Below are positions 1-64,000 of a stretch of DNA of 64,000 nt, one piece after another. Below the pieces are notes generated by a model. The model saw only the letters and a list, made by a program, of their open reading frames with translations, searched no databases and was not told the DNA's origin. The stretch is taken from the sequence record NC_010105.1. The stretch is one strand, 5' to 3'. How positions within the stretch are numbered: the stretch's first letter is position 1; each line of letters begins with the position of its first letter. Source of the DNA: Escherichia phage JS98. The translations under genes and the position numbers were made by a program.

Positions 1-14
1 AATATTTCCTTAGA

Positions 15-2225
15 TTAAGCCGCTTCCACGGCTTTCATGAATTTAACGATTTGAGCTACAGAAGCCTCGGTAATGGATGTTCCACGACGATACATGTAGT
101 CCGAAACTAAATGGTAATCAGATTCAAACTGTACAGTCATTTTATCATTGTTACTTGAAGCATTATTGGTTAACGTATTGAACGTCGTGTTACAGATTTT
201 CTTGATAACAGAAAGTTTGTCATCAGTGATATATCCATGGAAATTCATATAACGGAATATATCATAGAAATTACTCAGACGAGTATATGCTTCAGACACC
301 GGCTTATCACTGAAATACTTGGTCATGAAACCCAGCTCAGGGAACTTAGCAATGATTTCAAGATAATACCTTGCACGGGTATTACTACCAATATAATCAT
401 CAATATCTACCGCATCTAATGCTTCGGCATAAGCTTCTAACGTGGTTTCCATCAAGCATTCACATTGGCCTAACTTTTTAATCTTTTTGGCAATCTGAGG
501 GCGAATGATATGGAATTCGGTAACACCAATCAAATTAGCCATACGACACATAGTAGTGGTGTTGATGTCAAAGATGCCATAAGCTTCGTCCATTCCCATG
601 ATATCAGAACGACTACCAAACAGAACATAACCGGTAATTTCTTCAGCTTCGGCAGCAGTTAAGTACATGGTCTCTTGTTGCCAGCGCCCGTCTTTAATGA
701 ACCAACGGTAAGCACTTGGTGTTTTAGGACGAGGTTCGGACGAACGAACAGTAACCGGAATCCATGGCTTAACAATTTTATTCAGTTCAGAGACTTTATA
801 AAAATGAATGGTGTCACCTTTAAAAAGTTCTTTAACCTTTTCAAGTTGTTGCATTTGCAGCATTGAATTCGGGTCGACAAAAATAAGGTCAGTTCCGTAT
901 TTAGGAATATTGTTCTCTTTAACAATTTTCTTAGCCGAAGCACTGTTGTCCATTGCTAAGGCCCAAAGTCCTCGAACTAATGGCACACGACCCTTTTCAT
1001 CATCATAAACAATATGGATTTCTTTATTATTAATGCCTAATAGGCTACTAAGTCCTGCCACCGAAGAAGTATTACCACTCGGCTTAATTCGTTTCAAACG
1101 TGGGTCTGAAACGATTTCGTAAACAACACCCAAATTAATAAGGTCGTTTTGAAGTGTATAACGTTGGTACAATTTCTCGTATGTCAATTTTTCTGTAGTA
1201 AACAGGCTAGTCCCACCTTTTTTGGTAAGATAGTCACGAGCACTGTAACCAAGGTTAGAAAGGTCGCGATAAACATGGCGTGGATTATCAGATTCAACCC
1301 ATTCTTGTGTATCGTTTTTAAAGACCACTGCATCCAGTGCTTCGATACGGGTTGCAATATTTTCCATCGTACGTTTATCAAGAGACAACACTTCACGAGA
1401 CGGAGCAATATCCAGCGAGCCCATAGGGAACTTAATATAAACTACATCATGGCGAGTACGCATCCATGTGCCTTTATTATAAGCAGAATCCAATGGATAA
1501 ACAATACCACCATAAACTGCATAAAGTCCTGAACGTTCGAAGCTGCCATAATTTGTAGTGGTTACAGGATAGTAGTCTTCAAATTCAGGGAAATAATCAA
1601 CTTCAACACCGTCAACATCGCCAAGTCCAATGAACGGACGCATGATATATCGAACTTCAGTTTCAAACTTACGGAAATCTTCTTCATCGACAGGAACCGT
1701 GATTTCGATACCTGTTTTATCACCTGGCTGCATAGGTTCTACGAAAGTAGGTTTAATCTGCGGCCCATCACCATCCATATAAGCTACATAACCGCGAACT
1801 TCGCCATTGTGCCATGAGGTAATATTAAACGTTTCGGTATAACTGAACGGAGATTTTGAACCAAGGCCAAAGCCACCGATGAAATCGTTAGAAGCGGTTT
1901 TGGATGATGCGAAATAAGAGTTATACAAACCGGTTTCGTTTTCATCGCCACGAATCTGGAAATCACTCATACCCGGACCGAAGTCACGGCACACAAAGCG
2001 AGGGTCGAGCTTACCAGGAACCTGTACTTTCCAACGTTCTTTATTACCATTCAGAATATGAGCATCAATCATGTTGGTAATTAGTTCACGAACTACGGCA
2101 CGTACCTTATTACTATAAAGGTCTGATGAAAGAATTTTAAAGACCTTAGGCGAAGCCTGGATAGTAAATCCTGTGGACTTAGAGCCGTTGCCAATGATTT
2201 GTTCTTTTTCGGTTTCAATAATCAT
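15..2225 (-). CDS. rIIA: rIIA protein (GHKL-type ATPase N-terminal domain)
   Basis: 736-aa ORF; N-terminus MIIETEKE..GNGSK and ELITNMIDAH N-box-like motif match T4 rIIA from memory; sits next to topoisomerase gene as in T4; ATG at 2225. Confidence 0.9.
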   Translation of the reverse strand: MIIETEKEQIIGNGSKSTGFTIQASPKVFKILSSDLYSNKVRAVVRELITNMIDAHILNGNKERWKVQVPGKLDPRFVCRDFGPGMSDFQIRGDENETGLYNSYFASSKTASNDFIGGFGLGSKSPFSYTETFNITSWHNGEVRGYVAYMDGDGPQIKPTFVEPMQPGDKTGIEITVPVDEEDFRKFETEVRYIMRPFIGLGDVDGVEVDYFPEFEDYYPVTTTNYGSFERSGLYAVYGGIVYPLDSAYNKGTWMRTRHDVVYIKFPMGSLDIAPSREVLSLDKRTMENIATRIEALDAVVFKNDTQEWVESDNPRHVYRDLSNLGYSARDYLTKKGGTSLFTTEKLTYEKLYQRYTLQNDLINLGVVYEIVSDPRLKRIKPSGNTSSVAGLSSLLGINNKEIHIVYDDEKGRVPLVRGLWALAMDNSASAKKIVKENNIPKYGTDLIFVDPNSMLQMQQLEKVKELFKGDTIHFYKVSELNKIVKPWIPVTVRSSEPRPKTPSAYRWFIKDGRWQQETMYLTAAEAEEITGYVLFGSRSDIMGMDEAYGIFDINTTTMCRMANLIGVTEFHIIRPQIAKKIKKLGQCECLMETTLEAYAEALDAVDIDDYIGSNTRARYYLEIIAKFPELGFMTKYFSDKPVSEAYTRLSNFYDIFRYMNFHGYITDDKLSVIKKICNTTFNTLTNNASSNNDKMTVQFESDYHLVSDYMYRRGTSITEASVAQIVKFMKAVEAA

Positions 2226-2232
2226 ATTTTTC

Positions 2233-2436
2233 TCAATTCAGGTTACGTTTAAAAATATCTGCTACTTCAAGGAGCTCTTCCTTAGTAGCGATGTCGTTGA
2301 GTATTTTATATCTGATTTCTTTAAAGCGTTCTTTAAAATCTTCAGCTGCATTGATATCAAAAAATCTCTGGATTAGCCGGAATTCTTTGTGGACAGCTTT
2401 ATCAAACAAATCAATGTTGACTTTAAAGTTTGTCAT
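2233..2436 (-). CDS. hypothetical small protein (rIIA.1 position)
   Basis: 67-aa minus-strand ORF tiled between rIIA and next gene. Confidence 0.4.
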   Translation of the reverse strand: MTNFKVNIDLFDKAVHKEFRLIQRFFDINAAEDFKERFKEIRYKILNDIATKEELLEVADIFKRNLN

Positions 2437-2746
2437 TTTTAACTACCTCATGTTGAACATATTCTCTGGTAGAACCCAGTTCAGCCAGAATTCTTCTCAT
2501 AGAACCCATTGTACTTTTGTGCTCTCTGTGGCGATACAATATCTCTAGAACCTTTTCCTGGACAACAGGAGAGAGCGCCTGGTTATCTTTAATCTTTAAG
2601 GCAATAGATTTTACAGCCTTGAGATATTCTAGTCCCTTGCCGCTTGTAATCACTACTCCTTCGTCTTTACAATTGCGAATTGCGGTCTCCATAAAAGACA
2701 AAGCCAAGTTGTCAGTGTTCACTATACTATTATCTTGCATAATCAT
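2423..2746 (-). CDS. hypothetical protein
   Basis: 107-aa minus-strand ORF, overlaps downstream ORF by 14 nt. Confidence 0.4.
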   Translation of the reverse strand: MIMQDNSIVNTDNLALSFMETAIRNCKDEGVVITSGKGLEYLKAVKSIALKIKDNQALSPVVQEKVLEILYRHREHKSTMGSMRRILAELGSTREYVQHEVVKNDKL

Positions 2747-2800
2747 ATTCTCACCTCTTAGAGAATCGTATCACACTTTTAATCTGTTGTAAACCCCGAA

Positions 2801-2818
2801 AAGGGCCTTGCGGCCCTT
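2801..2818 (-). terminator. possible weak intrinsic terminator
   Basis: hairpin aagggcc-ttgc-ggccctt; on minus strand followed by TTTCGGGG, weak U-tract. Confidence 0.3.
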
Positions 2819-3024
2819 AATTAGTTGCTTGAATCGACTCTATAAACTTGACCACGGGTTTGGTAAACTTCGCCGTCCCATGTTTCAACTGTGATAGTAA
2901 CGTACTCGGCAAAAAGAGGACGTGTATCTGTCCAGAGATAACCATATTCACCTGTGACGAGCGTAACCCAGTACTTTCTCATAAAGTCTCCTTTTATACG
3001 GTACTCATGTACCGTACGTATTTA

Positions 3025-4842
3025 TTATGACATCCAAGCCTTACGCAGCTGTGGGTCGTTTCCAAGGAGCATTTCGAACTGGTCTTTCCAATCTTCAGGT
3101 AATTGAACTACATCGAATTTAGGGTCTTGAATCATTCGACGGTATTCAGCCTTCTCAAGAGAACCGAGACCTTTAATATAACGAATAGAATGCTTAGGTA
3201 GAGAGTCCTTAGCTTTGGTATAACTAGGTACATCATAGAACCATTCCTGTTCTTTACCTACCTGAGCAATAATTACAGGAGTCTTACAGAAACGAATTCG
3301 TCCCTGTTCAAACAATTCCGGCCACTGACTAAAGAAAGCTAATAACGAAGGATAAATCGAACCAGTACCATCCACATCGGCGTCAGTCATGATAGCGATA
3401 TTACGATAGTTGGTTTTATCTGCAGGTTCACCAATAACCAGTCCGGTGATTGCACAGATATCAAACAATTCTTTGTTCTTCATGATATCGGCAGCAGTCA
3501 TACCCCAGGTATTCATAACCTTTCCGCGTAACGGATAACCACCTTGGAGGTCTTTATTACGAACTTCAATGAAAGGACCCATTGCAGAATCACCTTCCGT
3601 AAGGAATAAAGTCGTATCAGCGTCTTTGCCATACATATTGGCTTTAATATGCTTATGGACCTTGGCTTTCAAAGCTTTCTTAGCAGCTTTTGTTTCGGCG
3701 GCTTTTTCAGCAGCGAGTTTACGTGCTAAAGCTGCTTCGACAATAGGCATAATCAACCCATCGACCTTAAGAATAGCCGTTGCAATTTTCTTAGCATCAA
3801 TTTGGATATGGTTACGAATCTCACCAAACGGAGAGGTTAATCGCTCTTTAGTCTGTGAATCAAAACGCATATTGCTCATATCACGAATGAACATGACCAT
3901 CGTAAGGCATTCTTTAACACGAGCCTTAGTTACTTCGATTCCTTTATATTTCTTTTTAATACCAGGCAGAAGGTGCTCACAGATATCATCAAACACACAT
4001 TCAACGTGGTGACCACCGTTCTTAGTATGGATATTGTTTACATACGTCAGTTGACGGAACCCGTCCGGAGAAGGAGTAAAGGCCATCGAAACATTATCAG
4101 TTTCTTGGATTACAAAGTCTTCACCAAATTGCTTAGCATACTTTTTAAAGTTACCATCTACTTTTTTACCATTAAAAGTAAATTGGATATCTGGATAAAT
4201 TACGGCCAGTGTTTGAAGACGGTCTAATGTAATATCCAGATAAATTTGGGACAGGCTATTTTCTTCGAAATGGCTAAAGTCTGGGGTGAATATAACCGAA
4301 GTACCCTTACCTTTAGATTTCTTAGTAGACCAACCTTTGTTTTCCATTCCGTTGGAACAGTTAACAGTAATCTCATTCTCACCATCAGAGGTGATGCCTG
4401 TGAACAAAACAGAGAAGATATTAGTTAAACTACTACCAACACCGTTCATGCCGCCTGTCTTACGCTCGGCGTCATCTCCAAAGTTACCACCGGCCTTTGG
4501 AATAGTCCATGCAGCTACAGGACCCGGAATTTGTTCACCGTTTTGGTCGGTAACCATTGCTTGAGGAATACCACGGCCATTATCAGAAACTGAAACCTGA
4601 TTATTCTTAATTTGGACATCGATTTTATTTGCGAATTTAAAATTGGTACGAATAGCTTCATCGACAGAGTTATCAATGATTTCGTCAATTAATTTAACCA
4701 GTCCAGGAACATAATTCACCTGGGTAAAATTACCAAACAGGAATCGACCGTGAGCTTCATTAGCACTTGAGCCAATATACATCCCACTACGTTTTTTGAT
4801 ATGTTCAATGTCGGACAGTACTTTAATTTCATTCTTAATCAT
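3025..4842 (-). CDS. 39: DNA topoisomerase II large subunit, fused gp39/gp60 equivalent
   Basis: 605-aa ORF; MIKNEIKVLSDIEHIKKRSGMYIGS N-terminus as T4 gp39; GyrB-like; length equals gp39+gp60 as one continuous frame. Confidence 0.9.
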   Translation of the reverse strand: MIKNEIKVLSDIEHIKKRSGMYIGSSANEAHGRFLFGNFTQVNYVPGLVKLIDEIIDNSVDEAIRTNFKFANKIDVQIKNNQVSVSDNGRGIPQAMVTDQNGEQIPGPVAAWTIPKAGGNFGDDAERKTGGMNGVGSSLTNIFSVLFTGITSDGENEITVNCSNGMENKGWSTKKSKGKGTSVIFTPDFSHFEENSLSQIYLDITLDRLQTLAVIYPDIQFTFNGKKVDGNFKKYAKQFGEDFVIQETDNVSMAFTPSPDGFRQLTYVNNIHTKNGGHHVECVFDDICEHLLPGIKKKYKGIEVTKARVKECLTMVMFIRDMSNMRFDSQTKERLTSPFGEIRNHIQIDAKKIATAILKVDGLIMPIVEAALARKLAAEKAAETKAAKKALKAKVHKHIKANMYGKDADTTLFLTEGDSAMGPFIEVRNKDLQGGYPLRGKVMNTWGMTAADIMKNKELFDICAITGLVIGEPADKTNYRNIAIMTDADVDGTGSIYPSLLAFFSQWPELFEQGRIRFCKTPVIIAQVGKEQEWFYDVPSYTKAKDSLPKHSIRYIKGLGSLEKAEYRRMIQDPKFDVVQLPEDWKDQFEMLLGNDPQLRKAWMS

Positions 4843-4864
4843 GTTATTTCCTCATGTAGTAGGA

Positions 4865-4891
4865 GAATATTATCCCATTTCACTTAAAGCA
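4865..4891 (-). promoter_or_regulatory. middle (MotA-box) promoter upstream of gene 39
   Basis: minus strand reads TGCTTTA, 12-nt spacer, TAATAT, then SD GAGGAAA and ATG at 4842. Confidence 0.45.
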
Positions 4892-4894
4892 TAA

Positions 4895-4910
4895 AAGGGC
4901 CGAAGCCCTT
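4895..4910 (-). terminator. intrinsic terminator
   Basis: hairpin aagggc-cgaa-gccctt overlapping stop of lipoprotein gene; minus strand followed by TTTTAT. Confidence 0.55.
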
Positions 4911-5169
4911 AATCAAATCGAATGGTCGACTTTTTAAAGAATAACCCAGAACAAACTGTTCCTTCAACCCTTTTACCTGTCGGCCCTACAGCAATAAAGC
5001 CTGTACGCTGGAAATCATCTTCAGAACAACCAAATAGGTTGTATCCTGTGATTTGGATTTGTTCGTAGCCATTTGCATCCAATACACGGGTGGCATTATC
5101 AGCATCAGTACAACCAACCAACGAAACTGCTAGTACAAGAGCTGCAATAGAACGATTAACATATTTCAT
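4909..5169 (-). CDS. putative lipoprotein
   Basis: 86 aa; signal peptide MKYVNRSIAALVLAVSLVGC with lipobox-like LVGC. Confidence 0.5.
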   Translation of the reverse strand: MKYVNRSIAALVLAVSLVGCTDADNATRVLDANGYEQIQITGYNLFGCSEDDFQRTGFIAVGPTGKRVEGTVCSGLFFKKSTIRFD

Positions 5170-5175
5170 AATTTC

Positions 5176-5352
5176 TCACTTAGTTAGCAGGTCATAGAAC
5201 CCGCCGTTAACATGTTTAGGAGCCGAAACTAACCGAACAGCCAGCCGATGGCAATCAGGGCAAACATCATTATCTCTTTCAGAGATTTTCTTGATTTTTT
5301 CGTATTCTTTTGCACAGTCTTCGGATTGGCATTTGTAATCATAAAGTGGCAT
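5176..5352 (-). CDS. FmdB-like zinc-ribbon protein
   Basis: 58-aa ORF not in track; MPLYDYKCQSEDCAKEYE...CPDCH (CxxC...CxxC); SD AAGGAA before ATG at 5352. Confidence 0.5.
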   Translation of the reverse strand: MPLYDYKCQSEDCAKEYEKIKKISERDNDVCPDCHRLAVRLVSAPKHVNGGFYDLLTK

Positions 5353-5353
5353 A

Positions 5354-5791
5354 TTATTCCTTAAAGTGGGCTTTCAACATCTGGTAAACGGTCCAGGCTT
5401 CAGAGTTATTAGAAATGGTGATTTTAGTCAAAGGAAAATCACTCGGTTCGGATGGGGCTGCGTCTTCAGACTGGTCTTCGTCTTCAGAAAAACCATCTTC
5501 GGCCCATTCGTCTTCACTGTCAACTACAACCATTTCCGTAAAGAATTTACGCTCGCTTGGATATAAAACCATATCAATGTTATCACCATAAGCCAAGTCC
5601 ACGTTCATCACATAACCTGCCGCTAATCTAACAGGGCAAAAACCTTCGGCATTGACAATAATATCGGCTAAGCTAGAATTATCAGGATTCCTAATATTAT
5701 GGACATTCAGCTTACGGAATTCAGCTTCTGCCGCGTCATCTTTAAAATAGTACCATTTACCTTTTTCAAATTCGAGTTCTTGATTAAGCAT
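5354..5791 (-). CDS. hypothetical acidic protein
   Basis: start re-placed to ATG at 5791 (MLNQELEFEKG) with SD GGAAGGA; track start is upstream extension. Confidence 0.45.
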   Translation of the reverse strand: MLNQELEFEKGKWYYFKDDAAEAEFRKLNVHNIRNPDNSSLADIIVNAEGFCPVRLAAGYVMNVDLAYGDNIDMVLYPSERKFFTEMVVVDSEDEWAEDGFSEDEDQSEDAAPSEPSDFPLTKITISNNSEAWTVYQMLKAHFKE

Positions 5792-6002
5792 TGTAAGTTT
5801 CCTTCCAGAAGTCGGTGCCTTCAGCAGTGATTTCACGGAACACTGCATAGATAGGGTTTTTATCACCTTGATTTTCGTATACATAAACCGACGATAAATG
5901 AGAAAACGTATCAGAATGTTCCTTTTGAACCACGATTAAATCAGGGTTGAACAGAACATCTTCAAATTCTTCACGAGTCGAGTTCACAGTAACTTTAGCC
6001 AT
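5784..6002 (-). CDS. hypothetical protein
   Basis: 72-aa ORF directly downstream of promoter-like element at 6033-6062. Confidence 0.4.
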   Translation of the reverse strand: MAKVTVNSTREEFEDVLFNPDLIVVQKEHSDTFSHLSSVYVYENQGDKNPIYAVFREITAEGTDFWKETYNA

Positions 6003-6032
6003 TTTATTTTCCTCTCATTTGTTGATAGGGTA

Positions 6033-6062
6033 ATAGTATCACTACCCTACCGTATTGTATAC
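6033..6062 (-). promoter_or_regulatory. early-type promoter (variant -35 GTATAC)
   Basis: minus strand GTATAC-N18-TACTAT followed by conserved CCTATCAAC leader. Confidence 0.4.
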
Positions 6063-6075
6063 TGTTTTTTAAACT

Positions 6076-6627
6076 TTATGCACGGTGAATGTTAGCATAT
6101 TCAACAATAAAGCTTTCAGGAACAACCTTAAAGGTTCCAAGGAACACGATGTTATAGAGCTTAACGCCACCTTCAACCCACTGGTCTGTGATGTAACCAG
6201 ACATGCTACTGGTTTCGTAAGTACCAAAAGGTTCGTCAACATATTTGAACGGTTTAGGAGTATTAAAACACACTCCTCGACCCAATTTCCATTTGAAATC
6301 AACGCCGACATGAGATTGGTCAATAGTTTCAACGTCTTGAGCTACTATGCCACGGATATCATTGCTTTCACATACATACCCATCATGGGATTCAACTTCT
6401 TCAACTACAGGAGCGATGTATCCGGTAAATTCAGTCGATTCTAAAAATTTAGGGCGAACATAAGCAAATTCGGTTTCGGTCTGGCCATTTTTAGGAATAA
6501 TACGCACTTTAACTTCTTTAATTCCACCTACTAAATTGGTACGAATACCTGCAACTTCAACAAAACGACCTGCGGCTTTTGAGCGAGATTCTTTGGATAC
6601 ACGAACAATTTCACCGATAGTAATCAT
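6076..6627 (-). CDS. hypothetical protein, paralog A of tandem pair
   Basis: 183 aa; C-terminal TDQWVEGGVKLYNIVFLGTFKVVPES conserved with 6701-7249 product. Confidence 0.5.
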   Translation of the reverse strand: MITIGEIVRVSKESRSKAAGRFVEVAGIRTNLVGGIKEVKVRIIPKNGQTETEFAYVRPKFLESTEFTGYIAPVVEEVESHDGYVCESNDIRGIVAQDVETIDQSHVGVDFKWKLGRGVCFNTPKPFKYVDEPFGTYETSSMSGYITDQWVEGGVKLYNIVFLGTFKVVPESFIVEYANIHRA

Positions 6628-6700
6628 AATTTTTCTCTCTTGGTTAAAGGATTATAATCCATAAGAGCCATTATAACATGGCTCTCGATAAAGTAAACTA

Positions 6701-7249
6701 TTAATTCAATACATTAACCACTGCACTACGAGGTACTACGCTAAAATCACCAGCATGTACAACGTTCAGGAGTTCAACACCATCTTCAATCCACTGGTCT
6801 GTTACCCAACCACAGATAGGATTATCAAAAGGACGACGGATAGCCACAGCAGCACACAACAGGTCGGTAGGGCCTTGTTCTTCAACTTCTTGGAACAGGA
6901 TGAACTCGTCTTCATAAACCAGGTTTTTCTCTATTTTGTTATTATCTAACCGGCGACCGTGGAGGACGTAAGATTTGTCAAACCACTCACTTTTGGCGAA
7001 TTCTTCAACAATAAATTCGCCTTCGCCAAAAACATAAGTCAGAGTTTTATAACCAGAAATCAAGGCCTTAGTTTTAATTTCAGGTTCAACCAGTTTGTAG
7101 GTTTTGCCGATTTCGATAGTCTGAGTAGTCATAGTGGGTTCCTTAATTTCCAGTGGTTTAACAGGGCATACATAAGTGCTTAAAACATCAAAATCAATCA
7201 GTTTAGCTGCCGGATTCGGGGTGTATTTAGGGTTGTAATTAAATTTCAT
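6701..7249 (-). CDS. hypothetical protein, paralog B of tandem pair
   Basis: 182 aa; C-terminal TDQWIEDGVELLNVVHAGDFSVVPRS conserved with 6076-6627 product. Confidence 0.5.
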   Translation of the reverse strand: MKFNYNPKYTPNPAAKLIDFDVLSTYVCPVKPLEIKEPTMTTQTIEIGKTYKLVEPEIKTKALISGYKTLTYVFGEGEFIVEEFAKSEWFDKSYVLHGRRLDNNKIEKNLVYEDEFILFQEVEEQGPTDLLCAAVAIRRPFDNPICGWVTDQWIEDGVELLNVVHAGDFSVVPRSAVVNVLN

Positions 7250-7755
7250 ATTGTTCTCAATTCAATAAAATCTACGAGTTCGGCATAGGATTTGCGGAAC
7301 ATTACTTGGCGGCCACCGATGACAACCTCATCTTCTGGTATTTCGTAAACAGCAAGATAGAATCCTTTAGAAGATAATTCTTCGCGCTCTTCACGAGTGA
7401 ACCAGCGCATCATATCATACTCACTGGCAAAAGCAAAATGGTAGAGGTTAACAAACCAGCCTGGAATATAATCGTCGCAGCCTTCATAATCGGGTCGTTT
7501 CCACTTAGTTCTAATGGTTTTATTAGAATTTTCTACCAGCAACTTATCTTGACTTGGTAGTGGGATATTTTTATTAATGCTATGATGATGTCTAAAAATA
7601 GGTCTGTCTAAACCTACTTCCAATAACCAGCCTTCACTCCACGAGTCTGTTGTACTTCTATACGGGGTCATTTGAGTACAGAGGTCTCGTCGTATTGTGA
7701 TAGCGTTTCCATCATCTAAGATACTGAACGATGACTCAACTCGATAAATTTTCAT
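7246..7755 (-). CDS. hypothetical protein
   Basis: 169 aa; ATG 7755 preceded by SD GAGGAGA and early promoter. Confidence 0.45.
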   Translation of the reverse strand: MKIYRVESSFSILDDGNAITIRRDLCTQMTPYRSTTDSWSEGWLLEVGLDRPIFRHHHSINKNIPLPSQDKLLVENSNKTIRTKWKRPDYEGCDDYIPGWFVNLYHFAFASEYDMMRWFTREEREELSSKGFYLAVYEIPEDEVVIGGRQVMFRKSYAELVDFIELRTI

Positions 7756-7781
7756 TTTGTTCTCCTCATGTTGATAGAGTT

Positions 7782-7810
7782 ATAGTATCATGTCATGAGG
7801 AGAAGTAAAC
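7782..7810 (-). promoter_or_regulatory. early promoter (GTTTAC-N17-TACTAT)
   Basis: plus strand atagta 7782-7787 and gtaaac 7805-7810; 17-bp spacer; intergenic. Confidence 0.6.
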
Positions 7811-7814
7811 ACTT

Positions 7815-8489
7815 TTATCGATTTTTTACACTTAATGGGTCTGGATTCTCAGGAACATCTTCCAGGCTCAAGGCATACCGTTGAGCGTATTTCAGCATCA
7901 AGATATCCTTGGCGCAGTCATGGATGGAGTCGTGAGCAACAAAGCCATTCAATGTCCCGTTAGGCAGAGGACACATGCTCAATCCACGCGTCAGTGAATA
8001 GGCTTCAATGGCCGTACGGATATCGCGTTGGTTCCAGAATTTAACCGGTTCCAACTTAGTGGTATCGATTTCGTTCTCAGGAACACCTTCAGAACGATAA
8101 GCATCACGAATAAGGTCCACTAAGATTGGAAAGTCAAAGGACATTCCGCGGCACCACATCTGGGATTTCCATTGGTCCACTTCGTTTTTACGGCAGTATT
8201 CCAAGAAATTACCAATGCCAATAGAAGTAGTCACATCAATTTCAGATGGGGCCAGGTTTTTGCGTGCTTCGGGACCCTGCTCTTTCCACCATTGTAATGT
8301 GCTTTTAGAGAACAGACGTTTATCGCGTTGAGAAGCCAAATCGAATTTAATACGAAGGCCACGTTGAGTAAGCTCTTCAAAAGATTCTACTACCTCTGGA
8401 TTAGGGTCATAAGCAATTACGGCGAGGTCAATAACCGCTGCATTTTGGGTAGTGGCAAAGGTTTCGAAGTCAATAATTATATCTTTCAT
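7815..8489 (-). CDS. dexA: exonuclease A (DnaQ-like 3'-5' exonuclease)
   Basis: 224 aa; IIDFETF exonuclease motif; position upstream of dda as in T4. Confidence 0.85.
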   Translation of the reverse strand: MKDIIIDFETFATTQNAAVIDLAVIAYDPNPEVVESFEELTQRGLRIKFDLASQRDKRLFSKSTLQWWKEQGPEARKNLAPSEIDVTTSIGIGNFLEYCRKNEVDQWKSQMWCRGMSFDFPILVDLIRDAYRSEGVPENEIDTTKLEPVKFWNQRDIRTAIEAYSLTRGLSMCPLPNGTLNGFVAHDSIHDCAKDILMLKYAQRYALSLEDVPENPDPLSVKNR

Positions 8490-8725
8490 TTAACGTACCT
8501 CATAAGGTCTCGGATTTGGCCAACAGTATAGTCTTCAATATAAACCGAAGAGATATTGTCGTCCATCAGTTTTTGCACTGCAATAAAATCACTTTCAATC
8601 TCTTTAAGTGAATGCAAGACCTTATGAGCCTTGCCACGGATATTTGTATCGTCTGGGTTGACCTTAATAATATATTCCGTCTCGAATTTCAACTTATAAA
8701 ATTGGTCTTTAGTTACTTTAATCAT
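8486..8725 (-). CDS. hypothetical protein
   Basis: start re-placed to ATG 8725 (MIKVTKDQ) with SD GAGGAAA. Confidence 0.4.
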   Translation of the reverse strand: MIKVTKDQFYKLKFETEYIIKVNPDDTNIRGKAHKVLHSLKEIESDFIAVQKLMDDNISSVYIEDYTVGQIRDLMRYVK

Positions 8726-8732
8726 ATTTTCC

Positions 8733-10064
8733 TCAAACATAATAGGCATCAGTACGAGCACGGGTAATACTAACATAAGCCAGCTGTGAAGCTAAATTGG
8801 CATCTGCCATGTGCATGCACGGAGTATAGATGAAACTGTTTTGGACAGTAAGACCCTGTGATTTATGAACAGTGCTCACCGGAAGAGCTCGAACCTTAGT
8901 GAACATTCTCTTAGCTTTCCAGAAATCAGCCCACTTAGGTTTCTTACCTGTTCCACGCATAGCCTTGTACTCAGTAGCCACCTTAGCCAAGAAATAATGG
9001 AACTTTTCAACTGAAGCCTCATCAATAACTTTCAAGTGTTCTACATAGTACTCGTCATCCTCATCAACAGATTCAACCTGGAGGTCCCAGTAATTAATCA
9101 TCTGGCGAGTGCCTACATCCTTGGCAGACAAGAACAATGAGGTGTGGTTCACATCTAAAATACGAACCATCTGGCCGTTATTAAAAATGGTTTCAGAGAA
9201 TTTCTTACCGTCGTATTCAAGTTCCTTAATAAAAGGCTCTTGCATCACGAGGATTTCGCCCTTGATATAAGGCGCATCGGTTTCATAAAGCTTTTTACGA
9301 ATAATGCTATTCAGCTTTTCAACTGATTTATTTGTATAAGCAAACATCCTATTCTCAAACAAGGCATCAGCATCTTTTACGATGGAAAAATAATTCATCA
9401 TAAAATCTTTTAAAGCCGTTTGAGATTTGAAACCGTGAACGCCGTGACCTTCGAATATACAATCTCGGAACCATCCACCATTACGGATTTCAGTAGCAAC
9501 CTCAATGATAGGAGCATTACTACGCATTACTTCAGTAAGGTGTAGCTGTTTAATTTTAGGATGGGTAAAGAATGGAGACAACTGAGGACTTCCATCACTT
9601 CCTGGTTCTACAGGTTGTAACTGTGCTCGGTCGCCAATCCCAAGTACAGTGCACCATGGTGGAACTGAAGCTTCGATAATCTTAAACAACTTACCGTCAA
9701 TCATTGAGCCTTCGTCGACCACAAGAACATTACATTTGCTCAAGTCAGGAGCTTCACGTTGTTCAAAAATATCCTGGTCTTCGTATGTAGTCGGGTTAAT
9801 CTTTAAGATTCGGTGAATTGTCGATGCTTCTTGGCCTGCAAGTTTCGACAATACCTTCTTGGCCGCATGTGTAGGTGCGGTCAAAATAACTCCGAGTTCG
9901 CCGTTCTTGACTAAGTGGTCAAGGATAAATTTAGTAAGGGTCGTTTTACCTGTACCGGCAGGACCATTCAATGTAATCCATTCGCCCTTACGTCGTTTAA
10001 TAGCTTCAATGATTTCTTTAAAGGCCGTCCGTTGCCCAATATTCAAGTCTTCAAATGTAATCAT
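8733..10064 (-). CDS. dda: Dda DNA helicase (SF1)
   Basis: 443 aa; Walker A GPAGTGKTT; near-collinear with T4 Dda as recalled. Confidence 0.92.
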   Translation of the reverse strand: MITFEDLNIGQRTAFKEIIEAIKRRKGEWITLNGPAGTGKTTLTKFILDHLVKNGELGVILTAPTHAAKKVLSKLAGQEASTIHRILKINPTTYEDQDIFEQREAPDLSKCNVLVVDEGSMIDGKLFKIIEASVPPWCTVLGIGDRAQLQPVEPGSDGSPQLSPFFTHPKIKQLHLTEVMRSNAPIIEVATEIRNGGWFRDCIFEGHGVHGFKSQTALKDFMMNYFSIVKDADALFENRMFAYTNKSVEKLNSIIRKKLYETDAPYIKGEILVMQEPFIKELEYDGKKFSETIFNNGQMVRILDVNHTSLFLSAKDVGTRQMINYWDLQVESVDEDDEYYVEHLKVIDEASVEKFHYFLAKVATEYKAMRGTGKKPKWADFWKAKRMFTKVRALPVSTVHKSQGLTVQNSFIYTPCMHMADANLASQLAYVSITRARTDAYYV

Positions 10065-10360
10065 GCCAATTTTACTCGCTTAACATATAAAGTGTCTAAA
10101 ATCAATTTTAATTCTCGGGCCCGTTCTTTGGTAGGAAAAACTGTTTTAGTTTCCCACTTATCAAACCACCATTTTCTTGGCGTGCACACTGTTTCAAGGC
10201 GTCCAAGCCGAAGATATCTTTTTGTTGAGATTTCATAAGCCTCTAAAGCAGTGTCGGCTCCAATCTTTGTTGAATACAAAGTCACTTCACCGGCATCTTC
10301 TAATGGAATTTCATACCCGTCTTTGTCCTTGTGAACTAATACGTATGCATAGTACATCAC
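10061..10360 (-). CDS. hypothetical protein (dda.1 position)
   Basis: 99-aa ORF, 4-nt overlap with dda start. Confidence 0.4.
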   Translation of the reverse strand: MMYYAYVLVHKDKDGYEIPLEDAGEVTLYSTKIGADTALEAYEISTKRYLRLGRLETVCTPRKWWFDKWETKTVFPTKERARELKLILDTLYVKRVKLA

Positions 10361-10361
10361 G

Positions 10362-11111
10362 TTAACCTCTAATCAGTGAAAAAATTGAAGCATTCAGCGG
10401 AAGACCTTTTTTCAACTTCAATTTGTCAATAAAAGAAAGGTGTTCTAAACGCTCCAGACCTTGAATAATTTTATCATACATATCGTAACGCGTTTCTGCT
10501 TCAGACAATTTAAACTTAACACGCCAATCAGGTCCACCAATTAAAGATTTAAGACCTTTTTCCATAGTACCGATTGAAGCGTTAGAACCATGGATACGGG
10601 CCTTAACTGCGATAACAGAAGGTGTCTTATCAGTAGCTCCCGATTTAATAAGGTCTTTAAGACGTTTTTCACGTTTTTTAAGACCTCTTTGGGTATCTTT
10701 TATATTTTTAACGATTTTACGGATTTTATAATAGTTATCAGGAGTAACTTTAAAACTATTAGGCATTTTAGAACTACCTGAAATACGAACTGCTAAACGA
10801 GTCTGAGCACGTTTCAGTTCACCAAGGGACAAATCGGCACGTAAGCTGTTATACTTAACTTTAACTGGGATTACATTACCCTCAATATAGCCGATATCGT
10901 TGTTAAAACGTTCAAATGAAATCTTATCATTAACTGAATTTTCATCAAAGTACTCGCCTGAATAAGCGCACACTTTTTGTTCAAGAAGTCTACGAATATA
11001 CTTACTAGACAGATTGAAGTCCTTACCACGTTTATAAGCAGAAGCTTTGGTGTGTTTGCGGCGGTTGTAAACCTTTAACTCAAATTCATCGTTAGTTTTA
11101 ATAGTAGGCAT
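10362..11111 (-). CDS. hypothetical protein in srd position (possibly Srd-like)
   Basis: 249 aa, matches size and map position of T4 srd; identity not verified. Confidence 0.4.
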   Translation of the reverse strand: MPTIKTNDEFELKVYNRRKHTKASAYKRGKDFNLSSKYIRRLLEQKVCAYSGEYFDENSVNDKISFERFNNDIGYIEGNVIPVKVKYNSLRADLSLGELKRAQTRLAVRISGSSKMPNSFKVTPDNYYKIRKIVKNIKDTQRGLKKREKRLKDLIKSGATDKTPSVIAVKARIHGSNASIGTMEKGLKSLIGGPDWRVKFKLSEAETRYDMYDKIIQGLERLEHLSFIDKLKLKKGLPLNASIFSLIRG

Positions 11112-11151
11112 GATATTTTTCTCATCTTACGGACGATTAGTTGATAGGTCT

Positions 11152-11180
11152 ATAGTATCATGTTGCTTAATAAAGTAAAC
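11152..11180 (-). promoter_or_regulatory. early promoter (GTTTAC-N17-TACTAT)
   Basis: atagta 11152-11157, gtaaac 11175-11180. Confidence 0.6.
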
Positions 11181-11249
11181 ACTTTTTTGCTTTAAATTTT
11201 CAACGGTATAATGAATCAAGGACTTTGCCTTTCAATTAAACCGGGTGGT

Positions 11250-11864
11250 TCAGTAAGAAAGAACGGAAAGATTCCAAATGGTGTAATTATTCCATTTAGG
11301 ATTTCTCTCAATAGAGTCTACGCGCAGCGTAGTTCCCGCAGGGAACATCATCTCATCTTCATCATTAATTAATTGTAAGTTTGCTACACGTGTAGATTCA
11401 GGAAATGCGCCTGGGAACTCTTCAGGGGGCGCAGCACATAACATTTTAAAGATTTCTTCCTGATAATTGTACACAAATGGCGCATCATTAATACAAAAGA
11501 TATTAAATGTGCCGTAGAAGTTATAAGATGCGAAATTCCTTGCTACGTTGAAGTCTTTAGAGAAGCTCATCACACGATCGAATTCAATTACCGCACCCAC
11601 ACACATTGTGGACTCTAGATACTTCAGGGTCTTTTTAGATATACCACGATAGAGCTTATCAGGCACTACAGAAGTCAGGTTCTTACGAATAATTTTGTTC
11701 AGAGTTTCCTGGATAGAATCAGGTTTATTTTCCATACACTGCCAGAGCGTGCTCTGTTCTAAATCAGAATACACCTCATCAATTTCTATCTGGGTATTCT
11801 CACGGAAATCGTCGCATTTGGCATTGTTGATAAATTCTGCTAATTTATGGCTTGGATATAACAT
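11250..11864 (-). CDS. modA: ADP-ribosyltransferase, ModA-like
   Basis: 204 aa; R (LYRG), S-x-S (MSFSK) and E-x-E (EDE) motifs; paralog of next gene; T4 position. Confidence 0.65.
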   Translation of the reverse strand: MLYPSHKLAEFINNAKCDDFRENTQIEIDEVYSDLEQSTLWQCMENKPDSIQETLNKIIRKNLTSVVPDKLYRGISKKTLKYLESTMCVGAVIEFDRVMSFSKDFNVARNFASYNFYGTFNIFCINDAPFVYNYQEEIFKMLCAAPPEEFPGAFPESTRVANLQLINDEDEMMFPAGTTLRVDSIERNPKWNNYTIWNLSVLSY

Positions 11865-11889
11865 ATTATTCTCCTCAGTTGATAGAAAG

Positions 11890-11919
11890 ATAGTACCACA
11901 AGCTTCCTTGCCTGTAAAC
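11890..11919 (-). promoter_or_regulatory. early promoter
   Basis: GTTTAC-N18-TACTAT on minus strand, just upstream of modA-like gene. Confidence 0.5.
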
Positions 11920-12488
11920 TAAAAATCCAACATTTTTAAATGAATTATTTTGTACTCGATGTCGTATGGGTCTCTTTTGATAGTTTCGATTTCAACAATC
12001 TCAAATCGTGATAGGCTAGAGACCATGAACTCACATTCGGTTTCGACCATATCATAGAGGTCAATACGGGTTTCATCTATTTCAAGTTCGTCCGCACTCC
12101 CTGCAAGAACAAGGTCGATAGCATGATTGTAGTAGTCAAAAATGAAGGGTGCATTCCTGAGACTTAAAATGGTTTTGGTTCCATATTCCCATGACCCTGC
12201 GAACTGGCAAGCCTGAGAGTATTGTGTACTAAAAGAAGTAACCCGGCCAGGAGACCATTGACATCCTACTGAAAGGAGCTCTAATTGCCCAAGTTCTCTG
12301 GTGGTAATCCCACGATAAAGCTCTACCGGAACCACTGAAGTGACATGCTTACGAACCAGTTTGTCTAGGTCGTAATGGAAGTTAGGGTCTTTTTTGGCAT
12401 CCAGACATTTCTCTAACAACGCTTGTTCAGATTTTGAAAATTTGGAATTGATTCGGTCTTGATAAAGACATTTTTGTTCGATGTTCAT
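11919..12488 (-). CDS. modB: ADP-ribosyltransferase, ModB-like
   Basis: 189 aa; LYRG, TSFST and ECE motifs. Confidence 0.65.
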   Translation of the reverse strand: MNIEQKCLYQDRINSKFSKSEQALLEKCLDAKKDPNFHYDLDKLVRKHVTSVVPVELYRGITTRELGQLELLSVGCQWSPGRVTSFSTQYSQACQFAGSWEYGTKTILSLRNAPFIFDYYNHAIDLVLAGSADELEIDETRIDLYDMVETECEFMVSSLSRFEIVEIETIKRDPYDIEYKIIHLKMLDF

Positions 12489-12540
12489 ATGACCTCCAGT
12501 GATTTAGAGGTCATTATAACATGAAGGGAGGAGGTGTAAA

Positions 12541-12795
12541 CTACTTAAACACACCGAGTGGGACGCCAAACACCGCAATGTCAGCGGCTTGGCCTGTTAG
12601 GGATTGGGTATATGAAGTATAAGAGCTTTTTGTTTCATAAGAGCTTTTTATTTCCGGCGCCTTGGCCGTAATCTTAGGAGCTTTTGCCTGAATATTTTTT
12701 TGCTCGATTTCCTTACGGGCTTGTTTACGGTCGATATCTAATGCCGATGTAGGTATATTAGTTAGCCAATTCATTATTTTACCCAAGGTGCCCAT
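12541..12795 (-). CDS. hypothetical protein
   Basis: 84-aa ORF. Confidence 0.35.
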   Translation of the reverse strand: MGTLGKIMNWLTNIPTSALDIDRKQARKEIEQKNIQAKAPKITAKAPEIKSSYETKSSYTSYTQSLTGQAADIAVFGVPLGVFK

Positions 12796-12962
12796 GGTGG
12801 AGGGTCTTGATAGTAAGAAGCAAGGTCAGCCAGGGCATCTTTAGGCAACTTAAAACCGTGCTTCTGTATAATCATATCAAGTTCATTGACAAGGTCAATA
12901 GGCGGCTCCTGAGTTGTTTCAGGCTCAGGGTCCGGAATGACAAACATATCAAATAAGTCCAT
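12774..12962 (-). CDS. hypothetical protein
   Basis: 62-aa ORF. Confidence 0.35.
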   Translation of the reverse strand: MDLFDMFVIPDPEPETTQEPPIDLVNELDMIIQKHGFKLPKDALADLASYYQDPPPWAPWVK

Positions 12963-13453
12963 TAGTAACCACCGATAGGACCATAACCATACATACGAGC
13001 TCGTAACTTAGCATCACGAATAGCTTCTTCGGTCGGGGTAAAACGCAAACCAATATCAAAGTGTTTCCAAATCTGACATTCTACCTCCGTCAGGTCTTCG
13101 ACGGTAGAAATCAGATAAGTACGACCTTTAAGACGTTCAGTAGCCATTCTATCTCTATCTTTATAGAAAATATCCATTGTTCCTTCGGCATACGGGTCTG
13201 CCGGGTAACGATAGCCTTTGATATGCAAGGCTTGAGCCACACTAAAAGGGCATCCCTCAGCGACATCAACATTTTTGTTATGGTAAGCCTTCATCAGAAT
13301 ATTTTCTGGCAGCTTAATATCTTTTAATCGTGTTTCTAACTGGGTTATAGAATTCATACCATTGTCGACAAAGATAAGACACGCCGTAGCATCATAAGGA
13401 CGCGTTTGGCCTGATGAATCACGTACATGGAATTCGAGTTCATAGACTTTCAT
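12962..13453 (-). CDS. hypothetical protein
   Basis: 163-aa ORF. Confidence 0.45.
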
Positions 13454-13603
13454 TATGTTTTCCTCTTTTTAGTTTACCTACTAAAGGACCGTCCGGAATT
13501 TTATTTTCCTGGATGTATTTCTCGTTTTCTTCCATCATTTTACTACCAATTTTAAGAAGCAAATCCATTGCCTCTTTAGTACGTGCTTCAGCTTCTTCAA
13601 TAG

Positions 13604-13804
13604 TCATGATTTATCTCCATAGATATCACGCATAATCCTAAGGGCCTCGCGTTCTAATTTCTTTTCGCGTTCGTCACGGATGCCTTTAAGAATCCATTCC
13701 TCGGATTCACGTTTCATTTCTGCATTAGCTTGGTCTAACCAACCGTCATCAAGATAATCACCGGGGCGGTCCAGCCAATCTTTAAGCCATGATAAAGGTT
13801 TCAT
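13604..13804 (-). CDS. hypothetical protein
   Basis: 66-aa ORF. Confidence 0.35.
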
Positions 13805-14151
13805 TAATCACACGAGCTAGACGATGAGTCACAGCTTCCCGAGTCAGAATAAGACGAATCGCCGGTCCAAGAACTAACAGCAGCCGCTACTACAATAGGA
13901 GTGGTATCAATATAATTTTGCCTTTGCGCTCGCTCGTCTTTTAATTTTTCTAAACGGGCTTTTAATTCGTCGGCATTTAAGCTCGAAGCGTGAGACCCAA
14001 CATTGCCTGCTTTTTCAGGCTGACGGATAACTTCTTCCATCATACCGTCGCCCATATAAACATATTCTCTTAGCTTGACATCTGAAGGCCTAATAGGGAC
14101 CGCGCCTTCGCCCGGTCTAATTTTGAAAAAATTCTTAAGCCAACGAATCAT
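13804..14151 (-). CDS. hypothetical protein with Ser/Asp/Cys-rich C-terminal tail
   Basis: 115 aa ending SWTGDSSYSDSGSCDSSSSSCD. Confidence 0.4.
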   Translation of the reverse strand: MIRWLKNFFKIRPGEGAVPIRPSDVKLREYVYMGDGMMEEVIRQPEKAGNVGSHASSLNADELKARLEKLKDERAQRQNYIDTTPIVVAAAVSSWTGDSSYSDSGSCDSSSSSCD

Positions 14152-14381
14152 AGGAAACCTCGTTTAAATTCAACCTTATCAATATCATCAGTCTCGTGAC
14201 GGATTTCAGCATTAAATTCGATAGAACCGTCTTCATGCATCATAAATGAATGGACAATAACTTCGGTATACCAAGGAGTATAGAAGTACTTTTTCAATAC
14301 GTGATTAGCGATAATTTCATCCAAAGTTTTATTTGGTTTAATCCAACGATTTAACATAGTGTTCTCCTCTATAAGATACAT
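14148..14381 (-). CDS. hypothetical protein
   Basis: 77-aa ORF. Confidence 0.35.
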   Translation of the reverse strand: MYLIEENTMLNRWIKPNKTLDEIIANHVLKKYFYTPWYTEVIVHSFMMHEDGSIEFNAEIRHETDDIDKVEFKRGFL

Positions 14382-14427
14382 CTATCTTAACATGGCCTAC
14401 TCGTAAAGTAAACTACTAAAACGAAAA

Positions 14428-14447
14428 AAGGAACCCGAAGGTTCCTT
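14428..14447 (-). terminator. intrinsic terminator downstream of soc
   Basis: aaggaacc-cgaa-ggttcctt; minus strand followed by TTTTTTCGTTTT. Confidence 0.6.
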
Positions 14448-14451
14448 ATAA

Positions 14452-14685
14452 TTAAACAATATCGGTAGGCGTAAACATCGCCGCGTTCTTAGTTCGCCAA
14501 TCGGCTGCATCAGTCACTACAGTAGTATAGGCTGCAACGGCCGAAGGGAAAGTCTGATAATGAGCATTGGCAATACGATGCTCATTTGAATAGATTTCAA
14601 ACGGAACTGAAACCTCAGTACCTTTAACTTCTTTACCTTCACCGGCTGGATGCGTAAAGGTTTTGATATTAACGAAACCACCCAT
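14452..14685 (-). CDS. soc: small outer capsid protein Soc
   Basis: 77 aa; GFVNIKTF...AHYQTFPS matches T4 Soc as recalled; SD AAGGAG. Confidence 0.85.
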   Translation of the reverse strand: MGGFVNIKTFTHPAGEGKEVKGTEVSVPFEIYSNEHRIANAHYQTFPSAVAAYTTVVTDAADWRTKNAAMFTPTDIV

Positions 14686-14716
14686 AATTAACTCCTTTGT
14701 TGTTTAATTACAGGTG

Positions 14717-14724
14717 TATTTATA
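14717..14724 (-). promoter_or_regulatory. late promoter TATAAATA upstream of soc
   Basis: plus tatttata = minus TATAAATA, about 30 nt upstream of soc ATG. Confidence 0.5.
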
Positions 14725-14726
14725 AC

Positions 14727-15266
14727 TTAATAACCTCGGTCTTGACGAGCAAAGTTCTCGGCATTTTTCAGGTAATACAGTTTAAAGATTTCTTCAGCGG
14801 TCAGTCCAAGACCCTGGAACATATTCAGAACAAAGTGCAGAATATCAATCATTTCGAATTTAATTTCGAGCTGGTCTTCAGGAGACAAATCGTTAATCAG
14901 GGTTTCACGACGTTCAGCATGTTGAGCTTTCCAAGGCTTCCATACTGCAGATGCATCTTTTTCACCATTGCTCATACCACCAAGAGAAGTCAGAAGTTCA
15001 CGGAATTCGTCATCAATATAATCTTTCTGGTTGCGAAGCCAATCGACAACTTCACCTGCAGTGGCCAAATCATCAGGATGACGATTATATTCAGGCTTAT
15101 CTTTAGCTAAACGAACCTGCAAAGATTTCTGCATATCAAGCATAACCTGCAGAGGGTCTTTATCTTCGTGAATCAGAGCATTAAAATAAGCTTCTTCAGC
15201 TTTATCGGCACCGGCAATCAGTTGAGAACATTCATTAAAATGAGCCATTATATTTTTCCTTATCAA
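14727..15266 (-). CDS. 56: dCTPase/dUTPase gp56 (MazG-like)
   Basis: 179 aa; EIKFEMIDILHFVLN MazG-like core; position next to soc as in T4. Confidence 0.8.
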   Translation of the reverse strand: MIRKNIMAHFNECSQLIAGADKAEEAYFNALIHEDKDPLQVMLDMQKSLQVRLAKDKPEYNRHPDDLATAGEVVDWLRNQKDYIDDEFRELLTSLGGMSNGEKDASAVWKPWKAQHAERRETLINDLSPEDQLEIKFEMIDILHFVLNMFQGLGLTAEEIFKLYYLKNAENFARQDRGY

Positions 15267-15313
15267 TTCATTTGTTAGTAAGTTAGATAATTATAAACTG
15301 CTAGATTAAAGCG

Positions 15314-15321
15314 AATAAATA
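15314..15321 (+). promoter_or_regulatory. possible late-type promoter (aATAAATA) for plus-strand ORF
   Basis: 7/8 match to TATAAATA about 22 nt upstream of ATG at 15343. Confidence 0.25.
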
Positions 15322-15342
15322 TTAATTTAACAGGAGGATAAC

Positions 15343-15543
15343 ATGGGTAGTATTTTTTACCAAATCTGGAAATTGGCTGAAAAGAAAGACAAGAAAATGA
15401 TGTTAGGTTTTCTTGCGCTAGACGTATTCCTTTGGAATCTTTTAGTAGTTCCTGTAGCCGCTAGCCAAGGGGTAATTTTACCAGCGGTTACAATGGAACA
15501 CGTATTAAGCATAATTGGATTCTTTAGCGGAGTTCCTGTCTAA
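15343..15543 (+). CDS. small membrane protein (two hydrophobic segments)
   Basis: 66 aa; strong SD AGGAGG 7 nt upstream; fills the only plus-strand gap between 56 and 61. Confidence 0.5.
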   Translation: MGSIFYQIWKLAEKKDKKMMLGFLALDVFLWNLLVVPVAASQGVILPAVTMEHVLSIIGFFSGVPV

Positions 15544-16568
15544 ATTTTAGAATATTTTGAAAGCCTCATTTTTGCCATTAACCCTTGGGCTATATTAGCT
15601 TTCATATATGCCAATACATCATTTATATCAGCTTTATCTTTCATAACCATATCATTTATATCTTTAGAAGGCCATGGAGCCTTGTCCCAGAATAGAACCC
15701 TTTCGCCGGCATCAACTAATCGTTGCATACGCTTAATTGTGTCAGGATGACGGGGTTCATTGTCCATTACCCAAGCACGAGTTTCTTTACATGGAACCAT
15801 AGCCAAGTCCAACGACCCGCCAGTAATTGCTATTGCATTAGGTACGAATAATGAATCAATAGGACCTTCCATTACCCACACCAATTGACGTTCGTCAACT
15901 GTATCCATTCCATATATTTTTGTAGCTTGGTCATGAGCTTTTATTGTAATATATTTTTGTGGAGCATCTTTACGTAAGGCTCGGCCCTGAAAACTTTCAA
16001 TTTGTTTATTCTTATTGAAAATTGGAATAACCAAACGTGGTTCAGGCATTTCTTTGGAATAGGTCCCTGGATTAACAGAGTTCACCAATGCAGGCCATTC
16101 TTTAGTAAACCATAACCGATTCCATTTATTTTCAGGAATGCACCGCAGAGTTACATACTTAATAATAGGATGGTCTTTCGGCATTCTATCTAATCGTTCA
16201 CAGAAATTAAGCTTTTCAATGACAGGCATCTTAGCTTTAATTTTTTCAGATATCTCCACCTTAGGTGCAGCTTGTCTCCCGAACGATTGCTCTTTATGTT
16301 TCTCAAGAATATATTCGCGATATAAATCAGGCTCATATTCGTATAGGTACTTCTTAATTCCTGCTGAATAATCACAGTTAAAACAATGTAGCATTACAGA
16401 GCCGTCATTGGCTGGATAGGCCCAGAATCGAGCTTTGTTTTCATCTTTTTGGGAGTCACCACATACACGGCAACGACAATTTAATTTAAAATCACTACCA
16501 GTTACTTGTCTGAATTTAGGTTGGTAATTCAAGGCACGTACAGCAAATTCTCTATCGACATATGACAT
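15540..16568 (-). CDS. 61: DNA primase gp61
   Basis: 342 aa; zinc-binding CRCRVCGD...HCFNC; length and position as T4 gp61. Confidence 0.9.
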   Translation of the reverse strand: MSYVDREFAVRALNYQPKFRQVTGSDFKLNCRCRVCGDSQKDENKARFWAYPANDGSVMLHCFNCDYSAGIKKYLYEYEPDLYREYILEKHKEQSFGRQAAPKVEISEKIKAKMPVIEKLNFCERLDRMPKDHPIIKYVTLRCIPENKWNRLWFTKEWPALVNSVNPGTYSKEMPEPRLVIPIFNKNKQIESFQGRALRKDAPQKYITIKAHDQATKIYGMDTVDERQLVWVMEGPIDSLFVPNAIAITGGSLDLAMVPCKETRAWVMDNEPRHPDTIKRMQRLVDAGERVLFWDKAPWPSKDINDMVMKDKADINDVLAYMKANIAQGLMAKMRLSKYSKI

Positions 16569-16606
16569 TATTTTTCCTTGGGCTCTAAATTAATAGAGCC
16601 ATTATA

Positions 16607-16768
16607 TCATTCGTTTTCGGATTTTTCTTTACGCTTTTTAGATGGGATTTGTTCAGGCCCTTTGTTGACGACTGCGCCTGAGGTAGTTCCGGAGGCAATA
16701 TTAGATGGATTTCCACCAGCATCGCCTGCGACCATATCTTCGTTCATAACTTCTTTAAAAGATTTCAT
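16607..16768 (-). CDS. possible small Gly/Ser-rich, Lys-tailed protein
   Basis: 53-aa ORF not in track; SD AGGAG; immediately downstream of a TATAAATA element. Confidence 0.3.
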   Translation of the reverse strand: MKSFKEVMNEDMVAGDAGGNPSNIASGTTSGAVVNKGPEQIPSKKRKEKSENE

Positions 16769-16781
16769 AGGCTCCTGGCCT

Positions 16782-16789
16782 TATTTATA
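16782..16789 (-). promoter_or_regulatory. late promoter TATAAATA
   Basis: plus tatttata at 16782-16789. Confidence 0.35.
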
Positions 16790-16976
16790 TTACGAAAATA
16801 GCTTTATCACCATTTGCATCAGTGACTTCATACGTATCTTCGTGGTAAAGTGGAATAATCCAAGTTACGCCATCGCCTGCAATAATATGGATAGCTTCTT
16901 GGTCTTTTGATACGATTTCATATTCTTCGAACAGTTCGAATACAGAAATCTTAGAGCCCGTACACATTGCAGTCAT
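16785..16976 (-). CDS. hypothetical protein
   Basis: 63-aa ORF; start uncertain. Confidence 0.3.
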   Translation of the reverse strand: MTAMCTGSKISVFELFEEYEIVSKDQEAIHIIAGDGVTWIIPLYHEDTYEVTDANGDKAIFVI

Positions 16977-17172
16977 ATTGTTCCCTTCTTTTAATCAGTT
17001 GACGGTGTGCCTTTTTAAGCTTACGAATCTGTCTTTTAGTAGGTCGTGCAACGTAAGCCTGAGTAGTTACTCGTCCAAAAACGCCGTACTTGGGCGAAGG
17101 AGAATCAATAAAGACTTCCCACTGACAAGAGTAACTATACACTGCTTTAGAGAATTGAGTTAAGACAAACAT
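16951..17172 (-). CDS. small basic protein, PTKRQIR-motif family
   Basis: 73 aa; C-terminal ARPTKRQIRKLKKAHRQLIKRRE. Confidence 0.45.
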   Translation of the reverse strand: MFVLTQFSKAVYSYSCQWEVFIDSPSPKYGVFGRVTTQAYVARPTKRQIRKLKKAHRQLIKRREQYDCNVYGL

Positions 17173-17173
17173 A

Positions 17174-17608
17174 TCAACCTCGGTTCATAAAGGCATTAAA
17201 AATCTGGTCGTCAATTGAATAAACCGGAGCTTCCAGAATTTTCAACAGACTGTTTTTGATATACTTGCTAGGGATATCCATATTAACGCGGTCGTTCAAT
17301 TCGTTGCCCGGGTGGATATCTTTAAATTCGAATCCTTCAAATTCAACCTTGTCCGGAAACCCGTCAGCGAAAAAATAAACCAATTGGTGCATTGCATTGA
17401 GCGAAAATAATTTAGACTTAACAGCAATAAGTTCTTGCCAATGGTTTAATTCTCTGTTAAGAAGTTTATGAGCGAATACAATTCTATCGTCGCTATCAAC
17501 AATAAAATAACCTAGGTACTGATGGTCGTCGCTCCAAAACATCCTGTATGCTTGTGCGTTTGGATTTTTACAACGAAGCTTTTTAATAACCAAAGTTCTG
17601 TTAATCAT
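17174..17608 (-). CDS. hypothetical protein
   Basis: start re-placed to ATG 17608 (MINRTLV), 1 nt after upstream stop. Confidence 0.4.
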   Translation of the reverse strand: MINRTLVIKKLRCKNPNAQAYRMFWSDDHQYLGYFIVDSDDRIVFAHKLLNRELNHWQELIAVKSKLFSLNAMHQLVYFFADGFPDKVEFEGFEFKDIHPGNELNDRVNMDIPSKYIKNSLLKILEAPVYSIDDQIFNAFMNRG

Positions 17609-17609
17609 T

Positions 17610-17903
17610 TTACTCACCTGTAACCTCTTTAACAATGTTTTTGTTATCGAAATTAGCGTCACAATACAAAACATAGTTGTACTGCATAACACCGGTTGAA
17701 GCTAATTGGTCGGACACTTCTTTAACCATGTCAGGACGGTCACGTTTAGTGATGTTCATGATATCGGCATAAATCTGATGTTCAACTGACTCTTGGTCTG
17801 CAGTCATAGACCATTCACAAAGGTCTTTATCCAATCCGGCAGTTACCGGAGCCGTGCCACATGATGCTACTGTAAGGATTGCTGCGATTAATAACTTTTT
17901 CAT
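17610..17903 (-). CDS. putative lipoprotein
   Basis: 97 aa; MKKLLIAAILTVASC signal peptide with lipobox; SD GAGGAG; early promoter upstream. Confidence 0.5.
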   Translation of the reverse strand: MKKLLIAAILTVASCGTAPVTAGLDKDLCEWSMTADQESVEHQIYADIMNITKRDRPDMVKEVSDQLASTGVMQYNYVLYCDANFDNKNIVKEVTGE

Positions 17904-17931
17904 TTTTAACTCCTCATTAGTGGATAGGTCT

Positions 17932-17961
17932 ATAGTATCACTACCATAGACCGATGTAAAC
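17932..17961 (-). promoter_or_regulatory. early promoter
   Basis: GTTTAC-N18-TACTAT. Confidence 0.55.
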
Positions 17962-17962
17962 T

Positions 17963-18202
17963 TTATTTTAACGAATCTTCCAAATAAATTTTACGGAATT
18001 TACGTTTGGTCTGACGAATCTGACGCTTAGTAGGCTTCACAGGAAATTCGAAGAACTCTACATATTCCTGTTCATAATCGTTATGACCTACTGAAAGAAC
18101 TAGTTCCCAGCTGCTTACGGTGCGTTGGATAAACATATTATGCTTACCGAAAGATTTATTCCAAAAAGAACTAGGAGTTGGTTTCATTAGTACGATATTC
18201 AT
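17963..18202 (-). CDS. small basic protein, PTKRQIR-motif family
   Basis: 79 aa; C-terminal KPTKRQIRQTKRKFRK. Confidence 0.45.
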   Translation of the reverse strand: MNIVLMKPTPSSFWNKSFGKHNMFIQRTVSSWELVLSVGHNDYEQEYVEFFEFPVKPTKRQIRQTKRKFRKIYLEDSLK

Positions 18203-18343
18203 TTATTCCTCGTCTTCATGTTTATGAGCAATTTCTTCGAATTCGCTATCACAGTCTAAACAGGTTGCGTTGTCCCAAGCATCAAATACTGCTTGGTCTT
18301 CACAGACCGAACAACCACATACTACACATTCAAACTCTTCCAT
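18203..18343 (-). CDS. small Cys-rich zinc-ribbon-like protein
   Basis: 46-aa ORF not in track; MEEFECVVCGCSVCEDQ...CLDCD; leader identical to dmd leader. Confidence 0.4.
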   Translation of the reverse strand: MEEFECVVCGCSVCEDQAVFDAWDNATCLDCDSEFEEIAHKHEDEE

Positions 18344-18547
18344 TTAGATTTCCTCAATGCGGGCATCATATTCAAAAACTTTATTATCATTAACAAAGGC
18401 TTTCACCAGTGCATTATTCACTTCTGCATACTGCACCGTAACCCATTCAATCATTTTTTGGTCACTAACATCCAGAGCAGTTTCTTTGGTAAACATATTA
18501 CCATTTTCAAACCAACCAATAAACACTACGTTCTCTAATTTATACAT
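18344..18547 (-). CDS. dmd: Dmd-like antitoxin (inhibitor of RnlA/LsoA-type RNase toxins)
   Basis: 67 aa; VVFIGWFENGNMFTKE...QYAEVNNALVKAF matches T4 Dmd as recalled; between 61 and 41. Confidence 0.75.
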   Translation of the reverse strand: MYKLENVVFIGWFENGNMFTKETALDVSDQKMIEWVTVQYAEVNNALVKAFVNDNKVFEYDARIEEI

Positions 18548-18865
18548 TTAGATTTCCTCACAGAAGGCCCATTCAGCGTGATAAACCGTAGCGCCTTTAG
18601 TATCATTTAAACAAACCACATCTACCGGAGCAATTACACGATAAAGACGAGGTTCTCCTCCCACTGAACGAGCAGCTCGTCCAGCATAAATCTTAGCCAA
18701 ACCAATATCTTCAGTAAAGAACACACGATTCAGGTTTTTCTTACGACCAGTTTCAGACAGAACTCCTGTTTCCTCAGGAGGACAAAGCATATTACCAATA
18801 TTAGCAACACTACAACTTCCATGATAATACACTTTATATTCTGCTTTACAGTCGATGGTTTTCAT
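18548..18865 (-). CDS. hypothetical protein
   Basis: start re-placed to ATG 18865 (MKTIDC); track start 18877 is TTG. Confidence 0.45.
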   Translation of the reverse strand: MKTIDCKAEYKVYYHGSCSVANIGNMLCPPEETGVLSETGRKKNLNRVFFTEDIGLAKIYAGRAARSVGGEPRLYRVIAPVDVVCLNDTKGATVYHAEWAFCEEI

Positions 18866-18889
18866 TTTGTTCTCCAAGTTGATAGGTCT

Positions 18890-18918
18890 ATAGTATCATG
18901 CCTACAGGAGAAGTAAAC
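18890..18918 (-). promoter_or_regulatory. early promoter (GTTTAC-N17-TACTAT)
   Basis: atagta 18890-18895, gtaaac 18913-18918. Confidence 0.6.
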
Positions 18919-18931
18919 CCTTAAAACAAAA

Positions 18932-18949
18932 AAGGAGCCGAAGCTCCTT
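18932..18949 (-). terminator. intrinsic terminator after gene 41
   Basis: aaggagc-cgaa-gctcctt overlapping gp41 stop; minus strand followed by TTTTTTGTTTT. Confidence 0.6.
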
Positions 18950-20387
18950 AAAATTTGATAGATGCTGCTAAATCGTCTAAATCGCTTCTATTAACACGCG
19001 ACTGTCGATTGACCTCTGCTTGGCGGTTCATTTCACCTGTAGCCTCACGAACGGTGTTCACTGGGCCTGGGTTAGAATCGTCTTCAACTTCATACCAACG
19101 CTGGTTTCCTTTCTTAACACCAATCTTAAATTTGTTGTAGTAGCTCTTATCGCCATAACGAGATTTGAGCTGCTTAACCATCTGCATACCCATCTGAGCA
19201 AACTCTTCTGTCTCGACCACACCTAACATGAAGTCTGCAGTATGTGCAATACCAAAGGATTCAGCTATATCAGCCATATCGATTTCGGCGGCAACGTTCG
19301 CACCACGAGTAGTCTGGGCTGCAGTCCACAACAATAATTTCTTCTCTACTGCAAGTCCACGTAGTTCTTCGGCAACCATCTTAATCAATCCATAACTGTT
19401 TTCAGAGAAAACTTTCGTACGGGATGAAGCACAGATAGCCAAGTAGTCGACGATAACGACCTGTGGGACAAAGTTTTGTTTGAGCTTGTATTCGTTTAAT
19501 AATGCACGGAATGTATCGGCATTAGCACCACCAGTAGGGTACTGTTTAATCTTTAAACGACCTAAAGTAGCAGTTGAACGCCACTTATCCATCTTAGCTT
19601 TATATTCAGGCCATGAGACGTGACCATCATCGATATCATCCAATGATACATCCAGAAGGTTAGCATCGATACGCTTAGCACATACTTCCTCTGCCATCTC
19701 CATGGAGATATAAAGAACATCGTAACCGGATTGAAGGTAATCAGCAGCCAATGAACACAGACCCAGAGACTTACCTACGTTTGTTCCTGCCAACAATACG
19801 TTTTCAGTACCGAACTCTGCTCCACCCTTAGTAATCTTATTCAGAATATTAAGACGGAATGGAACCTTACGTGCTTTATCGGAATAACTTTTAAAACGTT
19901 CTTCATAGTCATCCATCCAGTCATGGCCTAATTCAGAATCGAAACAAATCGATAATGCATCGCGCATGATATCCGGAATAGCACCAATACCTGGGAGTTT
20001 TCTATTTTGTTGCTCAACCGGAAGGTCGGCATTAGTTTGAATTTCAATAATTTTTGAAGTGGCATTATACATCGCTGCCTTCTGAACATATTTCTCTGTC
20101 TCTTTAACCAACCATTCTTGGTCTTCAGGGCCAGCGTTCAGTGAACTTAAAAGCTCTTTAGCTCCTTGGTGTTCAACTTCTGAAAGGGTGCTGTTATCTA
20201 ATGCAATACTCAAAGCATTTTTAGAAGGCACCGCATTATATTCATTGACATGTTTTTTGATTTCTTTGAAAAGGGTCTTTGCCGGACCCTGGTCAAAATA
20301 AGAATCATTCATATAAGGCCAGACCTTAGTGAAATAATCACTATTGCCTAGCAGTTGAGCCAAAATAGTTTCTACCACTTCCACCAC
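18948..20387 (-). CDS. 41: replicative DNA helicase gp41 (DnaB-like)
   Basis: 479 aa; near-collinear with T4 gp41 as recalled. Confidence 0.92.
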   Translation of the reverse strand: MVEVVETILAQLLGNSDYFTKVWPYMNDSYFDQGPAKTLFKEIKKHVNEYNAVPSKNALSIALDNSTLSEVEHQGAKELLSSLNAGPEDQEWLVKETEKYVQKAAMYNATSKIIEIQTNADLPVEQQNRKLPGIGAIPDIMRDALSICFDSELGHDWMDDYEERFKSYSDKARKVPFRLNILNKITKGGAEFGTENVLLAGTNVGKSLGLCSLAADYLQSGYDVLYISMEMAEEVCAKRIDANLLDVSLDDIDDGHVSWPEYKAKMDKWRSTATLGRLKIKQYPTGGANADTFRALLNEYKLKQNFVPQVVIVDYLAICASSRTKVFSENSYGLIKMVAEELRGLAVEKKLLLWTAAQTTRGANVAAEIDMADIAESFGIAHTADFMLGVVETEEFAQMGMQMVKQLKSRYGDKSYYNKFKIGVKKGNQRWYEVEDDSNPGPVNTVREATGEMNRQAEVNRQSRVNRSDLDDLAASIKF

Positions 20388-20701
20388 CTCTTAGATTTAA
20401 TTTTATCCAGTTCTTCTTGTATTTGCATTGTAACACATTTTTCTACATGAAGCGCTAGCTCTTCTTTTCGGTCTTCGGAAGGCGTTCCGAAATCAACCGA
20501 CACTTTTCCATCTTTCTCAATAACAATATTCATCACATAAACGATGTGAGCAGTGCCATCGGGTAATGTAAGCATAATTTCCTGCTTAACAGAACCCATT
20601 GACTTACGGATTATATCTAACGATTTCTCATAATAACGAGGGTCACTAGGACCCTCTTCAGTATCTTTAACAAAATTATCTAAATCAGATAAATCAGTCA
20701 T
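20372..20701 (-). CDS. 40: gp40-like protein
   Basis: 109 aa between uvsX and 41, the T4 gene 40 position. Confidence 0.45.
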   Translation of the reverse strand: MTDLSDLDNFVKDTEEGPSDPRYYEKSLDIIRKSMGSVKQEIMLTLPDGTAHIVYVMNIVIEKDGKVSVDFGTPSEDRKEELALHVEKCVTMQIQEELDKIKSKRWWKW

Positions 20702-21866
20702 CTAAATCCATCTCTTCTAAATCGTTTTCGATATCAGCGGCACTTTGGGCATTGCCACCTAATTTAACAGCAACGTTCTTAGAGACACGAGAGTTAATAA
20801 GGTCGTTAACCGCATCGTCAACTTCTTTAATAGAATTAATTGCACCGAGCTTATACTTATTCTCGATTGCTTCACGGAACGGAGCATGTTTAAACAGCGG
20901 TCCCCAGAACTCAACACAATCGGTAGCTTTAGCACGCCATGCTTTTTCTTCTTGAACCATTTCACCCGTGGTTTCGTCAAGGAATGCACGATTATACCAA
21001 CCAGCTTTAGGTTTCACAACAAAGCCAATATCAGTAGCCATTTCGAGCAGACCACTAAATGGGTCGATACCACCTTCAAAGTTCACAGTAATTGGGAACG
21101 TTGATTTCTCTTTAACAGTACGAGATTTTTCGGCCTTCAGGGTGAAGTCATAACCAGTGAGCTCGGTACCATCTTTAACCTGACGTTTGGAGATAAAGAA
21201 CACGGTAGAAGCAGAGTACAGAATACCAGTACCGCCACCCATAATCTCTTTAGGATACATTCCACCAATTTCCATAGCCGTATGGTTAATTGCTACGCAA
21301 GGAATATCCTTGATAGTCAGATAAGGTGTTACGATACGGAACAGAGATTTCAGAGACTTAGCACGAGTCATATCACCTACAACTTTCTCGTTCAAAGCAT
21401 CTTCGGTTTCTTTCTTAGAAGCAGTGTTACCGATGGAGTCGATAAAGATAATAACCTTTTCACCACGAGTAATTTCTTCTAATTGGTTGGTCATGTCAAC
21501 CTTCAGTTGTTCGACTGACTGGATTGGCGTATGAACCACACGTTCCAGGTCAACACCCATTGAACGGAAATAAGATTCTGAAGCACCGAACTCAGAGTCA
21601 TAGAACAAGCAAATTGCGTCTGGATATTTCTTCATATATGCCGCAACCATAGTTAATCCAAACAACGTTTTAAAGTGTTTAGACGGCGCAGCAAAGATTG
21701 TCAAACCTGATTGTAAGCCTGCATTCAATGCACCACCCAATGCAATATTAAGCATAGGAATACGAGTAGGAACTTCGTCACGACCATTAAACAATTTAGA
21801 TTTGGTCAGGTCGGCAGTCATTTTAGAAGTAGAAGCTTTAATCAAACGGGATTTTAAATCAGACAT
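20694..21866 (-). CDS. uvsX: UvsX recombinase (RecA-like)
   Basis: 390 aa; RecA-like core; length as T4 UvsX. Confidence 0.92.
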   Translation of the reverse strand: MSDLKSRLIKASTSKMTADLTKSKLFNGRDEVPTRIPMLNIALGGALNAGLQSGLTIFAAPSKHFKTLFGLTMVAAYMKKYPDAICLFYDSEFGASESYFRSMGVDLERVVHTPIQSVEQLKVDMTNQLEEITRGEKVIIFIDSIGNTASKKETEDALNEKVVGDMTRAKSLKSLFRIVTPYLTIKDIPCVAINHTAMEIGGMYPKEIMGGGTGILYSASTVFFISKRQVKDGTELTGYDFTLKAEKSRTVKEKSTFPITVNFEGGIDPFSGLLEMATDIGFVVKPKAGWYNRAFLDETTGEMVQEEKAWRAKATDCVEFWGPLFKHAPFREAIENKYKLGAINSIKEVDDAVNDLINSRVSKNVAVKLGGNAQSAADIENDLEEMDLDD

Positions 21867-22068
21867 TATATTTTTCCATAGGCATCATTATATTTTTCTC
21901 ACGTTTTAAGATAGGGTAATTATATCACTTCACAGCTACAGCATTACTTAATTCCTCGGTTGATAGCCTTATCGACTATCTTCCGAACTTCTCGTTTCTC
22001 GAGCCACACTAATAATAGCAAGGCTCCGAAAGAGAATAATAACAAACCTATAAAAAGCAATAGAGGAC

Positions 22069-22962
22069 CTAGCATACTACGTCCTCATAACGTGGCATTT
22101 CGTATTCAGAATGAATATTGGCACCGAAATAAATGAATTCAGCCAGACCAGGATGGAATACTAAACCTGGGTTCTCATGATAAATGATATGTGGTCTTGA
22201 TTTCAGAATTTGATAATATTCAACCTTACTCGGTTTGAATTTAATAATCTCTACATCAGGACGATAGTCTTCGCGCTTAAATGAATCATTCGGGTCGGTG
22301 ATATAAAGACGAGCACCTTCAGCAGCAGCTTGGTCTACAACTCTTTCGAATTGATAGCACTTATCCGAAATACGGAATGGATGGAAAATACCATCAATTT
22401 TAATAGGCGCTAGACCTTCAGAGTAACGCTCAATTACTGCAGGATTAATTACCTTTTGGTCTACAAAAATCTTATCAGAGGATGCACCTCGTGACACCAG
22501 GACGTCTTTCTGGCATTGGTTCAGGACTGTAGTATAAAGTGAACGTTCAACTGAAGCCACATCAATATCAATGAACTCGTCGATATAATAACGAGGAACT
22601 TCAGGGTCCATTGTGATATTAAAGTTGAATTGTACAGTATGAGCACCATCATAACCTGTGATATCGGTTACCAGTCCTGAGCAATCGTAGTATTCGATTA
22701 GTGAATCGACTACAAACTCATTTTCAGACCAGAAATGTTTACGGGTTTCATAAGCATTTTCTTTATACCAAAGTGGTACGAAATTCAGTTCTGGGAATAA
22801 TTCAATGCATTCTTTGATATCGCTCGAATTTCTAGGATAAGCCAGATAATCACCTGGACGGGCACGATTTAAATGGAGTTGAAAATTACCGTCCTTAAGG
22901 ACGGCATATTCACCTGTTTCGTAACTACGCATACTGAAAATAGGAACGATAAACAAACTCAT
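22069..22962 (-). CDS. orphan 297-aa protein in the beta-glucosyltransferase slot (candidate DNA-modifying transferase)
   Basis: ATG 22962 overlaps stop of hydroxymethylase gene (ATGA); lies between uvsX and 42 where T4 has beta-gt; no resemblance to T4 beta-gt as recalled. Confidence 0.6.
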   Translation of the reverse strand: MSLFIVPIFSMRSYETGEYAVLKDGNFQLHLNRARPGDYLAYPRNSSDIKECIELFPELNFVPLWYKENAYETRKHFWSENEFVVDSLIEYYDCSGLVTDITGYDGAHTVQFNFNITMDPEVPRYYIDEFIDIDVASVERSLYTTVLNQCQKDVLVSRGASSDKIFVDQKVINPAVIERYSEGLAPIKIDGIFHPFRISDKCYQFERVVDQAAAEGARLYITDPNDSFKREDYRPDVEIIKFKPSKVEYYQILKSRPHIIYHENPGLVFHPGLAEFIYFGANIHSEYEMPRYEDVVC

Positions 22963-23657
22963 TTCAGGAAACCTCGGACGTAGTCAAAATCACGTTCAAA
23001 CACGTGTGCACTTACCATGGTGTGGGAATATGTACCCAAACCGACACCACACTGTTCAGCAATAAATGCCATCAGTTTACCCTGCAGATAGAAATCCAGC
23101 TGCATAACAACAGCACAGTTCTGCGAACGCATATGGGTGTGTGCATACAACCGTCCGTCACGAATATAATACGTTACCGAATCGGTACATGGATATTCTA
23201 AGGATTCATCAGAATCAAGGAGGGCTTGGTCTTGTTCTTGGAGAATCTGGAACACGACTCTTCGCGAGTTAGCCTTTTCTTTAAGCTCTTTAAGTAGGGC
23301 TGGGAGCTGGGCCACAATTCGAGGTCCATAGAAAGTGTTGAAGTTTGCAGGCAATACGTCACTTTTCGGCTTATCAATGAACTTAGCAACATTAGGATAT
23401 TCCTTAAATGCTTCGGCAGCGTCAGTACCACCAGAAATCATAAATTTCCAAAAGGATTCGGCATATTCATAACTAATACGATTGATACGTGGGTCGGTGA
23501 ATTTATAGGTGCTTGCATCCAGTACTTCTACAGAAGCAGAACCAATTTCATAACAACGTCCGATACGAGAATCAACTGCAAACTGTGGAGCTTCCAGGAT
23601 TTCTTCGTTCATTTGTTTAAATGCGTTTTCAAAACTAACAGCGGTAATGTGTTTCAT
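22959..23657 (-). CDS. 42: dNMP hydroxymethylase (thymidylate synthase superfamily), gene 42-like
   Basis: 232 aa; NSRRVVFQ...CTDSVTYYIRDGRLY...MRSQN core similar to T4 gp42. Confidence 0.75.
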   Translation of the reverse strand: MKHITAVSFENAFKQMNEEILEAPQFAVDSRIGRCYEIGSASVEVLDASTYKFTDPRINRISYEYAESFWKFMISGGTDAAEAFKEYPNVAKFIDKPKSDVLPANFNTFYGPRIVAQLPALLKELKEKANSRRVVFQILQEQDQALLDSDESLEYPCTDSVTYYIRDGRLYAHTHMRSQNCAVVMQLDFYLQGKLMAFIAEQCGVGLGTYSHTMVSAHVFERDFDYVRGFLK

Positions 23658-24190
23658 TTATTCACCTTATTTTCAATATATTCGTTCAGACGTTTTAATT
23701 CTACCATATCAACATTAAGCAAATTATTATGGCCGTCATGGTTTAAGATTTTAAACACGTTTTCAAAACATGTTTCGTATTGCCGGATAGTTAGGTTGAA
23801 CTCATCTTTGGTTAATTTAATAAGGTCGTCTTCGAAGTCTTCGTCTAATGGATTACGAGTTAAAATAACCTCGATAACGTTAAATTCGGATTTAAACCCT
23901 TTCCAATCTTCCAGTTCTACATAAGGGTCCATTTCACCACGAAGGAATCCTGAGTAAACAATATTACTTGGATAACCACGGTCAAGGATATAAACGAAAT
24001 TAGGGTCTAAAAACTTATACAGAGTTTCAACTAAAGCCTTATCGTTATCAGTTCCTAATGAAATACACTTGCCATTAATCTTTTTAGGAAAATCAATAAG
24101 GCGGTATTTCTTATTGGATAACAGATTTTTAATTAAAGTGGACTTCCCGGAATTATCCGGGCCGTCTATAACAATGATTTTTGGATTCAT
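23654..24190 (-). CDS. P-loop kinase (dNMP/nucleoside kinase-like)
   Basis: 178 aa; Walker A GPDNSGKST; DRGYPS (DRY-like) motif; ATGA coupling at both ends. Confidence 0.6.
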   Translation of the reverse strand: MNPKIIVIDGPDNSGKSTLIKNLLSNKKYRLIDFPKKINGKCISLGTDNDKALVETLYKFLDPNFVYILDRGYPSNIVYSGFLRGEMDPYVELEDWKGFKSEFNVIEVILTRNPLDEDFEDDLIKLTKDEFNLTIRQYETCFENVFKILNHDGHNNLLNVDMVELKRLNEYIENKVNK

Positions 24191-24570
24191 GGATGATAGG
24201 CCTTATAACTATCAAGAGTTCCTTCACGAACCATTTCTTTAAAGTGGTCAGGACGGATTGCTCGGTCATCGATGATAAAAGTATAACTCGGCTTGTGTGT
24301 AAGCAAATTGTGATATTTCAATCCAATTTTTTCAAGGTTCTTAACCAATGCAGGAACTACTTCAACCAAGATTCGACCTGGGCCACATGAAGTCATGCCA
24401 CGGGCGGTGAACAATGTAATCTCGTACCCTTCATCATAAAGCTTATTAATCATGGACACCATTTCGGTGTCCGGTTTAAAGTTCTCATAATCACGGTCAT
24501 GGTTCCAAATCGTGATTGTGTTATCGATATCAAAACATAAATGTGGCTTATTTTCTACTCGATGCGACAT
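24187..24570 (-). CDS. HAD-superfamily phosphatase
   Basis: HAD motif I CFDIDNTIT, motif II LFTAR; start placed at ATG 24570 (TAATG coupling); 24585 is alternative. Confidence 0.6.
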   Translation of the reverse strand: MSHRVENKPHLCFDIDNTITIWNHDRDYENFKPDTEMVSMINKLYDEGYEITLFTARGMTSCGPGRILVEVVPALVKNLEKIGLKYHNLLTHKPSYTFIIDDRAIRPDHFKEMVREGTLDSYKAYHP

Positions 24571-26243
24571 TAAATTTTCTTCCATTGTTTGTGGAGTTCA
24601 GTAGAACCTGTAGGTTTATATTTTACACCAGTTTCCTGGTCAAGCAAAACCCACTTATCAGGACAACGAGTAATAATTTGGGCCGTAATAGGGTCACGAA
24701 CTTCATCGACAAATTCACCCGTAATAAGCTTACGCTTACGAGGATGCCGCTTCAGCAGCACACTCAGTTGGTACAAACCGTTATAATAAGCACCCAGAGC
24801 TTTCAGAGGGTTATTCTTAAAGTACCCTGCCAGAGCCATCCAAATAACAGCAATCCAGAGCTTGTGCTTAAATGTGCACATAGGGATATCGTCTAAAGGC
24901 ATAACCTTTTCGATATCAACGAATACACGAGTTCCGTTACGAGTTAATCCACCCCATAGAGGGTCTGAGTTAAATTTGTCATAGCCATCGATAGAATAAA
25001 GCACCTTAGCTTCATCATAAATCGCAGGGCCTTTAGAACTATTACCGAAATAACCACGTGGGTCGATGATTTTAATATCACCTTCGTCCGACAGCATAAT
25101 ATTACTGTAGTGCGGGTCACCATGAATAAGTTGGTACGGTTCTTTATGTTCAGACAGAATTTCTAGTGCATGGCGAAGAAGTTTTTCAGGGTCGCCTACT
25201 TTGAAATCGTTAACATGGGTAATGCCTTGTGGAGCAAAGCCTTCAATCAACCCAGCAATAGAAGCATTACGAATAAGGACCTTGTCCAACACTTCTTTCT
25301 TAACATCAGAATACCATTGTTCATCGGACGGGTTATCAATAGTTCCACCAAATGAACGTAATGCACTAATGACCTTATAAACCATGAGGACTTTAGTTTC
25401 TTTGGACATAAACCGGTATGCATCTGCCATGGTACGACCAAAGATACGTTCCATTTTAATGAATTCGCCTGGAGAAAAGTCTACAATGCTAGGAACGAAT
25501 TCAGAATCAATAGAATTATACCAATTGATTTCTTTAGATTGAATTTCTTTACCTAATTCGTTAGTTGGTACTTTAATAGCCAGATTCTCGGTGAACTCTA
25601 ATTTATTAAATTCACGGTTAATTTCAGAATCTTCATGGGCTTTAGCCAGTTTCAATTTGTCACCGACATCAACTACAAAGTCCAGTTTACGTTCAGTCAA
25701 ATAGACCATTGAATCCAGGTTATCGGCAAGGTCTTCACCATAATTAGAACGGTCGAAACCTGTCCAATTGGCCACCTGATACAAACCAACTACGCCACCG
25801 CCCGTACCAATTTCACGTAAGTACGGTTCTTCAAATGTAAAACGACAGTCAGTTCCATAGGTATAACAGTAGTCATTACCCCATTCAACTTTATGACCGA
25901 TAGGAATGATGTCACACCAGTTAAACAGGACATTATGGCCAATGATATCTTCGGCAATACAATCGATAGCATGAGCTGAACCATTAGCAACATCAACGTT
26001 ACGAATAGTGAATTTAGGCTTATCACCAGTAATCATATTAATGGATTTAATATAGCCTTTAACGAGGTCGTTAAATTTGCTGTGAATAACCAGAATAATT
26101 TCATCTGATTGGTTACTATACAAATCATACAAATGCTTTAATACCGTATGTTGTTTGTAGTTAACCAATACCTTCGGGATTTCGTTAGTAATTGGATACA
26201 ACCGTGAGCCAAGACCTGCGCCTAAAATAACAACCTTTTTCAT
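24570..26243 (-). CDS. bifunctional sugar-phosphate nucleotidyltransferase / APH-ChoK-like kinase
   Basis: N-terminal MKKVVILGAGLGSRLYPIT (RmlA/MurU-type NTase); C-terminal HGDPHYSNIML...IIDPRGY (Brenner kinase motif); ATG 26243 with SD GAGGAA. Confidence 0.65.
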   Translation of the reverse strand: MKKVVILGAGLGSRLYPITNEIPKVLVNYKQHTVLKHLYDLYSNQSDEIILVIHSKFNDLVKGYIKSINMITGDKPKFTIRNVDVANGSAHAIDCIAEDIIGHNVLFNWCDIIPIGHKVEWGNDYCYTYGTDCRFTFEEPYLREIGTGGGVVGLYQVANWTGFDRSNYGEDLADNLDSMVYLTERKLDFVVDVGDKLKLAKAHEDSEINREFNKLEFTENLAIKVPTNELGKEIQSKEINWYNSIDSEFVPSIVDFSPGEFIKMERIFGRTMADAYRFMSKETKVLMVYKVISALRSFGGTIDNPSDEQWYSDVKKEVLDKVLIRNASIAGLIEGFAPQGITHVNDFKVGDPEKLLRHALEILSEHKEPYQLIHGDPHYSNIMLSDEGDIKIIDPRGYFGNSSKGPAIYDEAKVLYSIDGYDKFNSDPLWGGLTRNGTRVFVDIEKVMPLDDIPMCTFKHKLWIAVIWMALAGYFKNNPLKALGAYYNGLYQLSVLLKRHPRKRKLITGEFVDEVRDPITAQIITRCPDKWVLLDQETGVKYKPTGSTELHKQWKKI

Positions 26244-26303
26244 TATCTGTTCCTCAAGTGAATGTAGGTACATTATACACTATTTTTAATAAATTTCTAT
26301 TGC

Positions 26304-26804
26304 TTAAATCTTATCTTTACCGTATTCCATGCACTGTTCTACTGCAGCAGGCACTTTGGTCTTAAGCTTGTTGATTTGTTTCTTATAATCACGGGCCTTA
26401 TCGAAGCTCTCGGTTTCGAGCATTTCGTAATAACGAGCCTCATGGACAGAAATCTGTAAATTGATATGGTTTACACACATAGAATACAGTTTCTGCTTTT
26501 TGTACAAATCATCTTGGCGCTTCATTTCTGCCTGGTGTTTGGCTAGTACCGCTTCACGCTTAGACTCTTGTTCACGTTGGAATTCGATTTCCCTTTGAGC
26601 ATATTTTGCACAGTTATTACCACATTGATTATTAGCTCGGGTGTACACAAGTCCAGAACCGGCACGGAATTTCATTTCGCCGTCGAATTGTTTCTGTTCA
26701 GCTGCGATACGAGCTTTACCAACTTCATCAGCAGAAACTGCACCACCGTATTGGACTGCGCAACCTGATAGGAGCATACTCATTGCGATAATTAACTTTT
26801 TCAT
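26304..26804 (-). CDS. putative lipoprotein
   Basis: 166 aa; MKKLIIAMSMLLSGC lipobox. Confidence 0.5.
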   Translation of the reverse strand: MKKLIIAMSMLLSGCAVQYGGAVSADEVGKARIAAEQKQFDGEMKFRAGSGLVYTRANNQCGNNCAKYAQREIEFQREQESKREAVLAKHQAEMKRQDDLYKKQKLYSMCVNHINLQISVHEARYYEMLETESFDKARDYKKQINKLKTKVPAAVEQCMEYGKDKI

Positions 26805-26811
26805 AATATCC

Positions 26812-26949
26812 TCAATTAAAACAGTTATACTTAATTTGTGCTATAAGAATAATCCATCCCATGATTAATGTTGGAATCATTGGAGGAATTGCCACTGCCC
26901 AATAAATGGTAAAGGCAGCCATTATAAGAAATAAAATAATTATCTTCAT
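26812..26949 (-). CDS. small hydrophobic membrane peptide
   Basis: 45-aa ORF not in track; ATGA overlap with imm-like stop. Confidence 0.35.
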   Translation of the reverse strand: MKIIILFLIMAAFTIYWAVAIPPMIPTLIMGWIILIAQIKYNCFN

Positions 26950-27182
26950 TGTTTAACGATAATGATTTGTGCGTTTGATTTACGTTCAGCGACGATAGCC
27001 CAGATTAAAGCCACTACCCAACCAATCATTGTCCATCCTAACAGGAGATTAAGGAAGAAGATTCCGACATTGCTACGAGTGCCTCGCAGAAGAGCTAGAA
27101 TCCATGGTAAAAAGTAACCAATGAACATAATAACCAGAGAACCAAATCCTAAAACACCAGCACTAACGATTAAAGCTTCCAT
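26946..27182 (-). CDS. imm: Imm-like membrane protein (superinfection immunity position)
   Basis: 78 aa, two TM helices; between 42 and 43 as T4 imm. Confidence 0.5.
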   Translation of the reverse strand: MEALIVSAGVLGFGSLVIMFIGYFLPWILALLRGTRSNVGIFFLNLLLGWTMIGWVVALIWAIVAERKSNAQIIIVKQ

Positions 27183-27213
27183 TATAATTTCCTCATGTAG
27201 TTGATAGGAAGGA

Positions 27214-27243
27214 TAATACCACGTTCCATGTGGTATGTAAACA
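27214..27243 (-). promoter_or_regulatory. early-type promoter
   Basis: GTTTAC-N18-TATTAT. Confidence 0.45.
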
Positions 27244-27244
27244 C

Positions 27245-29956
27245 TTAAAAGTCGAACATGTCAAATAATGTGGCTTTTTTCTCGTAGTCGATTTTAGCAG
27301 ACTCAGTAAAACCAGTCAATGGTTTGATAAAGGTCTTTTGGAACAGTACGTTGTAGTCCATCCAACGGAGGACTTGGTCACGAATCTGAATCGGAAGTTC
27401 AATACCTGACGGCCATGCCATACAAGCTTCACCGAACGGGTTGCCTTCTTTAAGTGGCAGTACATATACCTTTTCACCATCAACGATACGAGGCATAGTC
27501 AAATCACCAGCAGAAGCACGCATGTAAGCTAAGCAACCTTTGATGTGGTACGGGCATTTAGAACCAGGGAAACCGCCTTCATTATATTTCTCAATGTTGT
27601 TAGCACTGGATACTGCAGCAATGCTTACATAGTCTAATTCGTTAAATTCTTTATTAAACTGTTTGAAATATTCTTGCAAAGAGGCCTCGCCTTCTTGAAG
27701 CATACGACGGATGCATTCTTTCAGTGCTTTCTGAACCGCTTTAGGTGTACTTGATTTCTGGGTTTCGAGACCCATGATTTTCAAGTGTGGTTCGGCATAA
27801 CGAGTACCTTCCATGTCCCAAACGTTCAGTGCATAACGTTTCTTGCCTGTCCAGAATCCACCAAGACCTTTAGAACCAAGTGGAGGACCAGCGATAGCTT
27901 CTCGGTCCATGAACATCAAGTGCTGTTTATTGTTCATGTATTCACACATCTCACGGAAGCCTGCATCAATAGCTGGTTCCATACGTTCACGTGCAAATTT
28001 ATCTAAGAAGTCAACCCAGTGGTTAGTATCACGGAATTTGTCTTCGCCTACTTTATTGATGATTGCATCAGCCTTAACATAAATGGAGTCGGTATCACCA
28101 TAGAGCACGAACTTCTGGTTTTCGGTCTTACATACGCTATTCAGATATTCGTTAACCTTACGTTCAATCCATTGGAGGGCCATTTGACCAAACAATGTGA
28201 TTGCAGTTGCGTTCCTGAGGTCATAGTAACGGAACCATACGTTACCAAGTGCACCATAAAGGGAGTTGATAAGCAACTTACGGTTAATCTGAGCAGTCAT
28301 ACCTGCGACTTCAGTACGTTCGGCTTTGAACAACATTTCTTTTAAAGAAGATGCTGACAATTTTTTAATCTGGGCTTTGATTTCGTCAGAGAAGTCGAAA
28401 CGATAATCGATATCCAGTGGACTATCAACAGATGGATTAGGATTTTCTAATGCTTCTTTAATTAACTCACCGTTACGTTGAGCTGCAAGCATATAACCTT
28501 TATGTTCTTTACGCTGTAAGAACACCTTCGTGATTTCTGTAGGAATCACACCATCACGGTCTTTATAGTACATCATGCCGTTAGGAGAGCAACTGTAGGT
28601 ATCGCTAGGACGCGGAGCAGTTCCGGCAATATATTCATGTATCGGTGCGTTGGCGAATGTCCCTGCGATGGTCTCTGGGCTTATATTCACTTGACGAATG
28701 ATACTCGGGTACAGAGATGTAAGGTCGAAACTCATTACATATTTGTACGCATTAGGAATAGGTTCCTTAACGAAAGCACCTGGATAAGGTTGAACCGCAT
28801 GCGATTTGGCCTGAGGAATAACTTTACCCTGTTCTTTAAGGCTATTAAAGATAATAGCGTCCCAAGTCTTAATTGGACTGAACACCGACTGAATCTGCAT
28901 CTTGGCATAGTAACCCATGTCCAGACTAAGAAGAATGAACTGGCGTTTCATATCAATCTGCACAACACGATATACGTCGATAATGTTATAGGAAATATAT
29001 CGTTGGTGGTTCGTCTCACGTAACTTGGAGATAGGACCATCATATTTCAACTTACCTACTTTCAATTCATATTCAGAAACATAATCCAGAGAATAAGAAG
29101 GCTGGTTGGTAAAGCTGAATTTTTTATAAAGGTCGATATAATCCAGAACAGAAATACCGAACAGTGTAATAATTTCACGAACACCGTACATATTCTCGAT
29201 AACTTTAACACGAGTCTTACGATGTGGGCTTAATCGCTTAGCAGTGTTCTCACCAAACAGATTTTTCAGACGGTTATAAACGTATGGCACGTCAAATGAT
29301 TCAACGTTCCATCCAGTCAAAATCACAGGAGTTTTCTGTTGCCAGAAATTCAGATACTCAAGCATCATTTCTTCTTCAGAATTAAACGGAAGATAAACGA
29401 TTTTGTCAATGATTTCCTGTGGAACTTCGTCACCACCTTCGTCTTGGAGTTTCTCAGCGATTTTAATCGACCACTCTTTAACTCGCCCATATGGCGAATT
29501 CAGTAAATCAAATACATAGAATTTATCGTCAATCGAGTCGTAGTGAGTAATGGCATCGATAGGATGTTTAGCCTGAGCAGGTTCAGGGAATCCATCAGGA
29601 GATGTTACCTCGATGTCGAAGTTAGCAATACGAATCTTGGAAGAATCATACTTGATTTCTTTACGATAGGTATCAGACAAATAGGCTAATTTATAGTCGT
29701 CCATACCAAGGGCTTCGAGACCCATATCGTCCATGCGCTTCATCCACTGAGAAGCATCACGCATTGAATCGAATTCTTTCTTAACACAGCCCTTACCGTA
29801 GATGTCAATATATTTTACGGCTTGCTCTGGGTTAGCATGCATAAACATTGTAGGCTTGTAAGGAACTTCACGACTACGTTCGTTACCATTTTTATCGATG
29901 TAACGTTCGAGAATATTATCACCGATTTGTTCGACTGTCAAATAGAATTCTTGCAT
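27245..29956 (-). CDS. 43: DNA polymerase gp43 (family B)
   Basis: start re-placed to ATG 29956 (MQEFYLTVEQIGDNILERYID) with SD AAGGAA; collinear with T4 gp43. Confidence 0.95.
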   Translation of the reverse strand: MQEFYLTVEQIGDNILERYIDKNGNERSREVPYKPTMFMHANPEQAVKYIDIYGKGCVKKEFDSMRDASQWMKRMDDMGLEALGMDDYKLAYLSDTYRKEIKYDSSKIRIANFDIEVTSPDGFPEPAQAKHPIDAITHYDSIDDKFYVFDLLNSPYGRVKEWSIKIAEKLQDEGGDEVPQEIIDKIVYLPFNSEEEMMLEYLNFWQQKTPVILTGWNVESFDVPYVYNRLKNLFGENTAKRLSPHRKTRVKVIENMYGVREIITLFGISVLDYIDLYKKFSFTNQPSYSLDYVSEYELKVGKLKYDGPISKLRETNHQRYISYNIIDVYRVVQIDMKRQFILLSLDMGYYAKMQIQSVFSPIKTWDAIIFNSLKEQGKVIPQAKSHAVQPYPGAFVKEPIPNAYKYVMSFDLTSLYPSIIRQVNISPETIAGTFANAPIHEYIAGTAPRPSDTYSCSPNGMMYYKDRDGVIPTEITKVFLQRKEHKGYMLAAQRNGELIKEALENPNPSVDSPLDIDYRFDFSDEIKAQIKKLSASSLKEMLFKAERTEVAGMTAQINRKLLINSLYGALGNVWFRYYDLRNATAITLFGQMALQWIERKVNEYLNSVCKTENQKFVLYGDTDSIYVKADAIINKVGEDKFRDTNHWVDFLDKFARERMEPAIDAGFREMCEYMNNKQHLMFMDREAIAGPPLGSKGLGGFWTGKKRYALNVWDMEGTRYAEPHLKIMGLETQKSSTPKAVQKALKECIRRMLQEGEASLQEYFKQFNKEFNELDYVSIAAVSSANNIEKYNEGGFPGSKCPYHIKGCLAYMRASAGDLTMPRIVDGEKVYVLPLKEGNPFGEACMAWPSGIELPIQIRDQVLRWMDYNVLFQKTFIKPLTGFTESAKIDYEKKATLFDMFDF

Positions 29957-30016
29957 TTCATTTCCTTTATAGACGAGTGATTGTCTTTTGTTTGTTGATG
30001 AATAATTATACTCCAA

Positions 30017-30036
30017 AAAGGGACCGAAGTCCCTTT
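30017..30036 (-). terminator. intrinsic terminator upstream of gene 43
   Basis: aaagggac-cgaa-gtcccttt; minus strand followed by TTTTTGG. Confidence 0.55.
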
Positions 30037-30038
30037 GC

Positions 30039-30254
30039 TTAAATTTCTATTGTCAAACGTTTAATAATCGGATTGCCATCTTCGCCTTTAGTTCTAATCA
30101 TAGCCTGGAAGACTTGCTGACCTGGATGTAGTAACTTATGGAGGTCCTTTTGAAATTCTATTTGGAGCTCTTCGGAAAGGTCAAAAACAGTTTGAGTTGG
30201 TGAAAGCCCGTACACCTCTTTAAGACGTTCACACGTTTCAATTTCAAGAATCAT
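30039..30254 (-). CDS. hypothetical protein
   Basis: start placed at internal ATG (MILEIETC); low support. Confidence 0.3.
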   Translation of the reverse strand: MILEIETCERLKEVYGLSPTQTVFDLSEELQIEFQKDLHKLLHPGQQVFQAMIRTKGEDGNPIIKRLTIEI

Positions 30255-30255
30255 A

Positions 30256-30618
30256 TTAATTACCAATCGTATATTTAGACAGCAGTTCCCAGTCATTTTT
30301 CTGTTTAAAGGAAATGACACGGAAATTATTAGTAATTTCGAACAATTCAGAATCGTCTACAATATCAATAAGTCCCCAATCCTTAAGAAGCTGGGCTATA
30401 GAATCACGGCGTTGATAGTCTTCACCATCGATATCTACCTGGCGGCCGTCCATACGCAACATCTCTTTAAAGTGGACAATATAATACCGTCCTTGCTTTT
30501 GCAAAATATGACAGGATTGATATAGTTTCTTTTCTTTATTATTAGCGATACCCATACGAGTTAGGGTCTCTTTCACTTTCAAGAAGTCTTCAGGTTGTTT
30601 CAGAGTAATTTCAATCAT
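30256..30618 (-). CDS. regA: translational repressor RegA
   Basis: 120 aa; MIEITLKQPEDFLKVKETLTRMGIANNKEK near-identical to T4 RegA as recalled. Confidence 0.9.
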   Translation of the reverse strand: MIEITLKQPEDFLKVKETLTRMGIANNKEKKLYQSCHILQKQGRYYIVHFKEMLRMDGRQVDIDGEDYQRRDSIAQLLKDWGLIDIVDDSELFEITNNFRVISFKQKNDWELLSKYTIGN

Positions 30619-30624
30619 TTTAAT

Positions 30625-31197
30625 TTACCATTCCAATGCTTTCTTTTTCAAGTCTTTTTGTTCTTTCACATTTTTAGTTACGGATTTCAGGAACTCGTCC
30701 GTAACCAACCCTTTCATCTTCTTAAGCATTGCCGGAAGATGGCCTTTAATTTTATAAGTCTCGAGATAACGATAAGCGTCATCATTATTAATTGAATGGT
30801 ATTTCATCAATAAACGAGTAATAAAAACTACACTAACTTCATCATCATGGGCCTTAGCCCATTTACCAAATCTCTTACCCTTAGGAACAGCATGTAAAAG
30901 ATAATTGAAGTGACTTTGGTCGTCAAGTTTAAGACAGTTAACCATCGCGGCTTGCATAATGCAATCTACGTGTTGGCTCAAACTATTATCTAGCCAAAAT
31001 TGATTGTAGTTTTCTGATTGAGCCAAGTTACGTTGTTTTTTACCATATGTGATATCGTTCATAATGGCAAACAATTCGTTTTCAGCCTTTTCTTTAAATG
31101 AATCGGCTAAGGCTTGAATAGCAGCGTCGTTACGTTGTTTCCAAGCAACTTCATGTTCATTCAGTTCAACGTCATCATCAAAAAGACTTATAGCCAT
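30625..31197 (-). CDS. 62: clamp loader small subunit gp62
   Basis: 190 aa; between regA and 44. Confidence 0.75.
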   Translation of the reverse strand: MAISLFDDDVELNEHEVAWKQRNDAAIQALADSFKEKAENELFAIMNDITYGKKQRNLAQSENYNQFWLDNSLSQHVDCIMQAAMVNCLKLDDQSHFNYLLHAVPKGKRFGKWAKAHDDEVSVVFITRLLMKYHSINNDDAYRYLETYKIKGHLPAMLKKMKGLVTDEFLKSVTKNVKEQKDLKKKALEW

Positions 31198-32147
31198 TGG
31201 AGCTCCAGAGCAAGTTGGATAAACAGATAAGTCAGGTGAATTTCTGGGTTGGCAGCAATACCGTGGTATTGGTTATTTTCACCGACGATTTCATACATTC
31301 TAACAATGCTTGGTCCAGGCAATTTACCATAGAGTTCGTTAGCCAATGTCATAATAAAGTTGGCATAATCATTGACATGGCGTGGAGCTAATGCACGGAG
31401 TTCTTTAAAGTTTTTATCTTTCAGTGCAGCCACTACTTCATCAATAGGCGAATTGGTATTCATTACAATACTCAAAATGCCTGTATCGATTTTACCACTT
31501 GAGGAATAACGGTCTAGTTGGTTAACTGTTTTACGGAAGTCAGGGAAGTTTTGTTTAACTAAAGCAGCAATAACTTTAAGGTCTTCGACTTCGATATTTT
31601 CGTTTTTACAAATTGCTACTGCACGATGAATCATTTCTTTCATCATGGCTGTTTGGTCAGCTGGAGTGGCTTCACCAAATTTAATTACACGACAACGGGA
31701 TTGAAGTGGACCGATGATACCATCAATATTGTTTGCTGTAATAATTACAGAACAGTTTGAGGAATAGGCCTCTAAGAATGAACGAAGGTGGCGTTGAGCT
31801 TCAGCAACACCAGCACGGTCGAATTCGTCAATAACAATTACCTTACGTTTACCTTCGATAGATTTAGAAGATGCAAAACGAGTAAGTTCGTTACGAACGA
31901 AATCAATACGACAGTCGGAACCGTTAACAAACAACATGTCTGAATTTGTATCAGCACACAATGCTTTAGCCACGGTAGTTTTACCTGTGCCTGGTGAAGC
32001 AGAGACTAGGATAATGTTAGGGATTAGGCCCTTATTAACAATAGCTTGGAGAGTTTCTTTATCATGAGCAGGCAGAATACATTCAGATAAAGTACCTGGA
32101 CGATATTTCTGTTCCCACATGAATTCATTATTATTTACTGTAAGCAT
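31188..32147 (-). CDS. 44: clamp loader large subunit gp44 (AAA+)
   Basis: 319 aa; Walker A SPGTGKTT, Walker B VIVIDEFD. Confidence 0.9.
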   Translation of the reverse strand: MLTVNNNEFMWEQKYRPGTLSECILPAHDKETLQAIVNKGLIPNIILVSASPGTGKTTVAKALCADTNSDMLFVNGSDCRIDFVRNELTRFASSKSIEGKRKVIVIDEFDRAGVAEAQRHLRSFLEAYSSNCSVIITANNIDGIIGPLQSRCRVIKFGEATPADQTAMMKEMIHRAVAICKNENIEVEDLKVIAALVKQNFPDFRKTVNQLDRYSSSGKIDTGILSIVMNTNSPIDEVVAALKDKNFKELRALAPRHVNDYANFIMTLANELYGKLPGPSIVRMYEIVGENNQYHGIAANPEIHLTYLFIQLALELQWL

Positions 32148-32208
32148 ATTAATTTCCTCAGGTTTGTTTTTACATTATACTCCAAGGGAGGAAATTCCTC
32201 CCTATGCT

Positions 32209-32907
32209 TTAGAACGAGTGGCTTGAGCCTGCTTCCATAGCTAATACATAAGAAGCTTGTGTACCTTCAAACTTAGCTGCAAATCGAGCATCCTGACCTT
32301 CACCGCGTGCCCATAACAACACATGATAATCGGCTGGCATCATTTTCATATTGGTTTTGTTAATGATGAACTTAAAGTCAGGACCATCATGGTCAGCCAC
32401 GACCAGAGAATACAATGGACGAGTTAATTCTTTATCGTCGACTTGTTTATAACCATTGATAACAATTTTACCATCGTCTACAGTGATTGCAAATGTATCA
32501 ATACTCAGACCAGAGGACACACGCATCAACTGTTGATAATCTTCGGCTTTCAAATCGAAAATAACTTCAGCCACAGGGAACGGAATAGCTTTACTTGGGA
32601 ATGCGATTGTGCTTGGGTCAGCAATAGGCCACTTAATTGTTGAACGTTGGTCTTTAATAATTAATGTGGTTTGGTCTTCACTTACCGAAACTTCAGCACT
32701 TTCTGATACCAAAGACAGAATACTTAAGAAGCCATTCAAATCATAGATTGCCGCTTCGATATCGAAGGTATCACTTACAGTGGCTTCACCATAACTTGCA
32801 CCGGTAACAGATCGGGTCAGAATGGTGTTACCTGGTTTAAGCATAATGCCTGGGTTAATACCGGAGAAGTTTTTAAGAATGTTCAGGGTTTCTTTAGAGA
32901 ATTTCAT
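32209..32907 (-). CDS. 45: sliding clamp gp45
   Basis: 232 aa; collinear with T4 gp45 as recalled. Confidence 0.9.
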   Translation of the reverse strand: MKFSKETLNILKNFSGINPGIMLKPGNTILTRSVTGASYGEATVSDTFDIEAAIYDLNGFLSILSLVSESAEVSVSEDQTTLIIKDQRSTIKWPIADPSTIAFPSKAIPFPVAEVIFDLKAEDYQQLMRVSSGLSIDTFAITVDDGKIVINGYKQVDDKELTRPLYSLVVADHDGPDFKFIINKTNMKMMPADYHVLLWARGEGQDARFAAKFEGTQASYVLAMEAGSSHSF

Positions 32908-32931
32908 AATGTTTCCTTATCAAGTCAAAAA

Positions 32932-33393
32932 TTAAGCAATAACGATCATTTGTTTACGAATGGATTCAGGCAGAGATTCAATATACTCTGGAATCTGGGA
33001 AGCAACAATAGCACCGGCTTCAAGCAACTGCTCATCAGGGTCGACGCAATAATCATCTTCTAAACGTTCAGAACCGTCGCGGTCGATAACAAGTTTAGCA
33101 CCTGCAGCCAGTGAATCATTATAATGGCGACGCATAATTTCTACCCACTTATCAGATACGTCGTTATCAATAATACCGTAGAGCATGAACTTAGTTTCTT
33201 GTGGAAGAGACTGCAATCGACGTGCGGAGTTGGTATCAATATTCAGTACCCATGATTTACGGATACGGTTCTGATTATGTGGGTTGGAATCAGTACGGAT
33301 GGTTTTAACTTGGATATCTTTAACGGTAACGCCATTAGAAGTAGCAAACATAATATTTTCTCTCATTTGGTTGGTAAATGTATTATAAATCAA
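32932..33393 (-). CDS. hypothetical protein (rpbA position)
   Basis: 153-aa ORF between 45 and 46; start uncertain. Confidence 0.4.
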   Translation of the reverse strand: MIYNTFTNQMRENIMFATSNGVTVKDIQVKTIRTDSNPHNQNRIRKSWVLNIDTNSARRLQSLPQETKFMLYGIIDNDVSDKWVEIMRRHYNDSLAAGAKLVIDRDGSERLEDDYCVDPDEQLLEAGAIVASQIPEYIESLPESIRKQMIVIA

Positions 33394-33407
33394 TATTTTA
33401 AAGCAAT

Positions 33408-33599
33408 TTAATCAAAGTACTCGTAGACAAACCATGCTGGATTTCTATTTGACATGATTGTAACATATTCTGACTTAAAAGCATTTTGGAGATAATCTTC
33501 AGTAACAAGATGTTCGTCTCCAGAGAAGTTGTTAACTAAAACATATCTCTTTATTTCCGGGGCGGCCAACAAATGCTGGCCTGTTATAAAATCACTCAT
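33408..33599 (-). CDS. hypothetical protein (45.2 position)
   Basis: 63 aa; ATGA overlap with gp46 stop. Confidence 0.4.
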   Translation of the reverse strand: MSDFITGQHLLAAPEIKRYVLVNNFSGDEHLVTEDYLQNAFKSEYVTIMSNRNPAWFVYEYFD

Positions 33600-35278
33600 T
33601 CCATCACCGTGAATCGTCCAACTTTCTTCATTTGAAGATGTTGGCCATAAGCTTGTGGGTCATGGTCTCGGTGAGAGATAATGAACACGTTCGTATCCTC
33701 AAGGCTATTCAAGATGGTTGCAATGCTCTTAACGCCTTCAGCGTCAGTTGCACTGTCAAATACCTCATCAAGAATCAGTGTGGATATATTAACACCTGAT
33801 ACCCTAGAAGCAATATCACGCCATGTAAAAAGAAGTGCGATATCAATACGTGCTTTCTCACCCTGTGAAAATGAAGCATAACTAAAGTCTTCACGTCCAC
33901 GTGATTTAATCGTCTCATTGAATTCTTCGTCTAGGGTAAAGACGTAGTCCGCTTCCATAATCTTCAAATAAGAATTAATCTGCTTATTAAAGATAGGAAT
34001 GTATTTCTTAATAATGGAACCTTTAATACCGGTATCCTTCAACATTTCTGTCAGAATTCCACGATGATATTTTTCCATTACCAAGGACGATTTGGTAGAG
34101 ACGATTTTATCAAGCTCTGCTTGAAGCGCAGCAATCTCTTCGGCATTACTTACGAACTCAGCTGCTGCCTGGTCAATTAATACCTTAACCTTTTTAGCTT
34201 TCTCTACAGCAGTAATGGCTTGCTGTTTATGAGTAGCTATCTGAGATTTAATAGCCAACGCTTTATTGCGTTGTTCTGCTACTTGGTCTTTAATGAGCTT
34301 GAGCTCTTGGTACTGCTCATTAATCTTATCCAAAGATTTTTGAAGCTCAAAGTTTTTATCCTTAATTTTAGTAAGGATATTACCATGCTCTTCTAACCCT
34401 TGCATACACGTAGGGCAGTGACCACCGGTTTCGTATAACTTAACTACCTTTGTAAAGGTTGCCATATCATTTTTGATTGCAAATCCTTTATTACTCAGGT
34501 CACTCATGGAGTCGCTAGGGTCATCATCTACGATAACATTGAGTAATTCATCAGTCAGGGATTCTATGCTCGCCTTCGCAGTCCTGGCTTCTTTAACGAG
34601 CTCATCATACATTAATTGTAGACGGGCTGCGTTCTCACCAGATAATTTACGTTGACGTTCTTCGTTGTCGTTATAAATTTTAATTTGTTGGGTAATAGAA
34701 TCTTGCTTAACGTCTATTACTTGGATTTGGCTATTAGTCTCACGAATCAAAGATTTATTCAACTTATCCATATCCGCTAATACAGAAACCTCTAAGAGGT
34801 CTTCGACGAGTTTTCTTCTTGCAGGAGTGGATAGGCCCATAAAAGGGGTATATCCAGCTGTGCCGAGTACGACAATTTGTTTGAAGCTTGCATAGGACAT
34901 TCCGATAAGCTGTTCAAATTCCGCTTGGAAGTCTTTACTGCTGGCAGATTCATCAAGACGTTCACCGTCACAAGAGATTTCAAAAACGTTGGGTTTTTGC
35001 CCGCGTTTGATATAGTATTCTTTGCCATCATATTCCATCCACAGTTCGACCAAAAGGTCTTTCTTGTTACTTGAGTTAATCAACTGCCCTTTCTTAACAT
35101 CGCGAAAAGGCTTACCAAACAGAGCAAATGTTACAGCTTCAAGGAATGTTGATTTCCCTGCACCATTTTTACCAGTGACTAAGGTCTTTTGGACCTTGTC
35201 AAGTTGGATTGTAATAGGCTGCTGCCCTACCGACATAATATTTTTATACGTTACTTTCTTAAGCTTAAACGTTTTCAT
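33596..35278 (-). CDS. 46: recombination nuclease subunit gp46 (SbcC/Rad50-like)
   Basis: 560 aa; Walker A GKNGAGKST, signature SQGEKARIDIALLF; collinear with T4 gp46. Confidence 0.92.
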   Translation of the reverse strand: MKTFKLKKVTYKNIMSVGQQPITIQLDKVQKTLVTGKNGAGKSTFLEAVTFALFGKPFRDVKKGQLINSSNKKDLLVELWMEYDGKEYYIKRGQKPNVFEISCDGERLDESASSKDFQAEFEQLIGMSYASFKQIVVLGTAGYTPFMGLSTPARRKLVEDLLEVSVLADMDKLNKSLIRETNSQIQVIDVKQDSITQQIKIYNDNEERQRKLSGENAARLQLMYDELVKEARTAKASIESLTDELLNVIVDDDPSDSMSDLSNKGFAIKNDMATFTKVVKLYETGGHCPTCMQGLEEHGNILTKIKDKNFELQKSLDKINEQYQELKLIKDQVAEQRNKALAIKSQIATHKQQAITAVEKAKKVKVLIDQAAAEFVSNAEEIAALQAELDKIVSTKSSLVMEKYHRGILTEMLKDTGIKGSIIKKYIPIFNKQINSYLKIMEADYVFTLDEEFNETIKSRGREDFSYASFSQGEKARIDIALLFTWRDIASRVSGVNISTLILDEVFDSATDAEGVKSIATILNSLEDTNVFIISHRDHDPQAYGQHLQMKKVGRFTVME

Positions 35279-35499
35279 GTATTGTTCTCACGAATTGTTT
35301 GTTCAGCATATTCTAGCATTTCTTCGGAAGAAGCAAACACGTCGTCAAGTTCCATGGCCCATGAAACACCTTCAGAATATTCAGAAGTGACATACATAGT
35401 TCCGGTATACCAAGAACCATCCACGTCCCATTCTACATTACCGAACCAGCCATCGCCAATATGAAAATCATGTTTATACATTTTCATCATTATAAGCAT
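35275..35499 (-). CDS. hypothetical protein (46.1 position)
   Basis: 74-aa ORF. Confidence 0.4.
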   Translation of the reverse strand: MLIMMKMYKHDFHIGDGWFGNVEWDVDGSWYTGTMYVTSEYSEGVSWAMELDDVFASSEEMLEYAEQTIRENNT

Positions 35500-35737
35500 C
35501 CTTGATGCATGATTCAGCCATATGAATTAATGTTTCTGGAGTATCATCTACCATTACATTAAAGCTAAATTCTACAGCCCAATCGGTAGCAACATAAACT
35601 TTAATAAGCTCGCAGGTATCACGAGTGCTCACGGCTTCAAACCAGAACTTAATTGTACTAGGTTGGCCATCATCGTCAATAACTATACAGTCGTGTTCCA
35701 GTTCAAGTCCTGATTTTTTGAATTCATCTAAAGTCAT
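35474..35737 (-). CDS. hypothetical protein (46.2 position)
   Basis: 87 aa; ATGA overlap with gp47 stop. Confidence 0.4.
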   Translation of the reverse strand: MTLDEFKKSGLELEHDCIVIDDDGQPSTIKFWFEAVSTRDTCELIKVYVATDWAVEFSFNVMVDDTPETLIHMAESCIKDAYNDENV

Positions 35738-36756
35738 CGTGTAACCTCATTATAAAGTTGTGCGGTCATAGTCTTAAGGGCTTTAACATCTTCTTCAGTG
35801 TGGCCATCAGGAAGGGCGTCGATATAATCATACATCATATCCAAGAGGGATTTAACTTCATCTTCCTCTTCAGAATCATCGATATCAACACTATTATCTA
35901 CCTTAGACACGATACGTAAAGAGTGAACAACCTTTTCAAGCTCTGATTCGAACTTAGTAAGGCCGTCATCGATTTTATCGACTATAACACGAACTGCGAT
36001 ATTTGTAAAATCTTTGTAATCGATAGTCGCATTAGGATAATGAATCTTACGATGCCAACAGGTTTCATTAATGATGAAATCCATTTTATGAGTTTCGGTA
36101 TCGAAAATCCAGAAACCACGAGGGTCGTTCTCATCACCTGCAGTCAGGGTCCATGGAGTACCAATGTACTTAACGTTTGCTGCATCAGAAATAGTGTGGA
36201 AGTGGCCTGACCAAACTTGCTTATACTTTTTAAGGAAATCAGGTTCTAAACCATGGGATTTCATTCCTTTATAGAAATAGAAACCATTTAATTCCCAATG
36301 ACCAACACAGAAATCTGCTGTAGTATTTTTGATATGGTCCATGATATCAGTCGTGTTTTCTTCACACATCCATGGAATCAAATCAATTTCGGTGCCATCA
36401 AAGTTAACCGTAGTAGGTTTTTCAATAACCTTGATATGGTCATATTTACCCAGAACTTCAGAAGCTGCGTTAGGAGTCAAGGTATTTTTGTAGTGCATAT
36501 CATGATTACCAACAATGGTATACATGGTAATGCCATTAGCTTTAAGCAAATCAGAGATTTCGCGAGCGAATTCCATACACTTATGGGTAATTGCTTTACG
36601 AACGTCAAAGATATCGCCGTATTGAATCCATACGGTAATACCATTTGCTTTAGAATAATCAATAGCGTCTTGGATACCTTGACGTTGGATATTTTGTACC
36701 CACACATCATCGGCCTTCACTCCAAGGTGCCAGTCACCTGTGTTTAATATTTTCAT
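35734..36756 (-). CDS. 47: recombination nuclease subunit gp47 (SbcD/Mre11-like)
   Basis: start re-placed to ATG 36756 (MKILNTGDWHLG); track start 36783 is TTG; ATGA overlap with upstream small ORF. Confidence 0.9.
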   Translation of the reverse strand: MKILNTGDWHLGVKADDVWVQNIQRQGIQDAIDYSKANGITVWIQYGDIFDVRKAITHKCMEFAREISDLLKANGITMYTIVGNHDMHYKNTLTPNAASEVLGKYDHIKVIEKPTTVNFDGTEIDLIPWMCEENTTDIMDHIKNTTADFCVGHWELNGFYFYKGMKSHGLEPDFLKKYKQVWSGHFHTISDAANVKYIGTPWTLTAGDENDPRGFWIFDTETHKMDFIINETCWHRKIHYPNATIDYKDFTNIAVRVIVDKIDDGLTKFESELEKVVHSLRIVSKVDNSVDIDDSEEEDEVKSLLDMMYDYIDALPDGHTEEDVKALKTMTAQLYNEVTR

Positions 36757-36896
36757 AAGCCGAGCACCGTTATCGCAATGCAAAATAAAATTATTGAGAT
36801 GAACCCATCAGGAGTAGAAAAGAATCCTATCCAACAGGCTCGTGTGAATGTGTAGAATGCCATGAATAACACGACATATCCTAAAAGTAATTCCAT
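36753..36896 (-). CDS. small membrane peptide
   Basis: 47-aa ORF not in track; SD GAGGAGA; stop overlaps gp47 ATG. Confidence 0.4.
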   Translation of the reverse strand: MELLLGYVVLFMAFYTFTRACWIGFFSTPDGFISIILFCIAITVLGL

Positions 36897-36916
36897 ATGT
36901 TCTCCTCAGTTGGTTC

Positions 36917-36940
36917 ATTTTATCATCCGAATATAAAGCA
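36917..36940 (-). promoter_or_regulatory. middle (MotA-box) promoter
   Basis: minus strand TGCTTTA-N11-TAAAAT. Confidence 0.45.
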
Positions 36941-36942
36941 AA

Positions 36943-36962
36943 AAAGGAGCCTAAGCTCCTTT
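36943..36962 (-). terminator. intrinsic terminator
   Basis: aaaggagc-ctaa-gctccttt; minus strand followed by TTTTTTGC. Confidence 0.5.
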
Positions 36963-37212
36963 ACCAATTAATACACCATACAGAGGTTCATGAGAAGACC
37001 TGAACTTGATAGGCTTATAGGTAATAGTACCTTCATTTTCCGCTTTAATACGAGCAGCTTCAAATTTAAGTATCATCTCATTTTTGTCAGATTTAATCTT
37101 ATCAAAATCCATCGAATTCGTCATTCATAAAACCTCTTAAACTTTTTCGTATTCGTCATTCATAGCTTAAAAATCCGGATGTTCGTCTTTCATTAGCCAC
37201 CTGTCCATGTTA

Positions 37213-37413
37213 TCATCGTTGCCACCACTTCTTAAGTTGATGTGAATCCACCCAAACCTTGGCTACAGGCTCAATCCGAAAAATTTCATCGGAATACTGC
37301 CCAACCATTTTATATTCGGTTTCAGTCTGCTTAATACAAATATTACCGTATGAGCGAAGTCTGAAGGCGGCTCCAATAAGAAGCCGTTTAAAGGGTTTAT
37401 TTACTAGCGCCAT
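37213..37413 (-). CDS. hypothetical protein
   Basis: start placed at internal ATG 37413; weak. Confidence 0.3.
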   Translation of the reverse strand: MALVNKPFKRLLIGAAFRLRSYGNICIKQTETEYKMVGQYSDEIFRIEPVAKVWVDSHQLKKWWQR

Positions 37414-37708
37414 TGATAATTTCCCAAATCTGTTTACGCGTAGTTTCCCACATAACTCTAACGATTTCGTCAGTAGTTGGTTGACGGTAAATACCACGTA
37501 ATTTAATTATAGCATATTTGTAAGCTTCGAAATTGTTTTCGAGAACAGCGCCCTGAGCATGTGTATTAAGACGCTTAATTTCACGGGCATTCTTTTTAAG
37601 AATTTTGGCAGCTTGAGAAGCGGCTTCTTTAGCATTATTCTCTTCTAAACGCTTCTGGGCTTCTTCAATTTGCTCTTCGGTCAATTGAGAAATGTCGGTG
37701 CTTTGCAT
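37397..37708 (-). CDS. hypothetical protein
   Basis: 103-aa ORF, coiled-coil-like. Confidence 0.4.
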   Translation of the reverse strand: MQSTDISQLTEEQIEEAQKRLEENNAKEAASQAAKILKKNAREIKRLNTHAQGAVLENNFEAYKYAIIKLRGIYRQPTTDEIVRVMWETTRKQIWEIINGASK

Positions 37709-37709
37709 A

Positions 37710-37937
37710 TTAATCCTTGTAATTCAGTTTTATATAAAAATCTTCGTCGGTAACGTGATAGTTATAAGTTAATGTTCCTTTTTCAGCTTTAATTTCTACC
37801 GAATCAGGGTGTTTTGGGTCTATTACAATAGGAAGCTTGGCAATATCCTTAAGATACATTTTAAGAACATAAGGAATTGCCGAATACTCTCCATCTACTT
37901 CTTCTAAAAGGCCTACCAGGTTAATCTTGAGTTCCAT
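37710..37937 (-). CDS. hypothetical protein
   Basis: start placed at ATG 37937 ([10 protein letters not shown]). Confidence 0.4.
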
Positions 37938-38478
37938 ATAAAAAATCCAGCTCACCAACTTTAGATTCAGCGCTCTTATCAGACCCTGGCGCTTTAACTA
38001 AAGAGGTTTCATACTGAGTCATTTTGTCGTAAATATCCTGGATAAAAGTTTCATCTGCGATACCTACCATGTCGTCGTCATTGGCGTCATAAACGTTATG
38101 GACGAAGTAGCTGTATTTCTTTGCCATTTCTTTACGTTCTTTCTTGATACGCTGAACAAAGGCATTAAAACAAGCCATAGTGATATATGCATGTGGGTTG
38201 TCGTATTTTGTTTCGTCGAAGTTATGAAGACCTTTAATAGAGGCTTCGATTCCATCAGCAATCATTTCTTGCTTCCAAGATTGGGTATATCCGGAGAAGT
38301 TGAACCGCTTAGAAAGGCCTTCAGCAATGAGCATAATAGCCAAGCCGATAACGTCGTTCTGACGAACTATTTTATTAGGGTCGGTATTTTCTCGGAGTTC
38401 CGTTTTCCACTGGGTAATGGCTTTCAGAAGCTCCTTATTATTTACATAGTTATTTTTAGTCAGTTTAATTTCGGTCAT
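37921..38478 (-). CDS. 55: late sigma factor gp55
   Basis: 185 aa; NYVNNKELL...[36 protein letters not shown] near-identical to T4 gp55 as recalled. Confidence 0.93.
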
Positions 38479-38517
38479 TGTTACCTCAGATAACTCAAAT
38501 CATAGGTCTATTATATC

Positions 38518-38544
38518 ATAGTATTTGGAGACCCGTTTAAAGCA
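38518..38544 (-). promoter_or_regulatory. middle (MotA-box) promoter upstream of gene 55
   Basis: minus strand TGCTTTA-N14-TACTAT. Confidence 0.45.
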
Positions 38545-38808
38545 TCAACGGAGTAAGCAATAAGCCTGAAATACTGTTTCAAGGATTTGTATGAACTCGG
38601 GATAAGAAATTGTATCAGTACATCCATGTTCGGACATATATCCGCAAAATTCTTTAAAAAGTTCCGGATAATCCCGATGGTTGTATTTGGAAATATGAGA
38701 CTTCCATACTAAAGAAGTCTCACCACAAACAAACTCAACATCCATACAGTTATCTATTAAGAAAAATCCGAGACCTTCATAAGCGAGGGTGGTGGATATG
38801 GGTTTCAT
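38545..38808 (-). CDS. hypothetical protein
   Basis: 87-aa ORF. Confidence 0.35.
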   Translation of the reverse strand: MKPISTTLAYEGLGFFLIDNCMDVEFVCGETSLVWKSHISKYNHRDYPELFKEFCGYMSEHGCTDTISYPEFIQILETVFQAYCLLR

Positions 38809-39071
38809 TGTAGGAATCGAGCTCCTTCTAATGCATCATCAAGATTATCAAACTCATCGACGTAATCAATACCGCCAACTTCATCTTTAGCGTATAGCCA
38901 GTACCGTTTAAATTCATATTCGATAATAAAGTGGTCACCTTCAATCTGGAGAGCCCCATCACCATTAAATTGGACTGCATAACCTGTAAAGCGGACATCA
39001 TTCAGGAGTTCTTCTTTCATAGCAATCATTTCCAAGTTTTTATCGTAATTAGAGAGTTTTATTTTAATCAT
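38805..39071 (-). CDS. hypothetical protein
   Basis: 88-aa ORF. Confidence 0.35.
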   Translation of the reverse strand: MIKIKLSNYDKNLEMIAMKEELLNDVRFTGYAVQFNGDGALQIEGDHFIIEYEFKRYWLYAKDEVGGIDYVDEFDNLDDALEGARFLQ

Positions 39072-39397
39072 TTCGCAGCCTTAACAATTTTCAGGTCAAC
39101 GAATTTTTTCTTACGCTGGTTCTTCATACGACGGATGGTTTTGTCTGTGATTTCACCTGGGTGCCAAGCTTTAGATTCAACACCGAAGGCAGCAACATCA
39201 AACTCATCAAGAATATATTGAACCAGGATTTCACGAATACCGTTCTTACCAATTTTTTGGTCTTTAGAGTGCATGATTGGTAACAGTTCAGCAACCCATT
39301 GGTCAAGAACCTGAGGAGTTACAAAGCCAGTTTTCATCAGTTCATTAACTTTATCGAAAGCGAAAGAGTTCAGTACGTTTTTAATAGCTTGTGACAT
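39068..39397 (-). CDS. hypothetical protein
   Basis: 109-aa ORF. Confidence 0.4.
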   Translation of the reverse strand: MSQAIKNVLNSFAFDKVNELMKTGFVTPQVLDQWVAELLPIMHSKDQKIGKNGIREILVQYILDEFDVAAFGVESKAWHPGEITDKTIRRMKNQRKKKFVDLKIVKAAK

Positions 39398-39465
39398 AAT
39401 AATTTCCTCAGTTTAAAATTTATAATCCGTGGGACCATTATACTCTGGTCCCAAGAGTTTGTAAA

Positions 39466-39666
39466 CTATTTTTGTGCTAGTGCGCCTTTCCAACCTTCAT
39501 ACATCGCGGCGGCTGATATTAATATTGCTCCTGCGCATTTTGAATATTTGTTATTCCAAAACCAGTTTAGAAAAACTTCGTCATCAATACCTTGAGCTAC
39601 CATATTTTCAAAGAACTGACGACGGGCTTCAGCAATTCGTTGTGATAATTTAGATTCAGGATTCAT
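39466..39666 (-). CDS. hypothetical protein
   Basis: 66-aa ORF. Confidence 0.35.
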   Translation of the reverse strand: MNPESKLSQRIAEARRQFFENMVAQGIDDEVFLNWFWNNKYSKCAGAILISAAAMYEGWKGALAQK

Positions 39667-39891
39667 TTAAATTTTCCAGTTGCCGTTTTCATCAATAAAT
39701 TCAATCCAGTCATTTACTGACCACTTAGTCGTATCGCCTTTTGGAGCAACATTTAAGGTGTATAATCCTTGTTTAAAAAGCATACGTTTGATATTCATAT
39801 TTTCCTCAGCTGTAACGATAGCACTCGTTTGATTTACGTTTTGCAACTCGATGAGAAGTATTGTAATCAGGTTCATCGTCGTTGTAAACAT
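39667..39891 (-). CDS. hypothetical protein
   Basis: 74-aa ORF. Confidence 0.35.
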   Translation of the reverse strand: MFTTTMNLITILLIELQNVNQTSAIVTAEENMNIKRMLFKQGLYTLNVAPKGDTTKWSVNDWIEFIDENGNWKI

Positions 39892-40099
39892 CTTTTTTCA
39901 GCTTTCTCACTTCTTTACGAAGTTGGCGATTCATTTCATTCTTAACTTCAGAATCAACGCCACGCATACGTTTCCACTTGTCAGAACGGAAGATATTTTC
40001 TTCAACTCGTTCCTGACTTACGCCGTCTGGTGCTTTACGACGTCCGGAATAATAAAAATCTTTTACAGACAATTCTTTACGACGGATAGTTTTACCCAT
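39806..40099 (-). CDS. hypothetical basic protein
   Basis: 97-aa ORF; start uncertain. Confidence 0.3.
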   Translation of the reverse strand: MGKTIRRKELSVKDFYYSGRRKAPDGVSQERVEENIFRSDKWKRMRGVDSEVKNEMNRQLRKEVRKLKKDVYNDDEPDYNTSHRVAKRKSNECYRYS

Positions 40100-40101
40100 A
40101 G

Positions 40102-40356
40102 TTACCTCAACAGTTTGTATCCAATAAGGTTTTTAATGTACTGGATGTCTTTGATATCCAAATCCAACTTAAGGTCTTTCAGACGGTCGGCCAGGGTCAA
40201 AAAGGTTACATGCTTCCAATTCTTCACTGGGCAGCAATAAGTCTTAGGACCATTTGCAATTTCAATATTCTTATCAGTGACGGTGAGAAAAATTAGGCGC
40301 TCATCATCCAGATTAAGGGTGACGACATTTTTCATTGAATGCAATTTCAGGCTCAT
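40102..40356 (-). CDS. hypothetical protein
   Basis: 84 aa; ATGA overlap with upstream small ORF. Confidence 0.4.
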   Translation of the reverse strand: MSLKLHSMKNVVTLNLDDERLIFLTVTDKNIEIANGPKTYCCPVKNWKHVTFLTLADRLKDLKLDLDIKDIQYIKNLIGYKLLR

Positions 40357-40529
40357 AATTTAATTTCCTTAGCTATCGAACAAAACACACCGCGGTCACA
40401 AATCATTTTAATATTAAGGTCAATTATGGTATACCACACGTCCAGGCTAGATATTTCAGTTACTAGAACAGCTTTGCCGTTGATTGAATAATACTGGTTG
40501 ACTTTAATTTCTTTATCTTGGATAGTCAT
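40353..40529 (-). CDS. hypothetical small protein
   Basis: 58-aa ORF not in track; SD GAGGAGA; downstream of early promoter. Confidence 0.4.
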   Translation of the reverse strand: MTIQDKEIKVNQYYSINGKAVLVTEISSLDVWYTIIDLNIKMICDRGVFCSIAKEIKL

Positions 40530-40558
40530 AATGTTCTCCTCATGTGTTGATAGGATAG

Positions 40559-40587
40559 ACTATAACACGTGAGGAGAGGAAGTAAAC
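40559..40587 (-). promoter_or_regulatory. early promoter (GTTTAC-N17-TATAGT)
   Basis: gtaaac 40582-40587. Confidence 0.55.
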
Positions 40588-40588
40588 A

Positions 40589-40906
40589 CTAATCTTCAAT
40601 TAAATCTCGGTCATAGCCAAGTTCAATCAAAAGGGATTTGAAGGCAGGAATATTTTCTATTTTCTTATTATCAACAAAGATTACAGGATAGCGTATAGCT
40701 AAGCTCTTGAAGCCAGCACGTTTGGCCAATGATACTATAAGAGGCTTATCATATACTGCGCCTGACGGCGTCTGGTTAATTACAGGATAGAAAGTATATT
40801 GGATAGAAAGGGAATTTAGGAGCGATAGAACTGCAATGCACCCTGGACAGCGCATGACCGTCTCAGGGATACCGTAAATCTCAATTTTAGTTAACTTTTG
40901 GTCCAC
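40589..40906 (-). CDS. glutaredoxin/NrdH-like thiol-disulfide protein
   Basis: CPGC active-site motif after beta-strand KIEIYG; proposed GTG start 40906 with SD AGGAG; ATG 40954 is alternative. Confidence 0.5.
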   Translation of the reverse strand: MDQKLTKIEIYGIPETVMRCPGCIAVLSLLNSLSIQYTFYPVINQTPSGAVYDKPLIVSLAKRAGFKSLAIRYPVIFVDNKKIENIPAFKSLLIELGYDRDLIED

Positions 40907-41183
40907 AGGAAATAACTCCTTGGTAGTCCCAAGTTTTGATAACTTCGTCTTCATTAGTTCCATACGGGATGTAAATCTGGATAAGGAACCCAGTATCATC
41001 AAAAGAGAAGTAGACGGTAGGTTTAATACCGTGAATCTCTGAAAGAGCATAGATGTCCTTGAGGTCATCTTCCTTACCGATAAAGAATTCTGGGTTCAGG
41101 TCACAGTCATGGAAGTACCATTCTTGGCCAAACTTGTCCCAAGCCGCCCAATCAGTAGCTACATACTCTTCAAAACGTTTCAT
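40887..41183 (-). CDS. hypothetical protein
   Basis: 98-aa ORF. Confidence 0.4.
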   Translation of the reverse strand: MKRFEEYVATDWAAWDKFGQEWYFHDCDLNPEFFIGKEDDLKDIYALSEIHGIKPTVYFSFDDTGFLIQIYIPYGTNEDEVIKTWDYQGVISCGPKVN

Positions 41184-41407
41184 TCTTTCACCTTCATCAT
41201 TTTAGAAATAACACTATGAACAGACTGGATTCGTTTTTCGAACTCAGACTCTTCAAGACCCTTTTCAGTACTCAGCGCACCAATCATCACAAACAGCAAT
41301 CCAAATGGGATAACCAGGATTAAAAGGCACACAATAAACAGGACAAATGTAATATTGGCCAGGATATCAGAAGCAGCATTACGAAATTTATTCATACGAT
41401 AGTCCAT
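41180..41407 (-). CDS. hypothetical membrane protein
   Basis: 75 aa with one TM segment. Confidence 0.4.
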   Translation of the reverse strand: MDYRMNKFRNAASDILANITFVLFIVCLLILVIPFGLLFVMIGALSTEKGLEESEFEKRIQSVHSVISKMMKVKE

Positions 41408-41501
41408 GTATTAGTTACAACAAATAACCATTGAGCAGGATACTCAACACCCATGCGCCGGATAATATCATTCATAGATTCGGTTAAGGCGTAAAAATTA
41501 A

Positions 41502-41975
41502 TCATTTAAGCGATTTCCTCAGTTGTTTTTTAAATGAATCAACCATTTGTTTCTTTGTGTCAGATTCATTATAAGTCATTCCATGTGAAAGCATTTCAGC
41601 AATCATTTCTTCCTTACCTAATCTACTGAACTCTTTGGTTTTATCAGGAACGAAATTAGGATGGATATTGTTTTCAGTGTAATCAGATTTCAGATAGACC
41701 AGCAAATTCTCTAACCATTCGAGGTAGTCAACGTTTTGACCTTTAAGACCAGAACGGTTGAACTTATGCTTCATTTGTCCTTCTGCAGCATTGCACAGGT
41801 TACATAGTAAACCACGAACCTTACCAGCTTTTGGCCCGCTCAATTCATGGTCGTGGTCAAGGTGGTTACTTTGAACATCAGGGTTTAATTCACGTTTACA
41901 AATCAAACACTTACCACATTGTGCATCATAAAGTTTTTGTTTTTCTTCTTTGTATAATTTGCCGGTCAACAACAT
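41502..41975 (-). CDS. 49: endonuclease VII (Holliday junction resolvase) gp49
   Basis: 157 aa; MLLTGKLYKEEKQKLYDAQCGKCLICKRELNPDVQSNHLDHDHEL near-identical to T4 gp49 as recalled. Confidence 0.93.
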   Translation of the reverse strand: MLLTGKLYKEEKQKLYDAQCGKCLICKRELNPDVQSNHLDHDHELSGPKAGKVRGLLCNLCNAAEGQMKHKFNRSGLKGQNVDYLEWLENLLVYLKSDYTENNIHPNFVPDKTKEFSRLGKEEMIAEMLSHGMTYNESDTKKQMVDSFKKQLRKSLK

Positions 41976-42010
41976 AATAAACCCTTACCATTATTAGATA
42001 AGGGTATTTA

Positions 42011-42196
42011 TTATTTTTCAAATGTGCTATAGAACGAACGGTGCAACCGTTTAAATTGACGAATCATCTTTTTGGTAGGACGAGTATACAATCCCACACA
42101 GGTGGCCATAAACTGGTCAGTAGGGCTTCCTTTGATAAGAAGTTTCCAGACCTTGTCACCGTTTAACTTTTCGGTATAGACTAATGCAGTTTTCAT
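42011..42196 (-). CDS. small basic protein, PTKRQIR-motif family
   Basis: 61 aa; RPTKKMIRQFKRLHR. Confidence 0.4.
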   Translation of the reverse strand: MKTALVYTEKLNGDKVWKLLIKGSPTDQFMATCVGLYTRPTKKMIRQFKRLHRSFYSTFEK

Positions 42197-42495
42197 GCGA
42201 CCTCAAATTCATTATCATCGTTAGTCCAAAAACACCAGAATGAAGCTTTAGTATCTTCAAACATTTCTTTAGTGTATTCGTATACCTTACCATTGAATTC
42301 GATAGCAGTTACGCCAATGATTTCAGGATTGCCCCATGGAGAAATCTCCACCTTCAAGATTTTAACTTCAGCACCTTCACAGAGCTCGCCTGACTCAAAA
42401 CCGCGATTGCCGTTTAATTCAGGCCAGTCAACATAATGGTCGACATCTTCTTCAGTAATACGAACAGTTTTACCTTCAAATTCAAATAAATTCAT
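42193..42495 (-). CDS. hypothetical protein
   Basis: 100-aa ORF. Confidence 0.4.
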   Translation of the reverse strand: MNLFEFEGKTVRITEEDVDHYVDWPELNGNRGFESGELCEGAEVKILKVEISPWGNPEIIGVTAIEFNGKVYEYTKEMFEDTKASFWCFWTNDDNEFEVA

Positions 42496-42784
42496 CAGAA
42501 GGCCTCATCAGAAAAGCGGAGTTGAGCTTCAAGCCAATGGATATAATCGGCTGCGGCTTTAATTAAATCAGACTCTAGGTCAGGTAAAGAACCCGAATCC
42601 GATAACTCGTAAAGCGAATGTTCAATCAGACGGCCTTTATGACGGCCAATTTCAATTTTGGTACTCATATCCAAACTCCATATCGATTAAATCATTGTTT
42701 GAAGGTTCATTATACTCTATTTCGGAATCGTTGTAAACCGGTTCCTCTGGCTCGGTAGTTTCCCACCGAGCGACATACCATGGC

Positions 42785-43093
42785 TTAATGGTCACGCCAC
42801 CAACTACTTACTTCAAAATCAGGCTCGCCGTCTTCCCAATACCAAGGGCCGATTGGATGCCAATCACCATGCTCATCTTCTTCAAATTCTTCGGATTCGA
42901 GCCCAACGTATTGCCATTGGACTTCATAAGCAATGTCACCGATTACAACGGTGTTCTCGCCATACGGATTAGCCACAACAAAGTCTATACCTTCTGCTTT
43001 AGCCAGCCAAACCATATATTCGTATAGTTTATATTCTAGGTCATCTTCGGTGCCATCACCTAGAAAAATGGTTTGTTCGTTTAATTCAATCAT
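42785..43093 (-). CDS. hypothetical acidic protein
   Basis: 102-aa ORF. Confidence 0.4.
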   Translation of the reverse strand: MIELNEQTIFLGDGTEDDLEYKLYEYMVWLAKAEGIDFVVANPYGENTVVIGDIAYEVQWQYVGLESEEFEEDEHGDWHPIGPWYWEDGEPDFEVSSWWRDH

Positions 43094-43347
43094 AATTCCA
43101 CCATAAATTCAAATAGCTGGTCACGTACACAAGTATCAGTCCAACCCCATTCAGTGGCTTCTTCTTTTAACCAATCCGGGAGATTTACCAATACGGTTTC
43201 TTTACTAGGCGCGGGAGTATCAAACTCACTTGCAAACTCTCTTGCGCAGGTTTTATAGGCCATATCAAATTCGGTCATTTGAAGTTCCAGAATGAAGCAC
43301 CAACCAGAAATAAAGGCCAACAAATCATAGACGTCAGCCACCAACAA
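43090..43347 (-). CDS. hypothetical protein
   Basis: 85-aa ORF. Confidence 0.4.
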   Translation of the reverse strand: MLVADVYDLLAFISGWCFILELQMTEFDMAYKTCAREFASEFDTPAPSKETVLVNLPDWLKEEATEWGWTDTCVRDQLFEFMVEL

Positions 43348-43432
43348 AAGTCACCGGAATCATCTAATTTAGCTAGGGTCTTAGCATAACCAATACCGAT
43401 GATAAGATACAAAACACCCAACGATAATTCAA

Positions 43433-43696
43433 TCATTTGAAATATGCTCGCAGTTGGTCAAAGCCACCAATAGAAGTTCCGTCTGGAGCAAATACCTGAG
43501 GCATGGTCAAACCTACTTGAGATTCACGTCCAAGAGCAGCCAGGAGTTCAGCAATCTTCTCATCATCAAATACGCCTTTTTCCGGCATCACGTTAATGAA
43601 TTCGTAAGGTTGTTTCTTAACATCAAGCAGACGTTTGGCATTATCACAGAAAACACAACGGTGAATATTTGAATCGTAACCATAAACTTTAAACAT
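43433..43696 (-). CDS. nrdC: thioredoxin (glutaredoxin-like) NrdC
   Basis: 87 aa; MFKVYGYDSNIHRCVFCDNAKRLL near-identical to T4 thioredoxin as recalled. Confidence 0.92.
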   Translation of the reverse strand: MFKVYGYDSNIHRCVFCDNAKRLLDVKKQPYEFINVMPEKGVFDDEKIAELLAALGRESQVGLTMPQVFAPDGTSIGGFDQLRAYFK

Positions 43697-43697
43697 T

Positions 43698-43940
43698 TTA
43701 AATTCCTAATACTTGTTTGAATGCTTCAGAACGGTCAAGTTCTGTTCCATATTTTTCTAGGTGTTCGTATTTTAAATCATACACATCAGATAGTATATTA
43801 TTATACGAACGAGTTAAAGCAGATTTCAATACTGAATAACTGTCCGGGAATTTACCATGCTCTTTATAATAAGCCAGAGTAAGTTCGCGGACTGCCTTAT
43901 CGGCAGCCTCTACATATTCTTTACGCTTTGCCATTTTCAT
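43698..43940 (-). CDS. hypothetical protein
   Basis: start placed at internal ATG 43940 (MKMAKRKEY). Confidence 0.35.
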
Positions 43941-44142
43941 CTCGCTCAAATCGGTGTTTACAATGACGGCATTTATACTGAAGCGGATTATGACGCCATT
44001 GAACCAACTGGACCTGTTCAGTTCCACATTCAGGACAGTTTGGAACATTCTTAGAAGCTTTTTCACGACGTTCGACAATTTTAATAACAGCATTCCAATC
44101 AGGAATAGTTTGGTCAATATCGTCAGCTAATTGGTATTTCAT
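43921..44142 (-). CDS. zinc-ribbon protein
   Basis: 73 aa; CPECG...CRHCKH. Confidence 0.45.
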
Positions 44143-45146
44143 TTCAACAGCTCCAGGGCTTGTTCCAGTTTATCCAGACGATTGGTAGACTCTTCCCAAA
44201 GTTTCTTGGCAGCAGTATATTGTCCGGTCAGTTTTTTGTTAATAGCCAAGGCATCTTTATACGCTTTTTCTAAGGCAACGATTTCCGGTAACTTGGATTT
44301 AGTAATTGGTGTATGGGCCATGATAGGGCTGTTCAAGTCGTTAATCAAGTCTTCTAATGTAGCAGGCTCTTTATCAGTGTTCACAATTTCCTCACATTTT
44401 TCTTGGTAAATTTCAGCATCGGTTTTTGGAACAGGGCATTTGATTTCGCGAACTGTTACTAAAACTTCATATCCTTTCCAGCCTAAGTGGTGGTTGATTT
44501 CTTGAATCTCATATTTCTCTACTGTATCCATCAAAGCTAAAGCTTGTTCTACAATATTCAGGGTATTGTAGGAAATATCTTGGTATTTCGAAACTTCAAC
44601 TTCTTTAGGTTTCCAACTAGGCGACCAAATAATAGAAATAAGTACCTTCCCTTTATAGTTGTTTGTTTTAATCATGCCATCAGCCATAGGGTGGATAGTA
44701 CGACAATCACCCTTTACAAAGGTTTTGGTTGCTGCTTTTAGAATTAATGCGGAGTTAGCCTTAAATTCACCGGCCCAACGTAAAGGAAATAAGCCCTTAG
44801 GGTCGGTACCTTTCATTTTGATATAGCTTTTTAAAACATCACCAAACCATTGGTAGCTAACAACGTGGCTGGAACCTGGGTGTTTCTCTCTGCCAAACTC
44901 TGAAAGGATATCCTTATTAACCAGCCGCGAAAGCAGTCGAGAACCTTTAAATGTATCTATGATATCAGGGATAAACAAACGCCCTGCAATCTTTTCGATT
45001 TCATCTTTGAAACAACCGGATAAGGCTTTATCAATTTGGTCTACCCATTTATTGATATTGGAAACTATCACCTCATATGGGGTTAATGGAGGGGTATTGT
45101 CAGTGATATACTTAGTAAAGGCATTGATGTATTCAGTACGGGTCAT
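44139..45146 (-). CDS. hypothetical protein with C-terminal coiled coil
   Basis: start re-placed to ATG 45146 (MTRTEYINAF) with SD GAGGAGA. Confidence 0.5.
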   Translation of the reverse strand: MTRTEYINAFTKYITDNTPPLTPYEVIVSNINKWVDQIDKALSGCFKDEIEKIAGRLFIPDIIDTFKGSRLLSRLVNKDILSEFGREKHPGSSHVVSYQWFGDVLKSYIKMKGTDPKGLFPLRWAGEFKANSALILKAATKTFVKGDCRTIHPMADGMIKTNNYKGKVLISIIWSPSWKPKEVEVSKYQDISYNTLNIVEQALALMDTVEKYEIQEINHHLGWKGYEVLVTVREIKCPVPKTDAEIYQEKCEEIVNTDKEPATLEDLINDLNSPIMAHTPITKSKLPEIVALEKAYKDALAINKKLTGQYTAAKKLWEESTNRLDKLEQALELLK

Positions 45147-45174
45147 GATATTCTCCTCAGTAGTTGATAAAAGG

Positions 45175-45204
45175 ATTATACTCCATCCGTCCTTGGATGT
45201 AAAC
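45175..45204 (-). promoter_or_regulatory. early promoter
   Basis: GTTTAC-N18-TATAAT. Confidence 0.5.
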
Positions 45205-45205
45205 A

Positions 45206-46099
45206 CTATTTTAGAGCTAATAGTGCCGCGCTGAGCTTGTCACGCTGGTTTTCCATATTCTTGATGCGAATCAATACGTCTTGAATGCTCTTTTTCTCAT
45301 CTTCAATCTGACCATTTAAACGGTGGATTGATTCCTGAATGCTATCTGCATAATAGGTCTCAATAGGTTTCATCGTAGGGTTAGTAACAACCAAAGAATT
45401 ATCAGGTTTAATTTTCCAATGATATGGTTTGGAATTGAATGGACTAGGCACAGCAGTGGTTTTGAATTTATCATAGGCTGCATACTGGCCTACGCTGTCA
45501 CATGATACTGCAGAGATACGACGTTCCATTTGTGGGTCCTTTTGTTGGGATTGATAAGGGGCATAAGACAAAAGATATTCACGAGTTAGTTTAACATTAA
45601 AATACACTGCATCGGCTCGCCCAGAACAATCAGCGTATTCATCGGTTGTAACTTTATATGATTCTACGGCCTTAATACGAGTCATTGCTTCTCTGAATAA
45701 GGTTTCGAATGCTTCACGAAGGGCCTTATTACCTTTTGAGGTAGGACGGAAACGAACTTGAATACCGTCAGCCAGAATATTAATGACTAGGTTACGAGCC
45801 GTAAAATTAATACTTTTGATATTAACAGGAACCGTAGAAATACGCCCTGCAGTGGCCAAGAGGTCTTTGATATTAGCCCGCAATGTTGCACCAAACAGGT
45901 GGGCTGGGCAACGGCAATAATCGTTCAAAGAACCGATATAAGTTCCTTTACGGCCTACACCATAAGTATAATTACCATTACAAATATGACCAAAGTCAGC
46001 TAGCCGATCGATAGCGATACGACGAGTCGTGTCATGGTCGTATATAGAGTATTCTTTACGTGTTTTAATGTTCATATTAAAGTCCAAATAATTTTTCAT
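45206..46099 (-). CDS. hypothetical protein with C-terminal coiled coil
   Basis: 297-aa ORF. Confidence 0.5.
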   Translation of the reverse strand: MKNYLDFNMNIKTRKEYSIYDHDTTRRIAIDRLADFGHICNGNYTYGVGRKGTYIGSLNDYCRCPAHLFGATLRANIKDLLATAGRISTVPVNIKSINFTARNLVINILADGIQVRFRPTSKGNKALREAFETLFREAMTRIKAVESYKVTTDEYADCSGRADAVYFNVKLTREYLLSYAPYQSQQKDPQMERRISAVSCDSVGQYAAYDKFKTTAVPSPFNSKPYHWKIKPDNSLVVTNPTMKPIETYYADSIQESIHRLNGQIEDEKKSIQDVLIRIKNMENQRDKLSAALLALK

Positions 46100-46292
46100 A
46101 GAATTTAGCGAAAGGCCATGCGATACACATTATAATGCCCACTATCCAAAACATAGGCCATACTAGTGTAATGAATACTGCATCATAGCTTGATTCAATT
46201 TCGATTGGATTCCAATCACCTGATTTATGAATGATAAAGGTCGTCATAAATCCTAGCACAAAGTAAAGGAGAATAAAACCTAAGATTTCCAT
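46077..46292 (-). CDS. hypothetical membrane protein
   Basis: 71 aa, two TM segments. Confidence 0.4.
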   Translation of the reverse strand: MEILGFILLYFVLGFMTTFIIHKSGDWNPIEIESSYDAVFITLVWPMFWIVGIIMCIAWPFAKFYEKLFGL

Positions 46293-46376
46293 ATTAACCT
46301 ATAATGTTTGAGAAAATTAGCCACAGAACACCCGTGGCTACGATTACATATCCAAGAACGGCGAGCCATTCCATAA

Positions 46377-47222
46377 TTAATCCTTAAGAAGATTTAGGAT
46401 ATCGATATATTTCTGGCGTTCAGCCTTAGCTTTGGCATTTAGACCAGAGAGTCGGAAAATCTCATCATCTTGTTGTTGGATTGTAACATTCAAGCAAGTA
46501 AGCAAATTGCTAAAATACTCAATTTGGGCTTGATGTTTCTCATTGCTGCGCACTGGTGCAGGTTCCATTTTAGGAGCTTGTTCTGAATGCTCTTCAGCCA
46601 GGTCTTTAATTTTATAAAGTTTAATACGCTGACCTACTCCAGTTTCAGCATCACCAAAACTAAGAACACCGTGCTGTTCTAATTCAGACAGGGCCAAGCG
46701 CAGATGGAACTTCCAGTTGTCGTATTGACACCCACTGTAATGGGAAATAGTATACTCGTTTTCATTTCTTGGATGATTAACAATATTAAAGATAATCCAA
46801 TCACCTGAACCGTTAGTCTTAAAGGTCATTTGTTTATCTTGACCTTTTGCAAGGCGAGCACCAAGGGCCAGTAGACGACGTTGATTAGTATTAAGGTCTT
46901 TAACAACTTCATCAAATGTCATCGCCGGGATTAAACGACCATAAAGGTCGTAGCCTTTGTTATAATTTTTAAGAATAATTTTGGCATTAGCACGAGACAA
47001 CATACCTGTTTTACGAAGAGTTTTCATGACTCGGTCTTCTAAGGTAAACGAACCTTTAGTCTTGTCAAAGATTTTAATGAAGTCATCTTTAACAGTACAA
47101 ACATTGAACTTGTCCCACATCATATATAGGACCTTTTCAACTACTTCTTTAGAACTAGGAATACGACCAAATTTAACAACTTTTTTAACTTCAGAACGAA
47201 TTTGATTAATTGCTTGTGACAT
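46377..47222 (-). CDS. hypothetical protein with C-terminal coiled coil
   Basis: 281-aa ORF. Confidence 0.5.
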   Translation of the reverse strand: MSQAINQIRSEVKKVVKFGRIPSSKEVVEKVLYMMWDKFNVCTVKDDFIKIFDKTKGSFTLEDRVMKTLRKTGMLSRANAKIILKNYNKGYDLYGRLIPAMTFDEVVKDLNTNQRRLLALGARLAKGQDKQMTFKTNGSGDWIIFNIVNHPRNENEYTISHYSGCQYDNWKFHLRLALSELEQHGVLSFGDAETGVGQRIKLYKIKDLAEEHSEQAPKMEPAPVRSNEKHQAQIEYFSNLLTCLNVTIQQQDDEIFRLSGLNAKAKAERQKYIDILNLLKD

Positions 47223-47285
47223 AATAATTTCCTCAGTAAGTAATTAAGAACCTAGAACCATTATACCATCCTTGGTATAAAGCGT

Positions 47286-47810
47286 TTATGCGAGAACCGT
47301 CTTTAAACGCTCTTCAAATTTCTGAAGCAGAGCTTGGCGTTCAGCTCGTTGTGATTTGTACTGCTCGATACGACCTGAAGTGAGGGCGTACTGTTCGTTT
47401 ACTGATTCCCGCATGAATTCAGGAATCTCTTTACAAGCTTTGATTTCGTCAAACTTATCAATAACCGCTTGTTGTTCAGCAATCAAGTTATCAAAATAAG
47501 CGATATCTGATTTAATGTTTGCCAGGTCAGATTCAGTAGGCATTAAACGTTTATTACGCTCAGCTTGATAAGCTTGGTTGGTTTCACGACTCCAGTGAAG
47601 AGTACGTTTTTTGTTAGTGTTTTTATAGAGCTCTACAATACCAACTGAATCGATGATAACAATCCAGTTCCAACGGCTTTTGTAAATCTCTCCTCCAGAT
47701 ATGGTAATCTCATTACCACAAGCAACGTCGTTAAAGAACTTGCTTTGTTTTTCAGATTTGAAATTACCATTGTTAAAATTAATCAGTGAAAAAATATCTT
47801 TAGCGTTCAT
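47286..47810 (-). CDS. hypothetical protein with C-terminal coiled coil
   Basis: 174-aa ORF. Confidence 0.5.
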   Translation of the reverse strand: MNAKDIFSLINFNNGNFKSEKQSKFFNDVACGNEITISGGEIYKSRWNWIVIIDSVGIVELYKNTNKKRTLHWSRETNQAYQAERNKRLMPTESDLANIKSDIAYFDNLIAEQQAVIDKFDEIKACKEIPEFMRESVNEQYALTSGRIEQYKSQRAERQALLQKFEERLKTVLA

Positions 47811-47836
47811 GATAACCTCCAGTAGTTGATAGGTCT

Positions 47837-47865
47837 ATAGTATCATGTCTAATGGAGATGTAAAC
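47837..47865 (-). promoter_or_regulatory. early promoter (GTTTAC-N17-TACTAT)
   Basis: atagta 47837-47842, gtaaac 47860-47865. Confidence 0.6.
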
Positions 47866-47867
47866 AA

Positions 47868-48209
47868 CTAATAGAAACTTTTTTCACCGGCTTGCCCACT
47901 AAACCAGGCGGATTGTGTGTTCTCTTTCCGTTGGTGTTTAATACGAATAAGGTATTCGTTCCTGATGGCGCAGAGTTCATCTCTGAAGTCGCCTGCCAAC
48001 TTAACCTGCTTACGGTCTAGATTTATTAAGGCTTGGGTCTTAGCTGCCAAGAGCAGTCTCCTGTAGTCTCCTTCTTCGCAATCCGTTTTATAAACCTTCT
48101 CAGCGAATTTGTGTTTAGATTCATTATCATAGTCTTCAATAGACTGTTTCATGGCATTAGAGTATTTCAACTCTGCTTTTACAAGGTCATAACTAAATTG
48201 TTCAAACAT
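47868..48209 (-). CDS. hypothetical protein
   Basis: 113-aa ORF. Confidence 0.4.
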   Translation of the reverse strand: MFEQFSYDLVKAELKYSNAMKQSIEDYDNESKHKFAEKVYKTDCEEGDYRRLLLAAKTQALINLDRKQVKLAGDFRDELCAIRNEYLIRIKHQRKENTQSAWFSGQAGEKSFY

Positions 48210-48219
48210 AATTTCACCT

Positions 48220-49215
48220 TTATTTCAGAAGGGTAACTTCAGCGATTTCGCTCCAGTCATTTTTATCGGTGGCAATGAAGTCCGCCAGATAAAGAGCTGT
48301 ACGTAATGATACGTTACGAAGACGAGATACATTGGCCTTCATCCATGCTAGAGCTTGATAAGTCTCAGCATCAGTCAGACCTCGGTTTTGCATCATATCG
48401 GTGGACAGGATAACGTCTTCAACACGAACCATAATCTCTTCATTCGAGTGAACTCCGAGGTCTAAGTAAACTGAACGAGATACTAAAGCTTGGAGGTGTG
48501 GAGCAAGTTTAGTTCCACGCTCTAATTCACGGTCAATATCAACGTTGGTGATGAACACGATGGTGCCTTCGTATTCGAATTCTTTATCGATATTTTTATC
48601 ATCGAGATAAGAACTTGAAGTGCTCCAGCATACCTTACGTTTCTCACCGGTATCCAATGCCGCTTTCAGAAGGTTCAGGATATCCATGTCAGAGAATACA
48701 TCAACATCATCAATAAGAAGAACACTATTAGGGCCGCGGTTATTCCAAAGTTGCTCGTAAAGACCGATTCCACTAATCTTTCCGTTGATTGATTTATATT
48801 CGATAGTTTCATTTTCGTGGGCATTTTGTAATGCTTTATCCAAAGAGTATGTTTTACCAATACCTGCGGCACCAGAGATGATAAGGGAACGAATTTTACC
48901 ATCGATGATTCCGTTAGTCATCATGTTCATTACTTTAAAACGTTTGTTGATGCGATGTTTCATTTCTTCAGCGGATTCAGTAACCGTTGCAGGTGCTTCA
49001 GCGCCTTCCATTTCAACGTCACATTTGAACACCCATACACCACGTTCAACACCATCAATCTGCACGAATACCTTGCCGTCACCGAGGTGAGCTTCAGATT
49101 CATGAATTTTATTAGGGAACCAGGTTTTACCTGAACTCATGAACGTACCAGAGATTTCATTACCGCGATAGATACCTTTGTTGATTTTGATAGTTAACAT
49201 TTTATTCTCCTTCAC
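48220..49215 (-). CDS. AAA+/P-loop ATPase
   Basis: 331 aa; Walker A SGAAGIGKT, Walker B VLLIDDVD. Confidence 0.55.
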   Translation of the reverse strand: MKENKMLTIKINKGIYRGNEISGTFMSSGKTWFPNKIHESEAHLGDGKVFVQIDGVERGVWVFKCDVEMEGAEAPATVTESAEEMKHRINKRFKVMNMMTNGIIDGKIRSLIISGAAGIGKTYSLDKALQNAHENETIEYKSINGKISGIGLYEQLWNNRGPNSVLLIDDVDVFSDMDILNLLKAALDTGEKRKVCWSTSSSYLDDKNIDKEFEYEGTIVFITNVDIDRELERGTKLAPHLQALVSRSVYLDLGVHSNEEIMVRVEDVILSTDMMQNRGLTDAETYQALAWMKANVSRLRNVSLRTALYLADFIATDKNDWSEIAEVTLLK

Positions 49216-49235
49216 TCAGTAGATTTGATAGGTCT

Positions 49236-49264
49236 ATAATAACATGTTTAAAGCAGATGTACAC
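49236..49264 (-). promoter_or_regulatory. promoter-like repeat copy 1 (GTGTAC-N17-TATTAT, overlapping TGCTTTA)
   Basis: 38-bp direct repeat shared with 49538-49575. Confidence 0.4.
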
Positions 49265-49266
49265 AC

Positions 49267-49497
49267 TTATTTTGCAATAATTTCACAGAAGCCATCTTTA
49301 TAGCGGGCCCATGTTTCACCATTTACTGTATAAAGAGCAGCTTTACGGCCATTAGGCATAACAACTTGTTTACCTTTGTTTTTAGTTACAGCTTCAATAA
49401 TTTCGTATTCTTCAGCACGATCAGCTTTAAAGGTATCTTCCAGAGCGATCAAGTTAGTAGTGTAAGAACCGTATTTGTAATTTTTGATAGCGTACAT
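49267..49497 (-). CDS. hypothetical protein
   Basis: 76-aa ORF flanked by the two promoter-like repeats. Confidence 0.4.
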   Translation of the reverse strand: MYAIKNYKYGSYTTNLIALEDTFKADRAEEYEIIEAVTKNKGKQVVMPNGRKAALYTVNGETWARYKDGFCEIIAK

Positions 49498-49547
49498 TTT
49501 TATATCTCCGTTTGGTTTAAGTTTTCAGCTCTTTAGCTGATAGGTCT

Positions 49548-49576
49548 ATAATAACATGTTTAAAGCAGATGTACAC
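49548..49576 (-). promoter_or_regulatory. promoter-like repeat copy 2
   Basis: identical 38-bp core to copy 1. Confidence 0.4.
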
Positions 49577-49598
49577 TACTTTTTTGCACTAAACCCAA

Positions 49599-49618
49599 AA
49601 AAGGCCCGAAGGCCTTTT
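49599..49618. terminator. intrinsic terminator (potentially bidirectional)
   Basis: aaaaggcc-cgaa-ggcctttt with A/T runs on both sides. Confidence 0.55.
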
Positions 49619-49619
49619 A

Positions 49620-50630
49620 TCATTTATAATACGAGTTATGGTTTTCTAGGTAAACCTGCTCAACGAACTTGTCCCAGAACTTCATGTCTACCTTATCAGG
49701 CATACCGTTCTTAGCGGCCCAGATAGCATTAGTTTCGACTTCATCAACGATAGCTTCAAGTTCGGCCTGTACATCTTTAAAAGCATGTAGCCCTTGTTTG
49801 ATTTCAAGGATAAATGGTGCTGTTCGTAAAGGATATTGAAGGTCACCGGTCATATAGATTTCCTTCAACTGATATCCAGCACGATAAGCATGGCTCAGAG
49901 CTTTCCAATCAATGCCTTCATTAGCTTCGGCCTTACGAGCACGTTCACCATATTCAGCATCAAGTTTATTCAGAGATTGCTTGAGCTCGATTAATGACAA
50001 AGTAGTTTGGTATTTACGACCTAGAACAGTATAGAACGTTTGAGGACCTGTTTTCTCGTGGTTATGGAACACCCATTCACAGAACTCGTTTTCAGGGAGT
50101 CGGTGCTTAATATCTTCTACCTTAGTACGACGTTGCTTAGTAGAACCATCTTCTTGATAATCAACCCACTGTTCAGGAATCTGGTTAACAATTGCCAGCA
50201 CACCACGTAAAGCGGCCAGTCGAGAACCCTTAACACCATATTTAGAAGCTTGCTTACGGACGTACCCTAAATAGGCTTTCATGTTAGTTGTATAGAAACG
50301 CGAACGGTTATCTTGGATAAATTTCCATACATCAGGTAAATCAGATTTAACCACCATTTCGGGTGGAGTGTGGAGCATATCTAGAGCAACGGTTTCGCCA
50401 TCAGCAGCCAGTTTAAAGAAATATTTCAGACTGTAAAGCTCATGGTCAACATCATCTTTAGTGTTTTTGGAAGCAGTGTTATTCGTGTTCAGGTTGGTAT
50501 GGTTCATAGCCGTACCTAACAGAATATCACGCGGATGCGGAACAAAGATTTCTTTAAAATCGACATCAGATTCCGGAGTACTTGTTCCATAAAGATGGCT
50601 ACCGAAGTAGCCTTTCATAACTGTTCTCAT
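49620..50630 (-). CDS. pol-beta superfamily nucleotidyltransferase-like protein
   Basis: 336 aa; N-terminal GSHLYGTSTPESDVDF (GS...DxD). Confidence 0.5.
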   Translation of the reverse strand: MRTVMKGYFGSHLYGTSTPESDVDFKEIFVPHPRDILLGTAMNHTNLNTNNTASKNTKDDVDHELYSLKYFFKLAADGETVALDMLHTPPEMVVKSDLPDVWKFIQDNRSRFYTTNMKAYLGYVRKQASKYGVKGSRLAALRGVLAIVNQIPEQWVDYQEDGSTKQRRTKVEDIKHRLPENEFCEWVFHNHEKTGPQTFYTVLGRKYQTTLSLIELKQSLNKLDAEYGERARKAEANEGIDWKALSHAYRAGYQLKEIYMTGDLQYPLRTAPFILEIKQGLHAFKDVQAELEAIVDEVETNAIWAAKNGMPDKVDMKFWDKFVEQVYLENHNSYYK

Positions 50631-51079
50631 TCTTTATTCTCGAAGTGAATTACAGGACACATCTTAGATTTACGAGCTTTAATGTATTGGACGACGATAT
50701 TTTCTTTAGTTTCTCGGCCTTCACGCTCAGCTTGAATACGTTGCCATTCCTTTTCTTCTCTACGTGCATCATACCACGCGTGTAAATTCATCGCACCTAA
50801 TGCCAAACCAATGGATAGAGCAATAATAAGAGCTATTGCAATCAACCCTAAAACAAACCCTAGACTCAACAGAACAGGAGTACTTAATACAAAGAAATGC
50901 TCTAATACACCAGCTCCTGCAACAGTTAATCCAAAAAGCGTACTACCTGCAACAACAGCACAAGCAAAACAAGCCCAAACCATTTTCCAGAAATAAGCAC
51001 ACAAAGAGTGTGGTCGAGAATGACGGTCATAAAAACGGTCGTGTAATTTAACGTGCCAAGAGTTTGAATTGATAATCAT
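50627..51079 (-). CDS. hypothetical membrane protein
   Basis: 150 aa; multiple TM segments. Confidence 0.45.
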   Translation of the reverse strand: MIINSNSWHVKLHDRFYDRHSRPHSLCAYFWKMVWACFACAVVAGSTLFGLTVAGAGVLEHFFVLSTPVLLSLGFVLGLIAIALIIALSIGLALGAMNLHAWYDARREEKEWQRIQAEREGRETKENIVVQYIKARKSKMCPVIHFENKE

Positions 51080-51089
51080 AATATTTTCC

Positions 51090-51650
51090 TTAAGGGTTCA
51101 TAGTTGGGATAACAGAGTTCAGATAAGAGACTAAAACTTTTAGCTCGTCTTTAGTAAATACCACTTCATTTTCACCATCGTGTCTTTGGGTCAAGGATAG
51201 CAAATCACGACCCTGGTGTTGATACACGGATAATTCGGTATCATAATCCAGTTCTTCTTCATCACCTTCAAATGTTTCACTAGAACGAATCACCGCATCT
51301 TGGCCTGGAACTTTCCATTCAACTTCTGGCTTGCATTCTTCCTGGAACAGTTTAAAAATACATTTAAAGAAATTACTAGAATTCCTAATGCTTAGACATT
51401 CAGTATCAGTTTCGATATTAAATCCGTCTTCATTTTTATAAATCTGGGCCCATACATCGTCGTTAATATCAAACGATGCTCTATGGCGTCCATCAAGATA
51501 CCCATCTTTATCCAAAACCTTTAAATCATAAAGTGGTTTAATATCTTGGATAGTTAGTACGATTTTATCGTCTTCTTGACAAAGCTCAATTGCATTATTA
51601 ACTACTTCAGCGGTCAGTTCGCCAAACAATTCAGTTGTTTCAATAATCAT
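51090..51650 (-). CDS. hypothetical acidic protein
   Basis: 186-aa ORF. Confidence 0.45.
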   Translation of the reverse strand: MIIETTELFGELTAEVVNNAIELCQEDDKIVLTIQDIKPLYDLKVLDKDGYLDGRHRASFDINDDVWAQIYKNEDGFNIETDTECLSIRNSSNFFKCIFKLFQEECKPEVEWKVPGQDAVIRSSETFEGDEEELDYDTELSVYQHQGRDLLSLTQRHDGENEVVFTKDELKVLVSYLNSVIPTMNP

Positions 51651-51660
51651 TTTCTGTTCC

Positions 51661-51933
51661 TCAACGGTTGTGTTTTAAAATACTGTACAGTTCTTCGACT
51701 TGGCTCGCATTCAGACAAATCATATCATTTTCTTGCTGGATTGTGATTCCGCCTTTTTCTTCCCAATCTTTAACAAAAATGTCATCGTCAGACTCTTCAA
51801 CATCTGCCAAAAGGACAATAATACCGTCTTCAGAATTACCACTTGGGTCGTATAACATTACAGTTTCCTCGCTAGCCATGAAAAGAATAAACCTATTAAA
51901 ACTGGACCAATAAGCATTGTAAGCCAAGCCCAA
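51661..51933 (-). CDS. hypothetical protein
   Basis: 90-aa ORF; start uncertain. Confidence 0.35.
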   Translation of the reverse strand: MGLAYNAYWSSFNRFILFMASEETVMLYDPSGNSEDGIIVLLADVEESDDDIFVKDWEEKGGITIQQENDMICLNASQVEELYSILKHNR

Positions 51934-51949
51934 GGTTCAAGATAGTAAA

Positions 51950-52207
51950 TCATCTCATGCTCCTGTGCCAACAGTTACGTGGCTCACGTTTAAAAATTTC
52001 ATCATGCATTGACTGACAACCTATACAATATATCACACCTTTGATAGCTTGACGTCGTGCTTCAGGAATCTCTTCATCACAATCAAAACAATATTTAGCC
52101 GATTCACGTTCAACTGCTACTTGCTTACGGGCGTGTACTATAGCGGCCTGAACGACCGCTTCCATTTCGAGCTGTTCGGCTCCGTCCTTAGCAAATCCAA
52201 CAGCCAT
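51950..52207 (-). CDS. TraR/DksA-type C4 zinc-finger protein
   Basis: 85 aa; CFDCDEEI...CIGCQ. Confidence 0.5.
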   Translation of the reverse strand: MAVGFAKDGAEQLEMEAVVQAAIVHARKQVAVERESAKYCFDCDEEIPEARRQAIKGVIYCIGCQSMHDEIFKREPRNCWHRSMR

Positions 52208-52389
52208 TATGCTTTCAACTCATTAAGATACTCAGCCAAGGCCGCTTTGGAGTTAGCCAAATCTCGTTTACACTGCTCTATTCCAGAATATGAATAACCT
52301 TCGCAATATTCAACAGCTAGGTCATTGGATGCGTTTTCAATATGCTGGGCGAGTTTAATAATTTTCTCAATCTGTTCGGTAGTTAACAT
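52207..52389 (-). CDS. hypothetical protein
   Basis: 60-aa ORF. Confidence 0.35.
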   Translation of the reverse strand: MLTTEQIEKIIKLAQHIENASNDLAVEYCEGYSYSGIEQCKRDLANSKAALAEYLNELKA

Positions 52390-52393
52390 AATA

Positions 52394-52630
52394 TCACCAG
52401 TATTTGTTGATAGTAGAAATTAATTCTTGGGCTTGAGTGGTCTTCAGCTTACACCCACAACCCTTTAATGTGTCTTTAAGGAGCCATGGTTCCTTGAGCT
52501 CGTCCTTTTCTAAGCGAATTCTGTACCCTCGGTAGTCGGCAAAGATACTTCGGTCGTCGAATATCTTAATCTCAAGGAGGCGATTATTGATTTCATATTC
52601 TAATGAAACCGTAGTACTTGTAAGTTTCAT
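52394..52630 (-). CDS. hypothetical protein
   Basis: 78 aa; SD GAGGAGA; early promoter upstream. Confidence 0.4.
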   Translation of the reverse strand: MKLTSTTVSLEYEINNRLLEIKIFDDRSIFADYRGYRIRLEKDELKEPWLLKDTLKGCGCKLKTTQAQELISTINKYW

Positions 52631-52658
52631 ACTGTTCTCCTCATTAGTTGATAGGTCT

Positions 52659-52687
52659 ATAGTATCACGTTCCTAGAGGATGTAAAT
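52659..52687 (-). promoter_or_regulatory. early promoter (ATTTAC-N17-TACTAT)
   Basis: atagta 52659-52664. Confidence 0.5.
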
Positions 52688-52702
52688 ACTAAAACGAAAA
52701 AA

Positions 52703-52722
52703 GGTCCCACCGAAGTGAGACC
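52703..52722 (-). terminator. intrinsic terminator
   Basis: ggtcccac-cgaa-gtgagacc (one mismatch); minus strand followed by TTTTTTCGTTTT. Confidence 0.5.
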
Positions 52723-52727
52723 TTTGA

Positions 52728-53114
52728 TTATTCTAACGTTAACAAATACTTAGTCTGGTAAAAGACACCAGTGATGTCGTCCAAAGTCGATTGGATGGCC
52801 TTAGGAAGATTTTTGTAGATTTTATCAGACGCTTTAATAAGTTCATCAAGAAAATCTATGGGGTCTTTAGGCAGTTCTGAAGCAGATGGTAGTGATGCTT
52901 TATATTCTTTGCCACTAAATCCTAAATACTGTTCACTGAACTGGTCTAGTGGTCCTTGAACTTCTGTATAATAGAAGTCATATGCTTTGTGTCTTGCATA
53001 GCTTTTGGTTTCCAAATGGGCTGACTTAAAATAGGCTAAAGAAACCAACAGCCAACCAATATAAGAATCTACTTCAGTCCCTCGACTAAGTACGAAATCA
53101 TTGAATTTCATCAT
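52728..53114 (-). CDS. hypothetical protein
   Basis: 128-aa ORF. Confidence 0.4.
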   Translation of the reverse strand: MMKFNDFVLSRGTEVDSYIGWLLVSLAYFKSAHLETKSYARHKAYDFYYTEVQGPLDQFSEQYLGFSGKEYKASLPSASELPKDPIDFLDELIKASDKIYKNLPKAIQSTLDDITGVFYQTKYLLTLE

Positions 53115-53391
53115 CTACCTTCATTAGTTTAGCGTATCGTTCTCCGATAGCCCGACCTTCAATCGAGCAAGACTCTATTGTATTGCAATTTGAAATTTTC
53201 CAAGAAGCAGTTACATAAGCCCAGTAGTCTTCGGAGGCCTTTACACTAGGTTTACTCATTTGCGCATAAACTGGCATCGCACTACTAGCAAAGGCGTCCA
53301 TCAATTTAGGGTCGGATTTGTTTGCTAGTGAAGATGTTGGGCTTAAACATCCAATCATAAGGATACAAGCCACTGTACGGAAAATACCCAT
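53098..53391 (-). CDS. rI: RI-like lysis-inhibition regulator (antiholin), secreted/lipoprotein-like
   Basis: 97 aa; signal peptide; CSIEGRAIGERYAKLMKV resembles T4 RI C-terminus as recalled; upstream of tk. Confidence 0.55.
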   Translation of the reverse strand: MGIFRTVACILMIGCLSPTSSLANKSDPKLMDAFASSAMPVYAQMSKPSVKASEDYWAYVTASWKISNCNTIESCSIEGRAIGERYAKLMKVDDEIQ

Positions 53392-53478
53392 ACAAAAGTC
53401 CTTTGTTATTTTATACGAATTTGCCTTTCGGCCTTAACCGATAGCGATTACCAAAAGCTCTACGGTTAGTATTACTAT

Positions 53479-53757
53479 TTATAGCTTTTTAAGCTTACGA
53501 CAATAAGAATAGAACACGTCGTTAAAATTATATTCAACCCAATTCCTCTGTATAGGCGAGGTAATGGAAAGCATATAATGTGCTTTAATTAAATCCATTC
53601 CATTTTTATTAGGGCATTCTTTATTATTAGCATTATACGTCGCTGCTACAACTTCTATCTCTCTTTTGTAAGCCGCATCATCCATGATGGGCGAAAGAAC
53701 AATATAAGAGATGGCCACAGCGAACGCTAGAATTAAAATCTTTGAATTTAGGTCCAT
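53479..53757 (-). CDS. hypothetical signal-anchor protein
   Basis: 92 aa; N-terminal TM. Confidence 0.4.
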   Translation of the reverse strand: MDLNSKILILAFAVAISYIVLSPIMDDAAYKREIEVVAATYNANNKECPNKNGMDLIKAHYMLSITSPIQRNWVEYNFNDVFYSYCRKLKKL

Positions 53758-53764
53758 AGTACCC

Positions 53765-54337
53765 TCAACTCGTTATTTCTATCCAGTGCTTCCTGCACAA
53801 TGACACGTAAGAATCGTTGCCACCTATAGAAACTTGGGCTCCGTCCTTAATTGCGACACCATCTTGGACCCTAGCAGTCATAGTAGCTTTACGGCCGCAA
53901 TGGCACACACCTTTGTACTCAACGAGTTTATCTGCCGTAGCGAGTAATTCAGCAGAACCAGGAAACAGTTTACCCTGAAAATCAGTTCTTAGCCCGTAAC
54001 ACATAACCGGAACATTATAATTGTCTACTATCTTTGCCAGTTGTTTTATCTGTGCAGGTTCTAAGAACTGTGCTTCATCCACAAACACACAGTGGATATC
54101 TTTTTGAGATTCAGCCCAACGATAGAACTCGTATAGGTCCATATCCGGAGTCACTGCATTAGCCTCTTGACTAATCCCTATACGAGACGAAATGGTATGG
54201 CTTGATTCTCTATTGTCTATCGCAGGCTTTAAAAGGAGCACGCCCATACCATGTTCTTTGTAGTTATGAGCTGCCGTTAGCAATGAAGCGGTCTTACCTG
54301 AGTTCATTGCCGCATAATGAAAATAAAGTTGAGCCAT
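53765..54337 (-). CDS. tk: thymidine kinase
   Basis: 190 aa; P-loop MNSGKT; zinc ribbon CHCGRKAT...CRKH; collinear with T4 Tk. Confidence 0.92.
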   Translation of the reverse strand: MAQLYFHYAAMNSGKTASLLTAAHNYKEHGMGVLLLKPAIDNRESSHTISSRIGISQEANAVTPDMDLYEFYRWAESQKDIHCVFVDEAQFLEPAQIKQLAKIVDNYNVPVMCYGLRTDFQGKLFPGSAELLATADKLVEYKGVCHCGRKATMTARVQDGVAIKDGAQVSIGGNDSYVSLCRKHWIEITS

Positions 54338-54346
54338 ATTACCTTC

Positions 54347-54532
54347 TTAAAGCGTATTCACATAAGCTATTAATTCGTTTTCTTTCTCATCAAACCGATC
54401 AGCAAATTCTTCTTGCTGTTCAGGAGATAGCGGACCATATTCATCGTAAAAAGCGTTTGCTTCGGTATGTTCATCCAAAAGCTCGTGAATAAGCTCAAAC
54501 AATCTACTTTTCTGACTAATACTTAAACTCAT
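54347..54532 (-). CDS. hypothetical acidic protein
   Basis: 61-aa ORF. Confidence 0.35.
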   Translation of the reverse strand: MSLSISQKSRLFELIHELLDEHTEANAFYDEYGPLSPEQQEEFADRFDEKENELIAYVNTL

Positions 54533-54756
54533 TTAGGTTCACCATATCGCACAAATTTAGGATGTTCGCAATAACCAGAATGAAAACCTTCACCCTTATG
54601 ATTGGAACATCCTTTATTAGAACAGTACCACCAGTAATCAAATTCGCATTCCATTCCATCGTTGCATAAAGCTGCGATTACTGGCCATTCGCATTTTTCA
54701 CATTTAGCCGTTTTAAGAATTCTGGCTTGGCTCATAACCATTGCACCTTTAAGCAA
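54529..54756 (-). CDS. Cys-rich small protein
   Basis: 75 aa; 10 Cys. Confidence 0.4.
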   Translation of the reverse strand: MLKGAMVMSQARILKTAKCEKCEWPVIAALCNDGMECEFDYWWYCSNKGCSNHKGEGFHSGYCEHPKFVRYGEPK

Positions 54757-54944
54757 TATTCTTCTACATGCTGTTTACGTTTATTTTTATCTATAAAAGT
54801 ATATTCAACGTATTCACCAATATACCATTTATCGGTGTTATGCTGACTTTTTATAGGGCATTTAGTTACTCGAGTTTCGGTCCAGCGCCGAATAATTTCC
54901 GCTTTGTTTTTAGGGTCAAACGGATGTGGGTAATGTGCTTTCAT
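54732..54944 (-). CDS. hypothetical protein
   Basis: 70-aa ORF. Confidence 0.35.
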   Translation of the reverse strand: MKAHYPHPFDPKNKAEIIRRWTETRVTKCPIKSQHNTDKWYIGEYVEYTFIDKNKRKQHVEEYCLKVQWL

Positions 54945-55395
54945 AATCCACCACTATTAAATCAATATCAGGGGTAAACATATCAATTAATTGAGAAACC
55001 TTGTCCCAATCACCACCAGCAATACCACAACCAATGCGAGGAATATAAATTCTTGGTTTAAACAAAAGGTCATTTGCTTGTAGATTTAATTCTATCATAC
55101 AGTTTACTAAAGCACCGTAATCAAGATTAGGGCCTGGTTCGTATTGGGTGTATAAATTATAGCACATTGCAAATCCATTAGGCTTATGTTTAAAAACAAT
55201 AGACATATCACCTAATTTATCACGAGAGCCGTATTCGGTAGTAGTCTTATCAATTTCTAAAATTTTAGGATAAGCTCTTGCTAATTGACCCGCTACACCT
55301 GAACCCATAGTGTGAAAACAATTACACCCATGTGCAATAATATTACCTTGGAGAAACAGGGCGACGATATCGCCCTTAATATAATCAATAATCAT
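54916..55395 (-). CDS. macro-domain protein (ADP-ribose binding/hydrolase fold)
   Basis: 159 aa; IKGDIVALFLQGNIIAHGCN...GSGVAGQLARAYP and CGIAGG glycine loops. Confidence 0.6.
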   Translation of the reverse strand: MIIDYIKGDIVALFLQGNIIAHGCNCFHTMGSGVAGQLARAYPKILEIDKTTTEYGSRDKLGDMSIVFKHKPNGFAMCYNLYTQYEPGPNLDYGALVNCMIELNLQANDLLFKPRIYIPRIGCGIAGGDWDKVSQLIDMFTPDIDLIVVDYESTLPTSV

Positions 55396-55748
55396 TTAGA
55401 GTTTAGCCCTCGGTTGTAAGAGTCAACGAGTCTGTCTACCATAGACGCGCACATTTCTTTGTACTTTTTATCAGATGGAACACATTCAGTAACGTTTAGA
55501 CGTTGCTCGTATCTTTTAGAAAGAGTTTTCTCTTTCATTCGGCGATGCTCGACGTCGTTCTGCCCATCTTTAAAAGCAGCTGTTATTTTTGAACTGAATT
55601 CAATAACACATTCAGTATTACTCGGATGACAATAATCTTTTGCTGTACGGGTGGCATACTCGACAATTGAATTATTTGTATCATCAACCTGTGATGCTAA
55701 TACTCCCGGAGCAATCAACATAAGCGCTATAGTCATCTGTTTAATCAT
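55392..55748 (-). CDS. secreted/periplasmic hypothetical protein
   Basis: 118 aa; signal peptide MIKQMTIALMLIAPGVLASQ. Confidence 0.45.
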   Translation of the reverse strand: MIKQMTIALMLIAPGVLASQVDDTNNSIVEYATRTAKDYCHPSNTECVIEFSSKITAAFKDGQNDVEHRRMKEKTLSKRYEQRLNVTECVPSDKKYKEMCASMVDRLVDSYNRGLNSK

Positions 55749-56288
55749 TTAATATACCGCCTCAAACATCTTTTTAGATTTTAGGTAATTGGCCTTTTCT
55801 AGAACTTCGGAAGCATATTTACTGCCTGCTTTGACATTCCAGCCCGCATTATAAGAAGCAATCGCTTTTCTCAGGTCACCTTTGTGAACATTAATCCAAT
55901 AAGACAGCTCAATGTAGGCCCAAGAGGCACTGTTCTGTCGTTTTTGGACCATACGAATTATTTCTTTGTCTGACATCTTCCAACCTACCTGTTGAACACG
56001 ACTTCTTAACGTAGGCAAGTAATTTTGGAACATGCCATAAGCATGGTGCTTATCTTTATTTAAACCTTGATTAATTCCAGCAGATGATTCCTGCCATAAT
56101 AATCCGGCCATTATATATCCTAATCCTTTTTGATTAGGGTTTTCTTTGAACTTTCCCGACTTTTGGTATTGTTCACCGAAAGCATACGCATAATGTAAAT
56201 TATCGAGTTGTTCATTACTGAAAGTAGGCTCTACGCTATAGGCAGACATACTAACTGTCAATAGTAAAGTGGCTAATACTTTTTTCAT
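55749..56288 (-). CDS. secreted lytic transglycosylase-like (SLT-domain) protein
   Basis: 179 aa; signal peptide; ESS...AYGMFQ...YNAG SLT-like motifs. Confidence 0.5.
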   Translation of the reverse strand: MKKVLATLLLTVSMSAYSVEPTFSNEQLDNLHYAYAFGEQYQKSGKFKENPNQKGLGYIMAGLLWQESSAGINQGLNKDKHHAYGMFQNYLPTLRSRVQQVGWKMSDKEIIRMVQKRQNSASWAYIELSYWINVHKGDLRKAIASYNAGWNVKAGSKYASEVLEKANYLKSKKMFEAVY

Positions 56289-56300
56289 GAGACCTCATTA

Positions 56301-56759
56301 TTAAAGATAGATTACTTTCGTGCTGGTTTTACCTTCTAAACGTTTAGAGTTAACAAATGCCATACGACATTTTAATGAATATCCTTTATCAGGATGTTTA
56401 CGATCTACGGTCATACCCAACCATAAGGTTTTATCGGTAATCTCGAGACGCAGTGGACGATACACTTTACCTGGGACAATTTCAGATTCTACGTCAGGAA
56501 GAGGCTCCTGGATTAAAAATTCATGGATTTCTTTAACATGATTGTGGAGCTTCTTGAACAAAGAGAAAACATATTTTTCGTCAATTTCACGTTGGATAGC
56601 ACGGTCCAACAAGTGATTAGAGTACTTAATAAAGAAAGCTGGGACACCGCTCTTAATGGCGGCTTTTTTGATGGACGCGTTAAGTTCACGAAATTCGGTT
56701 TCGAACTGACGACGTAATTTGTTGCGGCGGATGAATACTTCTGAATTAATTTCTGACAT
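56301..56759 (-). CDS. regB: RegB endoribonuclease
   Basis: start re-placed to ATG 56759 (MSEINSEVFIRRNKLRR) with SD AGGAG; matches T4 RegB as recalled. Confidence 0.88.
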   Translation of the reverse strand: MSEINSEVFIRRNKLRRQFETEFRELNASIKKAAIKSGVPAFFIKYSNHLLDRAIQREIDEKYVFSLFKKLHNHVKEIHEFLIQEPLPDVESEIVPGKVYRPLRLEITDKTLWLGMTVDRKHPDKGYSLKCRMAFVNSKRLEGKTSTKVIYL

Positions 56760-56787
56760 TTTGTAATCTCCTGTAGTTGATAGGTCT

Positions 56788-56816
56788 ATAGTACCATGTC
56801 TACAGGAGATGTAAAC
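56788..56816 (-). promoter_or_regulatory. early promoter (GTTTAC-N17-TACTAT)
   Basis: immediately upstream of regB. Confidence 0.6.
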
Positions 56817-56821
56817 TGCTT

Positions 56822-57100
56822 TTAGTATTTTTCTTCGGGTTGGAAAACAGAACGACAGGCCCACATGGAGGCTTCTTTCAAGCGTTCTATTGCCGTACGA
56901 ATCTGGGCGAGACGTTCATGAGTGAGGTCGAATTCTTCATCACTCATTTTATCAACACCTGAGCATGTAAAGGCTTCAACGTATTCTTCTTCTAATGCTT
57001 TAAAGATTAAGCCTAATCGAACTTCAGCATCTTTAATGGCATTCACTTTACTGATTTTATCGTCGGTATGTGGCTTGTAACCCTTGATATCTTCAATCAT
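56822..57100 (-). CDS. hypothetical protein
   Basis: 92-aa ORF. Confidence 0.4.
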   Translation of the reverse strand: MIEDIKGYKPHTDDKISKVNAIKDAEVRLGLIFKALEEEYVEAFTCSGVDKMSDEEFDLTHERLAQIRTAIERLKEASMWACRSVFQPEEKY

Positions 57101-57315
57101 TTCACTTCCTCATCAGATGCAATATCATATTCTACAAAACGAAGGCCATCGTATCCACCACTAACAGAGATATACGTAGTCGGGTAAACAATTTCTTTAC
57201 CATTCCATTGGCCACCGTCCCAACATTCCATAAAGCCTTGTTCGCCCTGTTCGTGGAACCAGTCAACAAACATCTTCAGGGCTTCATCAGAGCCTTCAAT
57301 TGTCAATTTAGACAT
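57097..57315 (-). CDS. hypothetical protein
   Basis: 72-aa ORF. Confidence 0.35.
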   Translation of the reverse strand: MSKLTIEGSDEALKMFVDWFHEQGEQGFMECWDGGQWNGKEIVYPTTYISVSGGYDGLRFVEYDIASDEEVK

Positions 57316-57604
57316 ATTTTTTCCAGTCAGAAATCATATGAATCTCTTGGTCATACGTCAAGAGACTGCGAGTTATAATACCCTTACAAGGCCCAGAGAT
57401 GAACTCGAGGGTGAAGTAAGGAACCTGTTTCATTAATCGGATACTAGGAGCGTGGCATCTAAAACGAGAGCCCTTAAAGGGCCCTGACATGAATACGTAT
57501 TCTAATGGATAGAAATAAGCATATTCGAAATTTGCAGTAAGGTCCTCTCTTCGAACCTTACGTGAGAAATAACAGAACTCAAAAAGTTCTTCATCGGTCA
57601 TCAT
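57308..57604 (-). CDS. hypothetical protein
   Basis: 98-aa ORF. Confidence 0.35.
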   Translation of the reverse strand: MMTDEELFEFCYFSRKVRREDLTANFEYAYFYPLEYVFMSGPFKGSRFRCHAPSIRLMKQVPYFTLEFISGPCKGIITRSLLTYDQEIHMISDWKKYV

Positions 57605-58146
57605 TGCATTCCTATCACAAAGAACAGAGGGCGAGTAGTTTGATTGCTTTCTTCACATGATGCACGACAGCAATGTTGCACCACCTTTATATGGGCATCA
57701 TAAATCTTATCCATATCAGGTGTTTTAACAGGCTCATCAATTATATACAGAACCCGTGAAAGTGATAATCCACGGAATTTGCATGCAGTGTTACCAATAA
57801 AACTACGAACAGAATCAGTGTACAAACGGTACTTAATACTTTCTGTATGGTTATTAAAATATTCCTTTCGGATTGCAGCAGCCGAAACATTAGCATACGC
57901 GGCGCAATTAGACAAAATAATTACAGTCCCGCCACCTGCGAGCCAATCAGACGCAAAAATGGATACTGCCCTTGTTTTACCAGATTGGCGTCCACCATCA
58001 AGTTTTAGGGTGCAGCATTCTTTAAACAGGGTTTGTGAATCAGGTACATAAAACCCACTATTACAAATGTGTTCTACTCTAGCATCAGAATGGTTTGCAA
58101 AAGCATTCATCAGGGATAGATAACTACCGGTTAAAAACGTTTTCAT
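57601..58146 (-). CDS. small P-loop NTPase-like protein
   Basis: start placed at ATG 58146 (MKTFLTGSY); GGRQSGKT Walker A-like, LYIIDEP Walker B-like. Confidence 0.4.
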   Translation of the reverse strand: MKTFLTGSYLSLMNAFANHSDARVEHICNSGFYVPDSQTLFKECCTLKLDGGRQSGKTRAVSIFASDWLAGGGTVIILSNCAAYANVSAAAIRKEYFNNHTESIKYRLYTDSVRSFIGNTACKFRGLSLSRVLYIIDEPVKTPDMDKIYDAHIKVVQHCCRASCEESNQTTRPLFFVIGMQ

Positions 58147-58309
58147 AATTGTCTCTTTTTTAAGTTGGGGCCATTCCTTGGCACATAATTCATCCATGTA
58201 TCCGTATGTAAACCCTTTACCGCACTTGGGCTCGACCTTATTACAGGTAGGGAAAGGTCCATCACTCAGAGGACGCGACGTTCATGAGGAGAGGGCCGGC
58301 TTGCCTTTA

Positions 58310-58609
58310 TTAGAAAGAACCAGAACCTTTAATTGTGTTCTGGCGACCTTTATTTTCCAATTCGGAGTGGTCGATTTCGTATGCTTGGGCTACACCAAAG
58401 GCTTTTTTAACTTTAGCTAAAGAGCCTTTAGATGTAACAATATTAAAAGTATTACCTTTAGTAAAATCAACCAAATCCACTTGTACGCCCTGTTTACCGA
58501 GGCTTGCTACAATAGCATCAACATATTCTTGGTCTAAGGTGCCTTGGACACCTATTTGGAATGCTTTAGGAGCTTTGGCTTCTGTAATAAATTCTTGATA
58601 AGTTTTCAT
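58310..58609 (-). CDS. capsid internal protein (IPII-like) with N-terminal capsid-targeting sequence
   Basis: 99 aa; MKTYQEFITEA leader. Confidence 0.7.
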   Translation of the reverse strand: MKTYQEFITEAKAPKAFQIGVQGTLDQEYVDAIVASLGKQGVQVDLVDFTKGNTFNIVTSKGSLAKVKKAFGVAQAYEIDHSELENKGRQNTIKGSGSF

Positions 58610-58651
58610 ATTATTCCTTAAGTTGATAGAAGTATTCTATCACGGATTTAA

Positions 58652-59068
58652 TTAAGCGTAAATAGCCTTGCCGTAGTGTTTGTACCAGGTAGGACGTTGT
58701 GCAATTTTTTCGTCCAAACGAGCTTGTGAAATAGCGATAGAAGCTTCGTGAGGAACATAATCACCACGGAATTCCTGAGGAATATCACTAATGTCCTGGA
58801 CCGTAGTATCCTTGATATTAAAGCCACGTTTTAAACATTCGGCTATAAGCTCGATTTGACGCTTACGTAAAAATTCAAGCTTATCATAAAAGAATGTAAC
58901 GTGGCCTGTACCAAGGATAAAAGTAGGGCTGATTTTAAAATCACGAACACGTTTACCGTTAGCAACATGCTTACGAACTGCACCGAAAACACGTGGTAAT
59001 TCACGATATTCAGCCATTAAGTGTTGGTCAGCCAATTCAGATACTAAGGTAAGGTTGATACGAGTCAT
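58652..59068 (-). CDS. denV: endonuclease V (pyrimidine-dimer DNA glycosylase) DenV
   Basis: 138 aa; [34 protein letters not shown] near-identical to T4 DenV as recalled. Confidence 0.95.
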
Positions 59069-59095
59069 TTTTAATCTCCTGTAGTTGATAGGTCT

Positions 59096-59124
59096 ATAGT
59101 ATCATGCCTACAGGAGAAGTAAAC
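59096..59124 (-). promoter_or_regulatory. early promoter (GTTTAC-N17-TACTAT)
   Basis: upstream of denV. Confidence 0.6.
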
Positions 59125-59523
59125 TTATTTGTAAGTTTTCATCCAATTCTTGAACAGAGCTGCAACGTCTTTCTCTTTAACGTTCAATTTAACGTCCAGC
59201 ATTTTGCCACCGGCGGCACGTGTCTGACGAATCTTGGCCGTACCGGTTTCGCCATTCCACTCAACATAATACTGCCCGGTGTTCATAGCGATACCATCGC
59301 CATAGTCTTCGTTCTTAGAAGTAGTGAATGCCAACTTCATGGTCTTAGAGACACGGGCCTGCATGCCTGTCTGCAGAGCGTTACGAACGCGAATAACCTG
59401 AGGAGTGGCCTGGGTTAGGTTCTCGTTCAGTTCTTCGGTGAACTCTTCTGATTCAAACATTGCCAAAAGTTCAGCGGGCGCCGGGATTACAGCTTCGGCG
59501 ATAAATTCATTATAAGTTTTCAT
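59125..59523 (-). CDS. capsid internal protein with N-terminal capsid-targeting sequence
   Basis: 132 aa; MKTYNEFIAEA leader. Confidence 0.65.
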   Translation of the reverse strand: MKTYNEFIAEAVIPAPAELLAMFESEEFTEELNENLTQATPQVIRVRNALQTGMQARVSKTMKLAFTTSKNEDYGDGIAMNTGQYYVEWNGETGTAKIRQTRAAGGKMLDVKLNVKEKDVAALFKNWMKTYK

Positions 59524-59563
59524 ATAGGTCCTTTAAAGGTAAATGTGTTTAAGTATAGGCTTA

Positions 59564-60160
59564 TTAATTACCACGGGCTGCATTAGCAACGGCGTAAGCG
59601 TACTGAATATTAGCGTCTTTAAACGTACCTTTAGAGGTATCTAGTTCTGCCTTAAAGCCGGCCTTAGTCATAACATCGGCAAATTCTTTACGGAAAGCCA
59701 TTGTATCAAGACCTTTCCATGCTGATTTATGCTTGGCAAATTCAAGACCAGCGAAGTTGACTGCTTTAGCCAATTTATTATCAATAGTCCATTTACCTGC
59801 TTTAGGTACAAATACCGGACCTTTCTGTTTAGAGAACAGTTTTAAATTCCAGCGACGAAGGTCGCCGTCGGCTTTAACAAAAGCTGCGTCCAAGTTACTA
59901 GCAACAACATCTTGAATATGGCCAAATTTAAGCCCATCAGCTTCAATATTTAGGTCGTTACGCCAGCGAAGTCCTTCCCAGGCGAAAGCTTTAAAGTCGG
60001 AAGCTTTTGTAGCTAAATACCGTTCAATAGGAGCTGTTTTAGCGTCAAAGCCGTTTCCTGGGTTGTCAACGCCGTTTCCTCGGTAGGTCCACTCATCTTT
60101 ATTAATGCCTTTGACCTTTCCTGCAGTAGCTTCGGCGATAAATTCTTTATACGTTTTCAT
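59564..60160 (-). CDS. capsid internal protein (IPIII-like)
   Basis: 198 aa; MKTYKEFIAEA leader. Confidence 0.7.
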   Translation of the reverse strand: MKTYKEFIAEATAGKVKGINKDEWTYRGNGVDNPGNGFDAKTAPIERYLATKASDFKAFAWEGLRWRNDLNIEADGLKFGHIQDVVASNLDAAFVKADGDLRRWNLKLFSKQKGPVFVPKAGKWTIDNKLAKAVNFAGLEFAKHKSAWKGLDTMAFRKEFADVMTKAGFKAELDTSKGTFKDANIQYAYAVANAARGN

Positions 60161-60212
60161 ACGGGTCCTTCAAATGTAAATATTTAATTAGTCTGTTCAA
60201 GTAACTGTAGAT

Positions 60213-60241
60213 ATACTATCACAATTCTAGGAGATGTAAAC
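60213..60241 (-). promoter_or_regulatory. early promoter (GTTTAC-N17-TAGTAT)
   Basis: upstream of IPIII-like gene. Confidence 0.5.
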
Positions 60242-60246
60242 TGCTT

Positions 60247-60735
60247 TTATCTATAAGCAGCCCAAGTACCTGTTTTAAAGGTGGCAATAACACGCTTGGC
60301 ACGATTCGGGGTTTGCTTGTACCAACGAGACTGCGCCAGGTTAACTGCGGCATCATCCCAACGTTTCTGTTGGAGCATACGCAGAGAGTTGGTAAATCCT
60401 GCTACACCAGCTTCGCCCATTTGGAAGACCATATTAATCAATGCGCAACGACGAACTTCGTCCAACACATCATAAACCGGTTTCAATTTAGGATTGCGCA
60501 TTATAGCTCTACGAGCATTTTCCACTGAACGATTAAAGAGCTGTTCAGCTTCAGCCATAGTAATACGACCATTACAAACTCGACCCATAAGCTTATCAAG
60601 TTCAGCGCGAGCAACATCTTTAGATGGGTTCTTGGTAACTAACTGGCCTATACCAATAGTCCAATAACCTTCAGTGTCTTTATAAAGATTTAAATCAAGA
60701 CCTTCGTCTTGACGTAACATATCAAAAATATCCAT
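60247..60735 (-). CDS. e: lysozyme (endolysin) e
   Basis: 162 aa; [30 protein letters not shown] and C-terminal two-thirds near-identical to T4 lysozyme as recalled. Confidence 0.95.
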
Positions 60736-60766
60736 AATTACCTCCTGATTATAGGAGGTATTTATA
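60736..60766 (-). promoter_or_regulatory. late promoter TATAAATA plus SD-sequestering hairpin upstream of e
   Basis: minus strand TATAAATA-CCTCCT-ATAATC-AGGAGG-TAATT-ATG; inverted repeat pairs with the SD. Confidence 0.6.
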
Positions 60767-61216
60767 TCAAAAGAGCGAATCTAAAACCTTAAACATCGAC
60801 GGGCCCATGACATATTCCCATTGCGGACGTTTAATCAAAGCGAAAGCGTCGAATTCCGGAATCGTACGACCATCAGGGAACGTATGGTAAGCTGTACATT
60901 TGCAATTCTTGAACTGCTCGTGTTCGACAGGCACAGTATATAAGAACAGGTGTAGATTCTTATTGCTTGAATATTTGAACTCACCTAGGTCTTTCAGGAA
61001 CGCAGGGTCGTATGCCGTGAATCCAATCTCTTCTTCGGTTTCACGCATTGCTGCTTGAATAGGCTCTTCACCTGGTTCGACATGACCTTTAGGAATGTCC
61101 CATTTATGACGCATGTTCTCTGGATTACGAGAGCCTGTTACACGACCCATAACCAATTCTTTATCGGCGGTCATGAACAAAATACCAGCAGATAGTTCTT
61201 TCACTTTCTTACTCAT
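60767..61216 (-). CDS. nudE: Nudix hydrolase NudE
   Basis: start re-placed to ATG 61216 (MSKKVKEL); Nudix box [22 protein letters not shown]. Confidence 0.85.
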
Positions 61217-61445
61217 CGTCTCGTTCCCATGATTGTTTAAAGATATCTCGTATAATAATTTCAACACATGTTTCTGTTGACGGACTTTCACTATCAGATA
61301 TTTGGACCATATAATCAGAAATAGGTCGGAACAAATCCAAGTCACTTTCTAAATCTTCTTTGATTTTCTCTTCTGATGTCCCGGTGTCATAGGAATACAG
61401 ATAAGAATCGCATGACTCGGATTTAATATAAATCGCAATACTCAT
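61209..61445 (-). CDS. hypothetical acidic protein
   Basis: 78-aa ORF. Confidence 0.35.
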   Translation of the reverse strand: MSIAIYIKSESCDSYLYSYDTGTSEEKIKEDLESDLDLFRPISDYMVQISDSESPSTETCVEIIIRDIFKQSWERDDE

Positions 61446-62029
61446 TTACGGCATTCCTCAATAAAAGAGTTTAATGTATTTTTCTTAGTGATATCGTCAT
61501 ATACCTTTTTAACTTTAGAAATACGAAAAGGTACTTCAATAACTGCAGTCCATAAAAATGATGCGATAAGTCCTAAGATAGCCGCAGACATCGCTGAAGC
61601 AAATAGCGTAATAGGCAGGTCATTATCCGTTGTCAGGAAAAACCCTAGGAGTGGGAAAAATAATATCCCCATCCAAACATAGAACCTAGAACTCACTAAT
61701 TTGTCGTATTCATCACTCCATGTACGAAAGCCGTATTTTTTGCTATAACAAATCAATGGGTCTGGTGTCTGTTCTTTATGGGGTTCCGGTTGCCAACCAT
61801 TTACGATATAGCCCATTTTATATTCCTCAATTAAAAGTTGTTTCATTTCAGCAGTACAACCCGACCAATCTATTGTACTGGCTGAAATTCCTTCATCGCC
61901 ATCATCAATATTTCGCCATGACTTTTTAATAATCATATTCTCACCACTTGGGATAATGATTCCGGCATTTTCGGGCCGACGGATGAAGTTTACATCAACA
62001 CCCATACAACCCGGTTCATAAAGGGCCAT
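61442..62029 (-). CDS. hypothetical membrane protein
   Basis: 195 aa; two C-terminal TM segments. Confidence 0.45.
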   Translation of the reverse strand: MALYEPGCMGVDVNFIRRPENAGIIIPSGENMIIKKSWRNIDDGDEGISASTIDWSGCTAEMKQLLIEEYKMGYIVNGWQPEPHKEQTPDPLICYSKKYGFRTWSDEYDKLVSSRFYVWMGILFFPLLGFFLTTDNDLPITLFASAMSAAILGLIASFLWTAVIEVPFRISKVKKVYDDITKKNTLNSFIEECRK

Positions 62030-62715
62030 TACCAGCCCTCCATAGGGAATTCCAGATATACTTGGGCATTAACGCGGATTTCATTTGTAATCTTTTTAAC
62101 ACGGTCTGTATTACGAGACACACGACCAAACCAGCGCCAGCCATTACTTACTGCACGAGAACCTGTATGCCATGTCTGCCAATCAAACTGGAGCAATGTG
62201 CGGTCAGGAGCATCCCACTTGGTTAATTCATTAGACTCAATTTTTTCCAGAACTTCTTTATGCCACTGGCGATAGATAAGTTCGCCTTCAGGAATCTGGC
62301 TAAATTGTACAGTTCCGGTTGCAAAATAAGTAGGACACACATCAGCGTTAACAAGACCAAGAATATGTTCAGAATGGTATCGAGGATTATCATAATCAGG
62401 TTGCCCTGCAGTAATAAAGTGTTGACCAACTGGAATATCCGGACGCGGTACATCATCATGGTGATAACCTGGGATAGCAGGATACCAACCAGGCATAAGC
62501 ATATGAACTCGAGAATCAAATACAACCTGGTCGGTGTTCCAATCGTCCGGCAGGTTCATGATGAAGCTGCGAGTAATAGGACCACCGTTATCAAAAGCGA
62601 AGGCCAACGAACTGTTGAAGAACATAGTTTCGTTTTTGATTTTATCGTTAGAAATTTTACCGGCAAAACTACCTACTGCACGAGCTTGAGAATTAAAAGT
62701 TTTCGGGCTGTTCAT
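62029..62715 (-). CDS. hypothetical protein (His-rich motifs)
   Basis: 228-aa ORF. Confidence 0.45.
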   Translation of the reverse strand: MNSPKTFNSQARAVGSFAGKISNDKIKNETMFFNSSLAFAFDNGGPITRSFIMNLPDDWNTDQVVFDSRVHMLMPGWYPAIPGYHHDDVPRPDIPVGQHFITAGQPDYDNPRYHSEHILGLVNADVCPTYFATGTVQFSQIPEGELIYRQWHKEVLEKIESNELTKWDAPDRTLLQFDWQTWHTGSRAVSNGWRWFGRVSRNTDRVKKITNEIRVNAQVYLEFPMEGW

Positions 62716-62729
62716 AATATTTTCCTCAA

Positions 62730-63020
62730 TTACTTTTTGTTGAAAAAGTACATTTTACCTTTAGGGGATAAGGATACACGAAGTGCGTTACCGATACCAA
62801 CTGAACATTTAACCAGGTCAGCAGATTTCAATTCACCAAATGCTTGACGAAGGTCACCGTCACGAGTGTTAACCATCAGGCATTTAGCACCAGCTGCACG
62901 AACTTCGTTTAACATGTTGATTGCTTGGTTAGAAAGTTTCATTTTATTCTCCATTTCACTCTGTTGTTTTGATAGGTCTATAGTATCACACCTATAGACC
63001 TTGTATACTGTTTTATGCAA
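62730..63020 (-). CDS. hypothetical protein
   Basis: 96-aa ORF; start uncertain. Confidence 0.35.
   Translation of the reverse strand: MHKTVYKVYRCDTIDLSKQQSEMENKMKLSNQAINMLNEVRAAGAKCLMVNTRDGDLRQAFGELKSADLVKCSVGIGNALRVSLSPKGKMYFFNKK
62981..63009 (-). promoter_or_regulatory. early-type promoter (variant -35 GTATAC)
   Basis: GTATAC-N17-TACTAT. Confidence 0.4.
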
Positions 63021-63980
63021 TTATTTTGTGAAAGGACGAATTAAATGTTGGTTATCTTGGAACCGCTTGATGTAGTCATTTTCACCTAGCGTCTTATACA
63101 TATTCACTACAGCTTGGTAGTTTTCCCAGGCATACTCGCGGAACCAGCCTGAAGTGATTGAGGTACACACTTTCTCAAGAGCCATATAGAAACTTAACGA
63201 TGGTGAAATATTGAAGTCATTAGGAACCTGTGAACGTTCTAGGGCCAACACACAAGTTTCTTCATATACGCCAGCCAGTTTAATAGCTTCAGGCAAAGCT
63301 TCAAACTTCTCGCGTGAGGTCATGACTTCAGAACCGTCTTTCATATAAAAGGTATACGCTGGGCGTCCAGCCAATGCCACAGCTTCATGGATAGAGTCAT
63401 GGTCTAATGTATAAATGGTATCATTAAAGAACGATGATTTGTTTACATCCAATTTAGGATGAGAATAGCTCAACGTTTCTTTCTGGCGTTGCAGCATGAT
63501 TTCTTGGAGCTCTTCATTCAAGGTTACACCTTTATTACGAAGATATTTGATGTGGGACATCGTCTTCAAAAAGAACGGGTTGTTCTTCAAATAACGATGG
63601 CTCATTTTGATGGCCAGACAGATATCAGGTGTGGCCCAATAGAAACCCGTAAGACGGTCCTTTTTAATATGATTTTCGGCATATTTCAGGAGACGATAAC
63701 TTGAGGTGAAATCTTCGTCCTGAAGCTCGCCGGTGATTTCTCGTACGTTAGTCAGGGCACGGACGATATAAGCTTCAAAATAGGTTTCTTTACCATTGTA
63801 CATACATTTAAAGGCCTGGACATCAGGATTATCCACAGGAACATGGGCACCGAACATCCGAGCTTTAAAGTGATTCCACGAGCCTTGGTCGGCAATAAAA
63901 TCCCAATCAGAATTTTCGATATACTTACTTTCAATCAGACCAGCGTGGTGCAGTGCACGAGAACCAATAACTAGCATCAT
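63021..63980 (-). CDS. hypothetical protein (possible minimal nucleotidyltransferase fold)
   Basis: 319 aa; N-terminal GSRALHH...SDWDF resembles GS...DxD. Confidence 0.4.
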   Translation of the reverse strand: MMLVIGSRALHHAGLIESKYIENSDWDFIADQGSWNHFKARMFGAHVPVDNPDVQAFKCMYNGKETYFEAYIVRALTNVREITGELQDEDFTSSYRLLKYAENHIKKDRLTGFYWATPDICLAIKMSHRYLKNNPFFLKTMSHIKYLRNKGVTLNEELQEIMLQRQKETLSYSHPKLDVNKSSFFNDTIYTLDHDSIHEAVALAGRPAYTFYMKDGSEVMTSREKFEALPEAIKLAGVYEETCVLALERSQVPNDFNISPSLSFYMALEKVCTSITSGWFREYAWENYQAVVNMYKTLGENDYIKRFQDNQHLIRPFTK

Positions 63981-64000
63981 AATATTTTCCTCATTAATAA

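Follow-up and report, generated by a model that had tools for sequence, protein, structure and literature searches.

What stands between genes 47 and 55 of Escherichia phage JS98, where T4 carries its alpha-glucosyltransferase gene (alpha-gt), and what does this arrangement say about the chemistry of the phage DNA? In the JS98 window, by which we mean the whole 64-kb stretch of DNA analysed, the ORF listing and the T4, JS10 and RB69 annotations place only five small conserved ORFs in the interval, and every gene from 47 through 55 lies on the minus strand. Gene 47 (35734-36756) encodes an SbcD/Mre11-like recombination nuclease subunit (PHROG_100 E 6e-136); its alignment with T4 gp47, at 71% identity over residues 1-339, begins at 36756, and the true start is this ATG rather than the TTG at 36783 upstream. 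Next in order of coordinates come 47.1 (36753-36896; 47 aa, predicted membrane protein, phrog_6693 E 1e-30, 80% identity to T4 47.1 and annotated as 47.1 in JS10), a-gt.2 (36951-37124; 57 aa, DUF5486, Pfam PF17588 E 2e-20, 47%), a-gt.3 (37213-37413; 66 aa with the start codon set according to the JS10 annotation, phrog_1648 E 2e-28, 45%), a-gt.4 (37397-37708; 103 aa, DUF2654, Pfam PF10849 E 1e-24, 43%) and a-gt.5 (37710-37937; 75 aa, DUF5491, Pfam PF17595 E 1e-18, 51%), the identities to the T4 counterparts being those measured by tblastn. This last ORF, a-gt.5, overlaps the end of gene 55 (37921-38478), which encodes the late sigma factor (phrog_234 E 3e-68; 78% identity to T4 gp55). Judged by their T4 tblastn matches and PHROG or Pfam families, all five small ORFs are genuine genes. 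T4 shares this backbone and its order (46, 46.1, 46.2, 47, 47.1, a-gt.2 to a-gt.5, 55), but there alpha-gt (1203 nt) and mobB (795 nt) lie between 47.1 and a-gt.2, whereas in the JS98 window those two genes are separated by 54 nt. The preliminary description, which had found no alpha-gt here and only small ORFs, a terminator and a middle promoter, is thus borne out. Elsewhere in the window, 41502-41975 is endonuclease VII (gene 49), and an Rfam scan of the whole window at gathering thresholds returned no RNA family.

The 54-nt gap comes with a terminator/promoter module. A terminator scan identified an intrinsic-terminator hairpin, AAAGGAGC-TTAG-GCTCCTTT followed by a T-run (36962-36943, minus strand), whose loop contains the a-gt.2 stop codon, and a pattern match placed a MotA-box middle-promoter-like site, TTTTGCTTTA-N11-TAAAAT (36943-36917, minus strand), upstream of 47.1. 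At the level of sequence matching the putative middle promoter is borne out, the MotA-type pattern occurring 10 times in the 64-kb window against 3.2 expected. The site is identical in JS10 and RB69; in the RB69 hairpin the stem sequence is changed relative to the JS98 window with pairing kept, and RB69 (Mosigvirus), which likewise has no alpha-gt between 47 and a-gt.2, carries the same conserved module. In T4 and in Klebsiella phage Mineola (Jiaodavirus), where an alpha-gt cassette is present at the slot, hairpin+GCTTTA modules flank alpha-gt on both sides, whereas the JS98 window, JS10 and RB69 have a single module. The alpha-gt cassette, with the homing endonuclease gene mobB in T4, thus lies between two modules, 47.1 and a-gt.2 abutting across one in the JS98 window, and it may have been gained or lost through recombination between terminator/promoter modules. 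In T4-like genomes, motifs that combine a terminator with a promoter have been published as mediators of indels (Comeau et al. 2014, PMC4122927), and PeSL motifs likewise join a stem-loop terminator to a promoter at indel boundaries (Arbiol et al. 2010, PMC2839356; Comeau et al. 2014, PMC4122927). The module of the JS98 window has this fused architecture and indel-boundary position; the published motifs, however, contain an early promoter and that of the window a MotA-type (middle) box, and recombination at this site is our suggestion. We also compared gp46, gp47 and gp55 identities for a sign of alpha-gt loss as opposed to alpha-gt never having been gained, and neither direction was indicated: T4 and RB69 are mutually closest, and the JS98 window and the alpha-gt-bearing Mineola are about equally distant.

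A rival reading is that alpha-gt and/or beta-gt have merely been relocated outside the window, the DNA then still carrying glucosylated hydroxymethylcytosine. The window shows only 64 kb, the genome amounting to roughly 171 kb, and in RB69 the transferase gp3 does sit far from its main cluster. We report absence over the window together with positions 60001-171451 of JS10, which stands in for the remaining ~107 kb and shares 97.8% nucleotide identity with the JS98 window over 25 kb; identity is 97-98% with JS10, IME281, UP19 and CLB_P2, spanning both loci, and the window is classed by sequence as a JS98/JS10-type T4-like coliphage of the genus Dhakavirus. No T4 alpha-gt (400 aa) homologue is present in the 64-kb window, where the best tblastn match spans 36 aa at E 0.027, and no T4 beta-gt (351 aa) homologue, the uvsX-gene 42 location included (best tblastn E 1.6); phmmer with both proteins gave nothing in the window below E 0.1, the best alpha-gt value being 0.15. 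Against JS10 60001-171451 neither protein gave a tblastn or phmmer match, and the JS10 annotation of that region has no glycosyltransferase entry; the outcome that the preliminary description had named as refuting, a homologue elsewhere in the genome, thus did not appear in the window or in this stretch of JS10. The preliminary description was right, then, in holding that beta-gt is missing as well. The 36-aa alpha-gt match (24313-24420) lies in frame inside a HAD phosphatase gene and was rejected as a chance resemblance to an N-terminal beta-strand/Gly-loop, and the phmmer match (48220-49215) is an AAA-type ATPase by Pfam. As possible hidden transferases we also discarded five other large ORFs without assigned function, 63021-63980 (DUF7275/DUF7277), 44139-45206, 46377-47222, 62029-62715 and 61442-62029, whose matches are confined to phage families that are uncharacterised or, for one of the five, to a membrane-protein PHROG. 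JS98 itself was reported to have gene 42 and gene 56 homologues and to be without glucosyltransferase genes, the JS98/JS10-type phages of that study being of the same genus as the window (Petrov et al. 2010, PMC2993671). This report, the empty JS10 searches and a gene 42 counterpart that bears a 5-hydroxylase signature instead of the T4 gp42 residue all speak against relocation, which we regard as barely credible.

The glucosyltransferases are missing, we propose, because the DNA appears to be decorated with arabinose on 5-hydroxycytosine. The pathway would be encoded at 22069-26273, the T4 42/beta-gt locus, by a cluster whose gene set is as in RB69 and HY126, two phages with a described arabinosyl-5-hydroxycytosine pathway (Lee et al. 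2026, PMC13326640, and He et al. 2026 as cited there). At the gene 42 position lies a ThyA-superfamily gene (22959-23657, minus strand) whose product is predicted to be a flavin-dependent dCMP 5-hydroxylase (5hodCMP synthase). It matches Pfam PF00303 (E 3.6e-13), shares 80% identity with RB69 gp48 and only 24.5% with T4 gp42, and in the PDB finds 9iqu and 9iqc at E 2e-125 and T4 gp42 (1b49) at E 1.5e-4. The catalytic Cys146 is kept, aligned with the PCH motif of ThyA, and in the alignment, where residue numbers follow what we take to be the corresponding E. coli ThyA fragment, the protein shows D169N (MRSQN, against MRSND in T4 gp42 and QRSxD in JS10 td and E. coli ThyA), N177D and L143E. The first of these substitutions, which leaves Asn where T4 gp42 has Asp, is diagnostic of 5hodCMP synthases, a class for which RB69 gp48 activity has been demonstrated, the second is the residue of dCMP specificity, and an acidic residue at L143 is a further criterion (Lee et al. 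2026, PMC13326640). Together, the identity to RB69 gp48 and the 9iqu match suggest flavin-dependent O2 hydroxylation of dCMP, and the glycosylated base is predicted to be 5-hydroxycytosine rather than hydroxymethylcytosine. The homologue had earlier been read as a hydroxymethylase, the modification then being unknown (Petrov et al. 2010, PMC2993671), whereas the 2026 work makes it a hydroxylase.

Nor is the beta-gt slot devoid of a glycosyltransferase, and here the preliminary description can be refined: beta-gt is missing, but the place that it takes in T4 (together with segA), next to uvsX, is occupied in the window by a different gene (22069-22962, minus strand), lying between uvsX and the ThyA homologue, for a 297-aa GT-B protein, predicted to be the first DNA arabinosyltransferase and 65-70% identical to the first RB69 transferase, gp46:47. 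Fold comparison alone identified it as GT-B; a PDB sequence search gave no match and Pfam recognises no transferase, which would leave some room for bare hydroxymethylcytosine or bare 5-hydroxycytosine free of sugar, a possibility left open for JS98 and RB69 in 2010 (Petrov et al. 2010, PMC2993671). The fold assignment is confident, however, conservation of the protein extends over at least 117 protein clusters, in which certain polar residues never vary, its gene and those of nucleotide-sugar enzymes form an operon-like run, and its homologue belongs to a phage whose DNA has been shown to be arabinosylated, RB69 (Lee et al. 2026, PMC13326640). A sugar-free base is thus very improbable. In the literature searched we found no chemical analysis (e.g. 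LC-MS) of Dhakavirus virion DNA.

Further genes of the cluster, also on the minus strand, encode a P-loop nucleotide kinase, thymidylate-kinase-like (23654-24190; 38% identity to RB69 gp45, phrog_761 E 1.5e-39), a HAD-type sugar-phosphate phosphatase, AfhF-like (24187-24585; 62% identity to RB69 gp51, PDB 9iqw E 5e-54), and a bifunctional sugar kinase/nucleotidyltransferase, AfhE-like (24570-26273, although the true start may be ATG 26243), with Pfam domains NTP_transferase at residues 13-110 and APH at residues 356-427. With this 5-hydroxy-dCMP-synthase-type ThyA homologue, GT-B protein and set of UDP-arabinose enzymes at 22069-26273, the earlier surmise of a non-T4 modification chemistry gains support. 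RB69 gp51 has been equated with AfhF of HY126, and RB69 gp52:53 with AfhE (Lee et al. 2026, PMC13326640). As the AfhE-like protein is just 41-44% identical to RB69 gp52 and gp53, sugar specificity is not certain, and 5-hydroxycytosine might carry a sugar other than arabinose, or more than one sugar through an unrecognised transferase; other 5hoC phages, e.g. RL38J1, use hexoses (Lee et al. 2026, PMC13326640), and neither the window nor JS10 60001-171451 yielded a homologue of the phage arabinose-5-phosphate isomerase, RB69 gp55. The close AfhF-like phosphatase nevertheless argues for arabinose, and no second transferase emerged when the Aat1 family profile, RB69 gp3, T4 alpha-gt and beta-gt served as queries. 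Moreover, E. coli itself makes arabinose-5-phosphate, through KdsD and GutQ during Kdo synthesis. Another sugar, or more than one, is unlikely on this evidence.

We propose the following model for DNA modification in JS98-type phages. Gene 56 (14727-15266, minus strand; Pfam dUTPase_2, 91% identity to RB69 gp56) encodes a dCTPase/dUTPase that would supply dCMP and deplete dCTP. The flavin-type dCMP 5-hydroxylase in the place of gene 42 would convert dCMP to 5-hydroxy-dCMP, and gp56 and nucleotide kinases would channel 5-hydroxy-dCTP to replication. The AfhE-like kinase/uridylyltransferase and AfhF-like phosphatase would provide UDP-arabinose, and after replication the single GT-B transferase would place arabinofuranose from this donor on the 5-hydroxyl. 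Since no phage arabinose-5-phosphate isomerase is present, the precursor would probably come from the host isomerases KdsD and GutQ. Neither glucosyltransferase would be needed in such a phage, because their substrate hydroxymethylcytosine would not be made. That the empty alpha-gt slot goes with an arabinosyl-5-hydroxycytosine pathway replacing glucosyl-hydroxymethylcytosine is a reading to which we assign a probability of roughly 0.8. The logic, in which a dCTPase is followed by a ThyA-family dCMP modifier, kinases and post-replicative GT-B glycosylation, would be shared with T4 (Tequatrovirus); the JS98 type, however, has none of alpha-gt, mobB, beta-gt and segA, and the sugar donor, host UDP-glucose in T4, would be made by phage enzymes.

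Since homologues of RB69 gp55, gp50, gp49 and gp3 are absent, the pathway would be no copy of the characterised one. The cluster of RB69 likewise lies between uvsX and gene 43 and shares the 5hodCMP synthase with D169N, the first GT-B and the HAD phosphatase, and, with gp56 elsewhere, the less similar kinase/nucleotidyltransferase and P-loop kinase. Gene order inside it differs, imm and an unknown 166-aa ORF lying beside gene 43 in the window. RB69 also has gp3 (a second arabinosyltransferase), gp55, gp50 and gp49, whereas the window and JS10 60001-171451 contain no gp3, gp50 or gp49 homologue, and the rIIA.1-to-gene 39 interval, the RB69 site of gp3, is short in the JS98 window. The absence of both second arabinosyltransferase and isomerase predicts mono-arabinosylated 5-hydroxycytosine from host arabinose-5-phosphate, rather than the di-arabinosyl product for which gp3 serves in RB69. 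More tentatively, as a proposal that could easily go either way and that we hold with some reserve, Dhakaviruses in general may use a stripped-down arabinosylation with one transferase, no isomerase and no gp50, giving mono-arabinosyl-5-hydroxycytosine only and depending on KdsD and GutQ.

The absence of the glucosyltransferases from JS98-type phages is real but already known, having been published in 2010, and Dhakaviruses are named among the carriers of the syntenic arabinosylation cluster (Lee et al. 2026, PMC13326640), the replacement pathway having been published in 2025-2026. In T4-like phages, it depends on the DNA modification which restriction, CRISPR and type IV systems are escaped or triggered, and whether recombination with relatives is possible. 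Reliance on KdsD and GutQ, if true, would make Dhakaviruses dependent on the host, and possibly vulnerable, in a way that RB69-type phages are not. Finally, because Dhakaviruses are found in phage-therapy cocktails, grouping them with arabosyl-5-hydroxycytosine rather than glucosyl-hydroxymethylcytosine phages would be useful both for annotation and for the choice of phages.

We propose that the DNA of this phage most likely carries arabinosylated 5-hydroxycytosine. The preliminary description had taken the lack of alpha-gt, together with that of beta-gt, to indicate a modification chemistry other than that of T4, a claim that is supported here and sharpened to arabinosylated 5-hydroxycytosine by a gene cluster homologous to that of RB69. 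The lack of glucosyltransferases in JS98-type phages is itself nothing new, having been reported in 2010 (PMC2993671), when Petrov et al. described JS98 and RB69 as encoding homologues of genes 42 and 56 without glucosyltransferase genes and left open what modification, if any, their DNA bears (PMC2993671). Lee et al. 2026 place Dhakaviruses among the groups with a syntenic arabinosylation cluster (PMC13326640), and no direct chemical study of DNA from a Dhakavirus turned up in the literature searched.

The gene 46 to gene 55 interval was mapped from the ORF list, the annotations of JS10 (a close relative) and T4, and tblastn with T4 proteins. All genes lie on the minus strand: gene 46 (33596-35278) and then, with identity to the T4 counterpart, 46.1 (35275-35499, 31%), 46.2 (35474-35737, 50%), gene 47 (35734-36756, 71%), 47.1 (36753-36896, 80%), a-gt.2 (36951-37124, 47%), a-gt.3 (37213-37413, 45%), a-gt.4 (37397-37708, 43%), a-gt.5 (37710-37937, 51%) and gene 55 (37921-38478, 78%). 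As the small ORFs match T4 genes and also PHROG and Pfam families (DUF5486, DUF2654, DUF5491), they are genuine conserved genes. The T4 annotation runs 47.1, alpha-gt, mobB, a-gt.2, and only 54 nt separate 47.1 from a-gt.2 in the window, so the missing genes are exactly alpha-gt and mobB, bearing out the described absence of alpha-gt between 47 and 55. By megablast of 35000-39500 and 20000-44999 against the phage collection, the window is 97-98.6% identical to JS10 (Dhakavirus, Tevenvirinae), IME281, UP19, MN04 and CLB_P2. As none of these records matches it completely, the phage is taken as a further member of Dhakavirus. The 46.1 homologue (DUF5487, 35275-35499) is present in the window and CLB_P2-type relatives and unannotated in JS10, which accounts for the coverage of just 95% that JS10 reaches on the 35000-39500 query. 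Elsewhere, nrdH and gene 49 (endonuclease VII) are separated in T4 by nrdG, mobC and nrdD (anaerobic ribonucleotide reductase); in the window (40592-41975) just two small ORFs separate nrdH (about 40592-40897) from gene 49 (41502-41975), and neither nrdG nor the C-terminal portion of nrdD from T4 gave a tblastn match in the window or JS10 60001-171451.

Neither T4 glucosyltransferase had a convincing tblastn match in the window; the best, 36 aa at E 0.027, lies inside a HAD phosphatase gene and was not counted. JS10 coordinates roughly parallel those of the window from rIIA onward, and JS10 60001-171451, standing in for the rest of this phage's genome, was searched jointly with the window: tblastn gave no match at E<0.1, phmmer, run on every stop-to-stop segment of 50 aa or longer, found none, and the JS10 annotation of 60001-171451 lists no glycosyltransferase. 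The absence holds, by tblastn and phmmer, for the window and the rest of JS10. In the phage collection T4 alpha-gt has homologues in 657 records; 40 sampled across that ranking included no Dhakavirus, and comprised T4-type Escherichia, Shigella, Yersinia, Salmonella and Citrobacter phages (90-100% identity) and Klebsiella/Raoultella phages (about 65%). For gp46, gp47 and gp55 the closest pair is T4/RB69 (76-89% identity), with the window and Klebsiella phage Mineola (Jiaodavirus) about equally distant from both (66-80%); the distribution of alpha-gt is therefore patchy by comparison with the core genes. It follows the kind of ThyA-family enzyme encoded between uvsX and gene 43, as would be expected were a glucosyltransferase of no use to a phage that lacks hydroxymethylcytosine.

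Within the 47.1/a-gt.2 gap lies an intrinsic terminator (36962..36943, minus strand), made up of the hairpin AAAGGAGC-TTAG-GCTCCTTT and a T-run, with the a-gt.2 stop codon in the hairpin loop. Directly after it comes TTTTGCTTTA-N11-TAAAAT (36943..36917, minus strand), a match to the MotA-box/-10 arrangement seen in middle promoters of T4. The preliminary description was thus accurate in assigning to this interval a terminator, a middle promoter and otherwise only small ORFs. The window contains 10 matches to TGCTTNA-N11-13-TANNNT, where shuffled sequence would lead one to expect 3.2, and seven of the ten are on the transcribed minus strand; further sites lie at 139-162, 4867-4891, 33382-33405 and 55089-55114. 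This hairpin and GCTTTA module is invariant between a-gt.2 and 47.1 in JS10 and conserved in RB69, where it lies directly 5' of gene 47 and the stem differs in sequence with pairing kept. T4 has two modules flanking mobB and alpha-gt (16560-18770 of its record): after a-gt.2 and before mobB, GGAGC-TTCG-GCTCC then TATTGCTTTA-N12-TAAAAT, and after alpha-gt and before 47.1, AAAGGGC-TTCG-GCCCTTT then AGCTTTATACGGAG. The four junctions compared can be aligned on the hairpin and GCTTTATA. Mineola carries alpha-gt in the 47/a-gt.2 slot (3415-4775 of its record), likewise with a module on each side. The window module has the terminator/promoter architecture described for PeSL motifs, for which a role in recombination leading to indels among T4-like genomes has been proposed (PMC2839356, PMC4122927), although its promoter part is of the middle type and that of PeSL of the early type. 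The alpha-gt slot may have been filled or vacated in this manner.

Where T4 has segA, beta-gt, gene 42, imm and imm.1 between uvsX and gene 43, the window carries a different gene set between uvsX (20694-21866) and gene 43 (27245-30016). A 297-aa protein (22069-22962), without a Pfam domain, is 65-70% identical to RB69 gp46 and gp47, regarded by Lee et al. (PMC13326640) as a single gene split by a sequencing error. A 232-aa ThyA homologue (22959-23657; PF00303, thymidylate synthase, E 3.6e-13) is followed by a 178-aa P-loop kinase (23654-24190; thymidylate-kinase PHROG, 38% identical to RB69 gp45), a 132-aa HAD phosphatase (24187-24585; 62% identical to RB69 gp51, PDB 9iqw at E 5e-54) and a 567-aa AfhE-like protein (24570-26273; N-terminal NTP_transferase, C-terminal APH-type kinase, 41-44% identical to RB69 gp52/gp53). 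The last ORF opens at ATG 26273, and similarity to RB69 gp53 begins at a second ATG, 26243 (MKKVVILGAG...), probably the true start. T4 beta-gt is absent from the best 60 structure matches of the 297-aa protein, and the beta-gt slot therefore holds another candidate DNA glycosyltransferase, which shares the fold class of beta-gt but no recognisable sequence similarity with it. RB69 differs in that its arabinose-5-phosphate isomerase adjoins gene 43; the window has there (26304-27182) imm (26946-27182, Pfam Imm_superinfect) and a 166-aa ORF (26304-26804) with a lipoprotein-like N-terminus and no family match.

The ThyA homologue is 80% identical to RB69 gp48 and only 24.5% identical to T4 gp42, and matches PDB 9iqu and 9iqc at E 2e-125 as against 1.5e-4 for T4 dCMP hydroxymethylase (1b49). 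We tentatively take the matched chain to be the HY126 enzyme, as it is nearly identical to RB69 gp48 and its entry code falls in the same run as 9iqz, labelled in the PDB as a phage HY126 glycosyltransferase. The alignment sets MRSQN in the window against MRSND in T4 gp42, and the catalytic Cys is kept, with Glu at 143 and Asp at 177 as in RB69 gp48. The residue numbering follows a fragment of E. coli ThyA. Lee et al. 2026 consider Asn at the E. coli ThyA Asp169 position diagnostic of 5-hydroxy-dCMP enzymes, and show that RB69 gp48 converts dCMP to 5-hydroxy-dCMP using flavin and O2, the RB69 modification being arabinose joined directly to C5 via oxygen rather than the arabinosyl-hydroxymethylcytosine proposed in 2018 (PMC13326640).

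The gene set is reduced relative to RB69, as neither the window nor the rest of JS10 holds homologues of RB69 gp3, gp55, gp50 or gp49, gp3 being a second arabinosyltransferase and gp55 the isomerase. E. coli KdsD and GutQ supply arabinose-5-phosphate for Kdo synthesis, and a phage-encoded isomerase would therefore not be strictly required. The HY126 pathway begins at arabinofuranose-5-phosphate (Lee et al., PMC13326640). The family profile of the 297-aa protein finds one copy only in the window and the rest of JS10, and Shewanella phage Thanatos, with a single syntenic transferase, is mono-arabinosylated (Lee et al., PMC13326640); by analogy the predicted product here should be mono-arabinosyl-5-hydroxycytosine. 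This reduced set, one transferase and no isomerase, is the sole aspect that may still merit experiment.

Follow-up and report, generated by a model that had tools for sequence, protein, structure and literature searches.

Tandem copies of one fast-evolving T4-like phage protein family with predicted heptad tails in the nrdC region of Escherichia phage JS98

The 64,000-nucleotide stretch of Escherichia phage JS98 DNA analyzed here (NC_010105.1; "the window") is of the Dhakavirus type, that of a JS10-like T4-type coliphage, and Dhakavirus genomes match it at 94–97% identity. Four open reading frames, all on the minus strand, lie where an earlier note on this DNA had placed them: gene A (44139..45146, 335 residues), gene B (45206..46099), gene C (46377..47222, 281 residues) and gene D (47286..47810, 174 residues). 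They are homologs of T4 nrdC.4, nrdC.5, nrdC.6 and nrdC.8, respectively. The same PHROGs occur in the same order in T4, and the JS10 labels in this region are nrdC.4, nrdC.6 and nrdC.8. The genes had been described as consecutive, which is true only loosely: a 71-residue predicted membrane ORF (46077..46292, minus strand; phrog_7899, E=3e-32) separates B from C. This ORF is unannotated in JS10, lies outside the A/B/C paralog family and occupies the slot held in T4 by the 133-residue NrdC.7. T4 also has an NrdC.3 copy, which is absent from the window. Pfam and PHROG searches with A–D returned only DUF or PHROG families without known function, and PADLOC gave no match for any of the four. A sigma-70-type promoter-like site just upstream of the A start codon (45175..45203, minus strand; TTTACA-17-TATAAT, 11/12, a consensus match only) would fit an early gene transcribed individually. 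A second such site, again a consensus match only, lies upstream of D (47837..47864, minus strand; TTTACA-16-TACTAT with an upstream TG), and a terminator-like stem-loop is found downstream of C (46318..46340, minus strand; 10-bp stem with five GC pairs, then a T-rich tail). The promoter and terminator scan of the region gave a few plausible early-promoter-like sites, and their total was not above shuffled expectation.

A, B and C have a common layout, comprising an α/β head of ~200–255 residues, a disordered linker of 20–30 residues and a C-terminal heptad helix of 45–55 residues. Gene A (phrog_1435, E=8e-139; precomputed Pfam assignment PF26897) is 41% identical to T4 NrdC.4 and 27% identical to T4 NrdC.3, phrog_1435 being common to both T4 proteins. 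Its head (residues 1–256, 44379–45146), linker (residues 257–286, 44289–44378) and tail helix (residues 287–335, 44142–44288), all on the minus strand, are reflected in an AF2 model of mean pLDDT 80.7, in which linker residues 271–286 fall below 50 and residues 287–334 form a single 48-residue helix. Gene C (phrog_2257, E=9e-126; precomputed Pfam assignment PF26899) is 49% identical to T4 NrdC.6 and divides, also on the minus strand, into a head (residues 1–205), a disordered linker (residues 206–227, 46542–46607) and a tail (residues 228–281, 46380–46541). Its AF2 model (pLDDT 78.9) places linker residues 208–227 below 50 and contains helices at residues 228–257 and 263–280. In the monomer models of both proteins the tail is a solitary long helix beyond the disordered linker, for which no packing against the head is reported. 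T4 NrdC.3 and NrdC.4 (phrog_1435, PF26897) and NrdC.6 (phrog_2257, PF26899) are uncharacterized early ORFs, to which A and C correspond in homology, order and architecture.

Gene B belongs to the NrdC.5 family (Pfam DUF7235, PF23882, E=6e-126, 420 bits against a cutoff of 30 bits; phrog_2351, E=5e-109). The longest ORF has 297 residues, but the true start is probably Met9 (ATG at 46075, context TAATATG), giving the 289 residues found in most database homologs. BLASTP aligns B to T4 NrdC.5 over the full length, collinearly, at 24% identity (E=2e-16). B lies between the nrdC.6 and nrdC.4 homologs within the nrdC–nrdC.11 block, the syntenic slot of nrdC.5. The two proteins also share the head–linker–heptad-tail layout (B tail: residues ~245–297, 45209–45367, minus strand) and a terminal ...QR.KL..AL.AL(K/N). 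A and C are related to T4 NrdC.5 as more remote paralogs.

When the four proteins were compared by single-sequence BLASTP, the only match ran end to end between the A and B tails (E=0.36) and was too weak to be used alone, so that profiles were needed. Full-length hhalign aligns A and B collinearly along 232 columns (P=2e-4) and shows three motifs in common. Heads alone align for A and NrdC.3 (P=2.4e-14), for A and single-copy proteins of ~300–380 residues from other T4-like genera (P=1.8e-9), and for A and B (P=3.5e-5), while reversed-sequence controls gave P of 0.08–0.35. The C head is linked more weakly but collinearly (to the single-copy proteins, P=0.0034; to A, P=0.04). HMM cross-matches also connect the families of this superfamily, and the AF2 models of A and C display identical helix and strand order. 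Foldseek searches with the A model retrieved an NrdC.3-type protein, the single-copy relatives and a C-family protein of phage Sf25; those with the C model retrieved Sf25 and PS2 matches, both also found with A. Neither T4 NrdC.5 nor the family profiles of A, C and D found relatives in sequence searches of the PDB. In the searches made here the superfamily is confined almost entirely to T4-like phages (Straboviridae) and metagenomic contigs, and is represented in T4 by NrdC.3, NrdC.4, NrdC.5 and NrdC.6. On this profile and model evidence, A, B and C are diverged whole-length paralogs, in one superfamily with T4 NrdC.3 and the single-copy proteins. They are tandem copies of one fast-evolving T4-like phage family, and not a new kind of system. 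Their N-terminal domains had been thought unrelated, which holds for D against the others and fails for A, B and C. Heads of non-homologous folds, as expected of a modular effector family, are not found among these three. Since the heads are homologous, the pattern is attributed to tandem duplication and divergence rather than to a tail shuffled onto different heads. The arrangement had also been said not to be a described T4 feature. The genes are the well-known T4 nrdC.4, nrdC.5, nrdC.6 and nrdC.8, one with a published function; a literature search found no paper describing the paralogy of nrdC.4, nrdC.5 and nrdC.6 or their common tail.

Gene D (phrog_2274, E=4e-102; 69% identical to T4 NrdC.8) is by profile comparison a member of a different family. 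Against every family of the A/B/C superfamily, hhalign returned P≥0.06 with the D head and P≥0.008 with the D tail, where the best match covered 12 columns only ("AERQ"). Its relatives (45 representatives at E≤1e-3) match mainly residues 3–90, and the family is marked by the motifs NNGxFKSEKQ..F, D..GV and W.R and by a variable tail. D is thus described as a small protein unrelated to A–C, with a conserved N-terminal domain of ~90 residues (47547–47810, minus strand) and an ordinary, variable helical C-terminal half (47289–47546, minus strand). The C profile matches D residues 69–122 weakly (E=0.005 in a 21-sequence database). A truncated member of the A/B/C family was considered and rejected, having no support from head or tail hhalign or from the alignment of D's own family. 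When P0215 and P0236, the larger relatives of D, were scanned against Pfam in search of telling fusions, only coiled-coil-like matches below threshold came up, and in the PDB search the C-terminal half of the D-family profile drew only nonspecific matches of helical-bundle or coiled-coil type. Its genomic position makes D a candidate accessory or anti-defence gene.

The C-terminal peptides on which the earlier note had based its proposal of leucine-rich coiled-coil tails are the true C-termini of the four ORFs. Coiled-coil propensity was assessed with a home-made 28-residue heptad scorer and a Fourier test, rather than COILS or MARCOIL. Among 28-residue windows taken from the ORF proteins of this phage, the A, B and C tails rank at roughly the 99.3rd percentile or higher, and they outscore shuffles of matched composition (p from <0.002 to 0.042). 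Family-averaged hydrophobicity in A, B, C and NrdC.3 peaks at a period of 3.45 (p 0.003–0.03; A, 0.013; B, 0.003; C, 0.03), and in A, B and C the power at 3.5 is two- to four-fold that at 3.6; in NrdC.3, too, it is well above that at 3.6. In A, B, C and NrdC.3 the a/d register is unbroken for 6.5–7.5 heptads, more than the four heptads without helix breakers taken as the minimum for a coiled coil. A, B and C reach their C-termini in a common heptad phase, with the helix ending ~1–2 residues past a "d" position. Some 28-residue windows of D score highly, but neither of its helical segments shows significant 3.5-periodicity (p 0.2–0.35), and its core positions are poor. The proposed heptad tail is consequently retained for A, B and C, where it looks like an oligomerization or interaction module, and is not confirmed for D.

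Tails alone align by hhalign for NrdC.3 and B (P=2.6e-4), NrdC.3 and the single-copy proteins (P=5.7e-5), and B and the single-copy proteins (P=6.7e-8). Profile matches of the A and C tails to other tails are marginal (P 0.05–0.16, near the reversed-sequence controls). No periodicity signal emerged from gapless averaging of three single-copy proteins (CHI14, NP4 and KEN39), whose divergence is too great for anchoring. A regular expression for the terminal motif proved too loose, matching 4 of 98 ORFs, two of them unrelated, and missing C. No DNA repeats or gene conversion were detected among the tail-coding segments, the only similarities being in ribosome-binding-site and start regions, which suggests that the tail similarity is old and maintained at the protein level.

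In each of the orthologous families (A, B and C), it is the head that varies, and no other segment is as well conserved as the tail. Conservation falls from tail to head to linker; for A against distant orthologs, identities are 71, 40 and 34%, respectively. Polar residues of the tail are also conserved, and are invariant at Trp317, Glu318, Glu319 and Arg323 in the A family and at Asp252, Asp253, Glu254, Arg257, Glu268 and Arg269 in the C family. A, B and C are 24–49% identical to their T4 counterparts, compared with 69–85% for flanking genes, a faster divergence that would be consistent with an arms race. T4 nrdC.5 restores plating on cells carrying Dsr1, a sirtuin defence (PMC9391042), and as NrdC.5 neutralizes Dsr1 the family does have the look of an effector family. 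No published mechanism or structure was found for NrdC.5 itself in the literature or the PDB. The T4 pin–nrdC island offers the same neighborhood of small early accessory genes, among them Gp49.2, which inhibits OLD (PMC13096335), NrdC.1, which inhibits Septu (bioRxiv 10.1101/2025.11.20.689424), and the anti-Lon protein Pin. These three are much smaller than A–C and unrelated to them in sequence, and none is reported to have their architecture.

On balance, A, B and C are probably tandemly arrayed inhibitors of host defence that act as oligomers and whose heads are diversifying. The proteins would be expressed early and inhibit host anti-phage defence proteins, the fast-diverging heads recognizing different defence proteins or different allelic forms. 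The conserved tail would form a homo-oligomeric coiled coil carrying at least two heads on flexible tethers, which may add avidity against oligomeric defence complexes. Defence inhibition would on this reading extend from T4 NrdC.5 to A, C and B, and oligomerization would likewise be a property of the A/B/C tail; since B is only 24% identical to T4 NrdC.5, its activity or target could differ.

Two systems offer partial parallels to such an array. DSAD1 of SPbeta, which inhibits the DSR2 sirtuin defence, is a functional analogy only, with no relationship of sequence or fold claimed. It reportedly attaches to the sensor part of a SIR2-family NADase and keeps a structural-protein trigger from activating the enzyme. 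It belongs to another phage lineage and another host than A–C, and is not known to have a coiled-coil tail. The T4 internal proteins IPI, IPII and IPIII carry a common terminal targeting sequence on different bodies, and IPI and IPIII act against host defences. With an anti-defence role for IPIII in PMC9391042, they provide a precedent for accessory anti-defence proteins with a short conserved terminal module and divergent bodies. Their module is N-terminal, a peptide that directs the protein to the capsid and is removed by cleavage, whereas that of A–C is a C-terminal heptad helix, and the NrdC proteins are early and cytoplasmic, with no sign of packaging.

There is some chance, appreciably smaller, that the tail is instead a partner-binding helix, docking on the target or on a common phage or host hub rather than serving as a homo-oligomerization zipper. 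The invariant polar residues of the A and C tails exceed what a generic zipper needs, and the tail follows a flexible linker and ends in a conserved free C-terminus. Helices and C-terminal peptides are common ligands of TPR domains. The sensor of Dsr1 consists of TPR repeats (preprint PMC12803255), and a possible target would be the TPR or α-solenoid sensor of Dsr1-like proteins, with the head serving another purpose, such as blocking or acting as a decoy. Against docking of this kind, the periodicity is 3.45–3.5 and not 3.6, and an a/d core that is rich in Leu and Ile and runs without a break (for example ILVLAVALAVLRLLL in T4 NrdC.5) is the signature of helix–helix supercoiling. The strong differences among the tails of paralogs make a single common hub unlikely.

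That the tails are alike merely as generic amphipathic C-terminal helices, with no common function, in fast-evolving ORFans is improbable. The marginal A and C tail matches, the helical, Leu-rich C-terminus of the unrelated neighbor D and the two unrelated ORFs caught by the regular expression would accord with it. It is countered by the end-to-end alignment of the NrdC.3, NrdC.5 and single-copy tails (P 3e-4 to 7e-8), which clearly outdoes the controls, the identical C-terminal heptad phase in all paralogs, the position of the tail as the best-conserved region of every family, and its constant place in a common whole-protein architecture. More improbable still is the model of the earlier note, a mobile oligomerization tail shuffled onto unrelated heads, which is contradicted by the whole-length homology of the A/B/C heads, collinear and with the same secondary-structure order, and by the lack of DNA repeats in tail-coding segments. 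The different head and helical C-terminal half of D speak for shuffling, but that half shows no detectable kinship with the tails of A–C and does not pass the heptad test. An in-frame fusion in phage Manna, joining an NrdC.6 head to the linker and tail of NrdC.4, demonstrates that head–tail recombinants arise, but represents a simple deletion between adjacent paralogs. A role in nucleotide or redox metabolism, in line with the "thioredoxin" name given in GenBank to many entries of all these families and with the adjacency of nrdC, can hardly be right, as there is no thioredoxin Pfam match or CxxC-type fold, the unrelated neighbors NrdC.10 and NrdC.11 are equally so named, and the anti-defence role of NrdC.5 is demonstrated (PMC9391042). 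The label, evidently derived from the gene names nrdC.N, is therefore unsupported on the many database entries that carry it.

NrdC.3, NrdC.4 and NrdC.6 have so far been pure ORFans. If they form one family with NrdC.5, up to three or four uncharacterized genes per T4-like genome would become anti-defence candidates. The common layout would also suggest how NrdC.5 might be dissected, with the tail examined for oligomerization and the head for specificity, and the Manna fusion is a ready-made natural head/tail swap. Defence proteins with TPR sensors of the Dsr1/Avs7 type form a large family and carry different effectors (NADase, nuclease or kinase). It is tempting to speculate, as a long shot, that NrdC.3, NrdC.4, NrdC.5 and NrdC.6 constitute a dedicated, expandable family of coiled-coil-oligomerized decoys or inhibitors, with heads tuned to different defences of this type. 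Co-expressed paralogs might then hetero-oligomerize through their related tails into multi-specific inhibitor complexes. Were this so, one gene family would explain much of the breadth of host range of T4-like phages.

The 3.7-kb region of JS98 that holds genes A–D is 94–97% identical to the Dhakavirus genomes JS10, IME281, UP19, and Ec2-ASingh, which belong to the T4-type coliphages (Straboviridae). Genes A–D all lie on the minus strand, within a block that in JS10 runs nrdC–nrdC.1–nrdC.2 through to nrdC.10–nrdC.11. PHROG assignments and synteny with T4 identify A (44139–45146) as NrdC.4-like, C (46377–47222) as NrdC.6-like, and D (47286–47810) as NrdC.8-like, and B (45206–46099) is NrdC.5-like by its match to Pfam DUF7235 (E = 6e-126). 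JS10 annotates A, B, C, and D as nrdC.4, hypothetical, nrdC.6, and nrdC.8, respectively. The corresponding T4 slots hold NrdC.3 and NrdC.4 (both phrog_1435), NrdC.5 (phrog_2351), NrdC.6 (phrog_2257), NrdC.7 (a membrane protein), and NrdC.8 (phrog_2274). Given the same slots and the same PHROG and Pfam families, A–D are homologs of long-known T4 ORFs, and the statement in the earlier note that a shared tail on varied heads is not a described T4 feature is incorrect in so far as T4 carries NrdC.3–NrdC.6 and NrdC.8 in the same positions. Many GenBank and UniRef records of NrdC.3–NrdC.11 homologs are labeled "thioredoxin", apparently taken over from the gene names nrdC.N; no protein tested here contains a thioredoxin domain or has that fold.

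The ORFs and C-terminal peptides quoted in the earlier note are correct, but the four genes are only loosely consecutive. A 71-residue hydrophobic membrane ORF (46077–46292, minus strand; phrog_7899, E = 3e-32), which lacks annotation in JS10, lies between C and B. A nearby T4 slot holds the 133-residue membrane protein NrdC.7. The 71-residue ORF stops right where B probably begins (TAATATG): the start of B is most likely its ninth codon, an ATG at 46075 directly after the TAA. This start agrees with the 289-residue length of most database homologs and with the KTR..Y motif that the family conserves at its N-terminus.

The N-terminal domains (heads) of A, B, and C had been described as unrelated; they are in fact related. 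Aligned at full length, the A-family and B-family profiles run collinearly over 232 columns (P = 2e-4) and place three head motifs opposite one another: SRLVNKDILSEFG opposite TRRIAIDRLADFG, RWAGEFKANSALILKAATK opposite LFGATLRANIKDLLATAGR, and EQALALMDTVEKYEIQE opposite REAMTRIKAVESYKVTT. With tails removed, hhalign relates A to NrdC.3 (P = 2.4e-14, 203 columns), to the single-copy relatives of approximately 300–380 residues from other T4-like genera (P = 1.8e-9, 197 columns), and to B (P = 3.5e-5, 122 columns), against 0.08–0.35 for reversed-sequence controls. The link for C heads is weak yet collinear (0.0034 to the single-copy proteins, 0.04 to A). The family profiles are shallow, and HMM cross-match E-values, being derived from a small database, are not comparable with database-wide ones.

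For C, structural evidence from AlphaFold2 monomer models built on family alignments closes the gap. The A and C models display a common order of elements, comprising five or six N-terminal helices, two further helices, a β-hairpin, a long helix, a β-hairpin, the linker, and a terminal helix. In A, a confident head is followed by a disordered linker (271–286, pLDDT <50) and an uninterrupted helix (287–334); in C, a disordered linker (208–227) precedes helices 228–257 and 263–280. Foldseek searches of viral predicted structures with model A highlight an NrdC.3-type protein of fPS-65 (E = 9.5e-9), proteins of 318–374 residues from Erwinia, Acinetobacter, and Serratia T4-like phages, and a 378-residue protein of Shigella phage Sf25 (E = 1.2e-3, probability 1.0). 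Judged by name and length, the last of these appears to be the C-family entry P0176, and model C matches the same protein at 4.5e-18. A protein of Serratia phage PS2 is likewise matched by both models.

In a simple 28-residue a/d window scorer, genes A–D, their T4 counterparts, and other relatives all have tails that rank at about the 99.3rd percentile or higher; the background was every window from the ORF proteins of this phage, among them the proteins under test and some ORFs that are non-coding. The same tails exceed shuffles matched for composition (p from <0.002 to 0.042). The coiled-coil tests of this analysis are home-made. Averaged over each family and analyzed by Fourier transform, hydrophobicity has its global peak at 3.45 residues in A, NrdC.3, B, and C, the period of a coiled coil and not of a plain amphipathic helix. 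Power at 3.5 exceeds that at 3.6 by a factor of two to four (p 0.003–0.03 against column shuffles), and a single unbroken register spans 6.5–7.5 heptads with a common end phase, d-e-COOH. For A, B, and C, the earlier reading of an oligomerization-type tail was right.

D differs. Pro129 separates its two helical segments, and neither of these nor the C-terminal 28 residues reaches significance for 3.5 periodicity (p 0.2–0.35). Its core is poor even in the best register. The heptad observation therefore applies to three genes out of four. An exhaustive phmmer search yielded 45 representatives of the D family, in which an N-terminal domain of approximately 90 residues is conserved (motifs NNGxFKSEKQ..F, D..GV, and W.R) and is followed by a variable helical region. 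Profile comparison found no link between D and A, B, or C; D is a separate family.

Tail-only profiles align end-to-end for NrdC.3 and B (P = 2.6e-4), NrdC.3 and the single-copy proteins (5.7e-5), and B and the single-copy proteins (6.7e-8), with reversed controls at 0.006–0.24. A and C tails give marginal scores (0.05–0.16), the terminal 11 columns always being anchored at the C-terminus. Common descent of the tails is the simplest reading, since all of them occupy the same position within proteins of homologous overall architecture and have a common heptad phase. No nucleotide-level repeat was found among the tail-coding segments, which argues that tail conservation is old and at the protein level, and not the product of recent gene conversion. 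When distant orthologs are compared, conservation is highest in the tail and lowest in the linker, tail/head/linker identities being 71/40/34% for A, 50/34/27% for B, and 60/42/27% for C.

A, B, and C evolve much faster than their neighbors, with identities to T4 of 41%, 24%, and 49%, respectively, against 85% for NrdC, 84% for NrdC.11, 78% for NrdC.10, 75% for NrdC.2, and 69% for NrdC.8. An NrdC.9-like gene (47868–48209, minus strand; DUF7203, 113 residues) is 27% identical to T4 over 66 residues, so the fast-evolving stretch may reach beyond the paralog array. NrdC.10 (48220–49215) and NrdC.11 (49620–50630), both on the minus strand, are far better conserved than the paralog array, at 78–84% identity to T4. 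NrdC.10 is a predicted P-loop AAA/STAND-like ATPase (sub-threshold Pfam matches to AAA_14, AAA_22, and nSTAND NTPases; weak PADLOC matches to GajB/PtuA) with homologs as far afield as jumbo and Vibrio phages; annotations in other phages make NrdC.11 a nucleotidyltransferase.

Members of distant genera, such as Winklervirus CHI14, Gelderlandvirus NP4, and Jiaodavirus KEN39, have one such gene in the region examined; Tequatroviruses have up to four and the Dhakavirus studied here three. These copy numbers, together with head homology and common element order, indicate that the array is a product of tandem duplication and divergence. In Acinetobacter phage Acj61, the adjacent BFVD accessions E5E4A1 and E5E4A2 (330 and 304 residues) are matched by models A and C, respectively, which suggests two tandem superfamily copies, either independent or an ancient pair. 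Three NrdC.4-family entries filed under Bacillus cereus, Salmonella enterica, and Escherichia coli (P0070, P0073, and P0074; contigs of 32–172 kb) are most likely phage sequences deposited under bacterial names, either whole genomes or contaminating contigs.

A natural experiment is provided by Salmonella phage Manna, in which a 1.9-kb deletion joins NrdC.6 (to about residue 270) in frame to NrdC.4 (from about residue 250), the two parts overlapping by about 20 nt where they meet. In the resulting 345-residue chimera (PP987310.1, locus L002, 6113–7150; compare T4 locus L004, 11436–14416), residues 1–287 are 88% identical to T4 NrdC.6 and residues 263–345 are 96% identical to T4 NrdC.4 residues 251–333. 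The deletion removed NrdC.5 and the NrdC.4 head, leaving the NrdC.6 head with the NrdC.4 linker and tail.

The effector-like character proposed in the earlier note is well founded, as one T4 member, NrdC.5, is a characterized anti-defense protein that neutralizes the bacterial sirtuin defense Dsr1. Most likely, and in part we infer this, A, B, and C would act as early cytoplasmic inhibitors of host defense proteins, with specificity set by the diversifying head and the conserved heptad tail, on its flexible linker, making the protein a dimer or higher oligomer. Several heads could then engage an oligomeric defense complex with avidity. The main alternative, that the tail is itself a docking helix for the target, would be attractive where that target is a TPR sensor. 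The invariant tail positions include polar residues (such as Trp317-Glu318-Glu319 and Arg323 in A; Asp252-Asp253-Glu254 and Glu268-Arg269 in C), which would be compatible with docking and also with oligomerization. Helix–helix supercoiling is favored by the 3.5-residue period and by a canonical core of Leu and Ile (ILVLAVALAVLRLLL in T4 NrdC.5, for example). A–C are best filed as orthologs and paralogs of a known T4 accessory family with one characterized anti-defense member. The superfamily relationship and the head–linker–coiled-coil architecture are a modest addition, and make several ORFans testable as counter-defense genes.

Follow-up and report, generated by a model that had tools for sequence, protein, structure and literature searches.

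A 38-bp sequence occurs twice, without a mismatch, on either side of a short open reading frame (ORF) in the genome of Escherichia phage JS98 (NC_010105.1), which raises the question of what the repeat is and whether it takes part in the gain and loss of the gene that it encloses. A sequence-only reading of the locus had described each copy as a promoter-like unit containing a MotA-box-like TGCTTTA, and had suggested either a recent promoter duplication or a recombination-prone cassette carrying a small accessory gene. We analyzed the 64-kb stretch of the genome that contains the locus (the window) and compared the locus with its counterparts in related phages.

A perfect direct repeat brackets a small gene between nrdC.11 and nrdC.10

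The window comes from a JS10-like Dhakavirus, and the repeat is located in the gap between the nrdC.11 and nrdC.10 homologues. The two copies of the perfect direct repeat GATAGGTCTATAATAACATGTTTAAAGCAGATGTACAC occupy positions 49227-49264 and 49539-49576 (plus-strand coordinates), with a start-to-start distance of 312 bp (previously given as about 310 bp), and bracket an ORF of 76 aa (ORF76, 49267-49497) as had been described. The bracketed ORF begins with ATG and lies on the minus strand. One more identical base (T at 49226 and 49538) extends the repeat to 39/39, and a looser likeness runs on for ~27 nt on the upstream side of the coding strand, giving an extended repeat (D1) of 66 nt at 85% identity. 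The 38-mer has exactly two matches in the window, with no third copy at three or fewer mismatches and none expected in shuffled sequences. A second 38/38 pair, belonging to the same promoter family (see below), is found at 18881 and 59087, ~40 kb apart; perfect identity within the family is therefore not unique to the ORF76 locus. The repeat pair around ORF76 and the gene itself are present in the separate genome records of JS10, WG01 and PSD9, so they do not result from an assembly artefact, which the 13 independent carriers of the locus likewise rule out. CUA3, an N-masked and reference-guided record, was left out of the carriers.

All features of the locus are encoded on the minus strand. 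The nrdC.11 homologue (49620-50630), identified from the ORF list and the JS10 annotation, encodes a 336-aa nucleotidyltransferase of the RlaP family (Pfam PF10127, E 1.6e-10; phrog_388) and is the conserved upstream anchor of the slot. It is followed by a terminator-like hairpin at 49593-49618, located by terminator scan and RNA folding, in which AAAAGGCC-UUCG-GGCCUUUU forms a GC-rich stem of 8 bp with a UUCG loop, followed by a U-rich tail (-16.1 kcal/mol, z -2.9). This predicted intrinsic terminator, 22 nt 5' of the -35 of copy 2, would close nrdC.11 transcription and provide the stem-loop half of a composite element. Next comes an A-rich UP-like segment, GGGTTTAGTGCAAAAAAGTA (49577-49592), read from the sequence and from D1, that resembles TTGCAAAATAAGT 5' of copy 1. 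The distal promoter copy (copy 2, 49539-49576), recognized as an exact repeat, by sigma-70 scan and by family alignment, is the predicted driver of ORF76, with a -35 GTGTAC at 49576-49571, TGt at 49556-49554, a -10 TATTAT at 49553-49548 and a predicted start at ~49541. The ORF76 leader opens with a small hairpin, UCAGCUAAAGAGCUGA (49525-49540; RNA fold -7.6 kcal/mol, z -3.05), which may or may not have a function, and contains a Shine-Dalgarno (SD) sequence GGAG at 49509-49506, 8 nt 5' of the ATG. The TAA stop codon of ORF76 lies 2 nt upstream of the -35 of the proximal promoter copy (copy 1, 49227-49264), the predicted driver of nrdC.10 as an exact repeat and scan match, with a -35 GTGTAC at 49264-49259, a -10 TATTAT at 49241-49236 and a predicted start at ~49229. 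RNA folding detects no stem-loop upstream of copy 1 (z +0.8). The SD sequence AAGGAG at 49212-49207 lies 6 nt 5' of the ATG of the nrdC.10 homologue (48220-49200; ORF list and JS10 annotation), a 326-aa AAA/STAND-like NTPase (phrog_1250, E 2.5e-163, with weak AAA matches) that is the conserved downstream anchor.

ORF76 belongs to a small protein family of T4-like phages (phrog_33156, E 2e-18) with the conserved motif V.MPNGRKA..F.VG.EVWARY.DG. Homologues with 37-55% identity occupy the same slot in EcS1, PEi20, Serratia 92A1 and CC31, the nearest outside Dhakavirus in a tblastn search of phage records being 54% identical and also in this slot. The protein is 100% identical in all carriers, with six variable sites that are all synonymous. 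The gene is unannotated in the JS10 reference records. Its description as a small accessory gene is supported: it is a real gene with presence/absence variation among close relatives. ORF76 has no Pfam family, and the PHROG families it matches are of unknown function. A word-index homology search returned ORF76 alone; an exhaustive one gave 13 matches, including weak ones to repeats inside large RCC1-like proteins, which are not enough for a functional call, and a single-sequence AlphaFold model has a pLDDT of 49.7. Exact-protein lookup found nine contigs, namely four records already included and five further assemblies, and the gene has the same context in every one. Exact-pattern scans of IMG/VR and JGI metagenomes revealed neither ORF76 elsewhere nor a recent donor. 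Truncation of ORF76 by the abutting promoter was considered and rejected, since its homologues in Serratia and CC31 have the same end point.

Both copies have the layout of an early promoter

The promoter-like character of the repeat is borne out, with a -35 and a -10 separated by 16-17 nt and an extended TG in both copies on the minus strand. In the sigma-70 scan, both score as TGTACA/16 nt/TATTAT with TG, equivalently GTGTAC/17 nt. The copies align with a promoter family of ~10 members in the window, all on the minus strand and most with an SD sequence and ATG shortly downstream in the listed sequence. The family consensus, GTTTAC-N17-TAYTAT-AGACCTATC, in which AGACCTATC is the start region, is conserved even in the spacer, and the GTGTAC of the two copies is one substitution from the family GTTTAC. 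This consensus fits both TTTACW..TAYWAT, the consensus of the promoter-early stem-loops (PeSLs) of T4/PST (PMC4122927), and the description of T4 early promoters as 'UP/-35/TGn/-10' (PMC2988021). All features of a T4-type early promoter are present, namely the -35, TGn, -10 and A-rich upstream segment, in an intergenic position 5' of a same-strand gene. The repeat is two copies of one T4-type early promoter allele, whose activity is predicted from the sequence.

The TGCTTTA core on the coding strand of both copies could instead mark a duplicated MotA-dependent middle promoter, in which case ORF76 and nrdC.10 would be expressed in the middle mode. Canonical middle promoters are indeed in use in this phage, with eight matches to TGCTTYA-N11-13-TANNNT in the window against 1.7 expected, and phage nt-1 has been described as having promoter-middle stem-loops (PmSLs; PMC4122927). 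However, neither copy is among those eight matches. A MotA box must lie 12+/-1 bp upstream of the -10 (PMC2988021), and on the minus strand, which is the functional one, TGCTTTA sits in the promoter spacer of both copies, 7 bp from TATTAT and 10 bp from a TATAGA that lacks the -7 T; no TAnnnT occurs at 11-13 bp in either copy. Because of this 7-bp spacing, the repeat does not qualify as a MotA middle promoter, and it has a good -35 at 16-17 nt plus TGn in place of the middle-promoter layout. Relative to the MotA box (a/t)(a/t)(a/t)TGCTTtA, the core is preceded by ATC instead of three A/T. The core is not conserved at the orthologous promoters: 9 of 13 carriers have CCATTTC or CCATTTT in the proximal copy, and the promoters of empty sites read CTCGTAGAG, with the motif missing from every one. 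The true middle-promoter form found in the same slot of 04086 and ESCO10 looks different (AAATGCTTTA, 12 nt, TACAAT). The MotA-box reading of the motif thus fails, and a middle promoter at this locus is very unlikely.

The slot is hypervariable in content

The gap between nrdC.11 and nrdC.10 is a hypervariable slot among phages whose flanks are 88-98% identical, as surveyed by BLAST span and by inspection of 20 or so loci. The ORF76-type slot was found in seven phages, whereas IME08, LHE83 and ~11 others have an empty slot with a single promoter, exactly one unit shorter. IME341 carries an unrelated 84-aa gene (ORF84), AnYang and C6 a 252-aa gene on the opposite strand, and 04086 and ESCO10 a signal-peptide ORF behind the canonical middle promoter. 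RB69, from another genus, has the arrangement terminator-P1-unrelated 72-aa ORF-P2-nrdC.10, in which P1 and P2 are similar promoters. There are at least five alternative slot contents in Dhakavirus and another in RB69, making at least six across two genera. ORF76, ORF84 and the RB69 72-aa ORF have no mutual similarity, and each of these three unrelated genes has a member of the promoter family on either side, at the same positions. The same or an equivalent hairpin is located 5' of the nrdC.10 promoter in all seven slot variants read (IME08, LHE83, CLB_P2, IME341, 04086, ESCO10 and RB69), and a terminator hairpin directly precedes two other family members in the window (18881 and 52650). Far from being uniformly conserved, the bracketed gene is clearly subject to indel and replacement polymorphism, being present, missing or replaced among close relatives, which bears out the suggestion of a recombination-prone cassette.

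Existing empty sites carry a promoter allele different from that of the window. No precise excision product, defined as an empty site with the window's allele, was found in phage records using a synthetic 400-nt deletion junction as query, and the exact junction pattern had no match in IMG/VR; deletion across the perfect repeat is therefore predicted rather than observed.

The cassette is younger than its flanks

Synonymous divergence between the window and other carriers is 0-0.06 in ORF76, compared with 0.07-0.18 in nrdC.10 and 0.09-0.27 in nrdC.11, which places ORF76 5-10 times below the flanking genes (Poisson P 2e-4 to 0.02 per pair). The carriers are not monophyletic on their flanks, with the non-carrier CLB_P2 being nearer to the window in nrdC.10 than the carriers WG01 and PSD9. 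The low divergence of ORF76 and the scattered distribution of carriers together point to recent exchange of the cassette. Between WG01 and the window, a near-identical tract spans 49211-49694 with one difference in 484 nt. This tract enters nrdC.11 by ~75 nt, so recombination at this end, at least, may have relied on ordinary homology in the flank rather than on a promoter. The presence of ORF76-family genes in the same slot of other genera indicates that part of the pattern is due to vertical descent with losses.

Promoter alleles are mosaic and have probably been homogenized

The single promoter of the empty site combines the 5' half of the upstream promoter of IME341 with the 3' half of its downstream promoter. 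Similarly, the window allele matches the 5' part of RB69 P1 (AAGTAGTGTACAT) and the 3' part of RB69 P2 (TGCTTTAAACATGTTATTATAGACCTATC), and the cassette ends have AAAATAAGT-GTGTACAT in common. Chimeric elements of this type are the signature predicted for recombination inside flanking promoters (PMC2839356). The alignments suggest that breakpoints in the slot fall inside the promoters and leave chimeras, whichever the direction of events.

The window allele differs at six or more positions from every other family member in the window (for example GTGTAC, CTGCTTTAAA and TTATTAT), and in JS10 it occurs solely at the ORF76 locus. Given this locus specificity, the two copies derive from each other and are not convergent consensus promoters. 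Their perfect identity is not general: among the 12 carriers in which both copies can be read, just four (the window, JS10, WG01 and PSD9) have a 38/38 pair, and the pair matches at 33-35/38 in the rest, with 34/38 in UP19 and EcWhh-1. Copy 2 is 38/38 in 10 of the 12 carriers in which it is readable, with one substitution in ABTNLsp5 and a 2-nt insertion plus one substitution in Ec2-ASingh. In the nine other carriers noted above, it is the proximal copy that has CCATTTC (a 4-nt patch within 6 nt) or CCATTTT (3 nt) for CTGCTTT, and the distribution of perfect pairs does not track flank similarity. In view of the imperfect pairs, the exact 38/38 identity is most likely a derived state, probably produced by short-patch gene conversion, or an equivalent process, of the proximal copy by the distal one. 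The earlier proposal of a recent promoter duplication thus holds for the perfect identity, which is recent and best explained by homogenization, and does not hold for the two-promoter design, which is old (IME341 and RB69).

Origin of the repeat and exchange of the cassette

From the observed anatomy, family membership, slot polymorphism, chimeric alleles and low cassette divergence, the best explanation, which we regard as highly probable, is that two early-promoter copies bound a swappable ORF76 cassette, with perfect identity due to conversion and exchange taking place inside the promoters. Copy 2 and the hairpin behind nrdC.11 would form a terminator-promoter composite of the PeSL type and start an early ORF76 transcript; since no terminator follows ORF76, this transcript should read on into nrdC.10. 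Copy 1, abutting the ORF76 stop, would initiate a second, separate nrdC.10 transcript. Because all slot cassettes begin and end in one promoter family, homologous recombination inside the promoters could insert, delete or swap the gene and leave the expression of the neighbors undisturbed; the same exchange may also proceed via excision and integration of a mini-circle. Conversion of the proximal copy by the distal copy would create 39 bp of perfect direct homology, across which recombination would remove exactly 312 bp (ORF76 and one promoter), and nrdC.10 would keep a promoter that is intact. The recombination route and the order of events in this account are predictions from sequence comparison.

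The copies might instead be mere members of a conserved family, kept identical by selection for an optimal promoter and playing no role in gene gain or loss, with the slot varying by recombination in the flanking genes. The family is indeed conserved even in its spacer, and its other 38/38 pair, 40 kb apart, shows that identity can arise or persist without local duplication; the extension of the WG01 low-divergence tract into nrdC.11 also fits. Convergence on a consensus does not, however, account for a pair that shares at least six departures from all other family members, nor for an allele restricted to this locus in JS10, and the slot alleles are mosaics with junctions inside the promoter. 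Three unrelated genes bounded by family members at the same positions speak against this explanation as well, as does the clustered 4-nt patch, rather than scattered substitutions, that separates perfect from imperfect states, and we consider it unlikely. Alternatively, the repeat and ORF76 could have arisen together, in a recent ancestor of the JS10 lineage, by a one-off local tandem duplication or an illegitimate insertion, which would make the perfect pair original and the 34/38 state later. Insertion by recombination at a duplicated site classically leaves an insert flanked by a perfect direct repeat, and the cassette divergence is very low. Yet the four variant differences fall within 6 nt, against 0-3 differences over the remainder of the 419-nt cassette, a clustering that gradual divergence does not fit. 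Most carriers (9 of 13) have the variant, among them Ec2-ASingh, the phage closest to the window, whereas the most distant carriers, WG01 and PSD9, have the perfect pair. Furthermore, two promoters around a small ORF predate Dhakavirus, as RB69 shows, and ORF76 homologues are already in the slot of other genera, leaving a one-off origin quite improbable.

An autonomous mobile element, such as a transposon or homing-endonuclease cassette, could also leave direct repeats around a gene with presence/absence variation, either as its terminal repeats or as a target-site duplication. The 312-bp unit encodes the 76-aa protein alone, which has no signature of a nuclease, transposase or integrase; the 'repeat' looks like a functional promoter and is common to ~10 other sites; and empty sites do not retain a single copy of the same sequence. 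On these grounds we reject the mobile-element origin as extremely improbable. Beyond the promoter-bounded exchange favored above, it is conceivable, though we think it rather doubtful, that the terminator-promoter-ORF76-promoter unit is a cassette now mobile and spreading horizontally in Dhakavirus, and that in the window's lineage the homogenization of the promoters to 39 bp of perfect homology makes the gene easy to excise as a mini-circle of 312 bp that carries a promoter. Such mobility might be caused by a selective benefit of ORF76, for example against host defence, and, if true, the rates of gain, loss and transfer of a single PeSL cassette and their dependence on homology would be directly measurable. 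Lineages with flanks 5-8% apart have a nearly identical module. Loss of the 312-bp unit could be monitored in therapeutic Dhakavirus stocks.

Comparison with known promoter-mediated gene shuffling

The ORF76 locus fits the PeSL model as published (Arbiol 2010, Comeau 2014) and represents a new example of known promoter-mediated gene shuffling in T4-like phages; it reveals no new mechanism. In RB49 and phi1, PeSL cassettes include ORFan192, which has a PeSL on each side (Arbiol et al. 2010, PMC2839356). As in these phages, the elements are sigma-70-type early promoters with an A/T-rich upstream region that holds the stop of the previous gene (copy 1 after TTGCAAAATAAGT with the ORF76 TAA, copy 2 after GTGCAAAAAAGTA) and a 3' SD sequence and ATG. 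A terminator stem-loop is attached, here to copy 2, the region is hyperplastic, and one ORFan lies between two elements in one phage where a close relative has a single chimeric element. Unlike the RB49/phi1 elements, those described here are from the genus Dhakavirus and have GTTTAC/GTGTAC instead of TTGACA, the stem-loop is a separate upstream terminator rather than being embedded in the promoter, and the two promoters around the gene match perfectly; copy 1, which lacks a stem-loop, is therefore only half of a canonical PeSL.

The T4 and PST PeSLs, where ndd.4/.5 and ORF268/269 are exchanged at the same site in close relatives (PMC4122927), share with our locus the TTTACW..TAYWAT consensus class, stem-loops just 5' of the promoter and cassette swaps at one site. 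That study (Comeau, Arbiol & Krisch 2014) makes no mention of the nrdC.10-nrdC.11 slot or of the JS98/JS10 group. The predicted promoters resemble T4 early promoters (Hinton 2010, PMC2988021) in their -35, TGn, -10 and A-rich upstream segment and in conserved positions beyond the host consensus, and differ in the GTGTAC -35 of the window allele. With T4 MotA/AsiA middle promoters and nt-1 PmSLs they have the TGCTTTA core in common, unlike them in its 7-bp spacing and in its lack of conservation at the orthologous promoter. Two points go beyond published PeSL descriptions, including the T4/PST study: synonymous divergence shows a cassette much younger than its flanks, and allele patches show the flanking promoters being homogenized by short conversion patches. 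With every slot cassette bounded by one early-promoter family and exchange junctions visible inside the promoters, the locus shows cleanly, in a compact natural setting, how small accessory genes are exchanged in T4-like phages while gene expression stays intact.

A perfect repeat formed by two predicted early-type promoters

The sequence-only reading described a perfect 38-bp direct repeat bracketing a 76-aa gene, and both parts hold: two exact copies lie at 49227-49264 (copy 1, proximal to nrdC.10) and 49539-49576 (copy 2, on the nrdC.11 side; both in + strand coordinates), spaced 312 bp apart around a 76-aa ATG ORF (ORF76) on the minus strand (49497-49267). The copies agree at 39/39 positions when the preceding T is counted, and similarity extends ~27 bases on one side (85%, one indel allowed). 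No third copy was found at ≤3 mismatches in the 64-kb window, nor in shuffled sequence. The starts of nrdC.10 (MLTIKINK) and ORF76 (MYAIKNYK) also share 78% DNA identity across their first 8-9 codons (27 nt; 49177-49203 versus 49474-49500). The spacing of these segments is 297 bp, so they do not line up with the 312-bp promoter repeat; the similarity probably arose by chance in AT-rich DNA. The ORF76 family conserves YAI(K/R)N.

Read on the coding strand, the repeat is GTGTACATCTGCTTTAAACATGTTATTATAGACCTATC, and in a sigma-70 scan both copies carry a -35 element TGTACA (= GTGTAC with a 17-nt spacer), an extended -10 TGt and a -10 TATTAT. Its 3' motif TATAGACCTATC is found at 10 sites of the window, all on the same strand (0.39 expected for a 12-mer at ≤1 mismatch), and alignment of these sites gives the family consensus GTTTAC(A/T)-N-CATG(A/G)TACTAT-AGACCTATC. 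Most members are followed ~15-30 nt downstream by a Shine-Dalgarno sequence and ATG, and a terminator hairpin immediately precedes some of them. The family shares the 'UP/-35/TGn/-10' architecture of T4 early promoters (PMC2988021) and fits the consensus TTTACW...TAYWAT of T4/PST-type PeSLs, the promoter-early stem-loop cassettes of T4-type phages (PMC4122927). Transcription is predicted to start near 49541 at copy 2, giving a 44-nt leader to ORF76, and near 49229 at copy 1, giving a 29-nt leader to nrdC.10. A strong terminator hairpin (49618-49599; -16 kcal/mol, z -2.9) lies upstream of copy 2. Copy 1 sits right against the ORF76 stop codon, and neither a terminator scan nor RNA folding found a hairpin there. 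A second perfect 38/38 pair of family members (GTTTACTTCTCCTGTAGGCATGATACTATAGACCTATC; 18881-18918 and 59087-59124 in + coordinates, elements on the minus strand) lies ~40.2 kb apart with unrelated flanks, which shows that identical members occur without local duplication; recombination between these two would delete 40 kb.

The proposal that each copy contains a MotA box is unsupported. Such boxes sit 12±1 bp upstream of a TAnnnT -10 element (PMC2988021), whereas TGCTTTA in the repeat lies 7 bp from TATTAT, with no TAnnnT at 11-13 bp, and the motif is not kept in copy 1 of nine other ORF76 carriers. The phage does have middle promoters, since the canonical pattern matches 8 times in the window versus 1.7 expected; neither repeat copy is among the 8. 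A real middle promoter occurs in the same gap of phages 04086 and ESCO10 (AAATGCTTTA, 12 nt, TACAAT).

A hypervariable slot between nrdC.11 and nrdC.10

Over this region the window matches Escherichia phage JS10 and relatives, T4-like Straboviridae of the genus Dhakavirus, at 96-98% identity. The slot holding ORF76 is anchored by nrdC.11 (50630-49620, minus strand), an RlaP-type nucleotidyltransferase with the Pfam name 'RNA repair pathway DNA polymerase beta family', and nrdC.10 (49200-48220, minus strand), an AAA/STAND-like NTPase with an additional weak HTH match. The two genes stand in this order in each of the five T4-like genera inspected.

Across related phages, ORF76 is present, absent or replaced, and the slot is hypervariable. 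It contains (a) a terminator, promoter, ORF76 and promoter in the window, JS10, WG01, PSD9, UP19, EcWhh-1, ABTNLsp5 and Ec2-ASingh; (b) a terminator and single promoter with no gene in IME08 and LHE83, where the sequence was read, and in ~11 further phages assigned from match spans of ~1089-1098 bp versus 1401; (c) a terminator, promoter A, an unrelated 84-aa ORF (ORF84) and promoter B, with 2 mismatches to the window repeat, in IME341; (d) an extra small ORF after nrdC.11, then a terminator and single promoter, in the CLB_P2 type; (e) the same small ORF, a middle promoter, a 94-aa signal-peptide ORF, a terminator and a promoter in 04086 and ESCO10; or (f) a 252-aa collagen-like gene on the opposite strand in AnYang and C6. 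The Mosigvirus phages RB69 and SHSML-52-1 have a terminator, P1, an unrelated 72-aa ORF, P2 and nrdC.10. ORF76, ORF84 and ORF102c show no mutual similarity. These variants support the earlier suggestion of a recombination-prone cassette carrying a small accessory gene.

The 94-aa ORF begins with a signal-peptide-like segment and is followed by the usual composite of terminator and early promoter (L018, L019). The ~252-aa opposite-strand gene, with collagen-like G-x-x repeats, is found at 2104-2862 of the AnYang locus (L003), 2104-2859 of C6 (L004) and also 1597-2370 of PEi20 (L008); it is annotated 'tail needle knob', a structural-looking gene inside an early-gene hyperplastic region.

Every variant has a family promoter directly 5' of nrdC.10 and, after it, a shared leader, AAATCTACTGAGTGAA.GGAGAATA.AATG. 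Some records annotate nrdC.10 with N-terminal extensions (1021-2088 in IME08, L002; 1021-2040 in AnYang and CLB_P2, L003 and L005), making 1068 or 1020 nt versus 981. Because these cover the leader and enter the promoter, they are probably mis-called start codons; the window's ORF listing likewise offers an upstream GTG at 49215.

Exchange junctions appear to fall within the promoters. The ORF76 3' end (...GCAAAATAAGT followed by GTGTACAT) resembles that of ORF84 (...CTCAAAATAAGT followed by GTGTACAT). The single promoter of the empty site, GTTTACA.CCTCGTAGAGCATG joined to TTATTATGGACCTATC, equals the 5' half of the upstream IME341 promoter plus the 3' half of its downstream promoter, and the window allele equals RB69 P1 AAGTAGTGTACAT joined to RB69 P2 TGCTTTAAACATGTTATTATAGACCTATC. 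Arbiol et al. predicted that excision or integration through recombination between flanking PeSLs leaves chimeric single elements (PMC2839356); the chimeric promoters at the slot match this, whichever way each event ran.

ORF76 and the age of the cassette

Judged from its sequence, ORF76 is a real gene. Its protein is 100% identical among carriers, with six variable sites, all synonymous. Homologues with 37-55% identity sit in the nrdC.11-nrdC.10 gap of Kagamiyamavirus EcS1, Kanagawavirus PEi20, Serratia phage 92A1 and Karamvirus CC31; the family has 17 invariant positions centred on V.MPNGRKA..F.VG.EVWARY.DG. Compared with the Serratia and CC31 proteins, ORF76 is complete; those of EcS1 and PEi20 carry a further 60 aa at the C terminus. 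It has no Pfam family, and the PHROG families that it matches are of unknown function. An exhaustive search gave only 13 matches, among them weak ones to repeats of RCC1-like proteins, and a structure model built from the single sequence had a pLDDT of 49.7, too low for use. By HMMER, the conserved core (residues about 31-64) matches repeat units within very large proteins (P0004, P0007, P0008, P0011), weakly but significantly; one of them is an RCC1-repeat/Listeria-Bacteroides-repeat protein, and the core may be a single beta-hairpin or blade-like unit. ORF76 is annotated in WG01, PSD9, UP19, EcWhh-1 and ABTNLsp5. It is unannotated in both JS10 records (NC_012741.1/EU863409.1; L001 locus 2068-2298, record 48529-48759), a missing gene call in the reference genome.

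We compared 13 independent carriers: the window, 7 phage records and 5 Logan/ENA assemblies. vB_EcoM_CUA3 (L020, PP410321.1) was left out as independent evidence; its heavy N-masking and coordinates exactly those of JS10 suggest a reference-guided consensus. Within carriers, 2.6% of alignment columns vary in ORF76 and 0% in its leader, versus 8-18% in the flanking genes. Synonymous divergence (Nei-Gojobori) between the window and other carriers is 0-0.063 in ORF76, 0.066-0.18 in nrdC.10 and 0.09-0.27 in nrdC.11, and the Poisson probability of the ORF76 counts at the flank rate is 2e-4 to 0.02 per pair. In WG01 and PSD9, near-identity to the window spans roughly 49211-49694. These sequences indicate that the cassette is younger than its flanks. 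Moreover, nrdC.10 of the non-carriers CLB_P2, AnYang and IME08 is as near or nearer to the window than that of carriers WG01 and PSD9. Low cassette divergence and this similarity of non-carriers therefore indicate that the module has been exchanged among lineages or repeatedly lost, and not strictly co-inherited with its flanks.

Of the 12 carriers with a readable copy 2, 10 have it at 38/38 (ABTNLsp5 has 1 substitution; Ec2-ASingh has a 2-nt insertion and 1 substitution). Only in the window, JS10, WG01 and PSD9 does copy 1 match copy 2 exactly; in eight carriers it has ATCCATTTCAAAC, with 4 changes within 6 nt (and a fifth nearby in Ec2-ASingh), and in one ATCCATTTTAAAC. The perfect pair is a minority and, as these alleles suggest, derived state. 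Its distribution cuts across flank similarity: Ec2-ASingh, the window's closest relative, has the variant, and WG01 and PSD9, the carriers most distant from the window, have the perfect pair. Point-mutational divergence as the source of the copy 1 patch fits poorly, since the changes are clustered while the remainder of the 419-nt module is near-identical. Short-patch conversion of one copy by the other, or recombination of co-infecting phages, explains the patch best. Two short metagenomic contigs with ORF76 (ENA k119_277337, L031, 746 nt; ENA scaffold_283337, L032, 668 nt) start or stop inside or beside the promoter copies; short-read assemblies probably break at the repeat.

Proposed mechanism and relation to PeSL cassettes

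Host RNA polymerase would start early transcripts at both copies, with the nrdC.11 terminator shielding the module from upstream transcription; because no terminator follows ORF76, the distal transcript would run on into nrdC.10. As the PeSL model has it, homologous recombination inside the promoters and terminators would swap the slot genes. Homogenisation of the window's two promoters would have created 39 bp of perfect direct homology; recombination across it would remove precisely 312 bp, with nrdC.10 still behind an intact promoter. T4 recombination is said, from work by Singer et al. in 1982, to drop steeply below about 50 bp of homology, so this deletion should be rare but detectable. 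The natural precise product was not found with a 400-nt deletion junction against phage records or with the exact junction pattern in IMG/VR.

The locus would gain greater significance only if recent spread of the cassette reflects a selectable ORF76 function, or if the perfect pair proves tractable for measuring cassette excision. The PeSL papers (PMC2839356, PMC4122927) treat neither the slot nor the JS98/JS10 group, save for a passing mention of JS98 near gene 43. By its sequence, the locus has most of the defining features of PeSL cassettes, although its proximal copy has no stem-loop, and it is a well-resolved new case of these known cassettes.
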